Source: a virus
Reading direction: 5' to 3' (one strand)
IMG/VR virus record: IMGVR_UViG_3300005253_000262
Span: 8,475 to 72,474 of that record
DNA length: 64,000 nt
Shown: piece after piece, positions 1 through 64,000 of the stretch
Position numbering within the stretch: position 1 is the stretch's first letter
Layout: every line of letters starts with the position of its first letter
Made by a program: the position numbers and the translations under genes
Notes under the pieces: generated by a model
Database searches by the model: none
Seen by the model: only the letters and a program-made list of their open reading frames with translations
Told to the model about the DNA's origin: nothing

Positions 1-1
1 G

Positions 2-1120
2 ATAGGGTACTTCGGTACAGGCCTGAAGTATGCAATCGCGGTATGCCTGAGAGAAGGCCAGAAGGTCACACTCTGGCTCGGAACGAAGAAGTGCACCTTC
101 CGAGTGAGGAAGCAGGAGATCCGTGGAGAAGAGTTCCACATGGTCACGATGAACCATAAAGACCTCCCATTCACTACGAAGCTGGGTAAAGACTGGGAGC
201 TCTGGATGGCGTACAGGGAACTTGCTGCCAATGCAATGGACGAACCTGAAACAATGATTGGAGGGGGTACCAAAGTTCCTGGAAACCCGCCTAAGGGACG
301 TACCACATTTATCGTGGAAGGTGACGCTATTGAGGCGGTACATAAGCAGCAGAACAAAATCTTCCTCCAGACAGAGCCTCGGTACAAATTCGCTTCGGTA
401 GAGCTTCATGACCGAACTAGTGAAGAGAGCTGGATCTACTACCGCGGGATCCGTGTACACAAATTAGACAAGGAGGCGCTATATAACTACAATATCCTCG
501 ATGAGACCCGGCTAACAGAAGATCGGACACTTGCGTCAGTATACACAGCCTATCATGTAATCGCTGGGGCTATAGTATCGTGCGACAACGCAGGGCTTAT
601 TCGCCAGATGCTGGAAGCCCACCAGCTCTACTTCGAAAGCACAATCGATTATGATCTATGGTCGGCGAGACCAGGCAAGACGTTTAATGAGGTTGTTACC
701 CGATATATTCACACGGGTAGATCCTTCAGTACGTCTGCAAAGAGTCTCTATGAGAACGCGCACCCAGAGACACCAGCTCCTGCGTTAGTACAATGGGAAA
801 CGATTCCGATGGAGAAACGACGTAAGCTGTGGGCGGCCCTACGGTTCTGGGACAAGTTAGGTATCGAGATCCCACGGAAAGATATACGTGTAACCGACGC
901 TCTTGGGGACAGGAATAAGGGCACAACCCATATGGGGACGATATACTTATCGCTGCATGTACTTGATCGAGACATGCGGCAGGTTGCTGGGATCATATAT
1001 GGGCTGTATGCAAGGAATAAGCATAAGGCTACCGAGCTCGACTCGATAAGTCTGCTTATCGACACAATCGTGGACTTCGGTGAGCGTCTCCTTGGGCTAC
1101 AAAGAAAGGACGCTGTCTAA
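2..1120 (+). CDS. GHKL-type ATPase domain protein, 5'-truncated by window edge
   Basis: Frame open from nt 2: IGYFGTGLKYAIA (G2-box-like), then WMAYRELAANAMDE (N-box-like) and GRTTFIV. Confidence 0.65.
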   Translation: MGYFGTGLKYAIAVCLREGQKVTLWLGTKKCTFRVRKQEIRGEEFHMVTMNHKDLPFTTKLGKDWELWMAYRELAANAMDEPETMIGGGTKVPGNPPKGRTTFIVEGDAIEAVHKQQNKIFLQTEPRYKFASVELHDRTSEESWIYYRGIRVHKLDKEALYNYNILDETRLTEDRTLASVYTAYHVIAGAIVSCDNAGLIRQMLEAHQLYFESTIDYDLWSARPGKTFNEVVTRYIHTGRSFSTSAKSLYENAHPETPAPALVQWETIPMEKRRKLWAALRFWDKLGIEIPRKDIRVTDALGDRNKGTTHMGTIYLSLHVLDRDMRQVAGIIYGLYARNKHKATELDSISLLIDTIVDFGERLLGLQRKDAV

Positions 1121-1121
1121 C

Positions 1122-1415
1122 ATGAACGAGGAAGGTAGAATCCTCCTTGCCGAGGCTATGGGTGGCCCGATATGGGAAGCGTATATCAATCCAGGTAAGC
1201 ATCCGGAGAATGTTAATCTTCCAGACCCCTTCACAGACGCTAACGACTGTGAGGCACTGATTAGGTGGCTGAATGAGCGGGGCCACCATCTGGAAATACG
1301 TTTTTATGCCAATGGCGATTCAGATGTGACAATTGGACTGCCAAAAAGGATTTGGGTGGGAGCCAATTGGAAACAAGGCGTCTGCGAACTCGCTCTAACG
1401 GCCTCCAGGTTCTGA
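1122..1415 (+). CDS. hypothetical protein
   Basis: AAGGA RBS before ATG 1122; directly follows previous stop. Confidence 0.6.
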   Translation: MNEEGRILLAEAMGGPIWEAYINPGKHPENVNLPDPFTDANDCEALIRWLNERGHHLEIRFYANGDSDVTIGLPKRIWVGANWKQGVCELALTASRF

Positions 1416-1435
1416 ACGAGGCCACAGAACGAGAA

Positions 1436-1539
1436 TGGTGGTTGAGGGATGTGCAATCTCGAGCCAGTGAGCTTCGGCTGACAAAGGCAAGCAGGACACA
1501 GAGCCCACCAACCTAAGGGCACAGAGCCCCCAACCACCA
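1436..1539. ncRNA. candidate structured RNA between convergent gene blocks
   Basis: TGGTGGTTGAGGG/CCCCCAACCACCA closing stem, internal AGC-TTCG-GCT and GCCC/GGGC hairpins. Confidence 0.4.
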
Positions 1540-1544
1540 AATTA

Positions 1545-1799
1545 CTACGATTCCGTTTTCTCCTCACCGTTCCCGTTCGGAGGTGACTTCTCACCTTCGG
1601 GGAGTTTCAGATCAGTTGAGGCCTTGCCAGGCAGTGGTGCTGGGGCAGTATTAATTGCATACTTCCCCGACAGTAATAGCCGTGAGAGCTTCCGCATCTC
1701 ACCAATCCCCTCAGCGTACGTTATAGGGATTATGATAGATCTGTCCTCCGTTATCTTTAGGACTGCCTCGAGCCCCCTAACCATTTCGTGTGTTTCCAT
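1545..1799 (-). CDS. hypothetical protein, last gene of late operon
   Basis: ORF co-oriented with tail genes. Confidence 0.55.
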   Translation of the reverse strand: METHEMVRGLEAVLKITEDRSIIIPITYAEGIGEMRKLSRLLLSGKYAINTAPAPLPGKASTDLKLPEGEKSPPNGNGEEKTES

Positions 1800-1828
1800 G
1801 ATACTATGCCTTTGTTGTGGTGAATGAA

Positions 1829-2464
1829 CTACGTCATACGACGCAGGGTTGCGATTCGATTTGCTTGAGCAACTGCGACATTGGTTAGTGCCTGATAGAG
1901 CTCGTGGACTGCCTGTGCAGTATCCTTCGCATCGATTACCATGTCGATCTCGTCGCTACTAGCCTGTGTTTCAGGAACCGTATCTGTTGGTACTAGAAGG
2001 TCTACAACAGTAATGCTAACGCCATTTGTATATGTAGATCCTGAAACTGCTACTACGGCGTTTACTATAGATCCGAGTACTACGTCGTATATGATCTGCG
2101 CTAGACCATCCCCACCGCCTGCTGTGGCCACCAGGAGGATACTAAAACCGACACCGTTGGCATAGCCAGTACCGGCATTTATGATAACCGGATTTGACAC
2201 CACACCGCCAACAATATCGACTTCGATGATAGCTGGTATACCTGTTTGCCGTCGTGTCTTATAGACGTCCTTGAAGAGTTGATCTGCGACCTGTTGATCA
2301 GTACCTCCTGCAAACTGCCACAGCTCCAGAAGCTCCTGGTAAATACTTTCGGCCTCAAGCAGCACCGCTAATACCTGTGACACAGATTGCTTTATCATGT
2401 TGCCAACACCCTCATCCCCAAATTGGTTTTGGTCCCATCTTTTCTCGCCTGTATGCCCTGCCAT
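1829..2464 (-). CDS. putative virion/tail accessory protein
   Basis: Downstream of tail tip; Gly/Val-rich repeats (IINAGTGYANG, VAVSGSTYTNG); AGGAG RBS. Confidence 0.55.
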   Translation of the reverse strand: MAGHTGEKRWDQNQFGDEGVGNMIKQSVSQVLAVLLEAESIYQELLELWQFAGGTDQQVADQLFKDVYKTRRQTGIPAIIEVDIVGGVVSNPVIINAGTGYANGVGFSILLVATAGGGDGLAQIIYDVVLGSIVNAVVAVSGSTYTNGVSITVVDLLVPTDTVPETQASSDEIDMVIDAKDTAQAVHELYQALTNVAVAQANRIATLRRMT

Positions 2465-2479
2465 TTCCTTCTCCTTCCT

Positions 2480-3058
2480 TTAAGTTTGTACCGCTGTGAG
2501 CTTGACAGTAAACTCCGTGAAATTGGCTGTATCTGCAACTTCACGGACTCGGAACGTAGACTCAACAATAGTTGTACCGGGAGTTCTACCTGGGCCACCC
2601 GTTCGTATTCTTTGCCACAGCATGTCTTGTGTATCAAGTGCGCTATAGACTCCAACGGCGGCATGAGCAACCGAAAAGGTCCCACTCTCTATGCTTACAT
2701 TGGCAACTTCCCATTCAGACTCTGTTACCGTTTCGTCTGTCCATTCCCCGGTATGGTCTACGGGAGGACCAGCATCATCGTTGCCCATGTCGGTGATTAC
2801 TTCCACGCCACCGGCAAAATGTTTCTTAGTCAGTATGCGTCCATCATCACTGCCCGATCCTGCACGGTAGTCATGGAATATAATTCCAACACGGGTTTGT
2901 CCGGTTCCTCCGGTATGCCATATTTCAACATCAGTGACTAATGGTGTCAGACTGAGCACCCCCTGTTGTGCAGCATTGGCAAAGGGAGTGACACTAACCG
3001 AGCCGCGTTGCCAATACGGCCTTCTAGTGTATATGTTTCTTCGCGGCACGAAAATCAT
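2480..3058 (-). CDS. putative tail-tip accessory protein
   Basis: ATGA overlap with upstream tail gene at 3055-3058 gives start MIFVPRR. Confidence 0.55.
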   Translation of the reverse strand: MIFVPRRNIYTRRPYWQRGSVSVTPFANAAQQGVLSLTPLVTDVEIWHTGGTGQTRVGIIFHDYRAGSGSDDGRILTKKHFAGGVEVITDMGNDDAGPPVDHTGEWTDETVTESEWEVANVSIESGTFSVAHAAVGVYSALDTQDMLWQRIRTGGPGRTPGTTIVESTFRVREVADTANFTEFTVKLTAVQT

Positions 3059-6000
3059 GGCACTATTCCTGTACCCCAAGCGTAGTATACGGTTGCTGAC
3101 TCTCTCCAAATGTTTGCCACTCCCCCTGGCCCAATTGTCAGACCTCCCGCAGTATCGATTCTCGTGGCACCATCCAAATAATATAATGTAGTGCTTGCAC
3201 CTTCCGTAACTATATAATTACCGGAAGTGAAGGCGTTAACAACCGTCGTCATTGCATGAATAGGGAAATCTAAATTTCCAGATGCCGCTAATGTAAGGGT
3301 CCTTGCAGTACTTGCATCTTTAAATGCCATCTGGCCGCAATGTTCAGCCTCCAATGTATCACTAACGTTGTCATTGAACACAGGTAAGAAGTTAAACCCG
3401 ACGTCTCTCCAATTATTGCCGTGATCTTTTACTTCCGCACCGGAAGTTTGACCAGTTGCTGCATTATTTTGTGTTCTAAGATCGTCTGTACCATTATAGG
3501 ATAGAGTAACCGAACCATCCTGCAGGGCTACGATCATATTATCTAATGCTGCTCCACCACGTAAACGAAAGTCAACACCATCCACCATATCAATGTACAG
3601 GTCGATTGTGTTGAAATATATACGAGCATCATTACCTGTACCAAAGCGCAGTTCGGAATTATCTACGATGAGCATGTCGGCCAGCGTATCTAACTCTACC
3701 AGGTTATCGGTAAAGGTAAGAATATCGTTGGCGGCAACCTGGATCTTGAGTGCTTGGCCGCTACCAGTATTTATGCTGCCGAAGCCTCCGCCTGAAGACC
3801 AGAGAATTTGTATAGATTGCGTAGAGCCGAGTTGGATACGGGCATCGTCAACTAACTTGAGTGTAGATCCATTCCAAGTTAGGGCCCCGGCTGTATCTAT
3901 CCAGTCGCCAGCACTACGATACAATAGGTCATTATTGACTGCGCCAGTAAGGTTGACATCGGTTAGGTCGTTAAATGCAGAAGCACCTCCCGAAGTTAAA
4001 TCAAAATCTGTCCCCAGATCATTCGTAAACATTGGGGTGCCATCTAAGGCAACCCAGTATTGACCATCGCCAGTAACGTCAACCGCGGCGGCCGCTGACT
4101 CCTCGATGTAGACACTTGCTCCTGTAGCCGCTCGAGATACGCGTATGCCGGCATCGAGTGTGATAAGTCTTTCTCCGCCGTTATATGCAAGGAGAGCCCC
4201 TGCATCTGGATCAGCAGAAAATACAGTAGCCAATCCGCCAGCTACCTTAGTCGCGCGCCATCTGATATTTTGGCCGCGGACATTACTCGTCAGTCCGCCA
4301 AATGTGCCACTACCTGCATCCAGCGTCCACCAGGCAACTGTATCGTTACTATTGGTGAAGACAAAGTTGTTAACGCCACTATCGGTATCGACAGGAGGAT
4401 TGGAACCAACGATGTTGCCCCGAGCTTCGAGTTGAGACGTGGAGATGGCTACAAGTTTGTCATTACCACCCACAATGAGCCGATCTACTACGACGTTGTC
4501 TAATCTATCTGCGTGGATATTCTCTGCACCAGTAACGGCCCAATCTACGTGTTCTGTAGCGAGGAAGCCGAGAAGGTTATCGTGACTGACAATCGCCTCT
4601 ATTTCGCCAGCAGTCTGGTCGGCTGCTGCATTGTCCTCTACGTTTAGGATTGTTCGGGCCGCGCCCGCTGTAATCTCCTCACCATCTCCGGCACCCGCAG
4701 TATCACGTCCGAGGAACCTATTCGTAGCCGTGAAGTCAATATCCGCAGCTACAAGACGCCGACTCTCAAAGTCAACACCATCAGCTACGAGCACATGACG
4801 ATTAGTAGGCGTGGAGGTATTGACATCAGTCAGATCAGATAACTCTGTCGCTCCGCCTCCAGTATTGGCCACCCAGGTACCATCGGCCTGCAGAACTAGA
4901 TTATCATCAGCTGGTGTAGTCGACTTAGGCACGTTTCCAGCCTGATAAGTATTACCAACTAAAGTGCCAAACTCTTCTGATATAGCCCTAATGAATACTG
5001 AATCGATTCTGGTCCTCTCGAAGTCATGGAATCCCTGATTGTATCCAATGCTAAAGTTCCAATACCGAGCCTGTTGAAAGCCAGATGTTGGAACGACAAT
5101 GCGTATTAATTTCCATACGTTTAGTGACTCATCTAGTGTCGTTGTAACCTGGCCGCTCTGTATAGGTTGAGTAGGTTCTTTATCTAGGGGGTTCTTCCAT
5201 CCAAGCGCGCCAGTTATAAACTGTAGTGGCACGGAGGCAGTTGCGGCGGTTGTTTGGTACTTAATTATGAATTCCCACGTCTGTGCTTGTGCCTTTATCT
5301 TTGGCTCAGAAATGAGGCTTGCCCTGTCACCCGCACCTCCACCAGAGAAGGTAAAGAAGTCTATAGCATTCGAACCCTCCTCACCGTCGCCGGGGCGCCA
5401 ATCGACTCGAGCATCGCCTGCTATTATACCTATCTGCCAGTATGTGCCAGAGACAAATGCCCCAACTGTGCCCGTACTGAGGTCGAAATCGGGATCGGCT
5501 ACTTCTTGTATGTCAGAGAATTGCGTGCGTTGGAATTCAAAAGTGACGGCAGTCCCTGCAGCAGTTGGGATGTTTACAGTAGGATCAGTATCTTGCTGGA
5601 ATATGTGAACCACACCAACCTTGTATGCCTGAGCCGCACCCGTTCCTACAACACCCATTATTTCGTCTATAGAGAACAGGTACCATCGAATGTTACTGAC
5701 CACGAAGGCAATGCGCTCACCCACACGTAGCGTGCCATAGAAGCCGCTTTGAATAGCGCCATCAAAGTCGGCCTTATTAATAAGGATAGCATCCGTATTC
5801 TGGAAGTTGTTTTGTGATCCCGAAGTATCTGTAGCACGAGCTGTGAGCATAGCGTACCGGGATTGCCCTGCGGCTAACTGTGTAGTGTCTAAGTCGTCAT
5901 AGGTGAGTGAAACAGCATAGTCTGGAGGACTTATGATATCTGTGCCGTCGGTACCTGTAGTCTGTGTCGTCGACGCAAATACTCCGACGACTCCCGCTCG

Positions 6001-7809
6001 TGTGATGTGGCGTGCGCGTATATCGTAGGCTGTACCAGGATCGAGTGGCACAATAATAGCAGTCTGTAGATCCACGCGTGTAGCTGGTACAGCGATGTAA
6101 TCGGTACCCGTCGTCTTCTTGAACTGTACCTGTGTCTCCACCACAAAGGCACCGGGATCATCCCACGTTACTCTGAGTCCATCTGACGAAGTACCAGCAG
6201 ATCCAGTAACGGTGGTAACAGCAGCAGCTAAGCCTGTGACAGCAATCTGCGCGGTAGGATCAAAGCCACCAGGATCGTTGACAGCTACACTAGTGCCTAA
6301 TGGGGCTGTTGTGTTATAGATGCTGGAGTCTTCCTCGATCACCTCCATAACCACTGCACCAGACACAGAGAAGGACATGTTGATGATTCGGACTGTTACA
6401 TTAACATTATTCGTCTCCTGACAATTCAGTATTGTCACATCGAATGGCTGGAACGTGAGTCCCTTCGGCCCCACTGCGAAACGCCACGTGGCACCAAATC
6501 GGCTGCGTCGTACTATCTCACGCGCTACACGTTCAGCAATGGACTCGTCTTGAATTAATGAAAAGTCATGTTCCTTAAAACGTACTCCTCCATCCTCTGT
6601 AACGGCGGCACTTTCTTCTACCTCCGGATACGGGCGAGGCTGGTATAAGCTCTCGGGGCCCGGATCCACGTAGCGACCCCGCGCTGTATTGTATAGGAGT
6701 CTTAGATCCCCTGAAGGGGTAAAGTCTACTCCTACCGCACGGAGTAGATCGCCTTCGAGGATATCACTGAATGTTGTTAGGTCATCGTTGGGGGCCCAAA
6801 TATAGTACATTCCACCCACGGTAGCGACTTTACCATTAATGGCACCTTCCAGTTGCTTGATGATGGCCTCGTGGTCATTAGTTACTGGTAGGAGTCCACC
6901 AACGCGATATCGAGGTATACCGTCTACTGTTGCCTCGCTTACATTGGCTGCGGCCATAGCCTGATCCATATCGATGTCGTCGCCATCGATGCCTACGCCT
7001 ATCACAAGCTTACCGTTAATCTTCCACCCAAGTAGGTAGCGTAACACTACGAGCGCCCAGTTGTCCCCTAAGATGGTACCCCCGTTCTCCCACTGCCAGG
7101 TGCTCTGATCGTCCGTACGGTGAGCGCCTGTACCTCCACGAGTTGAGTCCAAACGCGGATCGTATACGGGCCCGCCTTGGGCTACTTGCGTAATCCGAGT
7201 AGGGATACCGCCTTCTACTTTCTCGTGATCAATCTTAAAGCGCAGACGGTAATGCGCCATACCGAGACCATCAGCTGTAGCAGGCCAGAGCGTATTTGCG
7301 AAGTTGTCGTCGCCGTCGATGTCTATAAAGGCTGTTTGGGATTCGGTACCAAGTCGTGTTTGACGCCACAGACCATCAGCCCAAGCACCAGTAGCGGCGT
7401 CTCCTGAGAACGTGATGATCTCGTCGTTGATGTATAGGTCCTGGTATGACTCGATAAGGTGCCCAGCACCGGCGATAATATAGGAATAGAAATCGTTGCC
7501 AGCGCCGTGTCTTCCTGCCCATACAAGGTCCGTTGATAATGCTGTGGTTCCGAAGACCCACTTCATTTCTGCCTGGGCATCTACTGAGACGCGAATGCGC
7601 ATTTGGACGGTGCTTAGGTCTAACGAAGGGGCTAGTAAAGCAGAGAGACCCCCTGTTATGCCGCCACCAATTGCTGCTGCTAAGAGGGCATTCTTTATGT
7701 GGAAGAGTCCGGCGAACGGTGTGGAACTAAAGCCTAATAGAGGATAAGCATAGACTGCAATGACGGCAATGATTGCGCCAATAACAATTGCTTTGAAGAC
7801 TTTACCCAT
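3055..7809 (-). CDS. tail tip / central fibre (host specificity J-like) protein
   Basis: 1584 aa; VYDPRLDST...W..N.AL tip motif, FN3-like segment, LSDLTDV fibre repeats; follows NlpC-like gene. Confidence 0.85.
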   Translation of the reverse strand: MGKVFKAIVIGAIIAVIAVYAYPLLGFSSTPFAGLFHIKNALLAAAIGGGITGGLSALLAPSLDLSTVQMRIRVSVDAQAEMKWVFGTTALSTDLVWAGRHGAGNDFYSYIIAGAGHLIESYQDLYINDEIITFSGDAATGAWADGLWRQTRLGTESQTAFIDIDGDDNFANTLWPATADGLGMAHYRLRFKIDHEKVEGGIPTRITQVAQGGPVYDPRLDSTRGGTGAHRTDDQSTWQWENGGTILGDNWALVVLRYLLGWKINGKLVIGVGIDGDDIDMDQAMAAANVSEATVDGIPRYRVGGLLPVTNDHEAIIKQLEGAINGKVATVGGMYYIWAPNDDLTTFSDILEGDLLRAVGVDFTPSGDLRLLYNTARGRYVDPGPESLYQPRPYPEVEESAAVTEDGGVRFKEHDFSLIQDESIAERVAREIVRRSRFGATWRFAVGPKGLTFQPFDVTILNCQETNNVNVTVRIINMSFSVSGAVVMEVIEEDSSIYNTTAPLGTSVAVNDPGGFDPTAQIAVTGLAAAVTTVTGSAGTSSDGLRVTWDDPGAFVVETQVQFKKTTGTDYIAVPATRVDLQTAIIVPLDPGTAYDIRARHITRAGVVGVFASTTQTTGTDGTDIISPPDYAVSLTYDDLDTTQLAAGQSRYAMLTARATDTSGSQNNFQNTDAILINKADFDGAIQSGFYGTLRVGERIAFVVSNIRWYLFSIDEIMGVVGTGAAQAYKVGVVHIFQQDTDPTVNIPTAAGTAVTFEFQRTQFSDIQEVADPDFDLSTGTVGAFVSGTYWQIGIIAGDARVDWRPGDGEEGSNAIDFFTFSGGGAGDRASLISEPKIKAQAQTWEFIIKYQTTAATASVPLQFITGALGWKNPLDKEPTQPIQSGQVTTTLDESLNVWKLIRIVVPTSGFQQARYWNFSIGYNQGFHDFERTRIDSVFIRAISEEFGTLVGNTYQAGNVPKSTTPADDNLVLQADGTWVANTGGGATELSDLTDVNTSTPTNRHVLVADGVDFESRRLVAADIDFTATNRFLGRDTAGAGDGEEITAGAARTILNVEDNAAADQTAGEIEAIVSHDNLLGFLATEHVDWAVTGAENIHADRLDNVVVDRLIVGGNDKLVAISTSQLEARGNIVGSNPPVDTDSGVNNFVFTNSNDTVAWWTLDAGSGTFGGLTSNVRGQNIRWRATKVAGGLATVFSADPDAGALLAYNGGERLITLDAGIRVSRAATGASVYIEESAAAAVDVTGDGQYWVALDGTPMFTNDLGTDFDLTSGGASAFNDLTDVNLTGAVNNDLLYRSAGDWIDTAGALTWNGSTLKLVDDARIQLGSTQSIQILWSSGGGFGSINTGSGQALKIQVAANDILTFTDNLVELDTLADMLIVDNSELRFGTGNDARIYFNTIDLYIDMVDGVDFRLRGGAALDNMIVALQDGSVTLSYNGTDDLRTQNNAATGQTSGAEVKDHGNNWRDVGFNFLPVFNDNVSDTLEAEHCGQMAFKDASTARTLTLAASGNLDFPIHAMTTVVNAFTSGNYIVTEGASTTLYYLDGATRIDTAGGLTIGPGGVANIWRESATVYYAWGTGIVP

Positions 7810-8225
7810 TAATATGGGATCCTAAAGGTGTGCTCTAGGTGGCGAAGACGAACATACGCGATACCGTTCTCACCTATGAACATTCCAAAGCGGCTTAGAT
7901 AGATACCGCAGCAATCTTCATACATGACAACGTCCCCTTTGTGTGCGTAGACACCGCGGAGGGGTTCGCCGAACTTATCCTTTAGCGTATCGTATAGTTC
8001 CCCTTTTCCAATCTTCTTCAACGCCTTCAGGGCACTCTTCCATCCATCATACTTGCCACGAAAGTCTGCCATAGGATCGACGCCAGTCATAGCTTCGACT
8101 GCACCCGCAGCAAATGTGCAACAGTCATGCGTGCCCAAATCAAACTGCTCAGATTGCGCCTTGACAATGTACTCGTTTAGACGAATAGGCCAATCAGGAA
8201 GCCTCTTTATCCGCAGACTACTCAT
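7809..8225 (-). CDS. tail-tip NlpC/P60-like (DUF6950-type) protein
   Basis: RLPDWP..L...FDLGTHDCCTFAA..V.AMTG and GDVV motifs; tail-tip position. Confidence 0.8.
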   Translation of the reverse strand: MSSLRIKRLPDWPIRLNEYIVKAQSEQFDLGTHDCCTFAAGAVEAMTGVDPMADFRGKYDGWKSALKALKKIGKGELYDTLKDKFGEPLRGVYAHKGDVVMYEDCCGIYLSRFGMFIGENGIAYVRLRHLEHTFRIPY

Positions 8226-8872
8226 AAGGGCTCTCCTCCTCCTCCAGGAGTTTTAGGTCCTTTAGGTTGTGGGCCACGATGGATGTCAGGATCGCCCAGA
8301 CCCTCAGGTTTATTTGACAGTTCGAGGATAAACGAAGACCAGGTATCGGCAGGAAACAGTCTGACATGATCGAGCCAGCGCCATGGGATATCTAGTGCTC
8401 GACCAAGGTCCTTATCGATCGTGACAGCTACAGTAGCGCCCTCAGCATCTCGCTTCACCGTCATTTGCGTCATGACGCCCGTCTTGATCCTCGCGGGGTT
8501 GCTTACTACGGTGGCCTCGTCCTCATTGAGGAGAGCCAACCAAAGCCATGCGGAACGCCCGCGCCATTGACGCTTATCGTTGACGATCTGCTTGAGTAGT
8601 TCAAAGTCAAGATCGTGGCCGCTAACTACCATCGTGACCGGCCCACCAATACCTTGATCCTCTACGATATCCGTCATCTCAATGAACGGGGCCATGTTAA
8701 CGAAGATTTGTCCGTCTAGTGCGGCATCACCTGTTGCTGAGGGGGCAAAGGTGCCATGACCTGTCCACGCGATAAGGGGATCTGTCAGAATATCAAATCG
8801 ACCAAGAAGTGTCTGACGGACTGTCCCAGCCTCGAGGGCTGTTACCATCCCTGCTGTGATATCGCGTGCCAT
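8222..8872 (-). CDS. minor tail / tail tip protein
   Basis: Between distal-tail and NlpC genes; WTGHG motif; overlapping stop/start. Confidence 0.7.
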   Translation of the reverse strand: MARDITAGMVTALEAGTVRQTLLGRFDILTDPLIAWTGHGTFAPSATGDAALDGQIFVNMAPFIEMTDIVEDQGIGGPVTMVVSGHDLDFELLKQIVNDKRQWRGRSAWLWLALLNEDEATVVSNPARIKTGVMTQMTVKRDAEGATVAVTIDKDLGRALDIPWRWLDHVRLFPADTWSSFILELSNKPEGLGDPDIHRGPQPKGPKTPGGGGEPL

Positions 8873-8874
8873 TA

Positions 8875-9471
8875 CTATGGACCGAAGTGCTCTATGGCAT
8901 CGATGGTGATGTCGAAGAAGTCCGGAAGCCTTCCAACAACACCAACTTGAGGTGTCAGTAGCCGTAGTGTTATCTCGGGCGTCTTAACATCTACTACTGC
9001 ATTGTTCACAGGGGAGTCGCGAAGTGCCGGCTCGAAGTCGAATGTAACTAGCCCGGCACCGTTAGATACAGCATCCTGTATGAGGACTTTAACTTCAGTG
9101 TTTACCTCGATAGGGTCACCGGCGAGTCCTACCGTTTCACTTGAAGCGGCTCCGTCGCAGTCAAGTGATAGGCCAAGCTGGCCTGCGCCAGCTACAAGCG
9201 GGTCAGCCCCTGTGTAGCCCGCACCCTGCTGCCATCCAGGAGGAGTGGCTTTGAATTGGTTTCCCTGCTTGGCTAGTTGCACTAGTGCAGCCCACCAAGC
9301 ACGTGTATCCACAATACGCTTAGTCACTAGCGGGAATGACAAGAGCCATATAGCTTTAGTGCTCTGCATAATGACGGATCCGCCATCAAAGAATTCTAGT
9401 GCTTGATCGCCGCGTATGAGCCGCCAATCCATGGTGGCGTTTTTAATTGCAGGTATAGTAATGATAGCCAT
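8875..9471 (-). CDS. distal tail protein
   Basis: Immediately after tape measure; start MAIITIP with GGAGG upstream; F.FEPALR motif. Confidence 0.7.
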   Translation of the reverse strand: MAIITIPAIKNATMDWRLIRGDQALEFFDGGSVIMQSTKAIWLLSFPLVTKRIVDTRAWWAALVQLAKQGNQFKATPPGWQQGAGYTGADPLVAGAGQLGLSLDCDGAASSETVGLAGDPIEVNTEVKVLIQDAVSNGAGLVTFDFEPALRDSPVNNAVVDVKTPEITLRLLTPQVGVVGRLPDFFDITIDAIEHFGP

Positions 9472-9475
9472 ATCG

Positions 9476-12145
9476 TTATGCGAACTTCGGCCTCCTAACC
9501 TGTGTAAGGGTGTTCTGTGTAGCTGCCTGAATAATCTGTGGAACCATCTCCACGCGTACCATCTCCCGAATCCTTTCAATAGTGCCCACATCTGCTCCTG
9601 GCGCATTGATTTGGATAGTTATACCCCCACCCATACCCCCACCCATTTGATCGGGACGCCGTACAGTAATCTCCTCGCCTGCCTTGCCAAAGATAGTAAC
9701 AGCCTTATTATCGGCTCCTCCACTTCCTGGGATTGTGAATGAGGCACCCTTAGCTGCAGGGACACCAGGGACAGCTGGGGCACCCTGTGTACCGACACCA
9801 CCACCACGGAACATACCTGCGAACCCGCTGGTTAAACTCTGAATCAGAGGATCTATAAGCGTTGCGCGTAGAAGGACTCGGAATAATTCACGTGCCAGGT
9901 TACGTAGGACCTCGCCAAGTTTCTCGCCCTTGACGATGACATTCTCGAGAGCATTGCCCATTGCGTTAGCCGACTGCACCGCGGCTTGATTTACGTTATC
10001 CTGCAATACGAGGATACCCGACAGTAGCTTTTGACGCGTTATGAGGAGCTTGTTGATCGCGTCCTCACCTACACCAGCACGACGTAGTTGTTCCTCATAA
10101 CGAGATAAGGGCTCCAGGATCTGTGCATAGATTCGAAGGCTCGCTGGACCCTCAGCGAGTGCCTTTGTCTTCTGACGTAACCTATCTGTTTCCGCGCTAG
10201 CACGCTCAAGGGCTCGATTTACACGTTCCTGTATACGTACGCGGTCCCTCTCTTGGCGTATGATTTCCTCGTTAGCTTTTGTTTGTGCTTGGATCTGTGC
10301 AAGCAGAACTCGGAACTTGTTCAGCATCTGAATTTGCTTCGCCAGTGGGATGTTGGTAGCTGCGAGGCGTTCTCGGTATGCATCAACTACGGATGTGAAC
10401 TTGTTGAAAACTTCTAGCGATCCTGGACCACGCTGTAGCGCTTCAAGACGCGCCCGCATGACATCCATTTCTCTGGGGATTTCCTCAAGCGCGGTTTTTG
10501 TCCGGGCTGCACGTGCCACCGCTTTATCGAACCATATACTGAGGTTCTGCAGCCCTACCGTCATACGGAAGAACTCTTCTGCAATGCGTTCTATGTCGTT
10601 AGGAATCGGTCCAGAACCCATCTCTATCAGCTTCTGCGTTAATGCCCCTACCTCGTCTGTGTTCAATTTCAGAACCTGGAAGAGCGTCTTGAAGCGGGTC
10701 ATGAAGAGTTCTGGTGCCATTATGCCCGTATCCATCGAACCCATTACTTCCTCAAAGAGGCGTGTCTGGTCAACAATACCATCTATGGACTTATTGAGGT
10801 TCTCGAATACCCTAGTCAGGTTCAATGGTTCGAACTTGCTAAGCTTCTCAAGTTTGTCATTAAACTTATCTAGATTGTCACCTGACTCGTCAATCACACC
10901 GCCCATAGACTGGAGGACAAATGTTGCACCTTTGAGGGCATCCGTGCCAATCTTCGTAATACCAACGCCTCTATCAACCTTCTGTAGGAAGAGTGTCCAT
11001 GCAGTTCCTAGGTTGCTTGTGGCGCCAGCAAGTGAATCTACGTTCTTTAATCCCTTGTCTCCTATGGACTCGCGGAGGGTTTTGGCAAACTTGGGTAGGA
11101 AGTCATCACTAATAACCTCGCCTGCTTTGAGTAGTTTGCCAAGCTCGCGTGTAGTGACCTTCATCGCTTTCGCAGCGAGTCGGAATGCACCTGGGAGTCT
11201 CTCACCTAACTGACCCCGAAGCTCCTCAGCTTGCACTGTGCCCTTGGACATCATCTGTTCAATAGCACGGAAGATACCTTCGACCTCCACACCACTTAGG
11301 CGGAGTGCAGCTGCGGCATTAGAGACAGAAAGGAAGATGTCTCGTGTCTTCTGCCCCTCGAGGGCGGTGCCACGAGATGCTGCAGCCAGTCTGGAATACG
11401 ATCGACCTAGGGTGTTAATCTGCAGCCCTAACTTCTGTGCCGTCTTGAGAACAAAGTTCATCTCACGGCGGCCTCCTGCAACACTACCAGTGGCTAATTC
11501 GAAGCGTGCTTGGAACTTCTCGAACTCCCTAGACGACCTGAGGACAGCAGCACCTAGCTTAGCTACTGCAAGTACCGCAAGTGTTATACCTGCGATCCAT
11601 GCGCCAAGTACGAGGTTCCCGCGACCAGCAATGACACTGATAGCCCTGATCCTGGCGCCAATACCACTAAGAGGACCAACAGCGAGTACGGCGGATGTTT
11701 CAAGGTCCTTGAAGATCAAGCTCATCCGCGCTAGCCCTTTACCTCCACGCGATGCTGCTGCTTGTACTTCATTAAGGGCACGACGTGATCGCCCAAGTTT
11801 GGCTGTGAATGCATCCTGGGATCGGGCGAATTGGATGGCAGTAACCTTACCAGAGGTCATCTCCCGAGTCAGCTTTCTAAAGGCGTTGGAGACTCGGGCG
11901 ATTTGCTCAGCAGGGGCGCCAGCTTTTCGGAGTTGCTGTTGGAGTGCTAGTGTCTGCTGGAATGCCTTCTTGATGGCAGTTTCCTGCCGCGACATTGCCT
12001 TAGCAACGTTCTGTGCGCCCTTAGACTGTGAACGGGCAACTTGGTTTGTCTTACGCTGGAATTGATCAAGCTGCTGGATTGCTTTCTTTAGCCCAGCAGT
12101 ATTGGCATCGACACCAAAATTTAGCGATCCTATGTTCAGAGCCAC
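9476..12145 (-). CDS. tape measure protein
   Basis: 889 aa helical; QMMSKGTVQAEELRGQLGERLPGA tape-measure motif; follows chaperone. Confidence 0.93.
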   Translation of the reverse strand: MALNIGSLNFGVDANTAGLKKAIQQLDQFQRKTNQVARSQSKGAQNVAKAMSRQETAIKKAFQQTLALQQQLRKAGAPAEQIARVSNAFRKLTREMTSGKVTAIQFARSQDAFTAKLGRSRRALNEVQAAASRGGKGLARMSLIFKDLETSAVLAVGPLSGIGARIRAISVIAGRGNLVLGAWIAGITLAVLAVAKLGAAVLRSSREFEKFQARFELATGSVAGGRREMNFVLKTAQKLGLQINTLGRSYSRLAAASRGTALEGQKTRDIFLSVSNAAAALRLSGVEVEGIFRAIEQMMSKGTVQAEELRGQLGERLPGAFRLAAKAMKVTTRELGKLLKAGEVISDDFLPKFAKTLRESIGDKGLKNVDSLAGATSNLGTAWTLFLQKVDRGVGITKIGTDALKGATFVLQSMGGVIDESGDNLDKFNDKLEKLSKFEPLNLTRVFENLNKSIDGIVDQTRLFEEVMGSMDTGIMAPELFMTRFKTLFQVLKLNTDEVGALTQKLIEMGSGPIPNDIERIAEEFFRMTVGLQNLSIWFDKAVARAARTKTALEEIPREMDVMRARLEALQRGPGSLEVFNKFTSVVDAYRERLAATNIPLAKQIQMLNKFRVLLAQIQAQTKANEEIIRQERDRVRIQERVNRALERASAETDRLRQKTKALAEGPASLRIYAQILEPLSRYEEQLRRAGVGEDAINKLLITRQKLLSGILVLQDNVNQAAVQSANAMGNALENVIVKGEKLGEVLRNLARELFRVLLRATLIDPLIQSLTSGFAGMFRGGGVGTQGAPAVPGVPAAKGASFTIPGSGGADNKAVTIFGKAGEEITVRRPDQMGGGMGGGITIQINAPGADVGTIERIREMVRVEMVPQIIQAATQNTLTQVRRPKFA

Positions 12146-12159
12146 TGATTACTCCATTC

Positions 12160-12339
12160 TCAGAACTTCCCCGCACCTTGTCTAGCTGCAGCTACTCTGC
12201 GGGCACGTTCCTGTTCCTTAGCGTCCAAATTCCGAGCTGCGATGAATAGCATTACGTCTTCTGTCGTAGCGTCCTCGGTAACCTCGTGTATGAACTTACC
12301 AATCGCGATGCTGTAGTCTACGACTGCTCGGATAAAGGG
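12160..12339 (-). CDS. -1 frameshift extension of tail assembly chaperone (gpGT-like)
   Basis: Slippery C CCT TTA at 12333-12339; -1 frame open FIRAVVDYSIAIG...QGAGKF* to 12160. Confidence 0.75.
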   Translation of the reverse strand, partial: PFIRAVVDYSIAIGKFIHEVTEDATTEDVMLFIAARNLDAKEQERARRVAAARQGAGKF

Positions 12340-12731
12340 TCTCTCAGTAGTCTCTCCTCTAGTGCCTCGATGTCGATACCAGACAATCGCGCAATGGCGT
12401 TTTGAATTTCGAGGACGTCCTCACCGAAGGGCCAGCCAAGGATCACATCTCGATCTGTATCCTCGAAGATACGCTCGTTAGTACCAGGTACAAACGCGTA
12501 CTGCACAATCATCTCGATCGTGCGCGTCTTGGTGTCGGCGATTTCCCGTGCATCCAGCATACTGCCAAATGAGGGTTGCCGTAGCTCGACGTCTTCACCG
12601 AACAACGTGACCATCTCGATCTTTGGCTTAGCCTTCGTGCCTAGGAGGCGCCCACGTAAATCATCGCGAGTTAGGAGTGATGATTCCTCCACGCCCTGCG
12701 TTCCTGCTACCTTTGTTGCTGCTTTGTTCAT
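12318..12731 (-). CDS. tail assembly chaperone (gpG-like)
   Basis: Between major tail and tape measure, with slippery site near its end. Confidence 0.8.
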   Translation of the reverse strand: MNKAATKVAGTQGVEESSLLTRDDLRGRLLGTKAKPKIEMVTLFGEDVELRQPSFGSMLDAREIADTKTRTIEMIVQYAFVPGTNERIFEDTDRDVILGWPFGEDVLEIQNAIARLSGIDIEALEERLLRDPLSEQS

Positions 12732-12761
12732 TTCATTTGCCTTTGTCAGTTACGATATGTA

Positions 12762-12947
12762 TTACCCTGAGTAGTCCCTGTCTGCCGACTTGGTAGCCTT
12801 CAGTTGTTCATGTGTGCTGGCGCACTGCTGAAGTAGCGATTGACACTGCGTTGCACCACGAAAGTCCTCAGCGTTGTTAAGCGCGTCAACCATCGCTCTC
12901 AGGTCCTTCTTAATTCCCTCAAACTTCTGCCCTATGTTCATGCTCAT
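12762..12947 (-). CDS. hypothetical protein inserted between major tail and chaperone genes
   Basis: AGGAGAAC RBS; 61 aa. Confidence 0.55.
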   Translation of the reverse strand: MSMNIGQKFEGIKKDLRAMVDALNNAEDFRGATQCQSLLQQCASTHEQLKATKSADRDYSG

Positions 12948-12970
12948 GTTGTTCTCCTGCTTGCCTAGTG

Positions 12971-14035
12971 TTAGACTGTAGTAAATGCACCTGTCCCCTG
13001 CAGTTCTGCAACGAATATGTTCATGTTACTCAGTCCGCCTGAAAGCGAAATGTCCGTGACCATGAAGTTGCCTTCCTTGGCATCGAGTGGTGACTGCCCA
13101 GTTGCACCCTGCGGTAGGTACTGCACATCATAGGTGTTGAGTTCTGTCAACCACGACACCAGTAGATCCTGAATCGCCTGGTTCAGTGTCGTTGCTGTAT
13201 GCCGCCAGTTGAATGGAAGTGCTACAGCGGGGTTCGTGGTCTCGTCAGGAACCGTCAGCTGGAAGTTTATTGTCTCTTCCTCGAGTGCGCCAACGGCCCC
13301 TCCTTGCCCTGTATTCACCATCTTGAAGAAGCCTCGAGCTATCGAAGACCCATCACCTGCAGGGTCGATCTCGATAATCAGCTCGGTGCGTGCGATAACA
13401 TCGGCTGCTGCAGCTTCGGCATCATCGAAGATGCCTCCCAACTCCAGTGCTACGGTACGCAAACCCGCAGTGAAGATGCGATGTCCCGAGTTAGCCTGAG
13501 CTGAGATGAAGTCCGACTCGTCGACAGCCTCAGTCGTCATCGTAAGGTTATACGTATTTGGCCTTGCTATGGTCACGGTTGGGAAGTATTTGCCCGTTGC
13601 TGTTACGGCACCGGTGGGTGTGAACGACGCGACGAACGTGACCCTACCAAATAGGTAGTCGATGTTGAGGATGTCTGCCGAGGCTATGGATCCACCCGTG
13701 TCGAGGATGTCCATCGTGGCTTCGGAGCGATCCCAGATTTCTTTTGTAGCGTCGTCGATGGAATATGTCTTACCACTAACAAGCGTCATAGCCTCGGCAG
13801 TGAATGTTGTGGCTGTGCCGTGTTTCTTGATCTCCGCCTTATACCCAGAGAAGCCTTTGAAGATGCCGTTAGCACTTATACCCCAACCGACCATTCCGAT
13901 ATCGGTGGACCCATATGTCTGTCCGAGGATCGTGTCATCTACTGGCTCTGACTCGGCATTGAAGCTGCCCTCTGAACCTGGCAGGGCAACGTAGACGGAG
14001 CCACCATCGGTGGAAATTTGAATTACTTTGGCCAT
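12971..14035 (-). CDS. major tail tube protein
   Basis: Position after neck genes; Thr/Gly-rich; ELQGTG C-terminus; AAGGAG RBS. Confidence 0.8.
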   Translation of the reverse strand: MAKVIQISTDGGSVYVALPGSEGSFNAESEPVDDTILGQTYGSTDIGMVGWGISANGIFKGFSGYKAEIKKHGTATTFTAEAMTLVSGKTYSIDDATKEIWDRSEATMDILDTGGSIASADILNIDYLFGRVTFVASFTPTGAVTATGKYFPTVTIARPNTYNLTMTTEAVDESDFISAQANSGHRIFTAGLRTVALELGGIFDDAEAAAADVIARTELIIEIDPAGDGSSIARGFFKMVNTGQGGAVGALEEETINFQLTVPDETTNPAVALPFNWRHTATTLNQAIQDLLVSWLTELNTYDVQYLPQGATGQSPLDAKEGNFMVTDISLSGGLSNMNIFVAELQGTGAFTTV

Positions 14036-14046
14036 TACATTTCTCC

Positions 14047-14463
14047 TTAGAGAACAACCCTATTAGATTCAGCGGTTAAGGCGGGCTCGATAATCATTGC
14101 TAGGTTCAGCACAAATAGCGGACGATTATTCTCATCGCGCCCAATAAACCCCAGATCGCCATTCTGGGTTATAGAGACCATACGGTCCCCACCAATATCC
14201 TGCGAGTCGAGCCCCAGCAGCAAATCCTTCACTGCTTGGCCCTCATCACGCGTGGCTAGATACTCACCGACTTCGCCCCGCACCATTATCTGTGCAGTGG
14301 GGAAATCCAGTAGATACCTTGGATTCGGTTCCACACCAACCGTATCAGTAAGCATAATGACTTTATCAGGCTTCGGGGGCATAGCGCCCGTCTCTAGCTG
14401 CCAGCCAGAGACCCCCACGTGTGTAGTGAGTAGCGAGCGTAAATGTTCTGTTGGGGCTGTCAC
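14047..14463 (-). CDS. tail terminator / completion protein
   Basis: PTAQIMVRG and GRDENNRP motifs; neck position. Confidence 0.7.
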   Translation of the reverse strand: MTAPTEHLRSLLTTHVGVSGWQLETGAMPPKPDKVIMLTDTVGVEPNPRYLLDFPTAQIMVRGEVGEYLATRDEGQAVKDLLLGLDSQDIGGDRMVSITQNGDLGFIGRDENNRPLFVLNLAMIIEPALTAESNRVVL

Positions 14464-14924
14464 TTGCTGAGTCCTGTGTTCTTCTGATAAAACAGTGCCA
14501 CACGGCGCCGGAAGTCATCAATGTGCGTATTTATGGCCGTCTCCAGGAACTTAGCCTGTGTTGGCGGTGCATGATGTATATCGAGGCGTTCGTGGACGAA
14601 TCCAGCGTAGTGAGGCCGTCCATGTCGTGCATATCCAATAACGGCAGAAGCCCCTGTGGCTGTCTTGCGTACCTCAACGAACCCTGATGCCTTCAGAGTG
14701 CCTTCATCTACTGGCACGAGCCGCTGCGATTCGTCGAAGATAGGCTTCAGGCCAAACCGGATTGCTTCAGGTGTTATGTTGTCGATGTAGTTTATCACCT
14801 TTAGGAGGTTCTGCTTAATGACACTCGCCTGGTCACGGATCGACTTGATGTAGGCCTTCTCCGACGGCGACGCTGCTACAGTACGGCGAACACGCCCTAT
14901 GTTTAATTGGAGTGGGTCAGCCAT
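14460..14924 (-). CDS. HK97 gp10-like neck protein
   Basis: SQRLVPVDEGTLKAS...YAGFVHE...AKFLE motifs. Confidence 0.8.
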   Translation of the reverse strand: MADPLQLNIGRVRRTVAASPSEKAYIKSIRDQASVIKQNLLKVINYIDNITPEAIRFGLKPIFDESQRLVPVDEGTLKASGFVEVRKTATGASAVIGYARHGRPHYAGFVHERLDIHHAPPTQAKFLETAINTHIDDFRRRVALFYQKNTGLSK

Positions 14925-15259
14925 TAGAGAAATACCTTCCGTAGTGCCTCTAGGGCACGAAGATCTGTGCTCCTATGATAGTTACGTGACCTGAATGCGT
15001 TATCAAGCGTTGTAGGATCGGCTGTTGCTGTAAGATCGCCTAATCCGAAGTAGTCACCCACATCGATGTCCACTCCGAGGTATACAATCGCGTTGCTAAC
15101 CACTTCTTCGTTCTCGAGGGTTCGGAAGAGTACAGCTTTGTCTTCCCAGCGCCCCTTAAGCTTGATAGGCGTACCGAATGTGAATCCGCCGTAACTATCA
15201 CTGCCTGTAACAGGCCAGTGGGTTACGTCTTCTTTCAGGTAGCGTGATGCGAGAGTCAT
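14924..15259 (-). CDS. head closure / head-tail joining protein
   Basis: Neck position; DSYGG...RWED motif. Confidence 0.65.
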   Translation of the reverse strand: MTLASRYLKEDVTHWPVTGSDSYGGFTFGTPIKLKGRWEDKAVLFRTLENEEVVSNAIVYLGVDIDVGDYFGLGDLTATADPTTLDNAFRSRNYHRSTDLRALEALRKVFL

Positions 15260-15630
15260 TATATCACCCTGAATTCCGCTTTGGCATTTGTCATACCGAG
15301 ACTAGCCAGGGTGCCTGAGGTATCGAGTGTAAGGGCCATCTGACCGTAGCGAGTGGACCTGAAGCCATCTTTATAGACGTTGGCGAGGGACTCACCGGCA
15401 TCACCCATCTTGGATCGAGTAAGGCCGCCTCTCTCTTCAGTAAGGGCTACGAGATGGGCTGCTAGGTACAGCTCGATCTTTACAAGGATTGGTTCAGGGT
15501 GTCCAGCACTAAGGAGGTGGGTATCTACGTAGAGGTTCGCCGTATCGATCATGTGGGCGAGGACATCTTCATCGGACTTACTAGTATCGATGATTGCCTT
15601 GACACCCTCTCCCGTAACCCTAGCACTCAC
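15259..15630 (-). CDS. head-tail adaptor
   Basis: YLAAHL...STRYGQ motif typical of adaptor family. Confidence 0.75.
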   Translation of the reverse strand: MSARVTGEGVKAIIDTSKSDEDVLAHMIDTANLYVDTHLLSAGHPEPILVKIELYLAAHLVALTEERGGLTRSKMGDAGESLANVYKDGFRSTRYGQMALTLDTSGTLASLGMTNAKAEFRVI

Positions 15631-15635
15631 CTAGA

Positions 15636-15974
15636 CTACGACTCGTCCGAGCCGCCTCCAGCGCCTTCATCGGCAGCACCACTGGCGCCATCATCTTCAC
15701 TGCCACCAGCACTAGCAGCATCACCGCCTTCACCAGCGGCTTCGTCATCTTTTACTTCGACTTCCGCTTCTGCTGCAGCTAACTCAGCTTGTGCGGTGGC
15801 TATGCTAGCGGATTGAAGACGATGTGTGAATGAATCGGCACACGACTTCGTAACTGTGACTTTAGTTCCGGGCTTGGCAGAGAACCGTTCGCCTGTGTTA
15901 GGATTAATCGCGCTGAAGCTTTTGCTCCCGATAACTACGCGCTCCACCGTCTGCTCTTGTTTTGCCTTTGTCAT
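15636..15974 (-). CDS. hypothetical virion-associated protein with acidic tail
   Basis: Directly downstream of capsid gene. Confidence 0.6.
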   Translation of the reverse strand: MTKAKQEQTVERVVIGSKSFSAINPNTGERFSAKPGTKVTVTKSCADSFTHRLQSASIATAQAELAAAEAEVEVKDDEAAGEGGDAASAGGSEDDGASGAADEGAGGGSDES

Positions 15975-15998
15975 AATAGTTCTCGCTTGTTAAAGGGC

Positions 15999-16019
15999 TC
16001 CCCCTCATAATGAGGGGGA
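15999..16019 (-). terminator. hairpin after major capsid gene (weak terminator/attenuator)
   Basis: TCCCCCTCA-TAA-TGAGGGGGA; only a short U tract on minus strand. Confidence 0.45.
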
Positions 16020-16042
16020 TATAACCTTCAGCACACTACGTA

Positions 16043-17044
16043 TTAGCTGTAGTGTACGATGCCTGACTGACCTGTTACGGTTGAACGTACCCGCGGGATC
16101 ATGATCGACATGACCTTGAAGTGTAGCATCATGCCGCCCTGAGTTTCCCACTGAACCGTTGTCGGCTGGAGTCCAACGACCTCGTCGATGACGTCACTTG
16201 TCATCTGGAGCATGATCGACTCACTCGCTGGCACATCCTTCGATGGGATGATGTTGGAGATGTCGGGAATCTCCTTGATGCGCTGCATCGTGGTCTTGTC
16301 GCTGGCGGCTTTGAAGTCCTCCATCATGTTGTTCCACGAGGGGTAGTTCACCAGGAGCACGTACGGCCCGTACATGTCGTCGCCTTGTGCATCGGCGATC
16401 ATGGCGAGGACGTCAGTGAGGATTTGATCGCCTGTTGCGGCGCTATCCCAGTCGGCTGACTGAGCTCCCGTGCTACGATTGCCCTCCGTAGTCAGCCCGA
16501 AGATCTGAGCTGCACCTACACGTGTTGCGTGACCAAGAATAACCATCGATTCCGTTGTTTCCGCAACTAGACGGCCTGCTAGTGCAGCTTGCGCTGTATC
16601 AAGAGGCTGTCCCAGTCTGCGTGAAGCGTGAAGCTTCCGGACGTTGATGGTGAAGTCCTTGTGGATGATCGGAAGCGGCATGCTCAGGAGGGTGAACTCG
16701 AGGATGTCCTGCTCGCCTCGTGATACGCCGTCCATTGAGACATCGGCCGGCTCCATGTCACTGACCTGTTCCCACTCGAGGATGGTCGTGCCAAGTCCGT
16801 CACTGATGTTAAAAGACAACCCCGCGGCGATAAGTGCAGTCACCAGTGGTAGGCGTTGCCGCGCTACCTCGATAAGCTTTGTATCGAACTGCAGCCATTC
16901 TTCTTTACGAAGGGTGGCATTCGTGCGGAGTGCATTGACATTGAAGCCATTCCCCAGAAGGACGTTGGCGACATTGCTTGACGCGTGTAGCCCGCCCCGA
17001 TCCGCATGGATGGTATCAATATGTACACCATTTGCAAGTTGCAT
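16043..17044 (-). CDS. major capsid protein (HK97 fold, encapsulin/linocin-like)
   Basis: 333 aa after protease and decoration genes; PLPIIHKDF, YGPYVL, MSIMIPRVR motifs. Confidence 0.85.
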   Translation of the reverse strand: MQLANGVHIDTIHADRGGLHASSNVANVLLGNGFNVNALRTNATLRKEEWLQFDTKLIEVARQRLPLVTALIAAGLSFNISDGLGTTILEWEQVSDMEPADVSMDGVSRGEQDILEFTLLSMPLPIIHKDFTINVRKLHASRRLGQPLDTAQAALAGRLVAETTESMVILGHATRVGAAQIFGLTTEGNRSTGAQSADWDSAATGDQILTDVLAMIADAQGDDMYGPYVLLVNYPSWNNMMEDFKAASDKTTMQRIKEIPDISNIIPSKDVPASESIMLQMTSDVIDEVVGLQPTTVQWETQGGMMLHFKVMSIMIPRVRSTVTGQSGIVHYS

Positions 17045-17070
17045 GTTCTTACTCCTGTTCGGGGTGTAGG

Positions 17071-17502
17071 TTAGAATACTTCGAGCACGAAGCGGAGACC
17101 GACGGTAGCAGTGGTAACTGCTTTACCAACCACTGAATGGCGCTCCGTATCGTCGGTTGCGACATCAGTTGCGAGGGTTACCAGCCGGCCATCACCCTCG
17201 GATTCAACGATGTCTTCGGCTGTTACGCCGCCAGTGCCAGCGATCGCGTAGACCTTAGAGCCGGCAGGGAAGACGCCATACAGCAACGTATCGTTGTCTG
17301 CATAGTCATCGTCGATACCGTTGCCGACGATGTCGTTCTCCACCGCGAATTTGGGTACCATGGTACCGCCAGCTACGGCATGTACGATTAGGTCCGTATC
17401 GGGGCCCTGAAGCAAGTGACCCGGGGTTACCACGCCAGCAGCAAGACCTTCCCTGCGAACGACAAGGTCATTACCCAGGACGGTAATTGTTTTGATAGCC
17501 AT
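17071..17502 (-). CDS. capsid decoration/cement protein
   Basis: Between protease and capsid; A.G..TPGHL and ES.GDG.L motifs. Confidence 0.7.
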   Translation of the reverse strand: MAIKTITVLGNDLVVRREGLAAGVVTPGHLLQGPDTDLIVHAVAGGTMVPKFAVENDIVGNGIDDDYADNDTLLYGVFPAGSKVYAIAGTGGVTAEDIVESEGDGRLVTLATDVATDDTERHSVVGKAVTTATVGLRFVLEVF

Positions 17503-17529
17503 CAGTACTACTCCTGTTAAAGGCTGGCG

Positions 17530-19098
17530 TTATGCTGCGTCAGCTTCTTGGGTTGGGTTGAGGTCGAAGAGCTTCGGCGCCGGCGGAATTTCGTCGTCGT
17601 TGACGCGCAGTGTGGATATGTTCGCACCGCCCCCTTCGAAGGAAATATCGGTTGATAGCGCGGCGATGCTCTCTAATTCACCAAGAGGCTTCGCTTCCAG
17701 CTGCGCCTCGGTAAATGTGTTACGAGCGTTTGCCCTGATAGCAGTGACGAGCGCATCCTTACGCTGCTTATGCATCTGTACACCCGAGTTGAGGACTTCT
17801 TGGACTTCCGCGGGAGCCTCGGCGATATAGGCCTCAGTGGTAACCGGAGGCGTGTCGCCAGCTTCGATTGCAGCAAGCCGGGCAGTTTCCGCTTCCTCGG
17901 CGACACGAGTTGCTTCAGCTTCAGCTTCAGCGTCGGCATTTACGACTGGCGACATCTTCTTCAGCTGTTCCTCGTCGAGGCCGTTAAGCCATTCTTTGTC
18001 GTCATCGGTGTACTGAGTTGCTTCGTTGGCAATCAGGCCGTTCACGAATTCCTCTTTGTTCATAGCGTTCTCCTGGATAGTGCTATCGGCTTCGTTGTCG
18101 GTGATTACCTCAACCGGTACGAATTTTGTTACGGGCCTCACTCTTACTGCGTCAGCCCCGATCGTAATGTTTCCGTCGTTTATTGCAAATGTGCGTTCGA
18201 AAAGTGCCTCGCCGAAGCCCACTTCGTATACGAAGCTGCCAGAATCGTCCGAACCTCCGAACACCCCAATGATGAAGGTGAACCTATCTTCCACTGCATC
18301 CAATGCATTGTTTAGCGCAGCACGTGTATCACTATCGCTAAGGTTCTCTGAGCTGTCGCGGAAGCTAAACCAGGCAGCGCCTTTCTCCATAAGTGTCTGG
18401 AATATGCTCTTCTGGCCATCCTCATCGGTGTCGCTGTTAATAATGACCGTCTGGCTTTCGCAATTGGCATTGAGCTGGCATGCACGCATTACTGGGTGCA
18501 TCTTGTTCGTTCGCGGCGCGCCACAACCATCTTCGATACTGCATGCTCCTGGTACACCTTCGGGAAGTACTGCGAGGTGATCTGGTACGATGTTGCGCCA
18601 GATCGCTTCGAAGTGCTCACCGTCGAAGTCGCCATCCACTATCTCGTTCATCGTGAACATGCCTGTCGAGACTTCGATAACCTCGTCACCGGACTTCAGC
18701 TTCTCAACAGTTTTCTGTGCTTCCTCGCTGAGGTTGGTCACAAGGGCATTGTCGATCCAAATCTCGGTCTTGAGCTTGATGCCATCGAGCTTGGTGTTGA
18801 ACAGCTGTCCGAAGGAGTTACCCTCCAGAACATCAGGGGAGCTAGCAGATACGGGTACGCCGTCAATCTTTGGGTGACCGAATACAACCGGACGACCATT
18901 CCATCCTTGAGGAAAGCGCCCAAATTCTTCGGCGAGTGCAAGTTCTGGTGCTGCAGCATTAGCTGGCCATAGTACACCCTCCACGAGTGCGACACAAGGA
19001 ATCACAGTATGTTCAGCACCACGAAATTCCGCTGTGCGAATGCCTGCCACGTCCGGAGTAGCCTGGACGGATAACATCACGCGTTTTGCCTGCGGCAT
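17530..19098 (-). CDS. prohead protease/scaffold (DUF2213-like)
   Basis: WNGRPVVFGHP, EVSTG, PDHLAVLP..GACS..GCG; acidic scaffold-like C-half; start MPQAKR after promoter. Confidence 0.8.
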   Translation of the reverse strand: MPQAKRVMLSVQATPDVAGIRTAEFRGAEHTVIPCVALVEGVLWPANAAAPELALAEEFGRFPQGWNGRPVVFGHPKIDGVPVSASSPDVLEGNSFGQLFNTKLDGIKLKTEIWIDNALVTNLSEEAQKTVEKLKSGDEVIEVSTGMFTMNEIVDGDFDGEHFEAIWRNIVPDHLAVLPEGVPGACSIEDGCGAPRTNKMHPVMRACQLNANCESQTVIINSDTDEDGQKSIFQTLMEKGAAWFSFRDSSENLSDSDTRAALNNALDAVEDRFTFIIGVFGGSDDSGSFVYEVGFGEALFERTFAINDGNITIGADAVRVRPVTKFVPVEVITDNEADSTIQENAMNKEEFVNGLIANEATQYTDDDKEWLNGLDEEQLKKMSPVVNADAEAEAEATRVAEEAETARLAAIEAGDTPPVTTEAYIAEAPAEVQEVLNSGVQMHKQRKDALVTAIRANARNTFTEAQLEAKPLGELESIAALSTDISFEGGGANISTLRVNDDEIPPAPKLFDLNPTQEADAA

Positions 19099-19123
19099 AA
19101 TACTGACCTCTGCTAGTATCTTT

Positions 19124-19152
19124 ATTATAACTGTTCGTCGAGTAAAAATCAA
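19124..19152 (-). promoter_or_regulatory. sigma70-type promoter for head genes
   Basis: TTGATT-N17-TATAAT. Confidence 0.7.
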
Positions 19153-19174
19153 CTGGTCTTAAGAGTACCTCGGT

Positions 19175-19405
19175 CTAAGCAAGCTTTGCTTCGATCTGAG
19201 TGACATGTTTGCTGATGCCATCAACCTTGTCACTCAGCTTAGTATGGCTTTTCTCTATTCGGGTTGTGTTGCCGTCTACGTGTTTCACAGCCATTTCACA
19301 CTTGGCTACGGCAACCTTAAGCTTCACGAACGCTGCAACTCCTGCGCCTAGGAGTACAATTGATTGGCCAAGAAAGAACAGTCCAACTTCCATTAATGGA
19401 GTCAC
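19175..19405 (-). CDS. small membrane protein (TM + coiled coil) in lysis cassette
   Basis: N-terminal hydrophobic helix. Confidence 0.55.
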   Translation of the reverse strand: MTPLMEVGLFFLGQSIVLLGAGVAAFVKLKVAVAKCEMAVKHVDGNTTRIEKSHTKLSDKVDGISKHVTQIEAKLA

Positions 19406-19812
19406 AATACAGCTCCTAGTAGTAGGCCAACACCGATAACAACCTTATGCATCACGTTGTCCCAGAAGTGATCCTTACGTTCCTCGTCGAGCTGGTCGCG
19501 GTACAACTCGCTAACCTGCTGTTGTATCTCGCCCCCTGAGATCGCCGCGTTGTAGGCGTCCTCCATCTTGTTCAGTGCACTGGCATTGAGGTTCGCTTTG
19601 TCATAGTTGGCTTCGGAGACTTCCTCGTACTGCTCGATAGCAGCCCAGCATTCTCCAGTGGCCCAAGGAAGTTCGCACAGGAGTGGAAGCTCCTTGGCGT
19701 ATACGGGTGCGCTAAAGTCCTGACGCGCCTCAGCCCAGTTGGGGAGGGGTTCGCGACTACTTGCGCACGCGCTTAGAGTTAAACCTATTAGCAATATCGT
19801 CAATAGTTTCAC
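19402..19812 (-). CDS. spanin lipoprotein (o-spanin-like, with extra C-terminal hydrophobic segment)
   Basis: Lipobox LSAC; overlaps upstream i-spanin-like gene; ends VVIGVGLLLGAVL. Confidence 0.65.
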   Translation of the reverse strand: MKLLTILLIGLTLSACASSREPLPNWAEARQDFSAPVYAKELPLLCELPWATGECWAAIEQYEEVSEANYDKANLNASALNKMEDAYNAAISGGEIQQQVSELYRDQLDEERKDHFWDNVMHKVVIGVGLLLGAVL

Positions 19813-20083
19813 TGTTCTTTCCCATCAATGCCAGATTGGCTTCCATCCGCTCATGTACTTTGACGGCCTCGTCCTTGTCAAGTTGGGCAGACTCAGCAAG
19901 TTTCTTACCCTTATGGATATAGGTACTGACTTCGGTATTCTTTAGGCTAACAGCGTGTTTGTCCTTCTTCTTAGCCCGCTTCTGCAAACGGATGACCTTA
20001 CCACTCTGTAGTGCTAGCACGATAGCGACAGCCACCATTCCAGCTGTCGCTATCCAAGGGAGTGCTTTGAACTTAGACCACAT
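19757..20083 (-). CDS. inner-membrane spanin-like protein
   Basis: N-terminal TM then Lys-rich helical region; lysis cassette. Confidence 0.6.
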   Translation of the reverse strand: MWSKFKALPWIATAGMVAVAIVLALQSGKVIRLQKRAKKKDKHAVSLKNTEVSTYIHKGKKLAESAQLDKDEAVKVHERMEANLALMGKNSETIDDIANRFNSKRVRK

Positions 20084-20261
20084 TCAGCACGTTCTCTTTC
20101 TTGAGATATCCCATTACAGCTGACACGAGCGCTACGGAGCCCGCGATCAGCGCAGGACGTACTGGCCCTATGAGATTAAACTGCATTACGAGCTCCCACA
20201 ACACGGTCATACCCATGCCGTAGAGTGCTGCAGCTGTGATCGTACTCGATGGTTGTTTCAT
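20073..20261 (-). CDS. holin-like protein
   Basis: 62 aa, two TM segments, basic C-terminus; AGGAGAAC RBS. Confidence 0.65.
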   Translation of the reverse strand: MKQPSSTITAAALYGMGMTVLWELVMQFNLIGPVRPALIAGSVALVSAVMGYLKKENVLNVV

Positions 20262-20279
20262 GTCGTTCTCCTGTTAAAA

Positions 20280-20375
20280 CTATCTGCCGAGGGCTATAGG
20301 TCGCGCATAGCCCTGAGAGCGCCCTTTACTGGTACACTTACGGTGCGCATGCCACCATACCTTCTCGGCAGATAG
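20280..20375 (-). ncRNA. candidate structured RNA in holin leader
   Basis: Perfect 12-bp CTATCTGCCGAG/CTCGGCAGATAG stem plus inner AGGGCTAT/ATAGCCCT hairpin. Confidence 0.5.
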
Positions 20376-20414
20376 GCTACCTTGTGCACCCTGATCCTCG
20401 TCGCCCTGGTGGAT

Positions 20415-20813
20415 CTATTGGAGGGTCAGGTCGGTCGGGGGCCTTGGGACAAATCCCAGATCGACCGGGAGGACAGAAAAATTTACTTCGTTCGAGAACC
20501 CACTCGTCGAAATATACTGTAGAGAGTCAACCGTGGACACGCAATAGTAAGTACCAGGGGTTCCTTGAACGACAAAGTCCATATCGTCAATAGAAGGGGG
20601 ACTCTGAGCCGAAAATGCCTTTGCCTCTGGATACGGGCCACCTACCGCTGTACCGCAGTGCAATTCGTAGTTTGCGAGATCGCCAGCGGGGATCGCTTCG
20701 CCATTCTCGTACAGGGCCGGTTCAGCCCAACTCCACGTTTTTTCTGGCGCTGCTTGAATAGTCAGTGTCCCCAGCAGGAATACCGCTATTAATAGTTGGA
20801 ATAGTCTTTTCAT
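20415..20813 (-). CDS. secreted FN3-like beta protein
   Basis: Sec signal MKRLFQLLIAVFLLGTLTIQA; W...Y...GTYY.V.TVD...S..SNEV pattern. Confidence 0.6.
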   Translation of the reverse strand: MKRLFQLLIAVFLLGTLTIQAAPEKTWSWAEPALYENGEAIPAGDLANYELHCGTAVGGPYPEAKAFSAQSPPSIDDMDFVVQGTPGTYYCVSTVDSLQYISTSGFSNEVNFSVLPVDLGFVPRPPTDLTLQ

Positions 20814-20822
20814 GCTTGTCTC

Positions 20823-21266
20823 CTATGTCATTCTTTCGAAGTGACCCCAGTCCATAAGCGTCTGGTCTGTAGTTAGCCCGTCCATGTCCCAATCACCACC
20901 GTACGTGGCTTCGTGCCCTAGCTGCATCGATGCGGCGAGCAAGATGCCACCGATGACAGCGAATGCATGTGTATCGTCCCAGGGAATCCCCATCTTACCT
21001 AACTTAGGTACGTAGCACCATGGGCCATAATCAACGGCGTCACTTAGGGGCTTACCATCGGGGCCAAGGATGTTGTGTTTGGAGTCAGGCCACTCCTTTG
21101 TGGAGTTCCCGTCGAGAAAGGCCTGGTTCTGAATCTCTTCCCCGCGCCATCCATAGATAATGACAATATCATAGATCTGCCAGCTCAAGGCAAGTTCGAA
21201 TGTCTCCTGTAGCTCATGATGAGCCGTTAGAAGCTTGGCCGAACTCGATGTACCATACGCGTACAT
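20823..21266 (-). CDS. endolysin, M15-type (L-Ala-D-Glu) peptidase
   Basis: GWR..E.Q, SKHN...SDAVD, GGDW, DWGHFE zinc-peptidase motifs. Confidence 0.88.
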   Translation of the reverse strand: MYAYGTSSSAKLLTAHHELQETFELALSWQIYDIVIIYGWRGEEIQNQAFLDGNSTKEWPDSKHNILGPDGKPLSDAVDYGPWCYVPKLGKMGIPWDDTHAFAVIGGILLAASMQLGHEATYGGDWDMDGLTTDQTLMDWGHFERMT

Positions 21267-21276
21267 GATACTCTAT

Positions 21277-21305
21277 ATTATCACTCACTTATAGAGGACT
21301 TTCAA
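21277..21305 (-). promoter_or_regulatory. sigma70-type promoter for lysis cassette
   Basis: TTGAAA-N17-GATAAT, 10 nt before endolysin ATG. Confidence 0.55.
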
Positions 21306-21307
21306 GT

Positions 21308-21637
21308 CTAAGGACCTGTAGGTCCAGAGAGGTTCAGTACGTCGTATGCGAATTCCGTATGAGCTTCTCCTGCTAGACCCTCGTCTACGCGTACACCGAA
21401 GATTTGTAGCTCCTTCACGTTCGCGTCGTCCTCAATGGTGTTATTGTCCCCTGGAATTACGACGACCATAGTAGCTGCGGGGCTTGGGAGAACGGTCCAA
21501 CCCACAACCTCGGCATCATTTGTCTTGTCATCGAGGCGCCATTCGACCGTAGTCGGGATTAATGGATCCCCGTCGAAGTCGGTGAACACCATCGTCATAC
21601 GTAGTGGGCTTTTTTCATTTACTATTAACATTGCCAT
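21308..21637 (-). CDS. small beta-rich structural protein (fibre adaptor-like)
   Basis: AAGGA RBS; follows repeat protein. Confidence 0.55.
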   Translation of the reverse strand: MAMLIVNEKSPLRMTMVFTDFDGDPLIPTTVEWRLDDKTNDAEVVGWTVLPSPAATMVVVIPGDNNTIEDDANVKELQIFGVRVDEGLAGEAHTEFAYDVLNLSGPTGP

Positions 21638-21649
21638 GTGTTTAGTCCT

Positions 21650-24600
21650 TTAGTTTATTCGTCCAGCTTTGCCTGTGAATGCTGCCATGATTTTATCGGC
21701 TGCAATAGCTATGCCTGCAGCATCGGCTGTAATATCAATTCCTGGGGCTGCCGCTGTAATATCAATCCCCAAAGTGTCACCTGTGATAGCAATTTGTGCA
21801 ATTGCGGCTGTGATCGCGATCTCAATGTGCTCTTCTTGTGTGGCATTGATCAAGTCCGCTATCTGGGTGAAGATTAATAATGCTGTTGCATCGAGTTTAC
21901 CGTCACCCCTGAGGTCTGCTGTGGCCGAGAAAGTTAGTGGTGCTATTGCACTCATTGCCGCAACAGGTTGGAGATCTGCTGTGCCCCCAAATATCATTGC
22001 GGGACTGGCTGAGAGTGCCCCAGCACCCTCAAGATTCGCCGCGCCAGCAAAGGCCAGTGCGGGGGAAGCAGATATCTGATTTATGCTAGTGAGATCTGCT
22101 GCAGCGCCAGATATTAGTGCGGAGGTAGCGTCAAGCTTGCCATTAGCCTTTAAGTCCGCAGCAGTACTAAATACTAAGGTGGGTCCAGCGTCGAGTCTTC
22201 CCACCCCTTCAAGATCGGCTGTGGCACTAAATACCATAGCGGCTGTGGCATCTAACTTTCCTCGGCCCCTGAGACCTGCGGCCTGAGTAAAGGTTAAGGC
22301 TGCAGCAGCATCTAGCTTACCTATAGCATCGAGGGCTGCTGCGCCACCGAATACCATGGCCGGTGTTGCTGATATAGCGCCTCCAGTGACATCCCGAAGA
22401 TCGGCAGCGGCGCTGAATACTAGAGCAGCTGTAGCATCTAACTTACCTATAGCATCGAGATCCGCAGTGGTTGAGAAGGTCAACGCGGCTGTAGCATCTA
22501 GCTCACCCTGAGCATCTAAGTTAGCTGCAGCTGTGAAGGCTAGTAATGGACTAGCGTCGAGTTTACCCCCAGCTTCCAGATTGGCTGTAGCACTAAATAT
22601 CAATGCACTAGTAGCGTCTAACTTGCCCTGTGCATCTAAATTGGCCGTTGCTGTGAATGCTAATATGGATGTAGCATCCAACTTACCTGTTGACGTTAAA
22701 TCGGCCGCAGCATCGAAGACTAGTACGGCAGTCGCAGATATTGGACCTGATCCGTCTTGAAGATCAGCTGCTCCACCAAAGACTAGAGCACTAGTAGCGT
22801 CAAGTTTGCCAGCGGCTTCGAGATCCGCAGCCGCGGAGAAGACTAAGGCTGAGCTAGCAGATATTGGACCTGCCGCGTTCTGGAGATCAGAAGTACCACT
22901 AAAGACAAGAGCAGCTGTGGCATCTAATTTCCCAGCAGCGTCGAGATTAGCTACACCCGAGAAGACAAGAGTAGCTGTAGCGTCAAGCTTCCCGAGAGCA
23001 TCAAGGTTCGCAGTGCCCCCAAATACCATGGATGCTGTGGCATCTAATTTACCAAGAGCATCAAGGTCCGCCGCGGTAGAGAAGACTAGCGCGGGGGATG
23101 CATCTAGTTTACCAGTACCTGTGAGGTCCGCTGCCGCAGAGAATACTAGGGCAGCAGTAGCATCAATTGCGCCAACTAGTGATCCGTCCTTGAGGTCTGC
23201 AGCGGCACTGAAGACCAGAACAGATGTGGCATCTAGCTTCCCAATGTTTATAAGGTCTGCAGTAGTACTAAAGACTAAGGCGGGTGATGCATCCAGTTTG
23301 CCTCGGGATTTGAGGTCTGCAGCAGCACTGAATACTAAGGCTGCTGTGGCATCTAACTTACCATCTGCCTTGAGAGCTGCGGTGGCACTAATTACTAGAG
23401 CAGGTGTAGCAGTTATTTGTGATGGTGCTAGAGTGAGATCAGCTGCAGCCGAAAATGCCAGTGCAGCTGTAGCCCCCAGGAGCCCAGTAGCCTTCAGCGC
23501 CGCGGTAGCAGCAGAGAAGATTAGGGATGCTGCAGCATCTAACTTACCTACGGCTTTGAGATCGGCGGCCCCACCAAATAGTAACGCTGGTGATGCATCA
23601 AGTTTACCGGTGGCCTTGAGGTCGGCCGTCTGGCTGAACACTAGGGCCGCAGTAGCATCGAGCTTCCCCTGCCCAATAAGATCCACTGCGGCACTGAAGG
23701 CTAGTGCTGCAGTAGCATCTAACTTACCTTGTCCTGTCAGATCTGCGGTGGCGGTAAATGCTAGTGCAGCTGTTGCTGTTATCGCACCAGTGTCCCCAGG
23801 GATGAGCACCTTTTCGTTGTACCTCTGCGTTCCGCCATCGTCATAGACGTAAGCCAGCACGGTATCAGCGCCACGCACGTAAATATTAGCAGATATGAAG
23901 TTGACGGTGATGGCATCTATTTCTTCTGCTGTCGTAGTCCAATTCTCACCATTATCAGTGCTTTTAATGTAATAAAGATCCTGATCCACACCAGAAGAGC
24001 CACCGCCGCCATATAGCAAATGAAGATCGCCGCTAAGCGCTACAAAAGAGCCCACCCCAACGTTGCCATTAGCATCCACTGCTGCCGCCAAGGTTTCGTT
24101 AAAGGAAGTGGAGACTATAATCTCGTCATTTGCATCTTCTATACACGACACCGTGGACAAAGTAAGACCTGATCCACCCCCCATATAATTAACAGATATG
24201 CGTTGCGTGCCGCCATCATCGTAAGTCGCTAAATTGGGCAAGCAGAGCAAGGCGGAGCCGTTTTGTAAATCTGTATCAAGTGTGCTAAGGGTATTATCAG
24301 CGGGGTCCACAGACCGCATTCCCGTATCGGTCCATGTTGTCGGGGGATCGGCAGTATTAGTTGTTGACAGCCAAACACAATGCACAAAATCATTCGTGCC
24401 TAAAATGCAATTCGGATTTCCGTAATGAACATCCCCACCAGCATCTAATGCAACAGGGCCGCCCCAAGTACCGCCTGTTCTTATATTGACATCAACACGC
24501 TCTTTAGTGCTGCCCATGACGGTATCAGTATCACCAGCATAGACAACAACTACATCACCGTCTGAGCGTACTGCTATTGAGATCCAAGGGAAAGTAGGAT

Positions 24601-24949
24601 TATTTCCAGGAACGTCTATTAATTCATTAGCAACAGACCAAGTATCTGCTGACATACTAAATTCTTGATAGTGATAGCGAAGCGTACCAGCAACGCCCGG
24701 TTCCAGCGTGGCTATATAAAGAACATCACCTTTCTTTGTAACAGATAACGCCTGATAATCACCGACGCTATTGGTTGGATTATTTGTTGCATCCTGTACC
24801 GTGAATGAACTTGTTGGATCAGTGGCCTTATAAACATCAATAGCCAAACCATCAGCAACAACAATATAGAAATTTCCACCACTTGACTTCCAAGATGGCG
24901 AATGGCCTTTGATGCCATTGTTACTAACAATTGTAGTTGGCAGCGCCAT
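21650..24949 (-). CDS. large fibre-like repeat protein with N-terminal BNR/propeller-like domain
   Basis: Asp-box KSTDNGENW; about 30 tandem ~21-aa LDATAALVFSAAADLxxxGK repeats. Confidence 0.75.
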   Translation of the reverse strand: MALPTTIVSNNGIKGHSPSWKSSGGNFYIVVADGLAIDVYKATDPTSSFTVQDATNNPTNSVGDYQALSVTKKGDVLYIATLEPGVAGTLRYHYQEFSMSADTWSVANELIDVPGNNPTFPWISIAVRSDGDVVVVYAGDTDTVMGSTKERVDVNIRTGGTWGGPVALDAGGDVHYGNPNCILGTNDFVHCVWLSTTNTADPPTTWTDTGMRSVDPADNTLSTLDTDLQNGSALLCLPNLATYDDGGTQRISVNYMGGGSGLTLSTVSCIEDANDEIIVSTSFNETLAAAVDANGNVGVGSFVALSGDLHLLYGGGGSSGVDQDLYYIKSTDNGENWTTTAEEIDAITVNFISANIYVRGADTVLAYVYDDGGTQRYNEKVLIPGDTGAITATAALAFTATADLTGQGKLDATAALAFSAAVDLIGQGKLDATAALVFSQTADLKATGKLDASPALLFGGAADLKAVGKLDAAASLIFSAATAALKATGLLGATAALAFSAAADLTLAPSQITATPALVISATAALKADGKLDATAALVFSAAADLKSRGKLDASPALVFSTTADLINIGKLDATSVLVFSAAADLKDGSLVGAIDATAALVFSAAADLTGTGKLDASPALVFSTAADLDALGKLDATASMVFGGTANLDALGKLDATATLVFSGVANLDAAGKLDATAALVFSGTSDLQNAAGPISASSALVFSAAADLEAAGKLDATSALVFGGAADLQDGSGPISATAVLVFDAAADLTSTGKLDATSILAFTATANLDAQGKLDATSALIFSATANLEAGGKLDASPLLAFTAAANLDAQGELDATAALTFSTTADLDAIGKLDATAALVFSAAADLRDVTGGAISATPAMVFGGAAALDAIGKLDAAAALTFTQAAGLRGRGKLDATAAMVFSATADLEGVGRLDAGPTLVFSTAADLKANGKLDATSALISGAAADLTSINQISASPALAFAGAANLEGAGALSASPAMIFGGTADLQPVAAMSAIAPLTFSATADLRGDGKLDATALLIFTQIADLINATQEEHIEIAITAAIAQIAITGDTLGIDITAAAPGIDITADAAGIAIAADKIMAAFTGKAGRIN
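21850..23785 (-). repeat. ~63-bp coding tandem repeat array
   Basis: Periodic GCATCTAACTTACC / AGATCNGC motifs encoding the 21-aa repeat; boundaries approximate. Confidence 0.85.
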
Positions 24950-25668
24950 TAGCTTAGATACACCAAGCCGTCTGTCGAGATTACTTCTTTCGTTCCCGGC
25001 AGAAGATCAAAAAGGTCTTGATGAGTGCGGGCGGCTGTGCCTTTGTAAACGAAAATCAATCTCTGCTGGCCGCCAAACCCGTTCATCGAGTTGCGCAGGT
25101 TTTCTATATCTGTGTCAGTCCAACTGTCGTCGATAATATTTTCTGAAATCACCACGCTCGGCCAATTACCACCAAGTGCCTGACGGATTGCCTGCCTCTG
25201 CGGTCCACTTGCCGCATCATTGTTTAAGACAATGACGTTCGATCTTGGTAAACCGTCAGAAGCAAAGGCTAAAATATCAGCACCACGACCAATATCAGGA
25301 TCAAGGCCAACGGCAGATATTTCTGCACGTATTTCCGCTTCCTCGGTATTGCCTTGTTCATCTGCGATATATTGAGAGATATCTATTCCGACTACATTGA
25401 CGGCGCCAGTTTCAACAATGATTGCATCTACGCCCCAACCAAACCCTGCGCCAACTACGCAAACCTCGTCGGTTGAACTGATATTAGGAGCTAGAATGGG
25501 GGCTAGAGTCGCCCACATCGATGCCAAGATAGGCTGCATGAGCAATTTGTGGTAACGAAGTCTTACAGGTGATCGACCCTCTGCGGGAGGCGGGCCACCA
25601 CCGGGCATACGTCGCTCTACCTGGAAGCGATAGTTAGCATCATAATCTGCCTTTGTCCATCCAGCCAC
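24949..25668 (-). CDS. class I SAM-dependent methyltransferase-like protein
   Basis: VCVVGAGFGW (motif I) and VVGIDIS (motif II). Confidence 0.5.
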   Translation of the reverse strand: MAGWTKADYDANYRFQVERRMPGGGPPPAEGRSPVRLRYHKLLMQPILASMWATLAPILAPNISSTDEVCVVGAGFGWGVDAIIVETGAVNVVGIDISQYIADEQGNTEEAEIRAEISAVGLDPDIGRGADILAFASDGLPRSNVIVLNNDAASGPQRQAIRQALGGNWPSVVISENIIDDSWTDTDIENLRNSMNGFGGQQRLIFVYKGTAARTHQDLFDLLPGTKEVISTDGLVYLS

Positions 25669-25687
25669 AGCACGCTCCTATCCATCA

Positions 25688-26167
25688 TTACACGTACAGG
25701 ACTTTATCGTCTGCCTCGGCATCGGTAAGTCTGGCAAACGTGCTAAACATTCTGCCACGATCGCCAGCCCACCGTTTTGCTTCCTTGGCTGCCTTCCTTA
25801 GCCATGCATATAGCAAGATGCCATCAGAGTAGTGCATCATGTAGTACGCGTCGTTGAAGGTGAGCTTAACGAGGGATCCCTCGAATCCAACATCCCACTT
25901 GTCGACATTGGTCATAAGCCCTGATCGACGGTACTCATGATGGATAGGATTCGTAAAGTTGGTGCGGTCATACGTGTTGAGTTGTTCAAAGAGTCCCGGA
26001 CGCACACCTTCGTTACGCATGGCAAACTTGATCGAGCCCATGAGTCCGACGCAGATCTTGAACGTGGTCTGATAGTACAGCCGAATTCGGTCCGATTCAA
26101 ACCGCACCTGTACCAAATCCATTCCTTGCTGCACATTCATCTGCGCCGGCTTGAGGATGACCGTCAT
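25688..26167 (-). CDS. hypothetical protein with internal duplication
   Basis: LVQVRFESDRIRLYY vs LVKLTFNDAYYMMHY. Confidence 0.55.
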   Translation of the reverse strand: MTVILKPAQMNVQQGMDLVQVRFESDRIRLYYQTTFKICVGLMGSIKFAMRNEGVRPGLFEQLNTYDRTNFTNPIHHEYRRSGLMTNVDKWDVGFEGSLVKLTFNDAYYMMHYSDGILLYAWLRKAAKEAKRWAGDRGRMFSTFARLTDAEADDKVLYV

Positions 26168-26170
26168 GGC

Positions 26171-26608
26171 TTAGTCCAGTGAGATTGCCAATGCTGAGAT
26201 CGCAAACTCTGGAGTTACACCGTTGTTGACGACGAGATCCGCATCCAGCGTGGAGAAGATCTGCATTACGCCCGCGAATCCGCCCAGTGATACGTCGGTT
26301 TCCGTCTCGGGACCAGTCGAGGAGAGGCCGAACGAGATAATCGCGTCATTAGTGGCTGAACCCGACGCAACAGTCCATCCCGACACACTACGTACGACGG
26401 TCTGGTTGGAATAGCCCGTATAGGCCGCTACGCCCTGCGTCTGTACCGTTGAGGTATCATCGATGACATTGCCGGTATGTAACGCAACAGTTAGGCTACC
26501 TGCTGTTGCGGACGGTAGGAGCCCACCGGCGTCGCCCATATTCGGTGCGGCTACGTTCGTGAACATCAGGTCGAGGACGTCGTCTTCCCATAAGTTAGTG
26601 GCACTCAT
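26171..26608 (-). CDS. small virion fibre-associated protein
   Basis: ALHT...AYTGY...V.R...W...N...I.F...P.FA..AL.IS.D pattern common in phage structural clusters. Confidence 0.65.
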   Translation of the reverse strand: MSATNLWEDDVLDLMFTNVAAPNMGDAGGLLPSATAGSLTVALHTGNVIDDTSTVQTQGVAAYTGYSNQTVVRSVSGWTVASGSATNDAIISFGLSSTGPETETDVSLGGFAGVMQIFSTLDADLVVNNGVTPEFAISALAISLD

Positions 26609-26934
26609 TACAGACCCCCAGCGGCGCCAAGGCCAGCACCAGTTATACCACGACGTGGTGGTGAGGACATTTCGACAACCTTCGCTGCGATTGCCTGGGC
26701 TTCCCGTGCACCTTCAAGCCCTTCACCGGTGATGATGGCAATCTCGAGGGCCTCATTAGCATCGCGCAGGACTTGCTTGTTGTCCTTGTAAATCTTGCTT
26801 ACGCGGGCACGTTCGACTTGAGTGGGTTGGTTGGCGTAGTATTCGGGGTAATTGTCGAGATCGTTCTCTTTTACCTCGAGTCTGGCAAGCTGCATCTTCT
26901 TCTTCGCAGCCTGTACGGCAGGTGATGGACTCAT
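26608..26934 (-). CDS. hypothetical protein
   Basis: GGAGAAC RBS; first gene after internal promoter. Confidence 0.6.
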   Translation of the reverse strand: MSPSPAVQAAKKKMQLARLEVKENDLDNYPEYYANQPTQVERARVSKIYKDNKQVLRDANEALEIAIITGEGLEGAREAQAIAAKVVEMSSPPRRGITGAGLGAAGGL

Positions 26935-26982
26935 GATGCGTTCTCCATGTGGGAGCGAGTTGAAGTAAACTTCATGTACTAT

Positions 26983-27011
26983 ATTATAACGACTATCTCG
27001 ATGAAAATCAA
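26983..27011 (-). promoter_or_regulatory. sigma70-type promoter for fibre cluster
   Basis: TTGATT-N17-TATAAT. Confidence 0.7.
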
Positions 27012-28490
27012 CTAGTCCTCTGTTTCTCCTTCTGAACCCTCAGAACGAGGCACTACGGATTCATCGTCCTCAGTCTCTATAACCTCACTCTCGGGCAGAT
27101 CTCCTTCAAGCCCTACCATCTCACGTGCCTCTTCGCGTGAGGTAATCTGCATCGGCTCTTTGTTGCCTGTCTGACGCGAGAGGTTACCGACTGCTCGGGC
27201 ATGTTGCGCTGAGGTCTGACCTTTCTCGAGAGGTGAGAGGATGAATGCACTTGGCCATTCCCACTTCACAACACCCTCCGGTAGGAGCTTAGCACTCTGT
27301 AGGAGCTCGGTCGTAGGTTTCAGTACGAGAGGCTGCGCGAAGAGTACACGACGTTCCGAGATCCTCTCTGCCCAGTTAGCTCTGTCTTGCTCCGACGCTA
27401 ACTGCCCTGCTTCCGACCCAAGGAGGATCCGCCGAGGAATCCCTGTGGTACCGGAGAGCAGTGCCATAAGCATCTCGAAGACTTCCTTCGGTGCGGGTGT
27501 CGTTGAATCGAGGACATCGAGTTTAACACCCCTTGTGCGGATGAATCGGCGTAGCTGATGCTGATATTCCTCGATTTCATCACTTAGGGCCGCAGCATCC
27601 GCGGGGTCGAGCTGCCTATCTGGCTCTACATCCGCTTGTATCCCGCGGTTCGCTGTGAGCCAGTAGGTCTCTGGCGTGCCCCCGGCAACCTTTAGGAGGT
27701 CATCGAGGAGGTTGTACACCTTCTCCATGATCGGGATACCAATCACCGTATCCTCCAGTGGGTTCTCTACGATATGCACTACTCGCGACGCATGTACAGT
27801 TAAATTGCGTAGACCCGTGACTTTTGTGGTGCCAGAGGATACAGTCCTAGTATTTGGGTCATCAAACTCGATCTTGTACATCTCCGGCTGCCCAAACTTA
27901 GGGCTACCGGGTTCAGCATTGAATTTGAGCTCCGTAACCTGTCTGCTTCCGATAGCACGCACATACAGGAGCTCCTTGACATCTCTACCCTGGCCAAGAG
28001 GCGTTTGGAGGTTCGTGCCGTCGTCAAAGCCGAAGAGCAGGATGGAGAAGTGGTTTAGGCGGGCTAGACGATCAGCACGATTCATCGTACCCCACAAGTT
28101 GTGTTTCTCGACCAACTCCTCCCACTTAGTCTTGATTGCATCGTTCTCCACGATCGCAGGAGGATTCGCCCATATAGCGTTGGGTGGAGCGTCAATAACC
28201 CGACTAGCGATATCCTGACGCACATATTTGGCAAGGAAGAGTTCAGCAGTGAGCTGCCTCTCATATCCAAAGACCTTCCACAGATCCCGCTTGCCCCCAA
28301 ACGACTTACCAGCGAGGTTGGCTAGTTGCATTCGGCTGATCAAGCCACTCAATACCCGTAATGAAAGTTCTTTGTCGGTATCTATCCCATTGCCCTGTTT
28401 CCGGATCCTCACTGAGCGCTCTGAGCTAGACACTAGAGACGCCTTAACGCCTCTGCCTGTATTAGTTATCGTGACACCTTTGTTCGTCAT
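27012..28490 (-). CDS. portal protein (DUF1073-like)
   Basis: After TerL; VHASRVVH, TGIPRRILLGSEAGQLAS..D..NW motifs. Confidence 0.88.
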   Translation of the reverse strand: MTNKGVTITNTGRGVKASLVSSSERSVRIRKQGNGIDTDKELSLRVLSGLISRMQLANLAGKSFGGKRDLWKVFGYERQLTAELFLAKYVRQDIASRVIDAPPNAIWANPPAIVENDAIKTKWEELVEKHNLWGTMNRADRLARLNHFSILLFGFDDGTNLQTPLGQGRDVKELLYVRAIGSRQVTELKFNAEPGSPKFGQPEMYKIEFDDPNTRTVSSGTTKVTGLRNLTVHASRVVHIVENPLEDTVIGIPIMEKVYNLLDDLLKVAGGTPETYWLTANRGIQADVEPDRQLDPADAAALSDEIEEYQHQLRRFIRTRGVKLDVLDSTTPAPKEVFEMLMALLSGTTGIPRRILLGSEAGQLASEQDRANWAERISERRVLFAQPLVLKPTTELLQSAKLLPEGVVKWEWPSAFILSPLEKGQTSAQHARAVGNLSRQTGNKEPMQITSREEAREMVGLEGDLPESEVIETEDDESVVPRSEGSEGETED

Positions 28491-28497
28491 ATTGCTT

Positions 28498-30045
28498 CTA
28501 CCAGGTTAGCCCAGCTCGAGGTGTGTCCTTCGACATAGAATGTCCAGGATTCCCCCGAATTGGGATTACGTTGCTTTCAGTCTCCCGACCCCATGTTAGC
28601 GACCCTTTGAGTCCGAAGACAAGTTTGTTGTACCCAAGTGCACATGCTATAATCTGGTCGTCGAATTCCGCATCCGCATCGAATCCATCCAATTCCTCCT
28701 CGAAGTCATCGTTCCAGTCAGCTTCGACCTCAAACACGTCGCCAGCCTCTATTGCTGCTAGGAATGGGCTTGCACGCACCTCCATTGGGCCTGTAGCTTT
28801 CTCGCCCTCGAAGTCGTATGCCTTTAGAAGGTCCTTGTAGTCCTCGATCACTGTCTTGCCAGAAGATCCGGGCTCCTGCTCCATCCATATCTGGACTCCA
28901 TGCCCATCGCCTGTAGCTGTACCATACACCAGCAGCTTAACCTTACCTGAGGACTTCTGGACATGTTTCATGTCGCGGAGATAAATCTTGCCAGTCTCTT
29001 TGTGCCTGGATATCTTGGGGCCCGCAGTGAAGTCCCCGCCGTCCTCTGTTGCTGCTAGATCCCATGCACGGATAGTCTTAAGATCGGCGTTACTGGGTAC
29101 CTCACTCTCGGGAATCTTCTTGAGGTACTCGGAAAGATCCAGTCCAGCCATGGATGCCCGCGGATTCTGCTGGAACATAGCATCCCACCAGTATGTACCC
29201 AGCGTTTTCTTGATCTGCAGCAACCTTTCACGTGAATAACGCTCTGGCCAGAGAGCTTCGCCCTCTGCACGCCCTAGAGGGTCATTAATCTCAGCCAATG
29301 CAGGGAAATTAATCAACCTCCAGTTCTCATGAGCAAGCTCTGTCATACACATCCCGATGAGATCCTTCTGATTCCACCGGGTTGCGATGATAATTAGACT
29401 AGCATCGGGCTCAAGGCGCGTATATGCGGTACTCTTGAACCACTCCCACGTTTTCTTGCGCTTCGTCACTGACAGGCTGTCTTCATCGTTCTTGATGTAG
29501 TCGTCGATGAGCATCAGGTCAGCACCACGGCCTACGAGTGGCCCACCAATGCCAGCCGCAGTAAGACCACCGCCTTGTGGAGTCAGCCACCTATCTACTC
29601 GTTTCTTGTCGGCGCGGATCCTGGTGTGCAGTAGATGGTGTAAGTCCTCGTTCTGGAACGTGTCACGGACCTTGAGTGAGAAGTCAGTTGCGAGCTCAGC
29701 ACCGTACGTGATGGTCATGACGAACTTACTAGGCCACTTCTCAAGGAACCAGATAGGTGTGTTGACGCTTAGGAACTCACTTTTTCCATGCCGAGCAGGA
29801 AATGTGAAGATGAGACGCGCGTTACCTTTAGCTACCTCAGTAGCAACGATCGTGCTGATGTAAAGGAGATGACGCGCAGCTATCCACCGCCCTTGAGTGA
29901 TCTTGACTGCCATTGTTGCGGGAGTGAGACGCCATCCCTCTTTTAGGGCAGTTTGGAGCTTCAGCTGATCACTATGGCTCAGTGCACTCAGATTAAGTGC
30001 CTCATGCTCATGTTCTGACGCGCTTCTGTCAATGTCCAACGTCAT
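28498..30045 (-). CDS. terL: terminase large subunit
   Basis: PARHGKS Walker A, GRGADLMLIDD Walker B, ATRW, FQQNP, RAWDLAA, FDDQ nuclease motifs. Confidence 0.95.
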   Translation of the reverse strand: MTLDIDRSASEHEHEALNLSALSHSDQLKLQTALKEGWRLTPATMAVKITQGRWIAARHLLYISTIVATEVAKGNARLIFTFPARHGKSEFLSVNTPIWFLEKWPSKFVMTITYGAELATDFSLKVRDTFQNEDLHHLLHTRIRADKKRVDRWLTPQGGGLTAAGIGGPLVGRGADLMLIDDYIKNDEDSLSVTKRKKTWEWFKSTAYTRLEPDASLIIIATRWNQKDLIGMCMTELAHENWRLINFPALAEINDPLGRAEGEALWPERYSRERLLQIKKTLGTYWWDAMFQQNPRASMAGLDLSEYLKKIPESEVPSNADLKTIRAWDLAATEDGGDFTAGPKISRHKETGKIYLRDMKHVQKSSGKVKLLVYGTATGDGHGVQIWMEQEPGSSGKTVIEDYKDLLKAYDFEGEKATGPMEVRASPFLAAIEAGDVFEVEADWNDDFEEELDGFDADAEFDDQIIACALGYNKLVFGLKGSLTWGRETESNVIPIRGNPGHSMSKDTPRAGLTW

Positions 30046-30362
30046 GCGTTAGTAACCTCACCATTCTTAATCCACCCATGCCAGCTACAGTCGTCTGGAT
30101 CTACCGGAACGTGTCGAATCGACGGACTCAGGGTCAGAGTCTCGAAATCAGTGCCAGTACGCTCCCAGGCTGGGTTCTCACTCTTCAGAGGCCCTTGACC
30201 GTCCTCAGGATTCGCAAATGGTACATATCGACGATCTCCACAGCCACAAGGACAATCATATCCAAGACCAACACGTTTACGTTCCGATACCGGTTTACCC
30301 CCATGGGTTATGCCCCCACCACCGTGTCTTACCCATTGAGGGTTCAGATCTATAAGCCTCAT
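30042..30362 (-). CDS. DUF6527-like zinc-binding protein
   Basis: CPCGCG...LTLSPSI...C.WHGWIKNG. Confidence 0.65.
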   Translation of the reverse strand: MRLIDLNPQWVRHGGGGITHGGKPVSERKRVGLGYDCPCGCGDRRYVPFANPEDGQGPLKSENPAWERTGTDFETLTLSPSIRHVPVDPDDCSWHGWIKNGEVTNA

Positions 30363-30389
30363 TTCTGGATCCTCAGGACGGCTTCCTTG

Positions 30390-31043
30390 TTAGGGTGAAT
30401 CTGCGGAGATACTGATATTCACTTCCTTGGACGCTTCTTCACCGGCTTGCGTTTCTTCGGTAGAGTCTTCGGCATCTTGTTTCGCTCCTTTAGCTAGATT
30501 GTCCGCAGCGGGGATTGCTCGGAGGTTTGTCATCGCCCAACATTCCCTAAATGCTACCCAGTCTACACGTCCCGATAGTGCGTTCCCCTCGAGGATGACC
30601 TGGAAGCTGCTGAGAGGCACTTTGTGATCGATGTGGTAGCCCTCGTTCAGTGCATCCCGCAGTGACCGCTTCGGACCCTCACGATCCTTGAGATCCTTGC
30701 GGAGGTACTTGACGAGGTGGCGAATCTTGTAGCCGAGGTACTTTTCGAGGTTCTTTACGAATTCGTCAGGAGCAGCTTCACCTAACTGCGTAAGACACCG
30801 TGTACCTGTGTGATGGCGGACTCTGTACGCGACATTCTTCTTACGCGCAGACGTATTGGCTTGGCCTTTGCATTGGTAGCAGATAACCTGATACCCATCA
30901 GCGTTATCGTCATGCGGGCCAAATGCTTTCTTCCATTCGCGGCCGTTCTCGTCTGTGTGAGCCTCTTTTGCCTTCCACTGGCGGCATTTGATGCACTTCT
31001 TGTATATCGCCCTGTCGTAGTTTATAACTATGGGTCCAGCCAT
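30390..31043 (-). CDS. HNH endonuclease
   Basis: CxxC..CxxC zinc ribbon; HIDHKVP...CW..TNL....DN..KG. Confidence 0.8.
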   Translation of the reverse strand: MAGPIVINYDRAIYKKCIKCRQWKAKEAHTDENGREWKKAFGPHDDNADGYQVICYQCKGQANTSARKKNVAYRVRHHTGTRCLTQLGEAAPDEFVKNLEKYLGYKIRHLVKYLRKDLKDREGPKRSLRDALNEGYHIDHKVPLSSFQVILEGNALSGRVDWVAFRECWAMTNLRAIPAADNLAKGAKQDAEDSTEETQAGEEASKEVNISISADSP

Positions 31044-31047
31044 GTTA

Positions 31048-32100
31048 TCACCTCTTCCTGATAATCAGTCTTTGCAGAATCTCAACAGCCACCGGATCCT
31101 CAAGGGCCCTATCAAGGAGTTCGCCTTCTTCATCGACGACGGTGCCTTCGGACGAGGCTCGGTTGGACTGTGCAATAGTGCGGAAGGTGAGTTCCAGTGA
31201 TTCTCCACTTCGATCCTCGCTACCAGCAGCCGCAGGACCAGCAGCTGGGAGCCCTGCTGAGATACGCTCCAGCGAGGTTGTCTGCTTCAGAAGGTCGATT
31301 GCCACTTTCGGCGTCATCAACTCCCAGAACTCCTCGTCACCGTTTATGTACTGCATTATCTTGTGACGTATACGCTTGGCATCGATGTAATGTTCATCCT
31401 GCGTCTCGATTGCGCGGATTTCCTGACGACGCCTATGTTGTGCAACACGAAATAGATCATATGCACGTGCCCGTAGTCCCCAGTAGTATACATGGTAGGC
31501 ACGTTTATAGTGTTCGATGATGGAGAGTAACTCAATATCGTTCGCAGCTGGGTGAAGCATAGCCACGAGAGAGGAGATACTACGTGTACCGGCAGCAGCC
31601 TTGCCAGGGTCTCCCTCGTCTTCTGGATCCTCAGGATCCCCCGAGACGCCAGCACGTCCGCACGCCATCTGAAGGTACGTCTCAAATGCACGGAAGATAT
31701 CACTGGGTTCACTGTCCAGCTGATACCAGAAAGCTTGGCCATTCTCGAATGCGGGGAACCCCTCATCATACTGCAGTGGTACGAACGCATTAGGGAGACT
31801 CGCAGCGAGGAAGCCCGCAACTCGGTATTCCACAGGAAGCGAAGGGTCGCCCCGAGCCTCATCCTCGGGGGAGAGAGATGACGGAGATTCACTTGGCTCG
31901 GGGGACCCCACTTCGCTTGGGCGTGGTAGTGCGTGTCCGTTGGTGTGTGTAGGCTTGTAATTGTGGAAAGGCAACAGGTCGACGCGGTAGATACCGGTGG
32001 GGAGACCGAAATCGTTCAACGGCAGCTCTCCGGCTAGCGCTTTGATCGCCTGAACCTGGAGGACCTCCGCCTCCGCACCTACATTTACTTCGATGTCCAT
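31048..32100 (-). CDS. putative terminase small subunit
   Basis: First late gene upstream of TerL; E....FRAF..Y...W..RA.AYD motif; ATG 6 nt after TATAAT. Confidence 0.6.
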   Translation of the reverse strand: MDIEVNVGAEAEVLQVQAIKALAGELPLNDFGLPTGIYRVDLLPFHNYKPTHTNGHALPRPSEVGSPEPSESPSSLSPEDEARGDPSLPVEYRVAGFLAASLPNAFVPLQYDEGFPAFENGQAFWYQLDSEPSDIFRAFETYLQMACGRAGVSGDPEDPEDEGDPGKAAAGTRSISSLVAMLHPAANDIELLSIIEHYKRAYHVYYWGLRARAYDLFRVAQHRRRQEIRAIETQDEHYIDAKRIRHKIMQYINGDEEFWELMTPKVAIDLLKQTTSLERISAGLPAAGPAAAGSEDRSGESLELTFRTIAQSNRASSEGTVVDEEGELLDRALEDPVAVEILQRLIIRKR

Positions 32101-32106
32101 ACATCT

Positions 32107-32136
32107 ATTATATAACACTATTTGTCGGCATGTCAA
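32107..32136 (-). promoter_or_regulatory. consensus sigma70 promoter, probably leaderless transcript
   Basis: TTGACA-N18-TATAAT-N6-ATG, no SD. Confidence 0.75.
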
Positions 32137-32159
32137 GTATTAGGCAACTACACCCTGTG

Positions 32160-32244
32160 CCTCAAGGTTCTAGGCTACGGATAAAAATATTTTTAAGGAC
32201 ATACCTGGGCCTCAAGGTTCTAGTCCGGAATAAAGAATATTTTT
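32160..32244 (+). repeat. imperfect direct repeat pair CCTCAAGGTTCTAG...ATATTTTT
   Basis: Copies start at 32160 and 32210. Confidence 0.7.
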
Positions 32245-32312
32245 GAGTTCCTGATGTCACATAACTACATGATTTCATTACGTAAACTAAAATTATGAGT
32301 GAGTGTGAAACG

Positions 32313-32371
32313 TTGACATTCATTTCATAATGAACGATGATTATGAATGTTAAGTAATAGTACTTAACATT
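32313..32371 (+). promoter_or_regulatory. promoter with overlapping inverted repeats (operator-like)
   Basis: TTGACA at 32313; TTGACATTCAT/ATGAATGTTAA and perfect AATGTTAAGTA/TACTTAACATT (32346-32371). Confidence 0.55.
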
Positions 32372-32387
32372 TAATGAGGTTTAGACT

Positions 32388-32585
32388 ATGTCTCAAACTA
32401 AAAAACTTACCAAGTCTCAGAAGTTCAACGTAGACTCATTCTCAACGAAGTCAGCAAAGATTCGTTACCTAACTAATCTTGATTGGACTCGATCTGAGAT
32501 TTCGAAATATCTGAACATTCTTTACCAACACGTTCGGAATGTTCAGATCACACCAGTGAAGAATCCGACTGAACAAAAGAAGTAA
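32388..32585 (+). CDS. small HTH-like DNA-binding protein (paralog 1)
   Basis: KSAKIRYL...RSEISKYLNILYQHVRNV; GAGG RBS; own terminator. Confidence 0.8.
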   Translation: MSQTKKLTKSQKFNVDSFSTKSAKIRYLTNLDWTRSEISKYLNILYQHVRNVQITPVKNPTEQKK

Positions 32586-32594
32586 AGTAAGACT

Positions 32595-32628
32595 GAGACT
32601 CACTCTAAGTTAGAGTGAGTCTCTTTTT
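32595..32628 (+). terminator. intrinsic terminator
   Basis: GAGACTCACTCTA/TAGAGTGAGTCTC + TTTTT. Confidence 0.9.
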
Positions 32629-32740
32629 GTGTTTATGATTCGAGTAGTCCTAGGGGCGGACCGGTCGACTACTACAACCCTCCCAAGTGTCAAATTTGAA
32701 ACCTACTAGTCTCTCCACATAGGACATGTCGAGTGTGAGT

Positions 32741-32764
32741 GTGGAGGTGGAGGTGGAGGTGGAG
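32741..32764 (+). repeat. (GTGGAG)x4
   Basis: Direct reading, within a strongly G/T-skewed non-coding tract. Confidence 0.85.
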
Positions 32765-33392
32765 TGAGATGTGACATGTAGGGTGGAGTGAGGTGATGAC
32801 TAGTTAGGTGATGTGAAGTTAACTAGGCCTATGGTCGACCCGTCTACTGCTACTAACACCCCAAGTGTCAAATTCAACCGCCCGGACTAGTAGGTCCACA
32901 CGTAACTATCGACCACCCGCGCTAGCGGTAGACCCCCTCCCGGCCCTGTCTACTAGTACGCCTGAGGAAAAGTTTTGGACATTTAGGCACTGGGCACCGT
33001 CAAAAACGTACAGGTCCATGAACATCGAACGTGGATCGAGACTTAGCATAGCAGTCCTCAAATAGGAAACTAATTAAACTAATTGATACCAGTTCCAGGT
33101 CTTCTCGTTACAAATCAACGAGTTAAGTAGTTTATTAAATTAATTAGTTTTTGCTTATTCTACATATACTACTGTTTAATATGTATATATTATTCCTACT
33201 ACTTATACGGTCATTATTCCTTTATATACATTTCTATCTTGACTCTTCTAAACAAAAGAAATCGTAATTAAGTTAATAAGGCCAACTAATCGTCGTGTCC
33301 GGTCGCCGTCCTGAGGGGTCTGATCAAGAAACATGTCTCTACGGCGGGTCCTACGAGTTGACTCAAAACCCATCGATTAAATGCATAGGCGT

Positions 33393-33446
33393 AATTAATA
33401 TAAAATGACTCTTGATACTAATCCCTCTGGTTCTATATAATATATA
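33393..33446 (+). promoter_or_regulatory. early promoter, copy 1
   Basis: AT-rich UP element, TTGATA-N18-TATAAT; 26 bp identical to 33862-33887. Confidence 0.85.
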
Positions 33447-33794
33447 CTATGAAAGAATATCTTTAACCAGCCAACAGGAGAACGATCATCAACAGGTTAC
33501 ATAATCGCACAGCAGACATGCAAGCCTCGTCAATACGGGTAACACCGGAAGCACGGGCAGCTTTGGATAGGCTACCAGCATACGTAATGGTAAGCCGTTT
33601 CCTTCAACACTTCGACCTCATCCCATGCGACCTTGGAAACGTCGCAATCATGGTCTCCGAGTCTACGCGTCCTCAGAATAGGATGCACACTCGCTCGATC
33701 CGCATTATCAACCTAGTCAACGCGTACATCGAACAGCTCGAAGTTGTCGAAGCGTACGACATCGCTAACCTATAGCTAGGTACACAGTCGAATG

Positions 33795-33826
33795 AAAGCC
33801 CATTCTTCGGATCGGGCTTTTATTTT
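33795..33826 (+). terminator. intrinsic terminator
   Basis: AAAGCCC...GGGCTTT + TATTTT. Confidence 0.8.
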
Positions 33827-33861
33827 GCGTGTCGTCGGGTCCCTATGGAGGGCCCTGTCAC

Positions 33862-33915
33862 AATTAATATAAAATGACTCTTGATACCGGCCCCCTAGGT
33901 TCTATATAATATATA
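33862..33915 (+). promoter_or_regulatory. early promoter, copy 2
   Basis: TTGATA-N18-TATAAT, duplicate of 33393 element. Confidence 0.85.
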
Positions 33916-36900
33916 TTATGAACAAATATTATATATATATACCAAGCGGTACAACTAGGAGAACTGTAATGAGCAGTAATGATAAATGTTGGAAACGTCG
34001 ACCGCACGATTGGAACGAACATGATGAGACCAGGACACATCTGATCAAGAAGTGTTCGGTCTGTAAAGGTCTGCGATGGGTCGCACGTCGAACCATCGTG
34101 GTCACGTTAACAGCTCGACAAAGCAACTAGGAGAACAGATATGAAGTTTGACGATGAAACAGGTACGCTAACGATCAACGAGTTTGAACTACACGACATG
34201 GTCGCAGACATGAACGTGAACATTAACCCAGGCCGAAAGGACGCCGAAGCGACCGGATCGCTACTTGAACGTATCAAGATCATTCCTAAGGAACCAAACG
34301 ACTTTACGCCCGGCTTGGTAAACAAGTACGAGGTCCTATTGAACAATCTGATCCTTATGACCATGATGATCGATAGTGACATTCATGACGACGCGGAATA
34401 TACCTGTAGCTAACTAGCGGGTCAACTAGGAGAATATGATGAATGAACCAACAGTCTACCTGCAGGGACCTGACGGGGAAGAGTTTACATTGAAAGTTAC
34501 ATCGCCGGATCCTGACGATGGAACATTCTGTGCGCATCTTCCAAAGAGCGAGGTCGCACTGGCCGAGGAATGGTGGATCAGGATCGTACCAAACGAGAGC
34601 GGGCGCTAGCGCGGGCCCATCGGTAGAATAGGAGAACAGATATGACAACGCAACGTACATTTTATTGCCCATGCTGTGGTCAACCAGCAGACGCTATCCA
34701 GGTAGACGTACAACATGGCGACGTAGGAGATGAAGACGTGACATGGAAACGTGTTCATCTGGAATGTTTAGGTAAATGTCCAGTTCTTTGGTCATGTGTC
34801 GACATTCCTAACGAATGTTTGAACGACAAGACCCCAACAATTCCACTAGATGTAAGAGTCGACACGGTAGATAACCGGGATAGTCGTACAACATGGCTCT
34901 GGGTCAACGGCGACAAGGACTACGTTGAGATCGATCCCGTCGACCTGATCGAGAACATGATCGAAAACTGTGTCCACGTCATAACGGACACGGGGCTTTG
35001 TCATACCGAGAACCAGGTGACCGCAGACGAGTTACAGACCGCTTTATCAATCCTACAGCGCGTCTAGTCGCTGTGGGCGACCCGAGGAGGAGTCAACATG
35101 GCATATTATAATGTAGTCGTAACGATCGTGGCCGACGATGAAGAAGAGGCTGAAGGAGTAGTCGAACGAGGCATCGATAAACAAGGCTATGCGGTCTTGG
35201 ATATAGTGGCAAGTCGTATTAAGGACGATGACTTGATTAAAGAACTGGACGCCCAGGATGTAGCGTTCTAACCGGGAGGAACAACTATGAAATACGTACA
35301 TATAGACAGTAATGGGTCAATGAAGATTCGTGACCACCAACTACCAGACTGGAAATACGGATGGGTCTATAAGGTACCAGACGACTTCCAGTTCGAACTA
35401 GGCTCGGCCAATGCAGAGAACCGTTTGTACTTTTGCGAACTACTCGAGAATGATCCTCGGGCGGAGCTAATATTCGACGGCGAGGTAGAAAGAACAACCA
35501 CGAACTACAGTGATATAAAAGGACCCAACACGTTGGCCGAGTTCTTAATGAAGGACTTGAGTACCGAAACGTTGTTCAAGATCTACCAGGACAAGAACAA
35601 AAACGACTTGGGCGAGTTGGACGCTATGACTAATGACCCAGCGGAGCTGTTAAGAGAACACATCAGCTACCTGTTCTATACGGCCAGTTACAATCTGGTC
35701 ATGAACATCCACTACAAATTAGGGCTCTTGGACGAGGAGACTGTTGAACAGATCATCAACGAGTAGGAGGAACAACCATGAATAAGACTATCACAGAGAT
35801 ATACAACGAGTTAAGTACTGACGAGGAGGTCGGAGACAGGGTGAATAATCTCGTAAGTGAGATCGTTACTCGAATCGTCAGCGTTCCTGAGATTCGTCAA
35901 GCGGTCCTGTTGGCGGCCCTGAGAGTCGACGCGTATATCAAAGAGGACAATCCAGACACAATAGGCGACGTCCCGTTCTATATGGTCTGGAACCATATCA
36001 TGTCCGAGAAGGACACATTGGATTAGGAGGAGGAACGAACATGAGTAACGATCAACCATACTTCAATCTAGTGATCTGTACCATCGATGGCACTGTTGAA
36101 ATTACAATCGAACCGATCGCCTTACATGACGAGGACGGAGGAGACTCGTACATGATAAGAGTGACCAATGAGGAACAGACAATCGTTCAAGAAATGGTCG
36201 TCAATGCGGACAAGATTAATTTCGGTTAACCGGGAGGAGTAGTAATGGATTTTGATAAGTACTATGACGAAGACGCGACAGATTGCGATGTTATACGTGA
36301 AGTGTACAAAGGTCTTCGACCTGAAGTCAAGGATCGTGCCCATAGGGATATTCGACATGCACTCTATCGAGAGGTCATGTCGAAACGGGCACAAATGGCC
36401 CAGCTACTAGGCTGGTACGGACAGACAATGTAAGAGGAACAATCATGACAATTAGAAGATGCATAGTCCTTGACTGGACTACAGATGAACAGATTGAAGC
36501 GATAGGTAGACTCTTAGACAAGGAATGTAAAAAGATCTATCCACTCTTCAGTGCCGACCAAGACAAAGGGTTCGACAATCCCGAACATGTACCTGACAAG
36601 GAGTTAGAACTCTTAGGTAATGGTCTTACGAATTTATGTTGTGACCTGGGAGTCGACGGATACGAGATGTCATAAGAACATGGACAACAGAATTACAACT
36701 GGGCGCTACAACTATGCACATGAACGGTGCTAAAGGCGGCCCCGGAATGCTACAAACCGCGCAAGTGTCAAAAATGAAACACTACAACCCTACCAAGTGT
36801 CAAAAAAGGAGAACGATCATGAACGAAGAGGAATTTGCAAAGTATCTACATGGTCTTATCGAGCAGTACATCGAGGACCTTTGTCTACTTGATGGAGAGA

Positions 36901-37404
36901 CGGTCGTACTCTGCGTAAGGGGCGAAGAGACTATGCTAGATGGTCTCGATAGTGGGTGGTACTCTGCTCCTAAGTAGTGAGCGTGCAAACATGAACATTC
37001 CAGACAACTTAATGGAACGTATGGTACAGATGTACCGAATGTCTGTTTGGGACCACTGTGGACGTATGTACATGCCTATCTATGATTACGATGGACAGAT
37101 CTGTGCATACGCTCGGGCCGAAGAGGCGCTAGAGATCTGGTGTGATGATCTGGCGCTTCGGACGGCCCTAGAACACTAAGGATCGCGCAAGTGTCAAAAT
37201 TCATAAACGAACGAGTGCCCTTCAGAATATTTCATATGGAGTGTTGTGGTCACATGCTCTGTTGGGTCAACCCAAGATTCCCTACACACTGTCCAGAATG
37301 TGGTCAAACAGTATACCCCACGATCAAGTCCTGGGTAACATTATCCGATCCTAATGCTCACCTACGATTCAAAAACGGACCCTAAAGTGACTACGAAATG
37401 ACAC

Positions 37405-37434
37405 TTGCTATGACACTAGATGGTTCGCTATAAT
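37405..37434 (+). promoter_or_regulatory. sigma70-type promoter
   Basis: TTGCTA-N18-TATAAT with shared AAATGAC.CTTG upstream. Confidence 0.7.
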
Positions 37435-38008
37435 ATATCATACTGAATAGATATCTACAAGAGGACAAAGCATGAGACTATCGGATAAGGAAATCTTCGC
37501 ACTAGGCAACTGCTATACAGCATTTGGATATGGCGACATAGATGGAGCAGTGCATTGTATTCTGCCTAGTGTCGATTCTGACACCGACGTATGGTCAAAT
37601 GGCGTATTTCAATTGCTCGCGGACAGATTTCTCAATCTATCTGACGACCTAAGCGTGGATAATTCAGATATACAAGACATTGCCGAAACGTACAGATTAG
37701 TAATCGAGCAGTGGCTTAAGGAGATGGACATTGATCTTGGACTAAACGAATTGGAGTACTAAACGAAGAGGACAAAGCATGAAAACGATCAGCAAAGCAC
37801 TAATGACGATGACACGCCAGACGAAAGGCGCTGTCGTATACGACAATGTCAAACCGAACAACGGTGGTCAAGCAATTACCACCTTGTACCTTCGAAAGGA
37901 TGGGCTCACAGAGCCGTATCCTGGCAGTATCGAAGTCACAGTCGCTGTGGACGACCCCGACGAGGGCTAGAAGCAGCATAATCCATGGGCCTATAAGGAG
38001 GCACAATC

Positions 38009-38278
38009 ATGGGCAAGCAAGCAACAGCGCAGAAGCAAGACCCTGCGGCAACGCAGAGCACGAAAGAGTCAACCGACAAGACTGTCGAGTTGTCAAAGGC
38101 ACAGCAAGCGGCAGTCGCGAAGCTGGATACGGTCAGCGCCAGGATCCGATATCTGGACGCGGAAGGCTACAGCCGTTCGGACATCACGAAAGCGATCCCG
38201 AACGCCAAGGGCAACAAGCTCTTGTATCAGCACGTCCGTAACGTGTTGATAACCCCAGTCGGCAAAGCGTCAAGCTGA
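38009..38278 (+). CDS. small HTH-like DNA-binding protein (paralog 2)
   Basis: SARIRYL...SRSDI...LYQHVRNVLITPV; AAGGAGG RBS. Confidence 0.8.
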   Translation: MGKQATAQKQDPAATQSTKESTDKTVELSKAQQAAVAKLDTVSARIRYLDAEGYSRSDITKAIPNAKGNKLLYQHVRNVLITPVGKASS

Positions 38279-38288
38279 GCCAACGGTT

Positions 38289-38332
38289 GGAACCCATTCG
38301 GACTCGGGTGAGGCGGGTGGGTTCCTTCTTTT
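38289..38332 (+). terminator. intrinsic terminator
   Basis: GGAACCCATTCG/CGGGTGGGTTCC + TTCTTTT. Confidence 0.7.
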
Positions 38333-38352
38333 AACCAGTAACGGAGAAGAAC

Positions 38353-38601
38353 ATGCAAATCAAACGTACCTTTGCGGTCGTACCATTATCAAAGGCGAGT
38401 GGGCACGGCGTGGTCCGCGACGTCGAGCTATTTGGTACAGAGGAGCGTGCCATAGCACATGCCAGACGCTCTCTGGGCCTTGACACAACGCGCACTGGAT
38501 TTGTCGTCTACCAAGCGACAACACTCGTTCAGTGGGCGACACAGCCAATCGACGTGTGCACGATTGGCGACGACGGGGAGATACTACCATGCGGCGACTG
38601 A
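38353..38601 (+). CDS. hypothetical protein, tandem paralog A
   Basis: TEE.A...AR, V.Y.A..LV, DGE..P shared with next gene. Confidence 0.7.
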   Translation: MQIKRTFAVVPLSKASGHGVVRDVELFGTEERAIAHARRSLGLDTTRTGFVVYQATTLVQWATQPIDVCTIGDDGEILPCGD

Positions 38602-38837
38602 GACTGATGTACAAGATCCACGGCCTTAATACGGCTCGGGGCATGGCCCGTAGCGCGGGCAACGACACCTTCTACGAAACAGAAGAGCAGGCGCTAACGG
38701 CGGCCCGGAGCTATGTATCACTACCGAGTTGCCATGATGCAATGGTCATCTACAAAGCACATGTACTTGTGCGGCGTTCCCACCCACCAGTCGAGGTCCT
38801 TTCGATCTCACACGACGGAGAGACTATCCCGTTGTGA
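38589..38837 (+). CDS. hypothetical protein, tandem paralog B
   Basis: GGGGAG RBS; same motifs as paralog A. Confidence 0.7.
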   Translation: MRRLRLMYKIHGLNTARGMARSAGNDTFYETEEQALTAARSYVSLPSCHDAMVIYKAHVLVRRSHPPVEVLSISHDGETIPL

Positions 38838-40370
38838 GATGACACAACATAGTCCATTAGGATCCTCACGGAATGCACTGCGTCTAAACAGGATCACAGA
38901 GTGGTGGACTATTTTATGTCAACCAAGTGGAGGAGAACATGAACGCAAAACACACGTACAGAGTCACGCACAGGAATGATCTACGGGGGATCAACGTGAG
39001 GGAGCTGATCATGCTACACCCCTCACCTGTAGAGACCAACGAAGAGCGGATCGCAAGACAAGCACGTAAGGAACCGCATCCGAAGGTTATTGCTGCTCAG
39101 GAGAGGTTCGAGGAACTTCTCCAGAAGCGGACGAGAAGGAGTCACAAGAAATGACGTACAAACTTCATAAACTGAATCAGAACGGTACGAACGCTCAAGG
39201 GGTCCCACTAGGGCTCGTCAACTGGATGTGTCTCAACCGTCTGCACACGATGCCTAAGAGGGACAAGTTGCGCGATAAGCACTTTACTGTACCCACAGAG
39301 GCACCTAAGGTACTGAGTATACCACAACGTCGACTTCGTGAACGCGAACCTGCGATGTTCTATAAGATGTACCACTACTACATGCTGTGGGCAGACCTAG
39401 CACTAGCTAAACGCGGAGAGTTCAAGAACGAGGGCCTTATCACGTTCAATACGCGCGAGTGGAGGAGACACCAATGAACTACCACATCTGGCATAAGGGT
39501 ATAGTCATAGAGTCATTCTCAGCGGACAATGACGACAAAGCTCGTGCATACGCTCGACAACGCTATACCCATTTCGCCAAATGCACCGACGACGATGACA
39601 AAGTCATATATACAAAGACACCAATGACTGAGGATCGACAATGGTTGTTGGACCACTGCATTGAATGTGATGGTGCAGAGATACCGCAAGCATGGTGGGA
39701 AGACGCCGAGGCTCACAAGAGCCTGGGCCATGTGACCATCTCCGGGCCGCGAGGGCCAAATGGCTCCTTCAAGCGCATAACTCCGACATGAACGTTAGCG
39801 GCGATGACATTGTACTAATCGTAGGGGTCCTATACTGGGGCTACTTTCAATTGGCCCCGCTCTGGAGGAAACGGCAATGAACAGAATCTCGAACAAACTA
39901 GCAGGGCGACTGCTAGATACGGATCTAGCGAACTCTTCCTGGCGAGAGACCTACCCAAAGGCGTATGAAGACTTGTTAGAGTATCGTCAGGACATCGAAC
40001 AATCATTTCGACAGATCCTGAGTGACCACTTTGACAGGGTACGAAAGGAACTGCTTGAATAACCTGGAGGAAGCGGTAATGGAGAAACGTGAAGTAAGAC
40101 AGCTTCGCATAGGTGATCGCGTATCACTCAAATACAGCCTAGGCATAGGTAAGATCACTCGGATCGTGTGGTCCTATCGCGAATATCGTTACGGTAACCT
40201 ACCTAAGGATGGTATGTACCCGATGATTGAGTTTCGGGACATAATGACTAAGGGGAAACGTTGGGCGACATACCTTGCTATTGCGGAGTGGACGCACGTG
40301 AAGCACTGGTAAGCGATCAAGCGCAGGCCCGTAGTACATAACGATAAAGGCCCACATAATGCGTCAGCTT

Positions 40371-40407
40371 AGGTCAAGAGAATCCTCCCTCTCTTGGCCT
40401 TCTTTTT
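40371..40407 (+). terminator. intrinsic terminator
   Basis: AGGTCAAGAG/CTCTTGGCCT + TCTTTTT. Confidence 0.8.
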
Positions 40408-40511
40408 GCCGTTCAGAACCTCAGGCCTCGTTATGAAGCTGCTAGTCACAATGGCCAGCCCCCCAATGCTACAGATCGCGCACAGGTCAAAAATTTACCC
40501 CAAAATGCATC

Positions 40512-40541
40512 TTGAAATGCCCATATGTGATCCTATATAAT
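40512..40541 (+). promoter_or_regulatory. sigma70-type promoter
   Basis: TTGAAA-N18-TATAAT. Confidence 0.75.
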
Positions 40542-40575
40542 AGAGATAATAGAAAAGTGATGAGAGGAGACTGTT

Positions 40576-40980
40576 ATGGTAAAGTTCGTCGACATTGACC
40601 CTAAAGACATCGATACATCGCGTATTGGTCGTCGCGGGCGGGTATCGTACCCGATTCTTAAGGCATTCCTGGAACGCAACACTAAGGTCAGTAAGCTTGA
40701 CCTCACAGGGTTGGATAAGAACCCTACGTACCTGCGTTCTGTTCTTGATGCATATGCCAAGAGTCACAAGATGCCCATCAAGGTGTTCTCTGCTAATGGA
40801 GAGATCCACCTGATGCGTCTTGACCTCGACAACGAATGCAAGCCTATCAAGAACTGGGAAGAGGCGTTGCAGACTACAGAGGGAGCTGCTGGACTCGAGC
40901 GCGATCTGGAACCCGTCCCCGTCAGTGCTGCAGAGGTACGGCGTCGCGGCAAGCAAGAGAAGGGTAAGACTACGAAGTGA
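40576..40980 (+). CDS. basic hypothetical protein, possibly DNA-binding
   Basis: GAGGAG RBS; RIGRRGRVSYP basic motif. Confidence 0.65.
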   Translation: MVKFVDIDPKDIDTSRIGRRGRVSYPILKAFLERNTKVSKLDLTGLDKNPTYLRSVLDAYAKSHKMPIKVFSANGEIHLMRLDLDNECKPIKNWEEALQTTEGAAGLERDLEPVPVSAAEVRRRGKQEKGKTTK

Positions 40981-41633
40981 GCAAACTCCTTGTCATATGC
41001 GCCAAGCGCTACAACGGTCACGAGTTGTGGACTCTCCTGGATGTTGTAGTCCATCGCGGGCATTCCTTCGAAGTAGTGTCGCAGGAGCTACTCATACGCG
41101 ACGAACTAACTCTACGGCCAAATACGACCGAACGCACAGTCTACACCTTAGACGACCATAACGTAGCCAGAAACTTTGATGCTATATGCATCGTATCAGG
41201 TAATATGGCAGACACGGAAGCTTATTGGGATGATGCTCATGTAGCCGGGCTACTGGGGGCATTCAAAGGTGCAGACAAGGTCATAGCAGCTATTTGCTGC
41301 TCAGTCCCTACATTAGGGCCTATTGTCAAGGGAATCAAGGTCAGCTATTACCCTCTTATCCGCTCACGCCACAGACTACAATACTATGGCGCGATCCTGC
41401 AAACAACCAGCCTCACTGTCGATGGAAGGTTCGTAACGGCAGAGAATCAGATGATGACAGAGATGTGGGCCGAAGAAATATGTAACGTGCTCAAAGGCCG
41501 GCCCCCTCAATACAAGATGCACGATAGTGGCTTTGTCCCCAAGGGCTTAGAACGCAAGATGAGTCCAGAGGTCAGAGCGGCTATCGACGAAGACCGAGGC
41601 TACGAAATGGTAATGCGTAAGGACGAACCATGA
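40977..41633 (+). CDS. DJ-1/PfpI family protein
   Basis: N-terminal GHEL Glu, FDAICIVSG, IAAICCS nucleophile elbow, VDGRFVTA. Confidence 0.8.
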   Translation: MSKLLVICAKRYNGHELWTLLDVVVHRGHSFEVVSQELLIRDELTLRPNTTERTVYTLDDHNVARNFDAICIVSGNMADTEAYWDDAHVAGLLGAFKGADKVIAAICCSVPTLGPIVKGIKVSYYPLIRSRHRLQYYGAILQTTSLTVDGRFVTAENQMMTEMWAEEICNVLKGRPPQYKMHDSGFVPKGLERKMSPEVRAAIDEDRGYEMVMRKDEP

Positions 41634-42583
41634 GCTATGACAGAGCGTTGATAATCCAGATCATCAATGACAAGCAGGATACAGACACTATGCTTGACAG
41701 GGTCGTTCATGTACTGGTGCCTGGTGCGTCAGAAGGTGAACATGCCCACAAGGAAGGAGTGTGGGATGATGCACGTAGATCGGCACACCTAGTCGTTGAG
41801 ACGCTATTCGACAACGGCCGCGTTAAATGCCCAAGATGTGGTGCCGATGCCGAGAACGCTGAGAATAGGTGCCTCGCTGATGGTGATTGTCCTGTGACGG
41901 TGGGGGGTTAAATGAACAGAACCTATTACGCAAACAGGAAAATAAGTACCGATGAGTACCTTCCAGACACTCCAGGACGCGGAAAGACACATGTTGAACC
42001 ATCTAAGCAGTTGCCTCCACGCCTCTTTATATCGGCACACGATGCACAAGTGGCATTAACCTGGTGGTTGAAAGGTATTACAAGTGTACATCGAGGTACA
42101 GACTGGGATGGTGAGTACGACGAAGTCTGGAACACAGAGTCTATCTCAGGGCGTAATGAGGATGATATGGAAGTTGTCCCAGTCACATTGGGGCTACCAT
42201 GATTAAAGAACAGATATGCTTCAGGTACCCCAATACTAGTACAGTAATCGTGGCGCCACGTGTTGTAGATGTACCAGACAGTTATAGTGGTGTTATACTT
42301 GCCCAAGAGGGTATGTTTCTCAATAAGGACCTCGAGTTGGGCGATGTTGCTGCTAATACTGTGTGGTTCATCCCGCCATCGCAGATCCTCTGGGTAAAAC
42401 GGCTATGACTGAAGACGAGGCGACGGCTATTGCACTGGCAGCAAATCCCGATTGCAGCTACGCCGATTGGGATAATGGTTTAGACGTACTCCTCCGAGTA
42501 ACAATTGTCGTCAACTTGTGGCGAAACGAGGAATGCTTCCTCGCAGGTGATCCACCCAGAAAGGTGGTCGAGGGTTTCTACAG

Positions 42584-42919
42584 ATGAACGATGACGAGAA
42601 ACGGGAATACATTACATATCGGATTTGTAAGGAATTCGGACCCAGGTCAAACGTGTACCGGATTGACAAGATTGTAGCCTGTGTCGAGATGGAATGCTAC
42701 CACGTCACGATCAATCCTATTAACGACTCAGGTGTAGGCACCCTGTGGTGTGATTGCCCAGGCTTCAGAAGGCAGACGTATGATAAGACTAAGCACAAAC
42801 ATGTTGTCCTAGCATTCGACTTCCGAAAACGTGGGGAGCCTGAAGGTGCTTTGTACACGATCGAGGGCACTGGGCGGACCGCAGAGGTCATATTCTTAAG
42901 GAGCGACGATGATGCATAG
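42584..42919 (+). CDS. SWIM-type zinc finger protein
   Basis: Y.V......CDCPGF......KHKHV. Confidence 0.65.
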   Translation: MNDDEKREYITYRICKEFGPRSNVYRIDKIVACVEMECYHVTINPINDSGVGTLWCDCPGFRRQTYDKTKHKHVVLAFDFRKRGEPEGALYTIEGTGRTAEVIFLRSDDDA

Positions 42920-43094
42920 ATTCGACATAGTAGAAGAGAAAGGCAAGTGGTTTTGGTACGCGAGAGACGTGATGGGACGGATCTGCGGCAAATCGTGGAA
43001 AGGTTTCAGCAAACGTAGCGTATGTGAACATAACGCATCCGTCGTACAAGCAGGACTAACACAAGGACTACGTAGCCTGGGGTACAGCAGATGA
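42909..43094 (+). CDS. YegP/DUF1508-like protein
   Basis: F.I...GKWFW......GRI...S..GFS.RS.C..N. Confidence 0.55.
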   Translation: MMHRFDIVEEKGKWFWYARDVMGRICGKSWKGFSKRSVCEHNASVVQAGLTQGLRSLGYSR

Positions 43095-45104
43095 AACGGG
43101 GTAACTGGAAGTCACGTAAGGCACGACAACGAGACATGGCGCGGCGCAAATATACCTTGTACTCTTACAGTAGCGTCCCCAATATGGTCCTACCCCTATC
43201 TACCCCAGGAAGCTTACAAGCTGCGGTAGCACAACTATTGGCATTAAGGATGTCGTCACGGCGACCTAGAGGAGATTTATGATGGCCTATCCAACAATGG
43301 AGCAGGTCGAACAAGCAAATCAAATACAGCTTGCTCGGTGGTATCGATTTCTCGAGTCGCCTGGCACCGAGGCCATCGATAAGTCGAACTTCGACGAAGT
43401 CCTACGGGAGCAGGTTAAAATTCAGGCGCGTCTGCTGGAACGATTTGAATCATTTGGCGGATGGAACCCCACACTTAGCAAACAGGTAGGATGGTAACAT
43501 GAAAAGGTACATATCACCAATTACTAAAGAACTAACACCCACGGACTGGAAAGATAAGATCAATCTGTCCGATATGTCTCTGGACGAGATGACAGAGCTC
43601 CTAGCTGACCTCAAGGTTATGGAAGCTATGGGCAAGAAGGTTGGCGGCTACATGAAGGAAGCTGTCAAGGCCCGAATGCCTGAGGGCGAAATGGAATACA
43701 TTGGAGCACGTTTCATTGTGACACTCAATGATCGATTACGCTCTGGCGGACTCGATGGAGACAAGATCCTCGAGGAGATGGGCGAAGATTGGTGCGAAGA
43801 GCGTATGAAACCGGACATCGAGTACACTGAACTACGTCTCTCAGTAGTCACCCCGGAGTAGTAACATGAATTGGCAGCCAGGTGACTTAGCTATCACATG
43901 CAATTTATCCACTACAACTCGTAATGGGCTCATAGTGGAGATAGTTAAAGTCAGTCCGGAATGGGATAACGGAGACTATATCATCAAGTGCCCAGGGATA
44001 CTTTCTTACAAACAGGATGGCTGTTGGTCTATTCATCACTACCAATTGAGGCCGCTACCTGATGACGATGAAGATAACGTCAATCAGGTAACCAAGTGGA
44101 AGGCGCTAGAGGATATTTATCAACCTAAAGAGCTGGAGAAGGTAACATGACTGAAGAAAAGAAACCGTTGAGACCCGAATACATGCGCAGAAACGCCATG
44201 ATAACGAATCTCACAACAGGCGTGGTTGAACAGTTTAGTAGTATCAGCCGAGCTAAACGTGCATCGCACAAGATCCAGATAGACAACGACAAGGCCTTAG
44301 GGCTCGGAATCCTTAGGAAATATTAGAGGCGATAATCATGTGGGCAAGATTCAGAAAATATGTTGCAGCCTTACCAACGGCTGCAGAGGTTGCCATGGCT
44401 TTTACATTAGGCTTCGTACTCACGATAGTGGCTGTAGGGGTGCTATTTACAGTTATCGGGGCAGCACTGGCTCAGGAGTCTGTGCGTACGTATCCTGCGC
44501 GTCTTGGCGAGCAAGATCGCCGACTCGTAACAGAACAACCAGACTATGGCACGCCCCACCACGTTAATCAGTACATCGTGTCCATAATAGAGGACGATAT
44601 AGAGCGCACAGCCTCCAGCAAGATGGCCTGTAGGCAGCAGAACCTGTACCTACACTACCTGCTAGTGGACCTCGCGAAGTATCTTGGGCGGAACCCTCAC
44701 CAAGGCGAGCTGTTCAAGCCCGCGATCCAGTCCATCCACGACGCCTGGTGTCGACAATGAAGTGCATACACTGTAAGGCTGGGCAGATACTGCCGAGATA
44801 CCGCAAAGGGAAGAAACCTACATACCGATGCTGCACCTGCAGGCGTGTATACATACCAAGGGCAGAACGATGAGCACATTCTATATATCATTTGGGCAAG
44901 TACACAGGCACGTAATAAATGACGTGGTGCTAGATAAGGATGTGCTACTGAGAATCGAGGCTCCATCTGAGGGTGAAGCTAGACAACGAGTCTTCGATAC
45001 CATTGGCAACAAGTGGTTTACATCGTATGACGAGGAGACTGTAGAATTCGAATACTTCCCAGGAGGAGCCGTAGAGGTGCCGGGGATAACTGAGGTAGCG
45101 AATA

Positions 45105-45305
45105 ATGAATAAATGGACAAAAAAACAGCCGACTGATACCGGGTGGTATTGGTTTCGTGTTATGGAGTTTTTTGAACCAACACCAATCTATGTGACGAAG
45201 TTAGAAGGCGGAATGCGTGCACGGCTTGGCCAAGACTGTTGGGTACACACAGCGAGGTGGAAGGGTGAGTGGTGGTCCGAACAAATACAGAGTCCAACGA
45301 AATGA
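45105..45305 (+). CDS. Trp-rich small protein (paralog of 53623)
   Basis: WT...P...GWYW...GEW....I..P. Confidence 0.65.
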   Translation: MNKWTKKQPTDTGWYWFRVMEFFEPTPIYVTKLEGGMRARLGQDCWVHTARWKGEWWSEQIQSPTK

Positions 45306-45697
45306 TCACCAGACGTGAGCTTATAGCTATGCTTGGGGCAGGTGCCGTAATAACTGCCGAAGGATTGTACTGGCCCGGAGCTAAGTTGGTCTCGATCCCT
45401 AAGCGACATCTCATCCTGAAGCGCGACGCGATTAGTCTCGTTGCTTGGGACACTGGACGTGTAATATGCTCCATACCACGAGGGCGTGAATCGGTAGACA
45501 TATGTGGTGGTGAAGCTAGAATTAGCTTTCCGCTAATTCCTCCAGGTGTATCAGGGATGATTACTAACATGTACGTAGGCAGAACGAATATGTTCAAATT
45601 CACAGTTCCCCTCACTGTGAAGCCACGTACGATTATTACAGCCACAGTCACTGCGAGGGATCATCAGCTAGAGGCCCTTATGAGCGCACTGCGATGA
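45302..45697 (+). CDS. twin-arginine-leader protein 1
   Basis: MITRRELIAMLGAGAVITAEGLYWPGAKLVSIP. Confidence 0.6.
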   Translation: MITRRELIAMLGAGAVITAEGLYWPGAKLVSIPKRHLILKRDAISLVAWDTGRVICSIPRGRESVDICGGEARISFPLIPPGVSGMITNMYVGRTNMFKFTVPLTVKPRTIITATVTARDHQLEALMSALR

Positions 45698-46623
45698 TCA
45701 CTAGACCCATGAAGGCCGAGAAGGTCAAATATGAGCACCTAGAAGGGCTTGAGTGGCCATTACTAGTGAGTCCGAAGATCGATGGGATCCGATCCCTTAT
45801 GCATCCAGAGATAGGGCCAGCTACGACCTCATTCATTCAAGTACCCAACACGCACATATACGAGACACTAAAACGTGTGGCGGGTAACTGTCGGTTAGAT
45901 GGTGAGCTTGTTGCAGTACATGAAGACGGGGACATACGCACATTCAACGAAACCCAATCAGCCGTTATGTCGCACGGCGGCCGGCCCCTATTCATGTATC
46001 TAGTGTTTGACTGCTTCCGACAACCAGACGAGAAGTTCCTAGAACGGTATACGGACGCAACTTTCATAGTAGAGTCTATGAACCACCCAAGTATTCGTAT
46101 AGTGAACCATAAATGGGTTGCTAATGTTGATGAGTTCCTTAGAGTGGCCCAGACTCACATAAGTCAGGGATTCGAAGGTACAATGATCCGCTCTTTCGAT
46201 GGACCATACAAGAGCGGCCGATCAACACTGAAGCAGGGATGGCTTCTCAAATATAAGGCGTGGGCTGATGCTGAAGGCACTGTGGTGGGTTTTGAGGAAC
46301 GGATGCACAACGCGAACGAGGATATCAAGGATAATTTTGGGCATGCCAAGCGATCCTCCCATAAAGAAAACATGGTTCCGATGGGAACGTTGGGAGCCCT
46401 CATTCTGGATACAGCGTGGGGAGAGCTCAGAGTGGGAACAGGTTTCGATGACGCCTTAAGACAGGAAATCTGGAATCGCAACATGGACATGAGTGAGCGT
46501 TATCGTAACAAGGATTCCGAGCCGCCTGACGTTGGACGTAAGGTGACATTTAAGTACCAAGAGTACGGGATGCAAGACAAACCACGCTTCCCTGTGTTCA
46601 AGGGGTTCAGAGAGGATGAGTGA
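45694..46623 (+). CDS. ATP-dependent DNA ligase
   Basis: KIDGIR, LDGEL, VFD, EGTMIR, LLKYK, GTGFDD, PRFPVF. Confidence 0.95.
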   Translation: MITRPMKAEKVKYEHLEGLEWPLLVSPKIDGIRSLMHPEIGPATTSFIQVPNTHIYETLKRVAGNCRLDGELVAVHEDGDIRTFNETQSAVMSHGGRPLFMYLVFDCFRQPDEKFLERYTDATFIVESMNHPSIRIVNHKWVANVDEFLRVAQTHISQGFEGTMIRSFDGPYKSGRSTLKQGWLLKYKAWADAEGTVVGFEERMHNANEDIKDNFGHAKRSSHKENMVPMGTLGALILDTAWGELRVGTGFDDALRQEIWNRNMDMSERYRNKDSEPPDVGRKVTFKYQEYGMQDKPRFPVFKGFREDE

Positions 46624-46856
46624 TGCCTGAGAAATACAAAATACAACTCCCGCTGGAGACAAATGCTCCCATACCTATGGCACTTGTGTACAATAGAGAC
46701 CGCAACCGTATGGGTGAGATCCCCATTACCAAAGAAATACGCGATCTATTTCCGCCCGGTGTGGTCAAGATATTCATCGAGGGGAGTTTCAATCCCAAAG
46801 ATGGTACACTGGACGTGAAAGTAATACATCCAGATCCCAACGCGTTCGATTGGTAA
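46620..46856 (+). CDS. hypothetical protein
   Basis: Coupled to ligase stop. Confidence 0.55.
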   Translation: MMPEKYKIQLPLETNAPIPMALVYNRDRNRMGEIPITKEIRDLFPPGVVKIFIEGSFNPKDGTLDVKVIHPDPNAFDW

Positions 46857-46857
46857 C

Positions 46858-47181
46858 ATGGCGAAGAGACGTAAACGGCCTACGTGGAAGACTAGGTGGA
46901 TGACCGCCGAAGGCGAAGTCATCAAGATCGTGAACATGGACGATAGGCACCTATACAATACGATCCGGATGCTAGATAGATGGGCGGACGCTGAAATAGG
47001 ACGGGATCTAGATGCGGCATTTCGATGCTCTACAATGTTCAGCGGTAATATGGCAGAGGACATGATCGAGCAGGAAATAGACAATTTAATGGATATGCGT
47101 CCGCAAGACTACGCGTATGACAACTACAAGGTGTATCCACGCATGATACAGGAAGCAGCAAAGAGAGGACTGTCAGTATGA
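46858..47181 (+). CDS. phage hypothetical protein
   Basis: W.TAEG..I.I..MDD.HL.NTI motif common in phage ORFs. Confidence 0.6.
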   Translation: MAKRRKRPTWKTRWMTAEGEVIKIVNMDDRHLYNTIRMLDRWADAEIGRDLDAAFRCSTMFSGNMAEDMIEQEIDNLMDMRPQDYAYDNYKVYPRMIQEAAKRGLSV

Positions 47182-47558
47182 GCATAATTGAGGAAATTAC
47201 CGAGATAATAGGGACGACGTTAAAAGAGGAGCACCAAATAGACTTGTTCAGATACAAGTTAGCAGCCCTAATAGACAAGTTCCAATCCTCTAGCCCGCAA
47301 ATGCAGGAACGTCTCGTCTCGAGTATGGTGCCCTTCGCAAGTCTATGCCTTGCAAGAATTGCCATGTGGCACGTGGAGGATCATGAAGGAACTAGTTGTG
47401 CACAGGAAGCGATTAAAGCGGCCACTCTATCGTTTGCTGAGTTGGCCATTACACGCTGTAAGGAGATTGCTGAGGCGGAAGGACTCGCAGATCCTTTCGC
47501 AACATCCGATGCAAACGCAGACCTAGTGAAGGAAATGCTCAGCGAAATCAACAGTTGA
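47178..47558 (+). CDS. hypothetical protein
   Basis: ATGA-coupled ORF. Confidence 0.55.
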   Translation: MSIIEEITEIIGTTLKEEHQIDLFRYKLAALIDKFQSSSPQMQERLVSSMVPFASLCLARIAMWHVEDHEGTSCAQEAIKAATLSFAELAITRCKEIAEAEGLADPFATSDANADLVKEMLSEINS

Positions 47559-47584
47559 TTGGCCCATCGATTCTAAGTTATAAT
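47555..47584 (+). promoter_or_regulatory. sigma70-type promoter for primase operon
   Basis: TTGATT-N18-TATAAT. Confidence 0.7.
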
Positions 47585-47619
47585 AGAGTTAACATAGATG
47601 TAAGCAGAACAGGTAACCA

Positions 47620-47910
47620 ATGAGGACGATGAATACGCAAACAAAAAAACAGGAGGTCATAGACCCCAGTATCATAAGGGATAAGGTCCTGCATATACTG
47701 AGCCTCTATCCAATCATTTCACCTACCATGTTGCAGGGTGGTCTCGGCCCATATATGAAACCAGTTCAATGGCGGCCGGTACTTGAAGACCTCATTGCCG
47801 CGGGGCTAGTAAAGGAATCACAGCGGTCCATGCGGACACATCAGGAACGCTATAACACGTATACGTTCCTACATCTCCCCAAAACGGAGTTAGACCACCT
47901 TGACAGCTGA
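47620..47910 (+). CDS. winged-helix-like protein
   Basis: IL.L...ISPT.LQ..LG......LEDLIAAGLVK pattern. Confidence 0.5.
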   Translation: MRTMNTQTKKQEVIDPSIIRDKVLHILSLYPIISPTMLQGGLGPYMKPVQWRPVLEDLIAAGLVKESQRSMRTHQERYNTYTFLHLPKTELDHLDS

Positions 47911-50356
47911 TGCTCGCATTGGCCTGAGTCAGGGTGCAATAGAGGACCTTCAAAAATCTGGGATCGGGCCACGCGATATAGCGGCACGAATCCTCACGGG
48001 GGCAGAAGTAGCAGCTACTTCTGCCGGTGGTAGCTCCTACATTCCTGATGGCTACGTAATTCCCTATTTCGACTTCCAAGGCGAGATAGCTCCATACTAT
48101 CGAGTTAAGATCCTTGATCCCCTTGGAGGCCCCAAATACCGTGCACTAGCAGGGTACCCTAACCATATTTACTTCCCTCCCGATCTTAGGAAAGTACTTA
48201 AGAGCTCTCAGGCTGACTACATAATCATTACCGAAGGCGAGAAGAAGGCTGTATGCGCGGTTAAATGTGGCTTCCCCTGTGTTGCGCTATCAGGAATAGA
48301 CTGTTGGCGTAACAAGCAGATTACGTTTCCTAAAGACACAAAGCTTAAGGCTGTCAAGGTGGGTGCAGGGAGTGTCATGAAAGCTATAATCCCATCAGGG
48401 GATTCCAACGCCACGGTTCTGCAAGACTCCGGCATTGTAGCAGTAGGACTCCACGATCTCTTGGACCACATGGTAGCCAATAGCATGGAGGCCATTATCA
48501 TCTTTGATAGCAACAAGGGCGGTGTGAAGAGTCAAGTACAGCGAGCTGCCGCACAACTGGGCTATGAGCTCCGATATCGCGGACTACCAATTATTAACAT
48601 CCGCCAATTGATTCTGCCTACTACTGCAAAGGACCCCAAGATGGGGCTGGATGACTACCTAGTAACACAAGGAGTCAAAAGCTTTGCTGGGATCCTCCGC
48701 ACTTGCCGTAGGAAGCGTATTGCGTTTCCTCGTCACCCGAATCCTAAGGCGTTCATCGCTGGACGCCTACAGAAAGCGCGCCTCTCACGGAAGGAGACTC
48801 AGGACGTATCCCTCTCAATACTGATGGAGCTCGAAACCCGTGGGAGGCGTCTCCGCAATACTAATACCCACGACATGTTCTTCTTTAATGACAAGACCCA
48901 TATGCTTATGGATGTAGCACTAGGTAATCCACGTATAATGCTACACGATACAGCATTTGGGTCGTACCTGTATCAGGAGTTCAACCTCGCTGCGATAGAT
49001 CAGCGTATAGTGGGGTGGTTGGCTGCACAGTTTCATGGCGAGCCCGGGATCAAGGAAGCTGTGACACATCGTGTGCTTGCGCAACCCGCAAACATGCCAG
49101 GATGTATAGCATACCAGCTATCGGACTCACACTTTATTATCATGACACCGGATCCCTCGAAGCCGTACATCATCTGCGAGAACGGGATGCACGGCGTGTT
49201 GTTCGAGCAGGGACATGTGGAACCTATAAGCCACGTGAATATCGTAGCTAGCTTGGAGATGAAGCTTGACGACTCTGCTGTATTGTGGCACGAAGTACTG
49301 AAGAGCTTTAACTTCCTACCTAGTGCTGTACCTACTGAAGGCATACCTCAAGAGCAACTCCTAACAGAAGGGAGGTTGCTAGCTACACTGTTATACTACT
49401 TAAGTCCGTGGTTCCTTAGGTGGCGCGGGACTCAGCTGCCTATCGAACTCATTATAGGGGAGCCCGGTTGTGGGAAGTCCTCCTTATACGCCCTACGGCA
49501 AAGCGTCATTACCGGGTATCCCCGCCTTACAAACATGACCAATGACATAAAGGATTGGTACGCTGGTATCACATCCTCAGGAGGACTCTACGTCCTTGAC
49601 AATATACACTTCACCGCTGCCAATAAGGATTATCAACAACGCCTCAGCGATGAAATGTGCCGCTTGGTTACCGAACCCAGCCCCCACATTGAGTTGCGCA
49701 AACTGTACACGACCTCTGATATACTGCGTCTGCCAGTAAACTCGACGTTTGCCTTGACTGCACTTGAGCAGCCCTTCATCACTCCGGATCTAATTCAACG
49801 TTCGGCTATTTTTGAGCTTCAGGTTATACAGTCTGGGCATGATGCTATGTGGGTAGAGAAACAGATTGCTAGGGGGCCTGGGCGTGAGGGCTGGATAGCA
49901 CATCAGCTCATTGTCATCCACCGGTTCCTAAGGCGGGCCCTACACGACAAAGAATGGGACAATAACTTCCGTGCTGGGCATCGTCTAGCTAATTACGAGC
50001 AGGCACTTATTATGATGGCTAAAGTCCTCGATCTGCCGTTCGATTGGATTCCCGAAGCCCTTGCACGTCAGATGGCCCTGAAGCTCTCTGAGACAGACTG
50101 GGTAATGGCGGGGATTGCTGACTTCATCGAGGCATTCAGATCAAAACACGGCGAGGAATACACAGCGAAAAGGTTTGCAATAAGCGAAATCGTTGATTGG
50201 GCCGAGCAGGACGAAACATACTGCAAGAATCGGAAGCTAACTAACTCGTGGTCGTTGGGTAAGTACGTACGAGGCCACAAAGGTACTCTAGAGAAGAACC
50301 TATTCATGCATCAAGATGGGACAAAGAACAACAAAGCAATGTACAGGATTAACTAA
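47900..50356 (+). CDS. primase-helicase (DUF3854/TOPRIM + P-loop ATPase)
   Basis: IPYFD, ITEGEKKA, FDS, GLDDYL; GEPGCGKS Walker A, LDN Walker B. Confidence 0.85.
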   Translation: MTADARIGLSQGAIEDLQKSGIGPRDIAARILTGAEVAATSAGGSSYIPDGYVIPYFDFQGEIAPYYRVKILDPLGGPKYRALAGYPNHIYFPPDLRKVLKSSQADYIIITEGEKKAVCAVKCGFPCVALSGIDCWRNKQITFPKDTKLKAVKVGAGSVMKAIIPSGDSNATVLQDSGIVAVGLHDLLDHMVANSMEAIIIFDSNKGGVKSQVQRAAAQLGYELRYRGLPIINIRQLILPTTAKDPKMGLDDYLVTQGVKSFAGILRTCRRKRIAFPRHPNPKAFIAGRLQKARLSRKETQDVSLSILMELETRGRRLRNTNTHDMFFFNDKTHMLMDVALGNPRIMLHDTAFGSYLYQEFNLAAIDQRIVGWLAAQFHGEPGIKEAVTHRVLAQPANMPGCIAYQLSDSHFIIMTPDPSKPYIICENGMHGVLFEQGHVEPISHVNIVASLEMKLDDSAVLWHEVLKSFNFLPSAVPTEGIPQEQLLTEGRLLATLLYYLSPWFLRWRGTQLPIELIIGEPGCGKSSLYALRQSVITGYPRLTNMTNDIKDWYAGITSSGGLYVLDNIHFTAANKDYQQRLSDEMCRLVTEPSPHIELRKLYTTSDILRLPVNSTFALTALEQPFITPDLIQRSAIFELQVIQSGHDAMWVEKQIARGPGREGWIAHQLIVIHRFLRRALHDKEWDNNFRAGHRLANYEQALIMMAKVLDLPFDWIPEALARQMALKLSETDWVMAGIADFIEAFRSKHGEEYTAKRFAISEIVDWAEQDETYCKNRKLTNSWSLGKYVRGHKGTLEKNLFMHQDGTKNNKAMYRIN

Positions 50357-50849
50357 CATGATCGCCGCCGAAGAACCATCAGAAGTGACCAATTGGCCTG
50401 AAGGTGTTTCAGATGGACTCATTCTGCCCTGTGCAGTTTGCGGAAACAAAGTATCGTTTGACTACACAGTCAGTGATGAAGCATGGGACCTTGTCGTTTC
50501 GCGAGAACAGAGGTTGGGTGTTATATGTCTTTCGTGCTTTGATCAAATAGCCGCAAGCAAGGGTATCGACACCGTTGAACATCTAAAGCTGGTCCAGTTC
50601 GTTGGAGTTAACAAAACAATTGGGCTGCGATCAATTTGGGAGCACGATCGTGACTGACAAGATGACGGCAATTGAAGAAGCGCGGATGCATCGGTATAAT
50701 ATCGAGCAGGAGATATGCAAGCGTCTTACGGAGTTCACTAATGAAACAGGGCTACGCGTCACGACGCTGGACTTGAGTTGCATAGATTGTCGGACTGTAG
50801 GCGATAAACGTGATCTAACCGCCTACAGCCTACGCATAGAGGTAACAAT

Positions 50850-51114
50850 ATGACCAGACAATTTAGCAGACGCGAGATACTACGTGCTGCTGCACTAGGT
50901 GGTGTGTTTATAGCGGGCGAGTTCTGGTTCCCCGGACAAAAAGCTAATCTCAATCCCCCGACGTGGAACACGTGTGCGACTACTGGATGGGAGCATGATC
51001 ATCTTCGACGACTGGTTGGCCTTCACAGAAAGGAATATGTGGATACCCCTCGACGATCAGTTGTTCATAAGCCTCCATACGGGATGCTACGGCGTGAAGG
51101 TGGATGACGTTTGA
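50850..51114 (+). pseudogene. twin-arginine-leader protein 2, apparently frameshifted at A5 run 50938-50942
   Basis: FSRREILRAAALGGVFIAGEFWFPGQK; removing one A gives KLISIPRR, matching paralog KLVSIPKR, open to 51114. Confidence 0.55.
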
Positions 51115-51123
51115 AATTGGTCG

Positions 51124-51152
51124 TTGATTTCACCTTATGAGTATTATATAAT
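51124..51152 (+). promoter_or_regulatory. sigma70-type promoter
   Basis: TTGATT-N17-TATAAT. Confidence 0.7.
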
Positions 51153-51218
51153 AAATATACACGCTAAGATAAATGACGTGTAACATGTTACATAAACCTG
51201 ATGGACAGGAGAAAGACA

Positions 51219-51563
51219 ATGGCAGGCAAGAACGCACAAACCGACAAAGACAAAGGCAAGGAAGAAGTCAAGGGCCAAGGGCGCGCGGTAGTACTTCCGA
51301 ACGGTGAGCGACGTATCGACTACATCCGCAACGGGTATTACAACGCCAAGACGGGCCTTCACGGCGAAGCACAGAAGTCCCGTGTGGACATCAAGAACGC
51401 GATCAACGACATGCTGAAGAAGGCAGGGCCTGAATTCGGCGAGATCATGTACCAGATCGTATTCTCCGCCACCAAGACGGACAAGGATCCGCGTGTCACG
51501 GCGAAGGAAAAACTCGCCGCATCTGCGAAAGCAGGCGATGACAAAGGCGCGGAAACCAAGTAA
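51219..51563 (+). CDS. basic DNA-binding protein (distant HTH paralog 3)
   Basis: RIDYIR...SRVDI...YQIV resembles paralogs 1/2; own promoter and terminator. Confidence 0.6.
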   Translation: MAGKNAQTDKDKGKEEVKGQGRAVVLPNGERRIDYIRNGYYNAKTGLHGEAQKSRVDIKNAINDMLKKAGPEFGEIMYQIVFSATKTDKDPRVTAKEKLAASAKAGDDKGAETK

Positions 51564-51590
51564 GGCTCAACAGTCGAGTCGTTGAGTAGG

Positions 51591-51628
51591 AGGGTCTCCG
51601 GGTTGTCCGATGCGGAGACCCTTCTTTC
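51591..51628 (+). terminator. intrinsic terminator
   Basis: AGGGTCTCCG/CGGAGACCCT + TCTTTC. Confidence 0.75.
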
Positions 51629-51646
51629 TACCTACAGGAAACAGGT

Positions 51647-52144
51647 GTGGATTTCAAAGAACTATCAAGCGGAATAGGGCACGAGGATCCTCTAGCCCTC
51701 CTAGCCTTCGATCCTGGCCACACCACAGGATGGGCATTCTTCGAGGAAATGGAGCTTAAGTTCTGCGGAGAGGTAGATACCGATGACATAGAGACAGCCG
51801 TCGGAACACTAAGCAAACTATTCGAGCTATATGAGCCAGGCAGAGTAGTCATAGAGGACTATCGCGTGTACAAGTGGCGTGCTAAGCACCATGTAGGCAG
51901 TCAGATGATGACAACACGAGTCATTGGCTGCATCGAGACCCTATGCATCCAGCAGGGGATCTACGAAATCACTAAACAACCAGCCCACATTGCTAAAGGC
52001 TTCTGTACCAACAAGAAGCTAAAGGATTGGGGGTTCTATCAAGCCAGCCAGAAGCATGCCAACGATGCAATTCGTCATGGGTGTTACTACTTATTGTTCG
52101 GGCCAATCAAACACAAGGACCGTCAAGGAAGTACAGTAGGATGA
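51647..52144 (+). CDS. RuvC-like Holliday junction resolvase
   Basis: LAFDPGHTTGWA, VVIEDY, HANDAIRH. Confidence 0.85.
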   Translation: MDFKELSSGIGHEDPLALLAFDPGHTTGWAFFEEMELKFCGEVDTDDIETAVGTLSKLFELYEPGRVVIEDYRVYKWRAKHHVGSQMMTTRVIGCIETLCIQQGIYEITKQPAHIAKGFCTNKKLKDWGFYQASQKHANDAIRHGCYYLLFGPIKHKDRQGSTVG

Positions 52145-52560
52145 CACGCGGTGATAGGGAAAATAGTCTAATGATGACAATAAAAACATCCGAGCATGAT
52201 TGCTATGTGCTGTGCGCGAAAGCCCCAAAAGGGAACGTGGGCGCATTCAAGTCACAATTAGGCTCTGATCCTATCTGGATAGAACAGGACATTTGCAACG
52301 CACCAAAAATTCCGACGATAGTCGGTGAATGTTTTCTGGACGCCAGCCTTATTCATTGTGCGGGATGGAATCTTGAGAAGTCGATTTATCTACACCACGC
52401 ATTCGATACCGAAAAGGACAAATGGGAAGCCATTGATGAGGAAATTGCTGATATTCCCGACCTTGAATATGTCTGGCTTTCGATCAGGGTCTTGCACAAT
52501 GGAGATTTGCTGGCTGTTTATCCAGGCGCCCGCATAACTAAAGAGTCTGGGTTTATTTAA
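52141..52560 (+). CDS. hypothetical protein
   Basis: ATGA overlap with RuvC-like stop. Confidence 0.5.
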   Translation: MTRGDRENSLMMTIKTSEHDCYVLCAKAPKGNVGAFKSQLGSDPIWIEQDICNAPKIPTIVGECFLDASLIHCAGWNLEKSIYLHHAFDTEKDKWEAIDEEIADIPDLEYVWLSIRVLHNGDLLAVYPGARITKESGFI

Positions 52561-52582
52561 CCCAGCCCCGACAGGAGCAAAG

Positions 52583-52855
52583 ATGAGCGACATAAATCCA
52601 AGTCATTATGACCTAGAAGTCAAAGGGCACAGGTTCGAAGTAGCTGACTTGATGGAAGCACGCTTCGACAGTGACGCGCACTTAGCACAAGCATTGAAGT
52701 ACATGATGCGCGCTGGGCGCAAACCTAATGTATCGTACATTAAGGATGTGAATAAGTGCTTGTGGTGGTGTGCTAAGGCTATTCTATTCCACAAAGGCAC
52801 AGTGGAGCTACCAGAAGAAGCAATCCGTCAAATACGATCAAGGAAGAAGGCATGA
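52583..52855 (+). CDS. DUF3310-like protein
   Basis: INPSHY...ALKY..RAG.K....D..K..W. Confidence 0.8.
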   Translation: MSDINPSHYDLEVKGHRFEVADLMEARFDSDAHLAQALKYMMRAGRKPNVSYIKDVNKCLWWCAKAILFHKGTVELPEEAIRQIRSRKKA

Positions 52856-53250
52856 CGGATAAGCAATGCGTCGGTTGTGGTAACTATAAGAAGCGGGCAC
52901 AGTTCTACAAGAGCAAAAGTACCTATGATGGACTAAACCGATATTGCAAGGGGTGCTGTAAGGTAAACAGGGCACTAGAGGCGGTCCGTAAGCGGGACAA
53001 GAAGTCTAAGGTTAGCATGCGACAGATTCATCGTGCACAACACCTAGGCGTAGAGTGTGATCATAGCGTCAAGCTCGTAGAGGTATTTAAGAAGTATTTC
53101 GGGATATGTGGCATCTGTGAGAAGTGGGTACAACCGAAACAAGCATCAATGGATCATATATACCCCCTTAGTAAGGGTGGTGGTCATATATATGACAACA
53201 TCCAGCTATCACATCTGCTATGTAACCTCAGGAAGGGTAATAGAACATGA
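52852..53250 (+). CDS. HNH endonuclease
   Basis: CGIC...SMDHIYPLSKGGGH..DNIQLSH..CN.RKGN. Confidence 0.9.
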   Translation: MTDKQCVGCGNYKKRAQFYKSKSTYDGLNRYCKGCCKVNRALEAVRKRDKKSKVSMRQIHRAQHLGVECDHSVKLVEVFKKYFGICGICEKWVQPKQASMDHIYPLSKGGGHIYDNIQLSHLLCNLRKGNRT

Positions 53251-53501
53251 GTGACTTTCCATACATCCAAGAACCGGAATCTCTGCGCCTCGAATTGAAT
53301 CAAGTTCGTGCTGCACTGAAACAGGCGCAGGAACGGACTCAAAAAGCTGAGGAACAAGGCATCGCAGAAGGCAGAATTGTCCACAAGTGCAACCTACGCA
53401 TCGAGCAGCTTGAGGTGGCGCTAGAACATGCGCAAACAATCATCAAAGAACACCTGCGACGCATCAGTGAGCTTGAGGCCGTCTCGGACATGGACAAATG
53501 A
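53247..53501 (+). CDS. coiled-coil hypothetical protein
   Basis: Heptad pattern; ATGA-coupled. Confidence 0.55.
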   Translation: MSDFPYIQEPESLRLELNQVRAALKQAQERTQKAEEQGIAEGRIVHKCNLRIEQLEVALEHAQTIIKEHLRRISELEAVSDMDK

Positions 53502-53622
53502 GCGTCTCGCTATGGTTTGTTCTCGGTTATGGGGTCCTTGCCGGGCTACCGCTTTTAGTAGTTTGGATCAGGGTCACACGCGCCATAAAGAAAGCGGAAG
53601 CCGAGACCGCGGAGGGCTGAAC

Positions 53623-53796
53623 ATGATTTGGACGAGAGAAATACCCTCTGGGCCAGGATGGTACTGGTGGAGACGTAGTCGTCGAGGCAATATCGAACCT
53701 ATTCACCTCCCAAAAAGAGGCATGTGGTACTTTGGCGGTGAATGGTTTACTACACCTATAGAGGAACCCCATGAACAAGTTCATACTGCTGATTAG
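53623..53796 (+). CDS. Trp-rich small protein (paralog of 45105)
   Basis: GGAGG RBS; WTREIPSGPGWYW...GEWF..PIEEP. Confidence 0.65.
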   Translation: MIWTREIPSGPGWYWWRRSRRGNIEPIHLPKRGMWYFGGEWFTTPIEEPHEQVHTAD

Positions 53797-54163
53797 CATC
53801 CTACTTCTTACAGGATGCGCAAGCCAAGATCCCTGGACCAAAGGCGACACAATATTGGAGGTTATCTACGTAGGGACGGTAATCGCTGATGGCCTGATGA
53901 CATCCAAGATTCAGGATCACCCGAATATCGTAGAGGTTGGGCCCATCGCTAGACATGCTCTGGGGCAGAACCCGAGTACAACGGGGACGTGGTTGTATAT
54001 GGGAACGGCTGCACTTTCGCACTACCTGGTAGCGAAGATTCTACCGCGTGGTTGGCGTACGTTTTGGCAGATAGGAGGAATCTATACGCATGGCTCTGCA
54101 GTTATTGATGGACAGCAACTAGGGATATTTAGCGAACCCTGCACAGTGCACGCTTGTGAGTAA
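53771..54163 (+). CDS. lipoprotein with hydrophobic segments
   Basis: Lipobox LTGC; D..T....E..P...LG.NP. Confidence 0.65.
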   Translation: MNKFILLISILLLTGCASQDPWTKGDTILEVIYVGTVIADGLMTSKIQDHPNIVEVGPIARHALGQNPSTTGTWLYMGTAALSHYLVAKILPRGWRTFWQIGGIYTHGSAVIDGQQLGIFSEPCTVHACE

Positions 54164-55583
54164 CCTACCTGAAGAGTTTGGCTATCAAGGCTACATCCGA
54201 GAGAAGATCGTCAAGCTGCTACGGACGGGTGTGCTTGCAAAGCCGGGTAGTGGTAAAACACGGCCCATCATCGATGCGTTAGTCGAACTTGGGAGGATAT
54301 ATCCTCCCGCAGAGGATCAATACAAGTTCCCTTATGGCCCTATTTTGGTGGTCTTCACAGGATCGGCAGTAGGTACATGGAAACGGCAACTACCTCTCTG
54401 GACTGAGGATCCTACACTTGGGGACTGGATCATTCACGTCAGTGGTTCAAAGCATCAGCGGTGTATACAGTGGGCTGGAGCTGAAACATCCAATGCAGGC
54501 ATCTACATAATAAACCACAGCATCTTCTGGCGTGACTATGCAATGATCAAGCGGGTGAAGTGGGCTGTCGTTATCGCGGATGAATATCACAAGTTTATGT
54601 TACGCCGTAAGCCTGGGAAGACTTTCAAACTATTCCGCAGCCTCACTAGGCATACAGAAGTAGTTGTACTAGCTTCGGGGTCCTCACTGAGGAAAAATCC
54701 CTCTTCGATGTGGACGCTATTTACCATCGTTGCACCAGGGAAGCTCTTCGGAAGCTATTGGAAGTTCATCAAGACGTGGTGTATCGTAGACGATGATGGC
54801 TTCGGTCAGGTGATTCTAGGACCTAAGAACGTTGAGGAGTTCAAGAAGCTTGTCGATAAACACCACGCATATGTCCCCGCTGCAGTAGTTGCAGAACAAG
54901 TCCCTGAGGGTAGACGGCAGGCACTCTATGTCGAGATGACCAAAACACAAGGGCGGGTGTACAACGATCTCAATGCGGAGATGATCGCAATCCTGGAGGA
55001 CACCATAGTCGTAGTCAAGAACCCTCTTGCGAAGACCCTGAAGCTCCGACAACTGCTTTGCTGTCCCAAGATTATTGACCCTAGCTTGGATATGGGTGGG
55101 GGGTTCGAGGCAATCGTGGACCAGTTGGATGTGACACCACACTGTATAATCTTCGTGCCTTTCCGTCCAGCATGTGTACTTGTCCAGGATGAGTTAATCC
55201 GCCGCGGCTGTAGAAACGTATACATGATGCGTGGAGGAATCACCCCCGAGCAGCAGACGTGGGAAATAAACGCATTCAAGGAGATGCGCGGTATCATGAT
55301 CTGTACTATCGCGTATGCTGAGTCCTTTGATCTCGAGACTTGTGCTACAAGCTACTTCCTCGGGTATGATTACAGCTTGGATGTGAACCAACAGGCCGAG
55401 GGGCGGACCCAGCGAGCGATCTCCGATCACGAATTCGTAACCTGGAACTATTTAAGGTACAATAACACAATTGATGAACACTTCCTAACTATCCTAAGTG
55501 CAGATCTTCGTAACGTCGGCAGAGTCCAAACACGTCCTAGGGAGTTCATCGAGTGGTTAAAGGGCCATCGCGGTGGGACTTAG
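54156..55583 (+). CDS. SNF2-like superfamily 2 helicase
   Basis: PGSGKT, ADEYH, ASGS, LKLRQL, QAEGRTQR. Confidence 0.88.
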   Translation: MSNLPEEFGYQGYIREKIVKLLRTGVLAKPGSGKTRPIIDALVELGRIYPPAEDQYKFPYGPILVVFTGSAVGTWKRQLPLWTEDPTLGDWIIHVSGSKHQRCIQWAGAETSNAGIYIINHSIFWRDYAMIKRVKWAVVIADEYHKFMLRRKPGKTFKLFRSLTRHTEVVVLASGSSLRKNPSSMWTLFTIVAPGKLFGSYWKFIKTWCIVDDDGFGQVILGPKNVEEFKKLVDKHHAYVPAAVVAEQVPEGRRQALYVEMTKTQGRVYNDLNAEMIAILEDTIVVVKNPLAKTLKLRQLLCCPKIIDPSLDMGGGFEAIVDQLDVTPHCIIFVPFRPACVLVQDELIRRGCRNVYMMRGGITPEQQTWEINAFKEMRGIMICTIAYAESFDLETCATSYFLGYDYSLDVNQQAEGRTQRAISDHEFVTWNYLRYNNTIDEHFLTILSADLRNVGRVQTRPREFIEWLKGHRGGT

Positions 55584-55774
55584 AGGTGTGGGCAGCAAAA
55601 GTCGCAAACCTGGCCGCAAGATGGCATCCTCGGACGATGACTTTGAGAAGCTCCATAGGGACTTTGCGCGTGGTTGGTATGAATGCAGTGGTGCTTACGG
55701 CTCTATATCTCGCACCAAGACCATTGAACTACCTGAGCCAAGAAAGCACCTCAAAAAAAATTGATAGTCCCCTC

Positions 55775-55804
55775 TTGATGACCACATAGTAGTTCCTATA
55801 TAAT
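55775..55804 (+). promoter_or_regulatory. sigma70-type promoter for recombination operon
   Basis: TTGATG-N18-TATAAT. Confidence 0.7.
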
Positions 55805-55845
55805 TACTATATTAGATATTGTATGGTATTAGTAGGATATAGGAT

Positions 55846-56931
55846 ATGCCCGACAGGGTGGCAATAATCAGGACCAGCGATCGCCAGCTCTTCAAGCGGT
55901 GTCGTCGCAAATGGGGCTGGGGTAGTGGGCTCCGACAAAACCTAAAGATTAAAGACTCACCCAGCTACTTCTGGATCGGATCCGGCGGCCACTTTGCACT
56001 AGAGGACTACCATGGCTACAACCACTACCAACATCCAGTTGAAGCGTTTCGGGCGTATGTTACGGCGTGCCGGGCTCTCAAGTCAAAGGTTGGCTTCGGT
56101 CTTCCGGATGACTGGGAAGAACAAACCACCCTCGCCGAAGGGATACTCGAGTATTACCTCATCTGGGCAAGTGAGCGTGACACATATAAAACTGTCTGGA
56201 TCGACGGAAAACCACAAGTAGAGGTCAAATGCCAGATCGACCTCACTCCCTACATTAGCAGACTACTACTTATAGATAGTGGCTATGATAAAGTCATATA
56301 CCAGCTCACACTTGATCGGCTGGTGGAGATCGAGGGGGAGTACTGGATCCAGGATTGGAAGTTCTACAAGAGCTTCGCTCAAGGGGCACTAGAATACGAC
56401 CAGCAAATGAGTGCGTACATATGGGGTGCTGCTACAATCTTCGAGAAGCCCATTGCTGGCGCGATCCTCCATGAGTTCCTCAAGAAACTAGCAAACCCTC
56501 CCAGAGTCCTAGGTACTGGTAAGATTAGCACTGCAGAGAAACAGGGAACCACACATCGCCTATATAGGGAGGCACTAATCGAAGTATATGGCAATGTACA
56601 GAAGGCTACTCACAAACACCTAGAACGCCTCAACGACCTTGCCGCGCGTGAAACTGAAGACCGCGATGACTTCATCAAACGAGCTAAGACACGGCGTACG
56701 CCACTACAACAACAAGCAGAAGGCACGAAGATCCTAATGGAGGTCGAGGACATGATTAATCCCAACCTCCCCCTATATACCAATGCTACGCGCGACTGCA
56801 ACTGGGATTGCAACCTACAAGACATATGCCTAATGATCGACCGCAATGATGATTGGGCCCACCAGCTGAACGACATAACAGCACAACGAGACGAGGAGTT
56901 CGACCAATGGCGACAGCATCTCCCAACGTAA
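55846..56931 (+). CDS. PD-(D/E)XK Cas4-like exonuclease with Fe-S cysteines
   Basis: CRRKW, G...H, LDRL...IQDWK, QM.AY, CNWDC....IC. Confidence 0.85.
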   Translation: MPDRVAIIRTSDRQLFKRCRRKWGWGSGLRQNLKIKDSPSYFWIGSGGHFALEDYHGYNHYQHPVEAFRAYVTACRALKSKVGFGLPDDWEEQTTLAEGILEYYLIWASERDTYKTVWIDGKPQVEVKCQIDLTPYISRLLLIDSGYDKVIYQLTLDRLVEIEGEYWIQDWKFYKSFAQGALEYDQQMSAYIWGAATIFEKPIAGAILHEFLKKLANPPRVLGTGKISTAEKQGTTHRLYREALIEVYGNVQKATHKHLERLNDLAARETEDRDDFIKRAKTRRTPLQQQAEGTKILMEVEDMINPNLPLYTNATRDCNWDCNLQDICLMIDRNDDWAHQLNDITAQRDEEFDQWRQHLPT

Positions 56932-57791
56932 AGACCGAAGCAAAGCAAGCGGTCAGGCCCCCGCAGTTTAGGATTGAGACCGTAGAGCAGAAGGAGCGGT
57001 ATCTGAAGCTCCTGATATACGGCAACTACGGTGTGGGTAAAACGACACTTGCTGCATCTGCATTAATGGTCCCATCGATGCGGGATGTGTTGTTGATCAG
57101 CGCCGAAGCAGGTGATCTCAGTGTATCCCACATGAAAGGCCTCGATGCTACTACCATACGGGACTTCAAGGCACTTGGCTATATCAACGAGTTCCTCAAG
57201 CAGCATTGCAAGGCGCGCGACGAGGACAATGAGAAAGAACTCATCAAGCTAGAGGCGTTCAATAGGGGTGTAGAGGCGTCGAAGATCAAGAAGGCCAAAC
57301 GCTACAACACTGTCATTGTTGACAGCCTCACCGAGGTGGAAGCCTACTGCTTTAATCAGCTCCTAAGCATCACTGATGCCACGCGTTTGGATACCGAGAC
57401 ACAAAGCTCCGAGTGGACTGAATACAAGAAGAACCATACGATGATGCTTCGAGTTGTCCGGGCATTCAGGGACCTGCCAATGCACGTTATCGTTACGGCA
57501 GCTGAGCAGTACCAACAGGACGAGACAAAGAAAATGAAGTTCTCGCCTGACCTAACAGGGAAGCTAAGTAAGAAAGTCCAGGGCTTCTTTGATATGGTGG
57601 GCTACTACCAGCAAGCGCGTAAAGGCGACGACCTAGCACGGCGTCTCTACGTAATGCCGTCGCCCTCAGGAAGGTATGATGCTAAGCATCGTTACCAGAC
57701 CTACAAGGGTGAATACTTCGATAACCCAACGATTGGGACGATCCTCAAAGAGGTAGGCTTGCTCGACAAAGGTGGGGCGTCACTGAAATGA
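56907..57791 (+). CDS. Sak4-like AAA ATPase (ssDNA annealing)
   Basis: LIYGNYGVGKTT, VIVDSLTE, AK.R; between exonuclease and SSB; GAGGAG RBS. Confidence 0.8.
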   Translation: MATASPNVKTEAKQAVRPPQFRIETVEQKERYLKLLIYGNYGVGKTTLAASALMVPSMRDVLLISAEAGDLSVSHMKGLDATTIRDFKALGYINEFLKQHCKARDEDNEKELIKLEAFNRGVEASKIKKAKRYNTVIVDSLTEVEAYCFNQLLSITDATRLDTETQSSEWTEYKKNHTMMLRVVRAFRDLPMHVIVTAAEQYQQDETKKMKFSPDLTGKLSKKVQGFFDMVGYYQQARKGDDLARRLYVMPSPSGRYDAKHRYQTYKGEYFDNPTIGTILKEVGLLDKGGASLK

Positions 57792-58177
57792 AAAGGCGTG
57801 AGTTCCTCATAAGTGTTGGTGCTGTACCTGTAGCTGTGTACTTTGCAGGGCTACCAGAGATCACTGAGGCTGTTGTTGAACGCGCTACCACACCAATTGG
57901 ACTACAACCATGGCAATTAAGGATCTGGGCGGCGCTTGAACGCGGCAAGGACGTAATATATGTGACCAGCACACAAGTAAATGCTTGGCGTGTGTTTAAC
58001 CTATTCAAGCGCCATAAGAAACTGTTCTGCACAAGTATCAATGGTGCACTCTATGGAAGGCGCGCTGACCTCATAATAATGGATGACTTCGTAGACGATA
58101 TCGATCCTGATTGGTTCAATTCATGCATACGAACTCGATTAACCCGCAACGGGAAAGTTGACTGGGCATATACATGA
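57788..58177 (+). CDS. twin-arginine-leader protein 3 carrying a terminase-ATPase-like fragment
   Basis: MKRREFL leader; GALYGRRADLIIMDD...WFNSCIRTRL vs own TerL GPLVGRGADLMLIDD...WFKSTAYTRL. Confidence 0.6.
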   Translation: MKRREFLISVGAVPVAVYFAGLPEITEAVVERATTPIGLQPWQLRIWAALERGKDVIYVTSTQVNAWRVFNLFKRHKKLFCTSINGALYGRRADLIIMDDFVDDIDPDWFNSCIRTRLTRNGKVDWAYT

Positions 58178-58428
58178 ACAACATCAGACTGGGCACACAA
58201 GTACGAGATACCATAACTGGGTTTGAAGGAGTAGCTATTGCGCGCACTACGTGGTTACACGGTTGTGCACGGGTTACCATACAGCCCAAAGAGCTTAGGA
58301 ATGGGATCCCTATCGAATCCCAGGTGTTCGACGAACTTCAACTGGAGAAGGTTCGAAAGAAGTCGGTATCTGCTTCAGACGGCAGAACTGGTGGGCCACA
58401 AGACGACGCAAAGGCGTTATCACGGTGA
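58174..58428 (+). CDS. phage hypothetical protein
   Basis: LG..VRDTITGFEG...R..WLHGC.R...QP motif common in phages. Confidence 0.65.
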   Translation: MNNIRLGTQVRDTITGFEGVAIARTTWLHGCARVTIQPKELRNGIPIESQVFDELQLEKVRKKSVSASDGRTGGPQDDAKALSR

Positions 58429-58628
58429 GTAAGAACGTCTGGGTAACGGTTACGATCGTAGACGATACTGAGAATCGATTGGCGATCCTCGTAGACCATG
58501 GCGCCGAAAGCGACGTATGGATTCCGCGGTCACAAATTAAGGACCAGACAGAGCATCCATTCCAAGAGGGTGATACCCTTGAGATCGAGATCCCGGAATG
58601 GCTAGCACTTGAGAAGGGAATGATATGA
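58425..58628 (+). CDS. small beta-barrel hypothetical protein
   Basis: T..AILV....WIPRSQI...IPEWLA.EKG. Confidence 0.65.
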   Translation: MSKNVWVTVTIVDDTENRLAILVDHGAESDVWIPRSQIKDQTEHPFQEGDTLEIEIPEWLALEKGMI

Positions 58629-58634
58629 AATAAC

Positions 58635-58779
58635 GATCGAGGTGGCGAAATCCAGACGCTGATGCTGTGGGAGTCTTAGGAAGGTGTGCCACAGCCCTGA
58701 GAATTAGTGGTGCTATATCTACCAGCCACTGATCACGAATTACTAAGACGTGTAGGTGAAAATCCTGCCCTTGATCACC
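58635..58779 (+). ncRNA. tRNA-like RNA with pseudoknot replacing the anticodon arm
   Basis: Acceptor GATCGAGG/CCTTGATC+ACC, Leu-like D arm TGGCGAAATCCAGACGC, T arm GTAGG-TGAAAAT-CCTGC, crossing stems GCTGTGG/CCACAGC and GTCTTAG/CTAAGAC. Confidence 0.65.
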
Positions 58780-58840
58780 TTTCAGACGCCTCATAACGAG
58801 GACGAGAACGAGAACGAGGCTCTGAACGAATTTAAGATGT

Positions 58841-58884
58841 GCTTGATACTGCCGTAAGTGTCAAGCTTCCATTCAGATACGGCA
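58841..58884 (+). promoter_or_regulatory. H-type pseudoknot in SSB mRNA leader
   Basis: GCTTGATAC/GTGTCAAGC stem; loop TGCCGTA pairs with TACGGCA 58878-58884. Confidence 0.65.
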
Positions 58885-58922
58885 ACTAAATACATACGAC
58901 AACATGCCTAGGAGTAAGTAAC

Positions 58923-59369
58923 ATGGCACCAGAAGAAGCAGTAAGTTTTGACAAGGGAGAATCCCTTGTAGTCGACATGAGTGGCGTGGATGAAGCGCAG
59001 GAGTTCGAAGCTATCCCCGCCGGAATGTACCCGTGTCAGATCATCGAAAACGAGTTCGGCTACAGCCAGAGCAAAGGCACGCCGATGTGGACCCTCGTGT
59101 TGGAAGTTAGCGAAGGCGAGTACGCTGGGCGGCGACTATGGAACCACATGGTCATGGCTGGCAAGGGCATGCCTTTCACGAAGAAGGATCTTGCCCAGAT
59201 CGCGCCGGAGCTCCTCGAGAATCCATTCAGCGCGGATGATGCTGAGGTCGTCGCGTCGATGCTCGGCAAAGACGTCATCGCGAAAGTTAAGATCCAATTT
59301 CGCGAAGGCGAGAAGCAGAACAACGTGCGTGGGCTCTTCGCTGCTGACGAAGGCGACGGATTCAGTTGA
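58923..59369 (+). CDS. single-stranded DNA-binding protein (DUF669-like)
   Basis: FE.IPAG.Y, S.KG.PM, GEYAGRRLW, N.V, acidic/Phe C-terminus; after Sak4. Confidence 0.8.
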   Translation: MAPEEAVSFDKGESLVVDMSGVDEAQEFEAIPAGMYPCQIIENEFGYSQSKGTPMWTLVLEVSEGEYAGRRLWNHMVMAGKGMPFTKKDLAQIAPELLENPFSADDAEVVASMLGKDVIAKVKIQFREGEKQNNVRGLFAADEGDGFS

Positions 59370-59393
59370 TCAAAGGCGGTTTGGTATCTAGTC

Positions 59394-59699
59394 GTGTCTC
59401 AGCGCAGTTCATTAAGTGTCCTTCAGATACTTGATAAGCTCGTTGAGCACGGCTGGATCCCACTCCGGTCTATGGCTGTTCTGTTAGGCCTCCGCGAGGT
59501 ACGTGGGATCTACCAGCGCCAAAGGGGCAAGAATGCAATACCAGTTGTTCAGGTTGGGGGCACAAAACGTGTCTACGCCGATGTAGTCGTCGAGACTCTA
59601 GAAAAAGCCACCCCCAACAAGTACCGAGGAGATGGCACAATTCTTAGTCTGTACCGTGACATGCTCAGACGCAAGCAAAAGGAGAAGGAAGATCGTTAG
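59394..59699 (+). CDS. excisionase-like HTH protein
   Basis: LR.MA.LLG.....IY......IP..QVGG..RV. Confidence 0.55.
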   Translation: MSQRSSLSVLQILDKLVEHGWIPLRSMAVLLGLREVRGIYQRQRGKNAIPVVQVGGTKRVYADVVVETLEKATPNKYRGDGTILSLYRDMLRRKQKEKEDR

Positions 59700-59899
59700 G
59701 TTTATCGACTTGCGTGGGATGTCAACTGGTTACAGATTCGCCTTCTGGGATACCGTGGTGGATAGATTCATCATGGTTGGGGACGATCAGGCATGGGATA
59801 CCGTCGATGACTTACGAGAAGGGGCAAGGATTGCGAACCTCAACATAAACAGATATATCAATCTATGCCCTGCTTGGGCATACATCGAGGAGAAAGAGG

Positions 59900-60589
59900 A
59901 TGCCTAAAGCATACGTGTTACTATCAGGGGGAATTGATTCAACTACATGCCTTGCACAAGCCGTTAAGGACTGGGATGGTCTAGTGTGCGGGGTTAGTTT
60001 CAACTACGGACAGAGACACACAAATGAAATCCAACATGCGCACATGGTTGCAACGGCGCTCGATTGCGCCTTTATCACGAAGGACATTTCTGGGATCATT
60101 GGTAAAGGTGGGATTACTGATAACTCCCTTGTCATGCCTCAAGTTTCCTACGACGACCTCCCGGGTGGTGTCAGTCCCACCTATGTCCCGTTTAGAAATG
60201 GAACTCTCCTTTCCTGCATCACTTCACTTGCAGCGACAGATCCAGAAGCTGAAGCAGTGTACTTTGGCGCTCACGCAGATGACGCTGCAAATTGGGCATA
60301 CCCGGACTGTACTCCTGAATTTATCGGAGGCATGGCTAACGCTATCTATATCGGGACCTACCACAAAATCCGACTGTACACTCCTCTAATGTTCATGAAC
60401 AAAGCGCAAGTCATCAGGCGAGGAGAGGAGTTATTTGCGCCCTTCGAGCTAACATGGTCGTGCTACGAGGGGGGCGTCCACCACTGTGGTATGTGCCCAA
60501 CATGCCGTAGTCGTAGAGAGGGGTTCAGAGATGCAGGAGTAACAGATCCTACAGCGTATGAACAAGAACCAGTGGAGATGCACTTATGA
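59900..60589 (+). CDS. queC: 7-cyano-7-deazaguanine synthase
   Basis: LLSGGIDSTT, YGQRH..E, TYVPFRN, YPDC.PEF, TWSCY.G...HCG.C.TC..R. Confidence 0.96.
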   Translation: MPKAYVLLSGGIDSTTCLAQAVKDWDGLVCGVSFNYGQRHTNEIQHAHMVATALDCAFITKDISGIIGKGGITDNSLVMPQVSYDDLPGGVSPTYVPFRNGTLLSCITSLAATDPEAEAVYFGAHADDAANWAYPDCTPEFIGGMANAIYIGTYHKIRLYTPLMFMNKAQVIRRGEELFAPFELTWSCYEGGVHHCGMCPTCRSRREGFRDAGVTDPTAYEQEPVEMHL

Positions 60590-61032
60590 TTATTGCTCCA
60601 CAAACGGCAGAACAGTACATGCAGTTCCTGAAGGACACTTCGTGGTACAAGCACGCTGGGCATAACGACAGTGGGGAGATAGCGTACCTCGCTCTAGGCC
60701 TCGCAGGAGAGACAGGCGAATTCGTCGATCAGGTCAAGAAGATCGTGCGCGTATCTGGGTTCAATAACTACAACGAGTTTCGCCGTATACTGGCAGAGAG
60801 TGGGCGTGAGGAACTCCTCGTTGAGGAACTTGGCGATGTACTGTGGTACATGACACGGCTCATGGACGTGCTTAATATCGATATCCAGGAGCTAATGGTG
60901 CGCAACACCTATAAACTCTATGCTCGGCTTAGGGAGAAACCTGAGTTCAAGGACCTTGAATGGCCCTTCACAGATCCATTCATCAGCTACGAGAACGTTA
61001 AGGAGCGAATCGATCATGTATGTATCGACTAA
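60586..61032 (+). CDS. MazG-like nucleotide pyrophosphohydrolase
   Basis: LGLAGETGE....KK...EELGDVLWY...N..KL..R. Confidence 0.85.
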   Translation: MIIAPQTAEQYMQFLKDTSWYKHAGHNDSGEIAYLALGLAGETGEFVDQVKKIVRVSGFNNYNEFRRILAESGREELLVEELGDVLWYMTRLMDVLNIDIQELMVRNTYKLYARLREKPEFKDLEWPFTDPFISYENVKERIDHVCID

Positions 61033-61531
61033 GAGATATGACCACTCGCGAGGATACAGTGTCGCATATCGTCAGCACAAGGCAGACTCTCACTGCCGAT
61101 TCATTCACGGTTACAGTCTCGCCTTCGATTTTGAGTTCGAGTCCGAAACGTTGGACGTACGGAATTGGGTTTGCGACTTCGGAGGGTTTAGTACTCTCAG
61201 AGATTTCCTTGACGAGTACTTCGATCATACTCTGCTGGTTGCTCAGGATGATCCTGAACTCGAGTTCTTTAGAGAACTTAACCGTAAAGGCTTGGCACAA
61301 GTTAGAGAGGTCACAAAGACTGGATGTGAAGGCCTAGCAGAGTACCTATTCTGGTGGATAAACGAAGTCTGGATAGAAGAGAACGGTTACAAGCCGAGAG
61401 TCTTCTGTCGCAGCGTCCGTGTCTGGGAAACACCCTCGAATAGCGCTATGGTCGAGTGGTCTCGCGAGCAGTGGGTTATAGCAGGCCAAAAGGGGTATCC
61501 TAGTACCCAAGGTTCACACTATGGTAGCTAA
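61016..61531 (+). CDS. queD: 6-carboxytetrahydropterin synthase
   Basis: SHCRFIHGYS, DFG, FDHT, GCE.LAE, VWETPSNSA; AGGAG RBS. Confidence 0.93.
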   Translation: MYVSTKRYDHSRGYSVAYRQHKADSHCRFIHGYSLAFDFEFESETLDVRNWVCDFGGFSTLRDFLDEYFDHTLLVAQDDPELEFFRELNRKGLAQVREVTKTGCEGLAEYLFWWINEVWIEENGYKPRVFCRSVRVWETPSNSAMVEWSREQWVIAGQKGYPSTQGSHYGS

Positions 61532-61772
61532 GAACAAGACGATGAAGATAGCATGCTGTGTAATGGCTGATGGAGATGTAGCATTTACTCTCGCAGATCA
61601 GACCTCTATCAACACGGTAATGGAGAAATGGAACGACAAGCGTAGTAAGGAGGAGCGCCTCAAATACAAAGAGGCAGGCACACAGGGTGGAGTCGTAGTT
61701 ATAACGATGCTTTCATCCAACTATTTCAAGCTCCCATTAAAAGATGGGTGGCTAATTAAGGAGCCAACATGA
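61521..61772 (+). CDS. hypothetical protein
   Basis: Overlapping ORF within que cluster. Confidence 0.5.
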   Translation: MVAKNKTMKIACCVMADGDVAFTLADQTSINTVMEKWNDKRSKEERLKYKEAGTQGGVVVITMLSSNYFKLPLKDGWLIKEPT

Positions 61773-61978
61773 GCGACAAGACCACAGCATTGTTCCTGCA
61801 GGAAATCCAGCTACAGATTGAGCAGGAGATCGACAAGCTGAAGCCCGACTTCATGGCCGTAGAAGTATCGGGTCCTATAGCTGGTTCCCATAAGGAGTGG
61901 CCCAAACTTCAAGGCCTGATGAACATCAGTACACGTATCTACGATGCCGCCGTACTCTTAGGAGCACCCAGTGAGTAA
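61769..61978 (+). CDS. hypothetical protein
   Basis: AAGGAG RBS, ATGA-coupled. Confidence 0.55.
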   Translation: MSDKTTALFLQEIQLQIEQEIDKLKPDFMAVEVSGPIAGSHKEWPKLQGLMNISTRIYDAAVLLGAPSE

Positions 61979-63683
61979 GGAACACAAGTTCCAAGTGATC
62001 GAGTGCTTTGGCCCCACCATACAAGGTGAGGGGCTAATGTCGGGGACCGTGACACACTTCCTACGCCTCGGTGGGTGTGGGCTGCGATGTACCTGGTGCG
62101 TGGCTGAAAATAGCCACGTATTGATGGCTGATTGGTCACAGAAGCCTATACAGGACGTTGTGGCTGGTGACTATGTGATGGCGCTAGTACATGGTAAACA
62201 CAACAGTCGGCTACAATCTACAGAAGTTACAGATACACATGATAACGGCATGCAGGAGGTAGTAGAGGTCGAGAATTCTACCAATTCCCTAGTATGTACT
62301 CCCAACCATCGAATATATACTAACCTCGCTTGGCGTGAAGTACAAGAGTTGATCCAGGAGATGGATGTATACTACGTGCCGCAAGGTGTTCAAAATCGTC
62401 ACTGGCGAATGGGATGGCTGGCAGGAATGATCGCTGGCGATGGATCATACTCCAAATCTAGTAATCAGGGGACTAGACTCGATATAGATAGCAAGGATGT
62501 AGAAATTATCGACCTTTCTCAAGAAATACTACAGGAACTAGAAATTCATGTAGCACGTAGAACATATACAGCCCGTAGTGGGTCACTTATTCACAAACTA
62601 CACACGAACCGTAAAGGAATAGCTGATAAACTTCGTCAAAAGCTGTCCCCACCAAGGATACCTACTGACATAGATTTTAGCAGGGGATGGGTTGCGGGCT
62701 TTTTTGATGCTGAGGGATGTATGGCAAAGTCTAACACAGCCTATACAATCAGCCAGTCTGCTCGTGTGAACCAAGACAAGATTGACGAACTAAAGGCGCA
62801 CCTGAGCATTGTAGGTATAGGATGGACGGTGAGGGATACAGGTAGAGGCGTTGTAGAATTCCGCCTTAAAGATTGGGTTCGACTTCTCACCTACTGTTGC
62901 CCCATACTACACCGGAAGTATCCTGAATACATAGGAAGACAAGCCATTCCCCATGCCCCCGCACACATAGTACCAGACACAGAATTGCGTCACGTGTACG
63001 ACCTAACCACAGAAGCAGGGAGCTACGTAGCAGAGGGGTTTATAGTACATAATTGTGACAGTATGCATGCGGTACTGCCTGAGGAGGTCAAGAAGAATCG
63101 TACACTGATGACCACAATGGAGATCCTGGAGTACATCAAAAGCCTAGCACCTGCGCCTTATGTTACCCTAACAGGCGGTGACCCGTGTATACAGGAAGAG
63201 CTTGGCCCACTCGTGATACACCTAAACATGGCTGGGATGAAAGTAGCAGTAGAGACCCAAGGACAATTCTTCCCGAGCTGGCTTGAGACCACAGATGTAA
63301 TCACGTTCTCACCCAAAGGCCCCTCCAGCGGTAATATCGTCGAGATAGAGGACCTATATAATTGGTTAGGGCGCCGTAGCCCTAAGCGTAGCTTCCGGGT
63401 ATGTATCAAGGTCGTAGTCTTCGATGAAGCGGACTTCAAATACGCACTGGAAGTATACGCAGCCCTCCCAACGGTGTTCTACGACTCATTCTACTTCACC
63501 GCAGGAACTCCGATAGATACTACGGGCCCCCAGGAACGTATTGCCGCGGTACTACAGAACGAACAAGCCCTTGCGCAGATGATGCTAGGGCTCGCGCAAG
63601 GTGGGGAATTTTTTACTGAGAAGGTCCATATAGGATGTCAGCAACATGTCTTATTGTGGCCCGAAGCAGACCGAGGAGTGTAG
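61971..63683 (+). CDS. queE: 7-carboxy-7-deazaguanine synthase (radical SAM), intein-containing
   Basis: E.FGPTIQGEG, FLRLGGC...C..[intein]CDS, TLTGGDP, VETQG, SPKGPSS, QQH. Confidence 0.93.
   Translation: MSKEHKFQVIECFGPTIQGEGLMSGTVTHFLRLGGCGLRCTWCVAENSHVLMADWSQKPIQDVVAGDYVMALVHGKHNSRLQSTEVTDTHDNGMQEVVEVENSTNSLVCTPNHRIYTNLAWREVQELIQEMDVYYVPQGVQNRHWRMGWLAGMIAGDGSYSKSSNQGTRLDIDSKDVEIIDLSQEILQELEIHVARRTYTARSGSLIHKLHTNRKGIADKLRQKLSPPRIPTDIDFSRGWVAGFFDAEGCMAKSNTAYTISQSARVNQDKIDELKAHLSIVGIGWTVRDTGRGVVEFRLKDWVRLLTYCCPILHRKYPEYIGRQAIPHAPAHIVPDTELRHVYDLTTEAGSYVAEGFIVHNCDSMHAVLPEEVKKNRTLMTTMEILEYIKSLAPAPYVTLTGGDPCIQEELGPLVIHLNMAGMKVAVETQGQFFPSWLETTDVITFSPKGPSSGNIVEIEDLYNWLGRRSPKRSFRVCIKVVVFDEADFKYALEVYAALPTVFYDSFYFTAGTPIDTTGPQERIAAVLQNEQALAQMMLGLAQGGEFFTEKVHIGCQQHVLLWPEADRGV
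62097..63053 (+). mobile_element. intein with LAGLIDADG homing endonuclease (319 aa)
   Basis: Starts CVAENSHVLMAD, T.NH block B, LAGMIAGDG and VAGFFDAEG, VYDL...IVHN/C. Confidence 0.93.
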
Positions 63684-63684
63684 T

Positions 63685-63972
63685 ATGAGTGTCACAGAAG
63701 AACAGGTAAAAGGAGTACAAAGACACGCCTACATGAGGGTGATCCTGAAGGACATGGGAATTGACCTCGAGGAGGTGAACTTCAAGGGGACTCCCGAACG
63801 ATGGCTGAAGTACCTGGAGAGTTATATAGTCCCCTACAATCCCCAGGATGACCTTGGAGTCACATTTCCTTTGAAAGGGGCCTCCGAGGATATCTACGAT
63901 AGAGCCATGATCGTACAAGCTGGGATCCCCTACAGAGCGGTATGTGCCCACCATCTATTACCGGTGCTGGGG
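63685..63972 (+). CDS. folE: GTP cyclohydrolase I, 3'-truncated
   Basis: TPER, FP, MIV..I....CAHHLLP..G; runs into adapter. Confidence 0.88.
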
Positions 63973-64000
63973 CTGTCTCTTATACACATCTGACGCTGCC
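63973..64000 (+). other. Nextera/Tn5 adapter (artefact)
   Basis: CTGTCTCTTATACACATCT-GACGCTGCC. Confidence 0.97.

Follow-up and report, generated by a model that had tools for sequence, protein, structure and literature searches.

Depletion of GpC in the divergent early region of an uncultured phage carrying deazaguanine synthesis genes, and its possible relation to the phage's own DNA modification motif

Introduction

Why should a phage lose a single dinucleotide, GpC, almost completely from a few hundred base pairs when the same dinucleotide occurs at normal frequency in the rest of its genome? The question is raised by a 616-bp stretch in the 72,474-bp IMG/VR virus record IMGVR_UViG_3300005253_000262. 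The window analysed is a stretch of 64,000 nucleotides (positions 8,475 to 72,474 of that record), and its numbering is used below unless the genome is named. The original prediction, made by inspection of the letters, had described the stretch as a promoter-gene-terminator unit at the probable genome start that has been purged of a GpC-containing motif, either because the DNA has to stay unmodified and readable by host RNA polymerase, or because it has to escape a GpC-directed host defence until the encoded protein acts.

GpC depletion at positions 32211-32826

32211..32826, no strand: GpC desert proper, 2 GpC in 616 bp

Recounting reproduced the two GpC dinucleotides that had been noticed by eye, at 32454 (AGCA) and 32656 (GGCG), as well as the reported abundance of CpG (17 occurrences). 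GGCC sites border the desert at both edges (32208-32211 and 32826-32829). The stretch contains 138 G and 102 C (G+C 39 %), from which 22.9 GpC would be expected (observed/expected ratio, o/e, 0.09); local composition within ±50 bp predicts 22.2. Block shuffling gave expectations of 18.6, 20.4 and 22.8 for 25-bp blocks, 50-bp blocks and the whole region, respectively, and for every block size none of 20,000 shuffles had two or fewer GpC (Poisson P(≤2|18.6) = 1.6e-6). The claim that low G+C is insufficient as an explanation thus survives correction for composition, and the purge of GpC is confirmed as genuine. Each part of the proposed unit was separately depleted: the upstream non-coding DNA (32211-32387) has 0 GpC vs 3.5-4.0 expected (P 0.008-0.016), the gene (32388-32585) 1 vs 6.7-6.9 (P 0.0025), and the downstream non-coding DNA (32586-32826) 1 vs 8.4-11.6 (P ≤5e-5). 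When the amino acid sequence of the gene product was held constant, 5.6 GpC were expected in the gene (P 0.004).

To control for the look-elsewhere effect the whole 72,474-bp genome was scanned for all 10 dinucleotide classes. The desert had the highest scan LLR (14.9) of any class genome-wide, in agreement with the sliding-window check that had been proposed. Its three adjoining GC-free gaps (245, 202 and 171 bp) rank 1, 2 and 4 in the genome, and no dinucleotide other than GpC ever falls below 10 per 616-bp window. By itself an LLR of 14.9 is not extraordinary, because in other phages top deserts of other classes with LLR 13-24 sit in ordinary genes. Over the window the o/e of GpC is 1.00, and for the DNA beyond the early region it is 1.02; the word is depleted in the island and has normal frequency in the remaining genome. 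GA (1.34) and TC (1.38) are enriched in the island.

Elements in and around the island

The following elements were recognized, the promoters and the terminator as pattern matches:

32107..32136, minus strand: perfect sigma-70 consensus, TTGACA-18-TATAAT, directed leftward
32154..32247, no strand: two repeats 50 bp apart, CCTG(T/G)GCCTCAAGGTTCTAG followed by an A/T palindrome, between the divergent promoters
32313..32341, plus strand: sigma-70-like promoter of the first early unit, TTGACA, 17-nt spacer, GATGAT, 10/12 matches
32388..32585, plus strand: gene for a 65-aa protein (P0001), family core TKSxxIRxL...RSEIAKxL.IRYQHVRNVLITP conserved
32595..32623, plus strand: terminator-like hairpin, 13-14 pairs including 6 G-C pairs, then TTTTTG
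32586..33517, no strand: 932-bp stretch without a credible gene, GpC 22 vs ~40 expected
38009..38278, plus strand: paralogue of the 65-aa protein, 89 aa, Ala-rich, outside the depleted zone

The purge thus spans a plausible promoter-gene-terminator unit, as had been proposed; judged by sequence patterns, the unit at 32313-32623 has a sigma-70 promoter and an intrinsic terminator, the stem of which (32595-32623) contains no GpC. The desert starts within the second copy of the CCTG(T/G)GCCTCAAGGTTCTAG repeat, and the ATG of the first leftward gene (32100) lies 6 nt past the -10 hexamer of the leftward promoter. Behind the terminator, the gene-free stretch 32586-33517 carries a 38-nt direct repeat (32659-32696 and 32837-32874), a (GTGGAG)x4 tract without C (32741-32764) and inverted 11-mers at 32701 and 32885. 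An Rfam search of 31900-33700 returned one sub-threshold chance match, and megablast of 31000-35000 against isolated phages gave zero matches; by portal protein, the nearest isolated phages have just 38 % identity. The word CCTGGGCC, common to the relative G011, was considered as a general site and dropped because it occurs upstream of the gene in only 4/64 loci.

Some observations concern the population from which the record was assembled. Contig depth halves rightward of ~32.8-33.4 kb, an observation not used as evidence, and the source metagenomes, from marine sediment, show high variability in the early region adjoining the island. Within the island, 16 differences are listed for a variant strain in run X3, and none of them creates a GpC; as this would happen by chance with P = 0.10, it was not counted as evidence.

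The amino acid composition noted for the 65-aa protein (one Ala, no Gly) and the Ala-richness of its paralogue (13 Ala, 4 Gly) were both upheld on recounting. GpC o/e is 1.01 in the 1-kb bin of the paralogue, and since this member of the family is rich in Ala, the family does not need GpC-poor coding sequence. The predicted model of the 65-aa protein consists of four helices (pLDDT 87). Its best Foldseek rows are helix-turn-helix (HTH) domains (IstA, GerE, Spo0J, sigma region 4), all with E ≥ 0.5 and none with E ≤ 0.001, and searches of Pfam, NCBIfam and PHROGs matched no curated HTH family. From the model, the product looks like a small HTH-like DNA binder; the suggestion that it acts against a host defence received no support.

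Avoidance in the early genes acts on double-stranded DNA

32388..37385, plus strand: early gene cluster, 15 small ORFs, with patchy, weaker GpC avoidance

Over the ~5 kb of the early cluster GpC o/e is 0.65. The low-GpC lines that had been pointed out at 34.8-36.7 kb fall in bins (34-37 kb) with GpC o/e 0.62-0.65 and CpG 1.02-1.27, and three ORFs of the cluster (33518-33775, 34141-34413 and 34436-34609) have normal GpC. The cluster avoids NGC codons as well as G|C at codon boundaries, and its proteins contain little Ala. At the third codon positions of its 15 genes the ratio C/(C+T) is 0.32 after G vs 0.62/0.48/0.67 after A/C/T (C vs T: 35/76 after G vs 318/203 otherwise, Fisher P 1.6e-8), whereas in the remaining genome it is 0.49 after G vs 0.52/0.46/0.60 after A/C/T. 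Codon-boundary G|C has an o/e of 0.58 in the early genes vs 1.02 elsewhere, and synonymous sites of late genes show no GpC depletion. On the sense strand, reverse-complementary trinucleotides are depleted to similar extents (o/e: GCA 0.43/TGC 0.49, GCT 0.56/AGC 0.46, GCC 0.68/GGC 0.77, GCG 0.93/CGC 0.84). Because the depletion extends to synonymous sites and affects both strands alike, these observations show that the avoidance acts on double-stranded DNA, not on protein or RNA, as the prediction of a purge at the nucleic acid level had implied. Strand symmetry rules out RNA-level causes such as endoribonuclease avoidance or CpG/ZAP-like sensing. Ten early proteins compared with PHROGs gave no match.

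Deazaguanine and packaging genes

28498..30045, minus strand: terminase large subunit (TerL)
30390..31043, minus strand: Endonuclease VII / HNH-type gene, between the TerS-like gene and TerL
31048..32100, minus strand: first leftward gene, 350 aa, TerS-like; weak match to terminase small subunit, adjoins TerL in relatives
59900..60589, plus strand: QueC, 180 bits, above cut-off; PHROGs 1e-59
60920..61531, plus strand: QueD-like, PHROGs 4e-38
61971..63683, plus strand: QueE-like radical SAM enzyme interrupted by an intein (Hint + LAGLIDADG), PHROGs 1e-29
63646..63993, plus strand: GTP cyclohydrolase (FolE), N-terminal half; the C-terminal half is at genome 44-331
genome 745-1518, outside the window: DpdA-like gene, 257 aa, structural look-alikes in the Atlas

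The phage had been said to encode preQ0 synthesis, and FolE, QueD, QueE and QueC are indeed all present, together with the DpdA-like protein. The Atlas look-alikes of the latter (TM 0.76-0.83) include a cluster in which 17 % of the members carry PF23859 DpdA and a 'transglycosylase' cluster. The 257-aa protein had no match in Pfam, NCBIfam or PHROGs and no BLASTP similarity to CAjan DpdA (E 3.8); a PF01702 profile search of the genome gave no match, and PDB sequence searches with two DpdA candidates returned nothing relevant. On structural likeness it is a lead, a candidate guanine transglycosylase. Among the long relatives tested, QueC was present in 10/10 and the DpdA-like protein in 20/20. 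A PF00145 search of the genome found no C5-methyltransferase.

The proposal that the island is the physical start of the genome was not confirmed. The two halves of FolE lie at opposite ends of the record, so the record ends cut the gene and the record is a permuted assembly. The homologous gene is 0.3-3.6 kb from a contig end in 8 long relatives, and far from the record ends in the 6 relatives flagged as terminally repeated; the 127 bp repeated at the ends of G011 are an overlap left by the assembly, and one contig ending at 32834 continues into adapter-like letters and was not read as a terminus. Contig ends and the G011 repeat thus give no usable evidence on this point.

Recurrence in relatives

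Homologues of the 65-aa gene were found in 72 IMG/VR loci, 63 of them non-redundant. A GpC desert with LLR of at least 6 lay near the gene in 31/63 loci vs 8/293 control segments situated more than 2 kb from it, and with LLR of at least 10 in 10/63 vs 1/293. With class-specific nulls, 20 of the 63 loci exceeded the null 99th percentile for GC; for other classes the numbers were 8 (GG/CC), 5 (AG/CT), 5 (CA/TG) and 0 (CG). These matched nulls replaced a simpler statistic, the best desert at most 500 bp from the gene, which was non-specific, other classes being nearly as high (GC 33/63 vs CG 24, AA/TT 31 and CA/TG 32); the region of the gene in relatives also draws deserts of other dinucleotides. 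Locus L053 has 6 GpC vs 40.4 across 825 bp, a stretch that runs from the promoter and the gene through a terminator to a second gene with a terminator of its own. Elsewhere in the relatives' loci, non-coding DNA has a GpC o/e of 0.96.

As the original prediction requires, the depletion recurs around the homologous genes of related QueC phages, though it is not universal. Of 20 long relatives 15 were above the null 95th percentile by LLR and 5 below; L034 and L040 are GpC-rich at the gene (o/e 1.48), and the TerL-neighbour loci L003 and L005 have no GpC desert. On a tree of the DpdA-like protein, loci labelled by o/e<0.6 did not cluster (6 changes over 8 rows, 207/500 shuffles as low), a result to which we attach little weight, this label being noisy: L051, for example, scores 0.88 despite a 400-bp stretch with 0 GpC vs 11 expected.

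The sequence context was derived from 15 pooled deserts (13,075 bp). The o/e of NGCN words was 0.25-0.54 throughout, with the exception of GGCC (0.92), which makes up 36 of the 267 residual GpC vs an expected share of 5.9 % (P 3e-6). Words with a CG core and without GC were normal or enriched (TCGA 1.98).

Phages with mapped modification motifs

If a deazaguanine phage clears its start-up region of the word that its own enzyme modifies, phages with mapped motifs should lack that word in the corresponding place. The DpdA of phage iggy is described in the available part of its report as strictly GA-specific (PMC10484667). The strongest desert of any class in iggy is one of GA/TC (LLR 47.1, 60 vs 169.4, 59892..688); it coincides with the phage's own divergent early region, and its core at 59900-60628 has 17 vs 89.3. 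In CAjan, in which GA plus GGC are modified (PMC7544227), the top GA/TC desert lies at the divergent region (97 vs 159.2), as does the second-best GA/TC desert of 9g (104 vs 155.8); in both phages, ordinary genes also contain GA/TC deserts whose LLR is similar. None of the three has a GpC desert (best LLR 3.9-5.9), and T1 and lambda, two genomes without DpdA that served as the sole negative controls, have no such desert at their early regions. Of the two alternatives originally offered, the one in which the unit is kept unmodified thus receives indirect support from the GA/TC desert of iggy, and weaker support from those of CAjan and 9g. The second CAjan motif, GGC, has a ratio of 1.11 in the early region vs 0.80 genome-wide, and its lack of depletion there counts against a strict form of the own-motif reading.

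Discussion

The 616-bp stretch may be the start-up island of a deazaguanine-modifying phage, consisting of the divergent promoter region, the first early unit with its HTH-like protein and the repeat-rich DNA behind the terminator. The explanation we favour, at somewhat less than an even chance, is that the motif at which the phage itself inserts deazaguanine has been eliminated from this start-up region; in this phage the motif would include GpC (perhaps as HGC). Selection on double-stranded DNA would strip GpC from the island and, to a lesser extent, from the following 5 kb of early genes, GpC being part of the target of the DpdA-like guanine-exchanging enzyme; judged by the contexts that are spared, the motif may be 5'-HGC-3', that is any GpC save GGCC. 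The incoming virion DNA would be fully modified, and with a motif-free island the major groove of the first promoters, the operators and the first-read template would be unaltered, so that host RNA polymerase and the early regulator could act immediately. Packaging or replication sites nearby may be kept unaltered too. That the DpdA-like protein modifies DNA, and that the island needs to be unmodified, we infer. A CAjan-like variant, in which unprotected GpC is purged and GA and GGCC are kept, was ranked lower because iggy purges the very word that it protects.

The depletion could instead reflect avoidance of host defence, if GpC sites were the target of restriction or of another system and were purged from DNA exposed before counter-measures are in place, GGCC being protected otherwise. 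There is a documented paradigm for such avoidance: in the published text available, EcoRI cleavage of T5 DNA is confined to sites in the pre-early region (bioRxiv 10.1101/866236), and the sensitivity of Autographiviridae is decided by type I motifs in the leading region (PMC12455610). A depletion that is region-specific, operates on double-stranded DNA at synonymous sites, is labile among relatives as host-driven traits are, and adjoins an early region of high variability would fit this explanation. It does not account for the CG-core palindromes TCGA, ACGT and CCGG, which are not avoided, and the purge of a protected word by iggy is the opposite of what it predicts. Moreover, we know of no defence that reads a bare dinucleotide, and staged DNA entry is, to our knowledge, not known for such phages. 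We consider this explanation unlikely, though still a serious rival of the preferred reading.

Still less likely, in our estimation, is a requirement of packaging, replication or terminal repeats, with a cos/pac site or an origin from which the motif is excluded because it has to be recognized whether or not the DNA is modified, and with the early gene depleted by its location. The island adjoins the TerS-like gene, the HNH gene and TerL and is rich in direct and inverted repeats; in addition, terminal repeats of 1,091 bp are reported for iggy (PMC10484667), and the ends of the iggy record fall within its GA desert. However, the GA-poor regions of CAjan and 9g are at divergent promoters, ~6.6 kb and 4.7 kb upstream of terS, respectively, and in the phage studied here the avoidance extends through 5 kb of early coding sequence.

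Neutral decay, which we regard as improbable, would require that the modified base, or cytosine methylation at GpC followed by deamination, is mutagenic, and that the motif is lost fastest where constraint is weakest, namely in non-coding DNA and in fast-evolving early ORFans. The products of GpC deamination, GT (1.31) and AC (1.32), are overrepresented in the island, iggy (0.79) and CAjan (0.87) have low GA/TC ratios over their whole genomes, and GpC-specific C5-methyltransferases of phages, accompanied by TET-like hydroxylases, have been described (PMC8256090, in the part available). Yet GA/TC is raised in the island as much as GT/AC, the genome-wide GpC ratio is 1.00-1.02, the other non-coding DNA of the lineage (0.96) and the synonymous sites of late genes are undepleted, and the search for a C5-methyltransferase was negative. 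A composition accident picked by eye, produced by an A+T-rich regulatory stretch, a small protein rich in Lys, Ser and Thr with one Ala and no Gly, and G-only repeats such as the (GTGGAG)x4 tract, could invoke the 39 % G+C, the deserts of other dinucleotides at the relatives' region and the LLR 13-24 deserts in ordinary genes of other phages, but is very improbable given the 18.6 GpC still expected from 25-bp block shuffles, the 5.6 expected for the amino acid sequence, the recurrence in unalignable relatives (20/63 loci for GC, 0/63 for CG) and the GGCC exception.

The preferred reading, a purge of the phage's own modification motif, may apply beyond this lineage. That deazaguanine phages in general keep a start-up island free of the target word of their own enzyme, a word that can be read out from the missing dinucleotide, is a tentative proposal to which we give slightly less credence than to its local form. 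If it is true, the missing word reveals the specificity of the enzyme, because phages purge their own target word from the island: GA in iggy, CAjan and 9g, and GpC (HGC, sparing GGCC) in the marine lineage, and a GG-type desert, as in some relatives including L064, would mark a switch of specificity. The target motifs of uncharacterised DpdA enzymes would become predictable by sequence alone for thousands of uncultured phages, and for the present lineage, a widespread one of marine or sediment habitats, the prediction would be a new DpdA specificity, G followed by C and not preceded by G. A further consequence would be that a deazaguanine in the major groove is a burden during the earliest steps of infection. 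Such a trade-off, in which hypermodification protects the genome but the DNA that starts the infection must stay readable, has not been described before. Phages otherwise resistant to restriction would then have a defined unprotected stretch, which bears on arms races and on phage choice and engineering. The proposal can be tested with public resources, since native and amplified nanopore runs exist for iggy and CAjan, and CAjan queC or dpdA mutants have been described.

Comparison with known systems

That DNA entering or expressed first can be cleared of harmful motifs is already published for T5 and T7-like phages; a link of such islands to the phage's own deazaguanine motif was not found in print, nor is a motif-free region mentioned in the text searched of the papers on iggy and CAjan. 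Among viral DNA-modifying enzymes, the GpC methyltransferases of phages and M.CviPI show that GpC can serve as the entire recognition word, as far as the available text shows (PMC8256090); they modify C, not G, and none was found in this genome. A DNA virus in which the gene expressed first is singled out for dinucleotide suppression is human cytomegalovirus: its immediate-early 1 gene is CpG-suppressed in evasion of ZAP, according to the portion of the source available (PMC7498042). There the suppression acts on RNA and against a host sensor, whereas the depletion in the island acts on DNA, because it is strand-symmetric and covers DNA that does not appear to be transcribed.

The first-step-transfer DNA of T5 and the leading region of T7-like phages, to the extent covered by the texts available, share with the island that a short region needed first has been freed of a word common elsewhere in the genome. 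Those phages, whose DNA is known to enter in stages, avoid a host restriction site with 5-7 specific bases; here a dinucleotide is avoided, and its probable link is to modification by the phage itself.

The closest likeness is to iggy and CAjan, the dPreQ0 phages of Queuovirinae type. They share with this phage FolE, QueD, QueE and QueC plus a guanine transglycosylase (here a candidate), a similar replication module (polymerase, helicase, Cas4-type exonuclease, Sak4, ligase, primase) and a bidirectional genome with a divergent early region; according to the scans, one G-containing dinucleotide is scarce in that region. The DpdA of CAjan differs in having no detectable sequence similarity to the DpdA-like protein described here. 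In iggy and CAjan the depleted word, GA/TC, is the mapped motif, whereas in the present phage GA is enriched and the depleted word is GpC, which would be part of the motif of its own enzyme.

GpC desert at the divergent promoters

By manual count, the 616-bp island at 32211-32826 had been said to hold only two GpC but well over a dozen CpG. Recounting gave 2 GpC (32454 and 32656) against 22.9 expected, and 17 CpG. Base composition did not account for the deficit: when the composition of 25-bp blocks was kept, 18.6 GpC were expected (Poisson P 1.6e-6) and 0 of 20,000 shuffles reached 2; a chance fluctuation is an unlikely explanation. Three neighbouring GC-free gaps of the island are the first, second and fourth longest genome-wide, and every other dinucleotide occurs at least 10 times in all 616-bp windows of the genome. 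Across the ten strand-symmetric dinucleotide classes, the island was the highest-scoring desert of the genome (scan score, LLR, 14.9), and GpC was separately depleted in its upstream non-coding DNA, in the gene and in its downstream non-coding DNA. Top deserts of other phage genomes reach LLR 13-24; these are GG/CC, TA or AC/GT deserts and mostly intragenic. For GpC, iggy, CAjan, 9g and T1 reach no more than LLR 3.9-5.9.

Features in and around the island
32136-32107, minus strand: predicted leftward promoter with perfect sigma-70 consensus, TTGACA-18-TATAAT; 6 nt separate its -10 hexamer from the ATG (32100) of the TerS-like gene
From 32313, plus strand: predicted rightward promoter, TTGACA-17-GATGAT, a sequence match
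After the 65-aa gene: predicted terminator hairpin of 13-14 pairs, its stem with six G-C pairs and zero GpC
32586-33517: gene-free stretch of 932 bp; it contains two direct copies of a 38-nt repeat, at a distance of 178 bp, and (GTGGAG)x4 between the copies

As proposed in the original prediction, the predicted promoter, the gene for the 65-aa protein and the terminator hairpin all lie within the island. Its left edge falls within the second of two 50-bp-spaced repeats, between the divergent promoters, and its right part is the first 200 bp of the gene-free stretch. In the gene-free stretch, an arm of an 11-nt inverted repeat follows each copy of the 38-nt repeat; the array may be an origin or serve packaging or regulation. 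The 6-nt spacing of the predicted leftward promoter suggests that the TerS-like gene, which heads the packaging and structural block, has a leaderless mRNA. The 65-aa protein was modeled as four helices (pLDDT 87), the closest structural neighbours being helix-turn-helix domains, all non-significant. An Rfam search of the island and the gene-free stretch gave no match to an RNA family.

Genome record and gene layout

The window comprises bases 8475-72474 of an IMG/VR virus record of 72,474 bp. GTP cyclohydrolase is split by the record ends (profile positions 8-102 at window 63646-63993, and 113-198 at genome 44-331). Since both ends halve this gene, the record represents a circular map, assembled in permuted form, and does not start or stop at physical termini. 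Near-identical sequence was found in public marine sediment metagenome runs. In the two runs from the likely source sample, contig depth drops from ~22 to ~11 on passing rightwards across 32.83-33.36 kb, and loose contig ends at 32701 and 32417 run on into differing sequence. Several strains seem to have the late block and the first unit in common and to differ in their early genes.

Gene blocks and selected genes
From 32100, minus strand: leftward block; 350-aa protein (weak terminase-small-subunit match), endonuclease VII / HNH, terminase large subunit (TerL), portal, structural genes
From 32388, plus strand: rightward block; ~15 small unknown ORFs, then replication genes, then QueC, QueD, intein-bearing QueE and FolE
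30390-31043 (between the TerS-like gene and TerL) and 52852-53250: two endonuclease VII / HNH-type genes
40977-41633: DJ-1/PfpI-like protein, 218 aa, among early-middle genes (TIGR01382 6e-13, below cut-off)
61971-63683: QueE-like radical SAM gene, 570 aa; Hint / intein splicing domains and a LAGLIDADG homing endonuclease precede the radical SAM core
Genome 745-1518, just outside the window: DpdA-like candidate, 257 aa, with look-alikes in DpdA-family clusters and one 'transglycosylase' cluster

An HNH gene between TerS and TerL is a layout known from those cos phages whose terminase needs an HNH partner. The 257-aa protein received no family name from any profile search, and its assignment as DpdA, the guanine transglycosylase, is only a lead.

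Avoidance of GpC in the early region

Between 32.1 and 37 kb the observed/expected ratio (o/e) is 0.65 for GpC and 1.13 for CpG. Ala content is 5.1 % in 15 early genes vs 9.4 % elsewhere. GpC avoidance is also synonymous (Fisher P 1.6e-8): at third positions of these 15 genes, C/(C+T) is 0.32 following G, compared with 0.62 following A, 0.48 following C and 0.67 following T; in the remaining genome the four values, in this order, are 0.49, 0.52, 0.46 and 0.60. At codon boundaries G|C stands at 0.58 in early genes vs 1.02 elsewhere. On the sense strand, trinucleotides are depleted to the same extent as their reverse complements, a pattern that points to double-stranded DNA, not mRNA. The depletion is patchy, three early ORFs having normal GpC, and the Ala-rich paralogue at 38009 sits beyond the depleted zone. 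Codon choice, strand symmetry and patchiness show that the early-region deficit is neither a composition nor a protein effect.

The context of the missing GpC was counted in 15 pooled deserts (13 kb) against local expectation. NGCN words were at 0.25-0.54 of expectation with the sole exception of GGCC (0.92), which made up 36 of the 267 residual GpC (expected share 5.9 %, P 3e-6). Nine deserts keep at least one GGCC, all nine at or over the prediction from uniform depletion, and the window's early region is alike (16 GGCC, 12.4 expected). CG-core words lacking GpC were normal or enriched (TCGA 1.98, ACGT 1.47, CCGG 1.05); G and C are apparently retained as CpG or beside A/T. The simplest word common to all avoided contexts and missing from GGCC would be HGC (GCD on the opposite strand).

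Recurrence in relatives

An IMG/VR profile search with the small protein gave 72 loci, 63 of them non-redundant; 293 segments of the same loci, >2 kb from the gene, served as controls. TerL adjoins the gene in 9 of 10 long relatives tested, as in this genome; QueC was present in 10/10 and a DpdA-like protein in 20/20. The depletion expected in relatives was found: a near-gene GpC desert with LLR of at least 6 occurred in 31/63 loci vs 8/293 controls, and with LLR of at least 10 in 10/63 vs 1/293. GC exceeded the 99th percentile of its class-specific null in 20/63 loci; the same test gave 8 for GG/CC, 5 each for AG/CT and CA/TG, 3 for GA/TC, 2 each for AC/GT and AA/TT, and 0/63 for CG, AT and TA. 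GpC o/e in other non-coding DNA of these loci was 0.96.

In the clearest case, locus L053, 6 GpC vs 40.4 expected were counted across 825 bp covering promoter, gene, terminator, second gene and second terminator, with an abrupt switch to GpC-rich DNA beyond. The desert varies among relatives and is not universal: near-gene GpC o/e has a median of 0.90, with several loci being rich in GpC, and L003 and L005, the nearest TerL relatives, have no GpC desert at the gene. Locus L064 (gene around 10001-10132) has a GG/CC desert (LLR 14.4) without a GpC desert; its DpdA-like protein is the sister of that of L053, and the avoided word may have switched. On the DpdA-like tree the desert trait was not clustered (first label, noisy).

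The 'direct terminal repeat' flagged in the relative G011 gives no usable evidence of a genome end; it is exactly 127 bp, the size of a word overlap of an assembler. It is located in the divergent region, beside the homologous gene.

Phages with mapped DpdA motifs

Nanopore mapping gave GA and GGC as the DpdA motifs of CAjan (PMC7544227), and GA alone as that of iggy, in which 97 % of the GA sites carry the modification (PMC10484667). The top desert of all classes in iggy is GA/TC (LLR 47.1, 60 vs 169.4 expected; MN029011 59892-60628 and 1-688). It crosses the record ends, which are the divergence point of the leftward and rightward gene blocks; in its core (59900-60628) GA/TC is at 17 vs 89.3, and GG, GC and GGC are plentiful. 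The divergent early region of iggy is crowded with ACCAGG(G)CAAA-like repeats. The divergent region of CAjan, between gp70 and gp71, holds its top GA/TC desert (97 vs 159.2), and two further GA/TC deserts of similar strength are intragenic; against the rule that a phage purges its own motif, the second motif, GGC, is not depleted at the divergent region. The second-best GA/TC desert of 9g is at the divergent region, where the record has annotated predicted promoters. A desert of this kind is absent from the early regions of T1 and lambda, the two control genomes, which lack the system.

The most economical account, which we favour tentatively and short of calling it probable, is that the start-up region may be kept without the phage's own guanine-exchange motif, which in this lineage would contain GpC. 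Our favoured reason for an unmodified island is that 7-substituted deazaguanines lie in the major groove, and that the incoming, fully modified genome would have to be readable immediately for host polymerase and the early HTH-like protein. In a close variant, nearby packaging or replication sites would need the unmodified island. Avoidance of a host defence has good precedent as a cause of such a purge, in T5 and T7-like phages, but it leaves unexplained why iggy has purged precisely its protected word. Neutral decay of the region is unlikely.

A literature search brought up no report linking deazaguanine to an unmodified region, to avoidance of a motif or to early promoters, and the text of the iggy and CAjan papers (PMC10484667, PMC7544227), as far as searched, does not mention a motif-free region. 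The two kinds of phage are reciprocal: in the GA-motif phages the start-up region is GA-poor and GpC-rich, whereas in this phage it is GpC-free and GA-rich.

Follow-up and report, generated by a model that had tools for sequence, protein, structure and literature searches.

A candidate tRNA-derived structured RNA upstream of the SSB-like gene of a siphovirus-type phage

Introduction

What is a 145-nt stretch of phage DNA that has the outer stems of a tRNA and, where the anticodon arm should be, two crossing helices? The locus that raises this question belongs to a siphovirus-type phage, known from a 72,474-b IMG/VR virus record that CheckV rated as complete; the 64 kb of it analysed here is called the window. 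The DNA runs holding the stretch are labelled as marine sediment metagenome. Genes for tape measure, portal and terminase are found on the - strand. The + strand has a block of genes for an SNF2 helicase, a PD-(D/E)XK exonuclease, a Sak4-like recombinase followed by three small ORFs (g129, g84 and g67), a DUF669/SSB-like protein, QueC, MazG, QueD and an intein-bearing QueE. The 294 nt that separate the g67 stop (58628) from the SSB start (58923) contain the element (58635-58779), which is single-copy in its own 72,474-b genome. An initial annotation had described it as a tRNA-shaped RNA and proposed that it founds a new noncoding RNA class.

Results

Transcription context

All genes here are on the + strand, and neither a sigma-70 promoter-like nor an intrinsic terminator-like site was detected on that strand near the element, so it would be co-transcribed with its neighbours. 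A phage-polymerase promoter in the loop of hairpin 1 (TTAGGAA) was considered and rejected, there being no repeated consensus in the window. The same string also occurs upstream of the SSB leader in L002 and L014. Pfam identified no single-subunit RNA polymerase; the 818-aa ORF is a DUF3854 protein.

Architecture of the element

The helices named in the initial annotation were all recovered by reading the sequence, in agreement with the minimum-free-energy fold (Table 1): the 8-bp acceptor with one G-U and an ACC end, the 5-bp T arm with its TGAAAAT loop, and the two crossing 7-bp helices plus a further hairpin, all complementary at the positions given. Five helices follow one another in class II tRNA order: acceptor, D, a hairpin in anticodon position, a hairpin in variable-arm position, and T. 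The only G-U of the acceptor is its fifth pair, and acceptor and T stem form an 8+5-bp stack followed by A-C-C-T. The D-like arm can alternatively pair as GCG/CGC after a U-G, and the window loop is 9 nt. Elbow bases (the D-loop GG and the T-loop UUCRANY) are missing in the window copy.

Hairpin 1 begins 3 nt after the D arm, and its loop includes CUUAGGA. It is not a canonical 5-bp/7-nt anticodon arm; the reported absence of an anticodon stem-loop was borne out, in that no standard arm was seen and neither ARAGORN nor Rfam made a hit. The helix that crosses hairpin 1 can be extended to 10 nt at 90% complementarity, and this complementarity of sequence makes a pseudoknot possible. Linkers of 3, 7 and 18 nt join the parts of the element. 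Five G-T wobble pairs fit the + strand only.

Table 1. Features of the element and its surroundings, in window coordinates
Feature	Position	Strand	Remarks
g67, small ORF, 67 aa, phrog_8389	58425..58628	+	stop 6 nt before element; homologues in L002, L013, L028, L032, L061
147-nt stretch present in window and L012, missing in L032 and minor X4 variants	58629..58775	+	clean gap after 58628
Acceptor-like stem, 5' strand GATCGAGG	58635..58642	+	pairs with CCTTGATC (58769-76); 8 bp, one G-U
D-like arm, GGCG (58644-47)/CGCT (58657-60)	58644..58660	+	loop AAATCCAGA, without GG
Hairpin 1, 7-bp stem GCTGTGG (58664-70)/CCACAGC (58689-95)	58664..58695	+	18-nt loop; anticodon-arm position
CCCTGAGA motif	58695..58702	+	58696-58702 unpaired between hairpins 1 and 2
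Hairpin 2, 9-bp stem 58703-11/58725-33 (2 G-U)	58703..58733	+	13-nt loop; class II variable-arm position
CTAAGAC, 3' strand of helix crossing hairpin 1	58743..58749	+	partner GTCTTAG, 58673-58679
T-like arm, GTAGG (58752-56)/CCTGC (58764-68)	58752..58768	+	5-bp stem; non-canonical loop TGAAAAT
Acceptor-like stem, 3' strand (58769-76), then ACC (58777-79)	58769..58779	+	read from sequence and minimum-free-energy fold
Hexamer AACGAG, four copies	58795..58818	+	context; between element and SSB leader
H-type pseudoknot of SSB-gene leader, conserved	58841..58884	+	separate from element
DUF669/SSB-like gene	58923..59369	+	downstream of element

Shape, chance and fold energy

How often does such an outline arise by accident? 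Scaffolds were defined by an 8-bp acceptor (at most one G-U), an abutting T arm of 5 bp and 7 nt, and a 4-bp D arm 1–2 nt after the acceptor, within 90–220 nt, and were counted on both strands of 40 Markov-simulated windows. There were 0.5 per 64 kb, and 1.75 if a 7-bp acceptor was accepted; the real window has 1 and 3, its two extra 7-bp matches lying on the - strand elsewhere in the window. The tRNA-like shape by itself is at chance level; the case for a non-random element rests on comparative data.

Folding energies differed between strands. The + strand folded at -44.6 kcal/mol (z -2.03), with 7 of 200 shuffles as stable, and the - strand at -34.4 kcal/mol (z +0.36), with 127 of 200 as stable. 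The best nested fold was the scaffold with both hairpins; nested folds using the 58673-79/58743-49 helix were 4.5–9 kcal/mol worse. Added as a pseudoknot, that helix would contribute about -6.9 kcal/mol more, the value for an isolated duplex.

Searches against known families and sequence collections

ARAGORN at default settings called zero tRNA or tmRNA genes in the window and the remaining 8.6 kb of the genome, and Rfam at gathering thresholds (including tRNA RF00005, Y RNA-like families, riboswitches and ribozymes) gave no match; at E<=10 over 58300-59100 Rfam returned nothing on the element. The initial annotation had expected no full hit from such tools, as was the case here, and had held that an Rfam match would count against its proposal; none was obtained at either Rfam setting. 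It had also set the element apart from tmRNA as far shorter and lacking an evident tag frame, a distinction that was upheld: ARAGORN at default, ARAGORN -m at an 80% threshold and Rfam were all blank for tmRNA. Bacterial tRNA-Sec was rejected as well. The 8/5 stems and a long arm are present, but the D stem is 3–4 bp, the UCA anticodon loop is absent and ARAGORN was silent.

An intron-containing tRNA, likewise named as a possible refutation, fared badly. ARAGORN gave no call at its default threshold with introns allowed (-i) or without. With introns allowed and the threshold lowered to 80%, it modelled 58635-58779 as a tRNA-His(GUG) in which 59 nt of intron follow position 37 and the acceptor has 8 bp, the length usual for tRNA-His. 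The same relaxed run produced a false tRNA-Thr across the SSB start, and the His model has a G-G mismatch in its anticodon stem and an unstructured variable loop of 16 nt.

Nucleotide searches were equally empty. Against 50,697 phage records, blastn found nothing for 801 nt (E<=1e-5) or for 157 nt (E<=10), and among loci L002-L065 BLAST matched the element only to an identical copy in L012. A covariance model of the element (R2) returned only two self-hits from 57 sources (318,372 b), and its best hit over 24 loci with g67 homologues had E 1.3. Exact or gapped patterns of the element occurred 0 times in viral_contigs, and a 20-mer 0 times in genome_contigs. The pattern GTGGCGAAAN{5,10}CGCTGATGC was found at 8 loci, which we judged to be chance matches: their best R2 score, 16.9 bits, was inflated by the imposed match and came without a T arm, and ARAGORN saw no tRNA. 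No Sak4 relatives were found in genome_contigs, nor any relatives in viral_contigs with the SSB protein alone as query. A literature search did not turn up a paper describing such an element.

Presence and absence in close relatives

L012 has an identical copy of the element. L032 is closely related to the window phage (90% identity in Sak4, 85% in g67, 91% in SSB) and lacks the 147-nt stretch; there, CACCTCACAA... comes immediately after the g67 stop and is homologous to the window from 58776 on. Run X4 holds the window form together with minor contigs in which g67 runs straight into CACCTCACAAC..., and another minor form there has the D loop ...GTGGCGGAACAA before 58653. Since it is missing from its close relative L032, the element is dispensable. 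A target-site duplication was entertained from the 7-mer ATAACGA that flanks 58630-58799 and was rejected; 351 nt would contain about 4 such repeats by chance alone, and the empty site of L032 does not fit.

A diverged copy in run X5

Run X5 holds a diverged variant. One contig aligns over 58656-59400 with 88 differences and 37 gap letters, a divergence of 88/745 aligned positions or about 12%. The changes given here are those among the listed differences, to 58753, with the positional order of the listing inferred; two sequence forms are compared, and two or three variants are visible. Left of the aligned part the contig reads TGAATTAACGCGGAGTGGCGAAACTGGTAA, and its 5' acceptor strand is strongly different from that of the window.

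The D arm of X5 reads ...GTGGCG AAACTGGTAA then A58656-CGC, which gives a U-G, a 3-bp stem and an 11-nt loop with UGG. Its loop, AAACTGGTAAA, equals the D loop of T4 tRNA-Leu at 10 of 11 bases, and the layout is class II, as in T4 tRNA-Leu and tRNA-Ser. The tRNA-Leu-like D arm of the initial annotation is thereby strengthened. Judging from the two sequences, the window copy has shortened its D loop to AAATCCAGA, losing the GG.

Hairpin 2 carries seven changes in X5: 58703 A>G, a C added after 58705, 58707 G>C, 58708 T>A, 58728 A>T, 58729 C>G and 58733 T>A. Together they yield a perfect 7-bp stem with the register shifted by one. Two pairs changed on both sides, 58707 G>C with 58729 C>G and 58708 T>A with 58728 A>T. 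At the top, 58709 G>C shortens the stem, and the loop gains 10 nt. Elsewhere, 58753 T>C turns a U-G of the T stem into C-G, and 58692 C>T turns a C-G of hairpin 1 into U-G; both are wobble-type changes that fit the + strand only. The latter is the sole change in the 47 nt of 58656-58702, a constancy for which a binomial estimate at the contig-wide rate gives P of about 0.02. There is no change among the listed differences at 58734-58749, and both strands of the crossing helix are unchanged, so that covariation speaks neither for nor against that helix. With the X5 changes, the fold of hairpin 1, hairpin 2 and T arm comes to -29.8 kcal/mol, versus -28.7 for the window. A different nested fold of the X5-like sequence, built on the 58673-79/58743-49 helix, is 3 kcal/mol better and is its minimum-free-energy fold. 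The strand-specific folding and the hairpin changes of X5 are signs of selection as a + strand structure.

Insertions around hairpin 2 in X5 total 11 nt, not a multiple of three, which argues against coding on either strand. The - strand ORF at 58794-58537 (85 aa) was rejected as protein-coding: it has no PHROG family, and the X5 indels are not in threes.

A slot for tRNAs in related phages

With the Sak4 protein and its alignment as queries we obtained 6 IMG/VR loci and 54 metagenome loci. Gene order from the helicase to QueD is conserved among these relatives. The Sak4-SSB stretch is a variable slot, with small ORFs in some loci and not in others, and the non-coding gap just upstream of SSB ranges from 34 to 457 nt in 43 loci, a count taken after removal of 10 apparent duplicates, recognised by their contig names or by identical layout. 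ARAGORN, run on 58 loci, called a + strand tRNA in the slot at 8 distinct ones (L005, L013, L016, L017, L025, L026, L028 and L038). A tRNA-Asn call on the - strand inside the Sak4 gene of L045 was set aside.

The eight slot tRNAs are true cloverleaves: 98.2% of cells were paired, 10 of 21 pairs had changed on both sides, and 0 of 500 shuffles matched this. The one in L005 scored 47.8 bits against the Rfam tRNA model. They are class I, 76 nt long, with a U discriminator and D and T loops of canonical form; the anticodon loop is enlarged, at 9–10 nt, and ends in GAGA or UAGA. Often they lie within about 10–20 nt of the SSB-leader pseudoknot. In L028 the tRNA begins 4 nt after the stop of the g67 homologue; since the element starts just after g67 in the same way, 6 nt from the stop, it occupies the position where relatives keep a tRNA, and on the same strand.

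The element is nevertheless not the relatives' slot tRNA, from which it differs in class, size, discriminator and loops. A covariance model of the eight (R1) scored its own members at 85–95 bits; with filters off over 57000-60000 it gave 10 hits at E 0.61–9.7, none on the + strand of the element, where its only hit was on the - strand (4.5 bits, E 2.5). Covariance models from related phages had been proposed as a check; the relatives' tRNA model gave no + strand match on the element, and the element's own model gave self-hits only over the 57 sources. One string is common to both kinds of RNA: the CCCUGAGA of the element recurs as a loop string, identical in L005 and L026, and CAGCCCTGAGA (58692-58702) is identical to the L005 anticodon stem/loop. 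The BLAST E-value for such 11-mer matches is 4.5 (against four loci), so we leave the CAGCCCTGAGA match unexplained.

The SSB-leader pseudoknot

A separate structure precedes the SSB gene. The comparison covered 14 leaders, those of the window and of 13 loci, selected visually among 43 upstream regions for their GCC...GGC type. The six core pairs of stem 2 were paired in 14 of 14, in seven distinct types with fully compensatory triplets, and stem 1 took the form of 12 distinct helices of 6–9 bp. A second sequence type (L005, L019, L025, L028 and L038), inspected by eye, appears to have the same topology. T4 gene 32 has an autoregulatory pseudoknot, according to PMC3014915; the SSB-leader pseudoknot parallels it, but on an unrelated SSB.

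Discussion

A structured RNA of probable tRNA-Leu-like descent

In our best reading the element is a genuine module of structured RNA whose folding is confined to the + strand. Its descent from a tRNA-Leu-like gene is the statement with the best support and one we think quite probable, given the class II helix order, the Leu-type D arm of X5 and the A-CC end. The element is probably unable to decode, since it has no 5-bp/7-nt anticodon arm and the window copy lacks the GG/T-psi-C elbow contacts. In this course of descent the outer frame of the tRNA (acceptor ending in A-CC, D arm, and T stem stacked on the acceptor) would have been retained, the anticodon arm would have grown to a hairpin of 7 bp and 18 nt and the variable arm to one of 9 bp and 13 nt, and a 7-bp loop-to-linker helix would have been added to give a possible pseudoknot.

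What might such a module do? Lying within the operon transcript, it would be transcribed together with the neighbouring genes. Host tRNA-maturation enzymes may recognise the acceptor/T-stem stack, RNase P cutting at G58635 and 3' trimming leading to CCA completion at the ACC. The polycistronic RNA would thereby be cut shortly before the SSB leader, releasing a stable RNA of some 145 nt comparable to those from the T4 tRNA region. We favour this processing role tentatively, at somewhat less than an even chance, because of the relatives' tRNAs at the same spot, the absence of a promoter or terminator, and the precedent of T4 rnaC. Against it, chance alone would give about 0.5 such scaffolds per window and no tRNA model matches; the stack is 8+5 instead of 7+5; without the D-loop GG and with a TGAAAAT T loop in the window, the elbow sensed by RNase P may not form; the element is absent from L032 and minor X4 variants, and the X5 5' acceptor strand is strongly different; and the alternative nested fold of X5 is the better one by 3 kcal/mol.

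Alternative explanations

Several of these same points would suit a decaying tRNA-Leu pseudogene, a neutral remnant without present function whose hairpins are leftovers plus chance. The shape at chance level, the window's loss of a D-loop GG still present in X5, the non-canonical T loop, the absence of the element from L032 and X4 minor variants and the failure of every tRNA model are all as decay would have them. Three observations are harder to reconcile with neutrality: X5 keeps hairpin 2 through coordinated stem changes, 58656-58702 is nearly invariant against an overall divergence of about 12%, and fold stability is strand-specific. On balance we regard a remnant as a possibility to be taken seriously, if a doubtful one.

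Maintained hairpins could also mean a cis-acting mRNA structure independent of tRNA enzymes, its tRNA-like outline incidental. It could, for example, be a site for RNase III/E, regulate the expression of SSB, or stabilise the g129-g84-g67 message at its 3' end. The element is intergenic, co-oriented with the operon and 61 nt upstream of the strongly conserved SSB-leader pseudoknot. We consider this unlikely, as the D arm of X5 is specifically tRNA-Leu-like, true tRNAs occupy the slot in 8 relatives, and the SSB leader is intact in relatives that have no element.

Phage tRNAs can counter tRNA-targeting defence, and the element might do so as a decoy or sponge, a non-decoding scaffold that titrates a host tRNA-targeting nuclease or tRNA-binding factor. 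It would display leucine-type anticodon-loop strings, CUUAGGA in the loop of hairpin 1 and CUGAGAA in the junction. Such a role would agree with the enlarged loops of the relatives' slot tRNAs, all ending in GAGA or UAGA, and with the CAGCCCTGAGA that the window and the L005 anticodon stem/loop have exactly in common. The Y-U-NNN-R-N strings would, however, turn up by chance in roughly half of all 18-nt loops, the 11-mer match has a BLAST E-value of 4.5 (four loci), and CUUAGGA is predicted to be sequestered in the crossing helix; we rate a decoy as quite unlikely. The same low standing applies to its wider form, in which the Sak4-SSB slot would be dedicated to non-decoding tRNA mimics that show leucine-type loop strings (..CUGAGA.., ..CUAGA.., ..CUUAGGA..) as baits or sponges for a host tRNA-Leu-directed factor, perhaps an anticodon nuclease or a modification enzyme. 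Eight relatives may then use class I tRNAs for this end, and the window phage and X5 a pseudoknotted RNA of 145 nt derived from class II.

A site that acts as DNA, for instance in single-strand initiation or in recombination, would be at home in a replication/recombination block (helicase, exonuclease, Sak4, SSB), and changes that are fully compensatory favour neither strand. Five G-T wobble pairs and two wobble-type substitutions that fit the + strand only, a - strand that folds no better than shuffles, and the tRNA ancestry make it very improbable. We can all but dismiss the intron-containing tRNA-His(GUG), since 58733 T>A in X5 breaks one of the four Watson-Crick pairs of its anticodon stem and yet fits hairpin 2, a class II D arm does not suit tRNA-His, and we know of no bacterial splicing system for an intron of 59 nt.

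Significance

If the RNA is made and processed as the favoured reading has it, the element would stand as a second, independent case of a stable phage RNA with a tRNA frame, after T4 RNAs C and D, which to our knowledge have gone unexplained for decades. It would show a route from a tRNA gene to a larger structured RNA, by expansion of the anticodon and variable arms. Natural contrasts make function testable, as sister phages have nothing, an odd tRNA or the element in the slot. Should it be only a remnant, it still cautions that chance produces a tRNA-like outline about once in every 100 kb; were the mimics real, they would make a new class of RNA-based counter-defence, in which scaffolds are swapped and the displayed loop is kept. 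The slot tRNAs with their enlarged anticodon loops merit separate study.

Comparison with known systems

Other RNAs combine tRNA-like parts with different modules. Bacterial YrlA and Y RNA and viral tRNA-like structures are non-decoding RNAs with a tRNA-mimicking module. In YrlA that module is distal to paired termini, unlike in the element, and the tRNA-like structures of plant viruses are at genomic 3' ends; no Rfam family of these kinds matched the element. Like the element, tmRNA retains acceptor and T arm and has other modules, pseudoknots among them, in place of the anticodon arm; the element is far shorter and has no tag reading frame and no G3-U70.

Class II tRNA-Leu, represented by that of T4 (L066:4371-4457, - strand), has the five helices in the same order, a U-G before a 3-bp D stem, and a discriminator A followed by CC, and its D loop is the one matched by X5 at 10 of 11 bases. 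The element departs from it in the 8-bp acceptor, the GG-less window D loop, the TGAAAAT T loop, the size of the arms in anticodon position (7 bp, 18-nt loop) and variable position (9 bp, 13-nt loop) and the linkers of 3, 7 and 18 nt, and it is missed by ARAGORN and the Rfam tRNA model.

The closest known analogue, by layout, appears to be the T4 'species 1' RNA (rnaC), whose role is still not known according to PMC3014915. Alignment of the element with rnaC showed no sequence similarity, and the element's covariance model had no match in the T4 tRNA region. The rnaC gene, annotated as 'species 1 RNA', has T4 tRNA genes around it and a homing-endonuclease gene adjoining it. The T loop of rnaC is the canonical UUCGAAU, whereas that of the element is non-canonical; a D arm is absent from the minimum-free-energy fold of rnaC and present in the element, which may also form a pseudoknot. 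Both are phage-encoded and about 140 nt (139 nt for rnaC), and rnaC is likewise predicted to close with a terminal stem and to hold two hairpins, the first of them long, ahead of a T arm abutting the 3' strand. This gives a phage precedent comparable in size and layout. The element fits a derived class II tRNA better than the new noncoding RNA class of the initial annotation. No described family matches it, and the kind of object, a phage tRNA-derived stable-RNA-like module, is already known.

A tRNA in the slot between Sak4 and SSB

In eight related phages, the slot between the Sak4 recombinase gene and the DUF669/SSB-like gene, which holds the tRNA-shaped element in our window, is occupied by a class I tRNA with an enlarged anticodon loop. 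The cloverleaf shows strong covariation, and U stands at the discriminator position. The anticodon loop is of 9 nt (NNYNGAGAN) in six of the eight and of 10 nt (AAUACUAGAU) in the other two; four of the six with the 9-nt loop could form a sixth stem pair. ARAGORN called these tRNAs as Ser(NGA) or with a 4-base anticodon. Shifted one base further on, the anticodon reads GAG/UAG (Leu).

Coordinates of mapped features (L numbers are loci of related phages)
Feature	Location	Remark
Slot tRNAs	L005:3164-3239; L013:4539-4615; L016:3524-3602; L017:3971-4049; L025:4286-4363; L026:1395-1473; L028:1611-1688; L038:638-713	
SSB-leader pseudoknot	window 58841-58884	H-type
Stem 1	window 58841-49/58858-66	
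Stem 2	window 58850-56/58878-84	
Pseudoknot in relatives	L002:6198-6241; L003:1697-1740; L016:3835-3882; L013:4632-4676	and others
7-deazaguanine gene set	window 59900-63993	QueC, MazG-like, QueD-like, QueE radical-SAM protein, GTP cyclohydrolase-like ORF
QueE radical-SAM gene	window 61971-63683	intein
AACGAG repeats	window 58795-58818	four tandem copies

The element and L005 have one 11-mer, CAGCCCTGAGA, exactly in common: in the element (window 58692-58702) it lies at the junction after hairpin 1, and in L005 (3193-3203) within the slot tRNA's anticodon stem/loop; CCCTGAGA is present in L026 as well. The 11-mer match had a BLAST E value of 4.5 against four loci, and could be due to chance or be a shared recognition string.

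Repeats and short strings

Within the element, a 15-nt direct repeat of 80% identity (CCAGCCACTGATCAC at window 58722-58736, CCTGCCCTTGATCAC at 58764-58778) makes the 3' side of hairpin 2 similar to the 3' side of the T stem plus acceptor. This may reflect a duplication inside the element, or a second way of pairing with the 5' strand of the acceptor. In the stretch that separates the element from the SSB leader, the hexamer AACGAG is repeated in tandem; L032 and L060 have similar ACGAG runs at this position.

Upstream of the SSB leader, L002 (~6170-6182) and L014 (~4080-4095) have CACTTTAGGAA in common, and L016 and L017 share CACTAAGGAT, found also at window 37165-82. In the element, TCTTAGGAA occurs in the hairpin 1 loop. 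No repeated consensus turned up in the window, and a Pfam search gave no single-subunit RNA polymerase.

Flanking genes

The small-ORF region after Sak4 is an insertion hot spot in its behavior: g129, g84 and g67 are present or absent in varying combinations (window 57788-58628 compared with L003, L004, L010 and L032). The g129 product gave a weak, partial PHROG match to a terminase-family profile. The window also carries a 7-deazaguanine gene set, in which an intein bearing a LAGLIDADG domain interrupts the QueE protein.

A conserved pseudoknot in the SSB leader

Ahead of the DUF669/SSB coding sequence, the 5' leader carries a conserved H-type pseudoknot, followed by ACUAA-rich sequence and then a Shine-Dalgarno site. 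In all of 14 sequences picked by eye, stem 2 was paired at each of its six core positions, with seven stem 2 types showing compensatory triplets, and stem 1 was represented by 12 different helices. Rfam gave no match for it. The pseudoknot is like the translational operator of T4 gene 32, although the SSB family here is unrelated.
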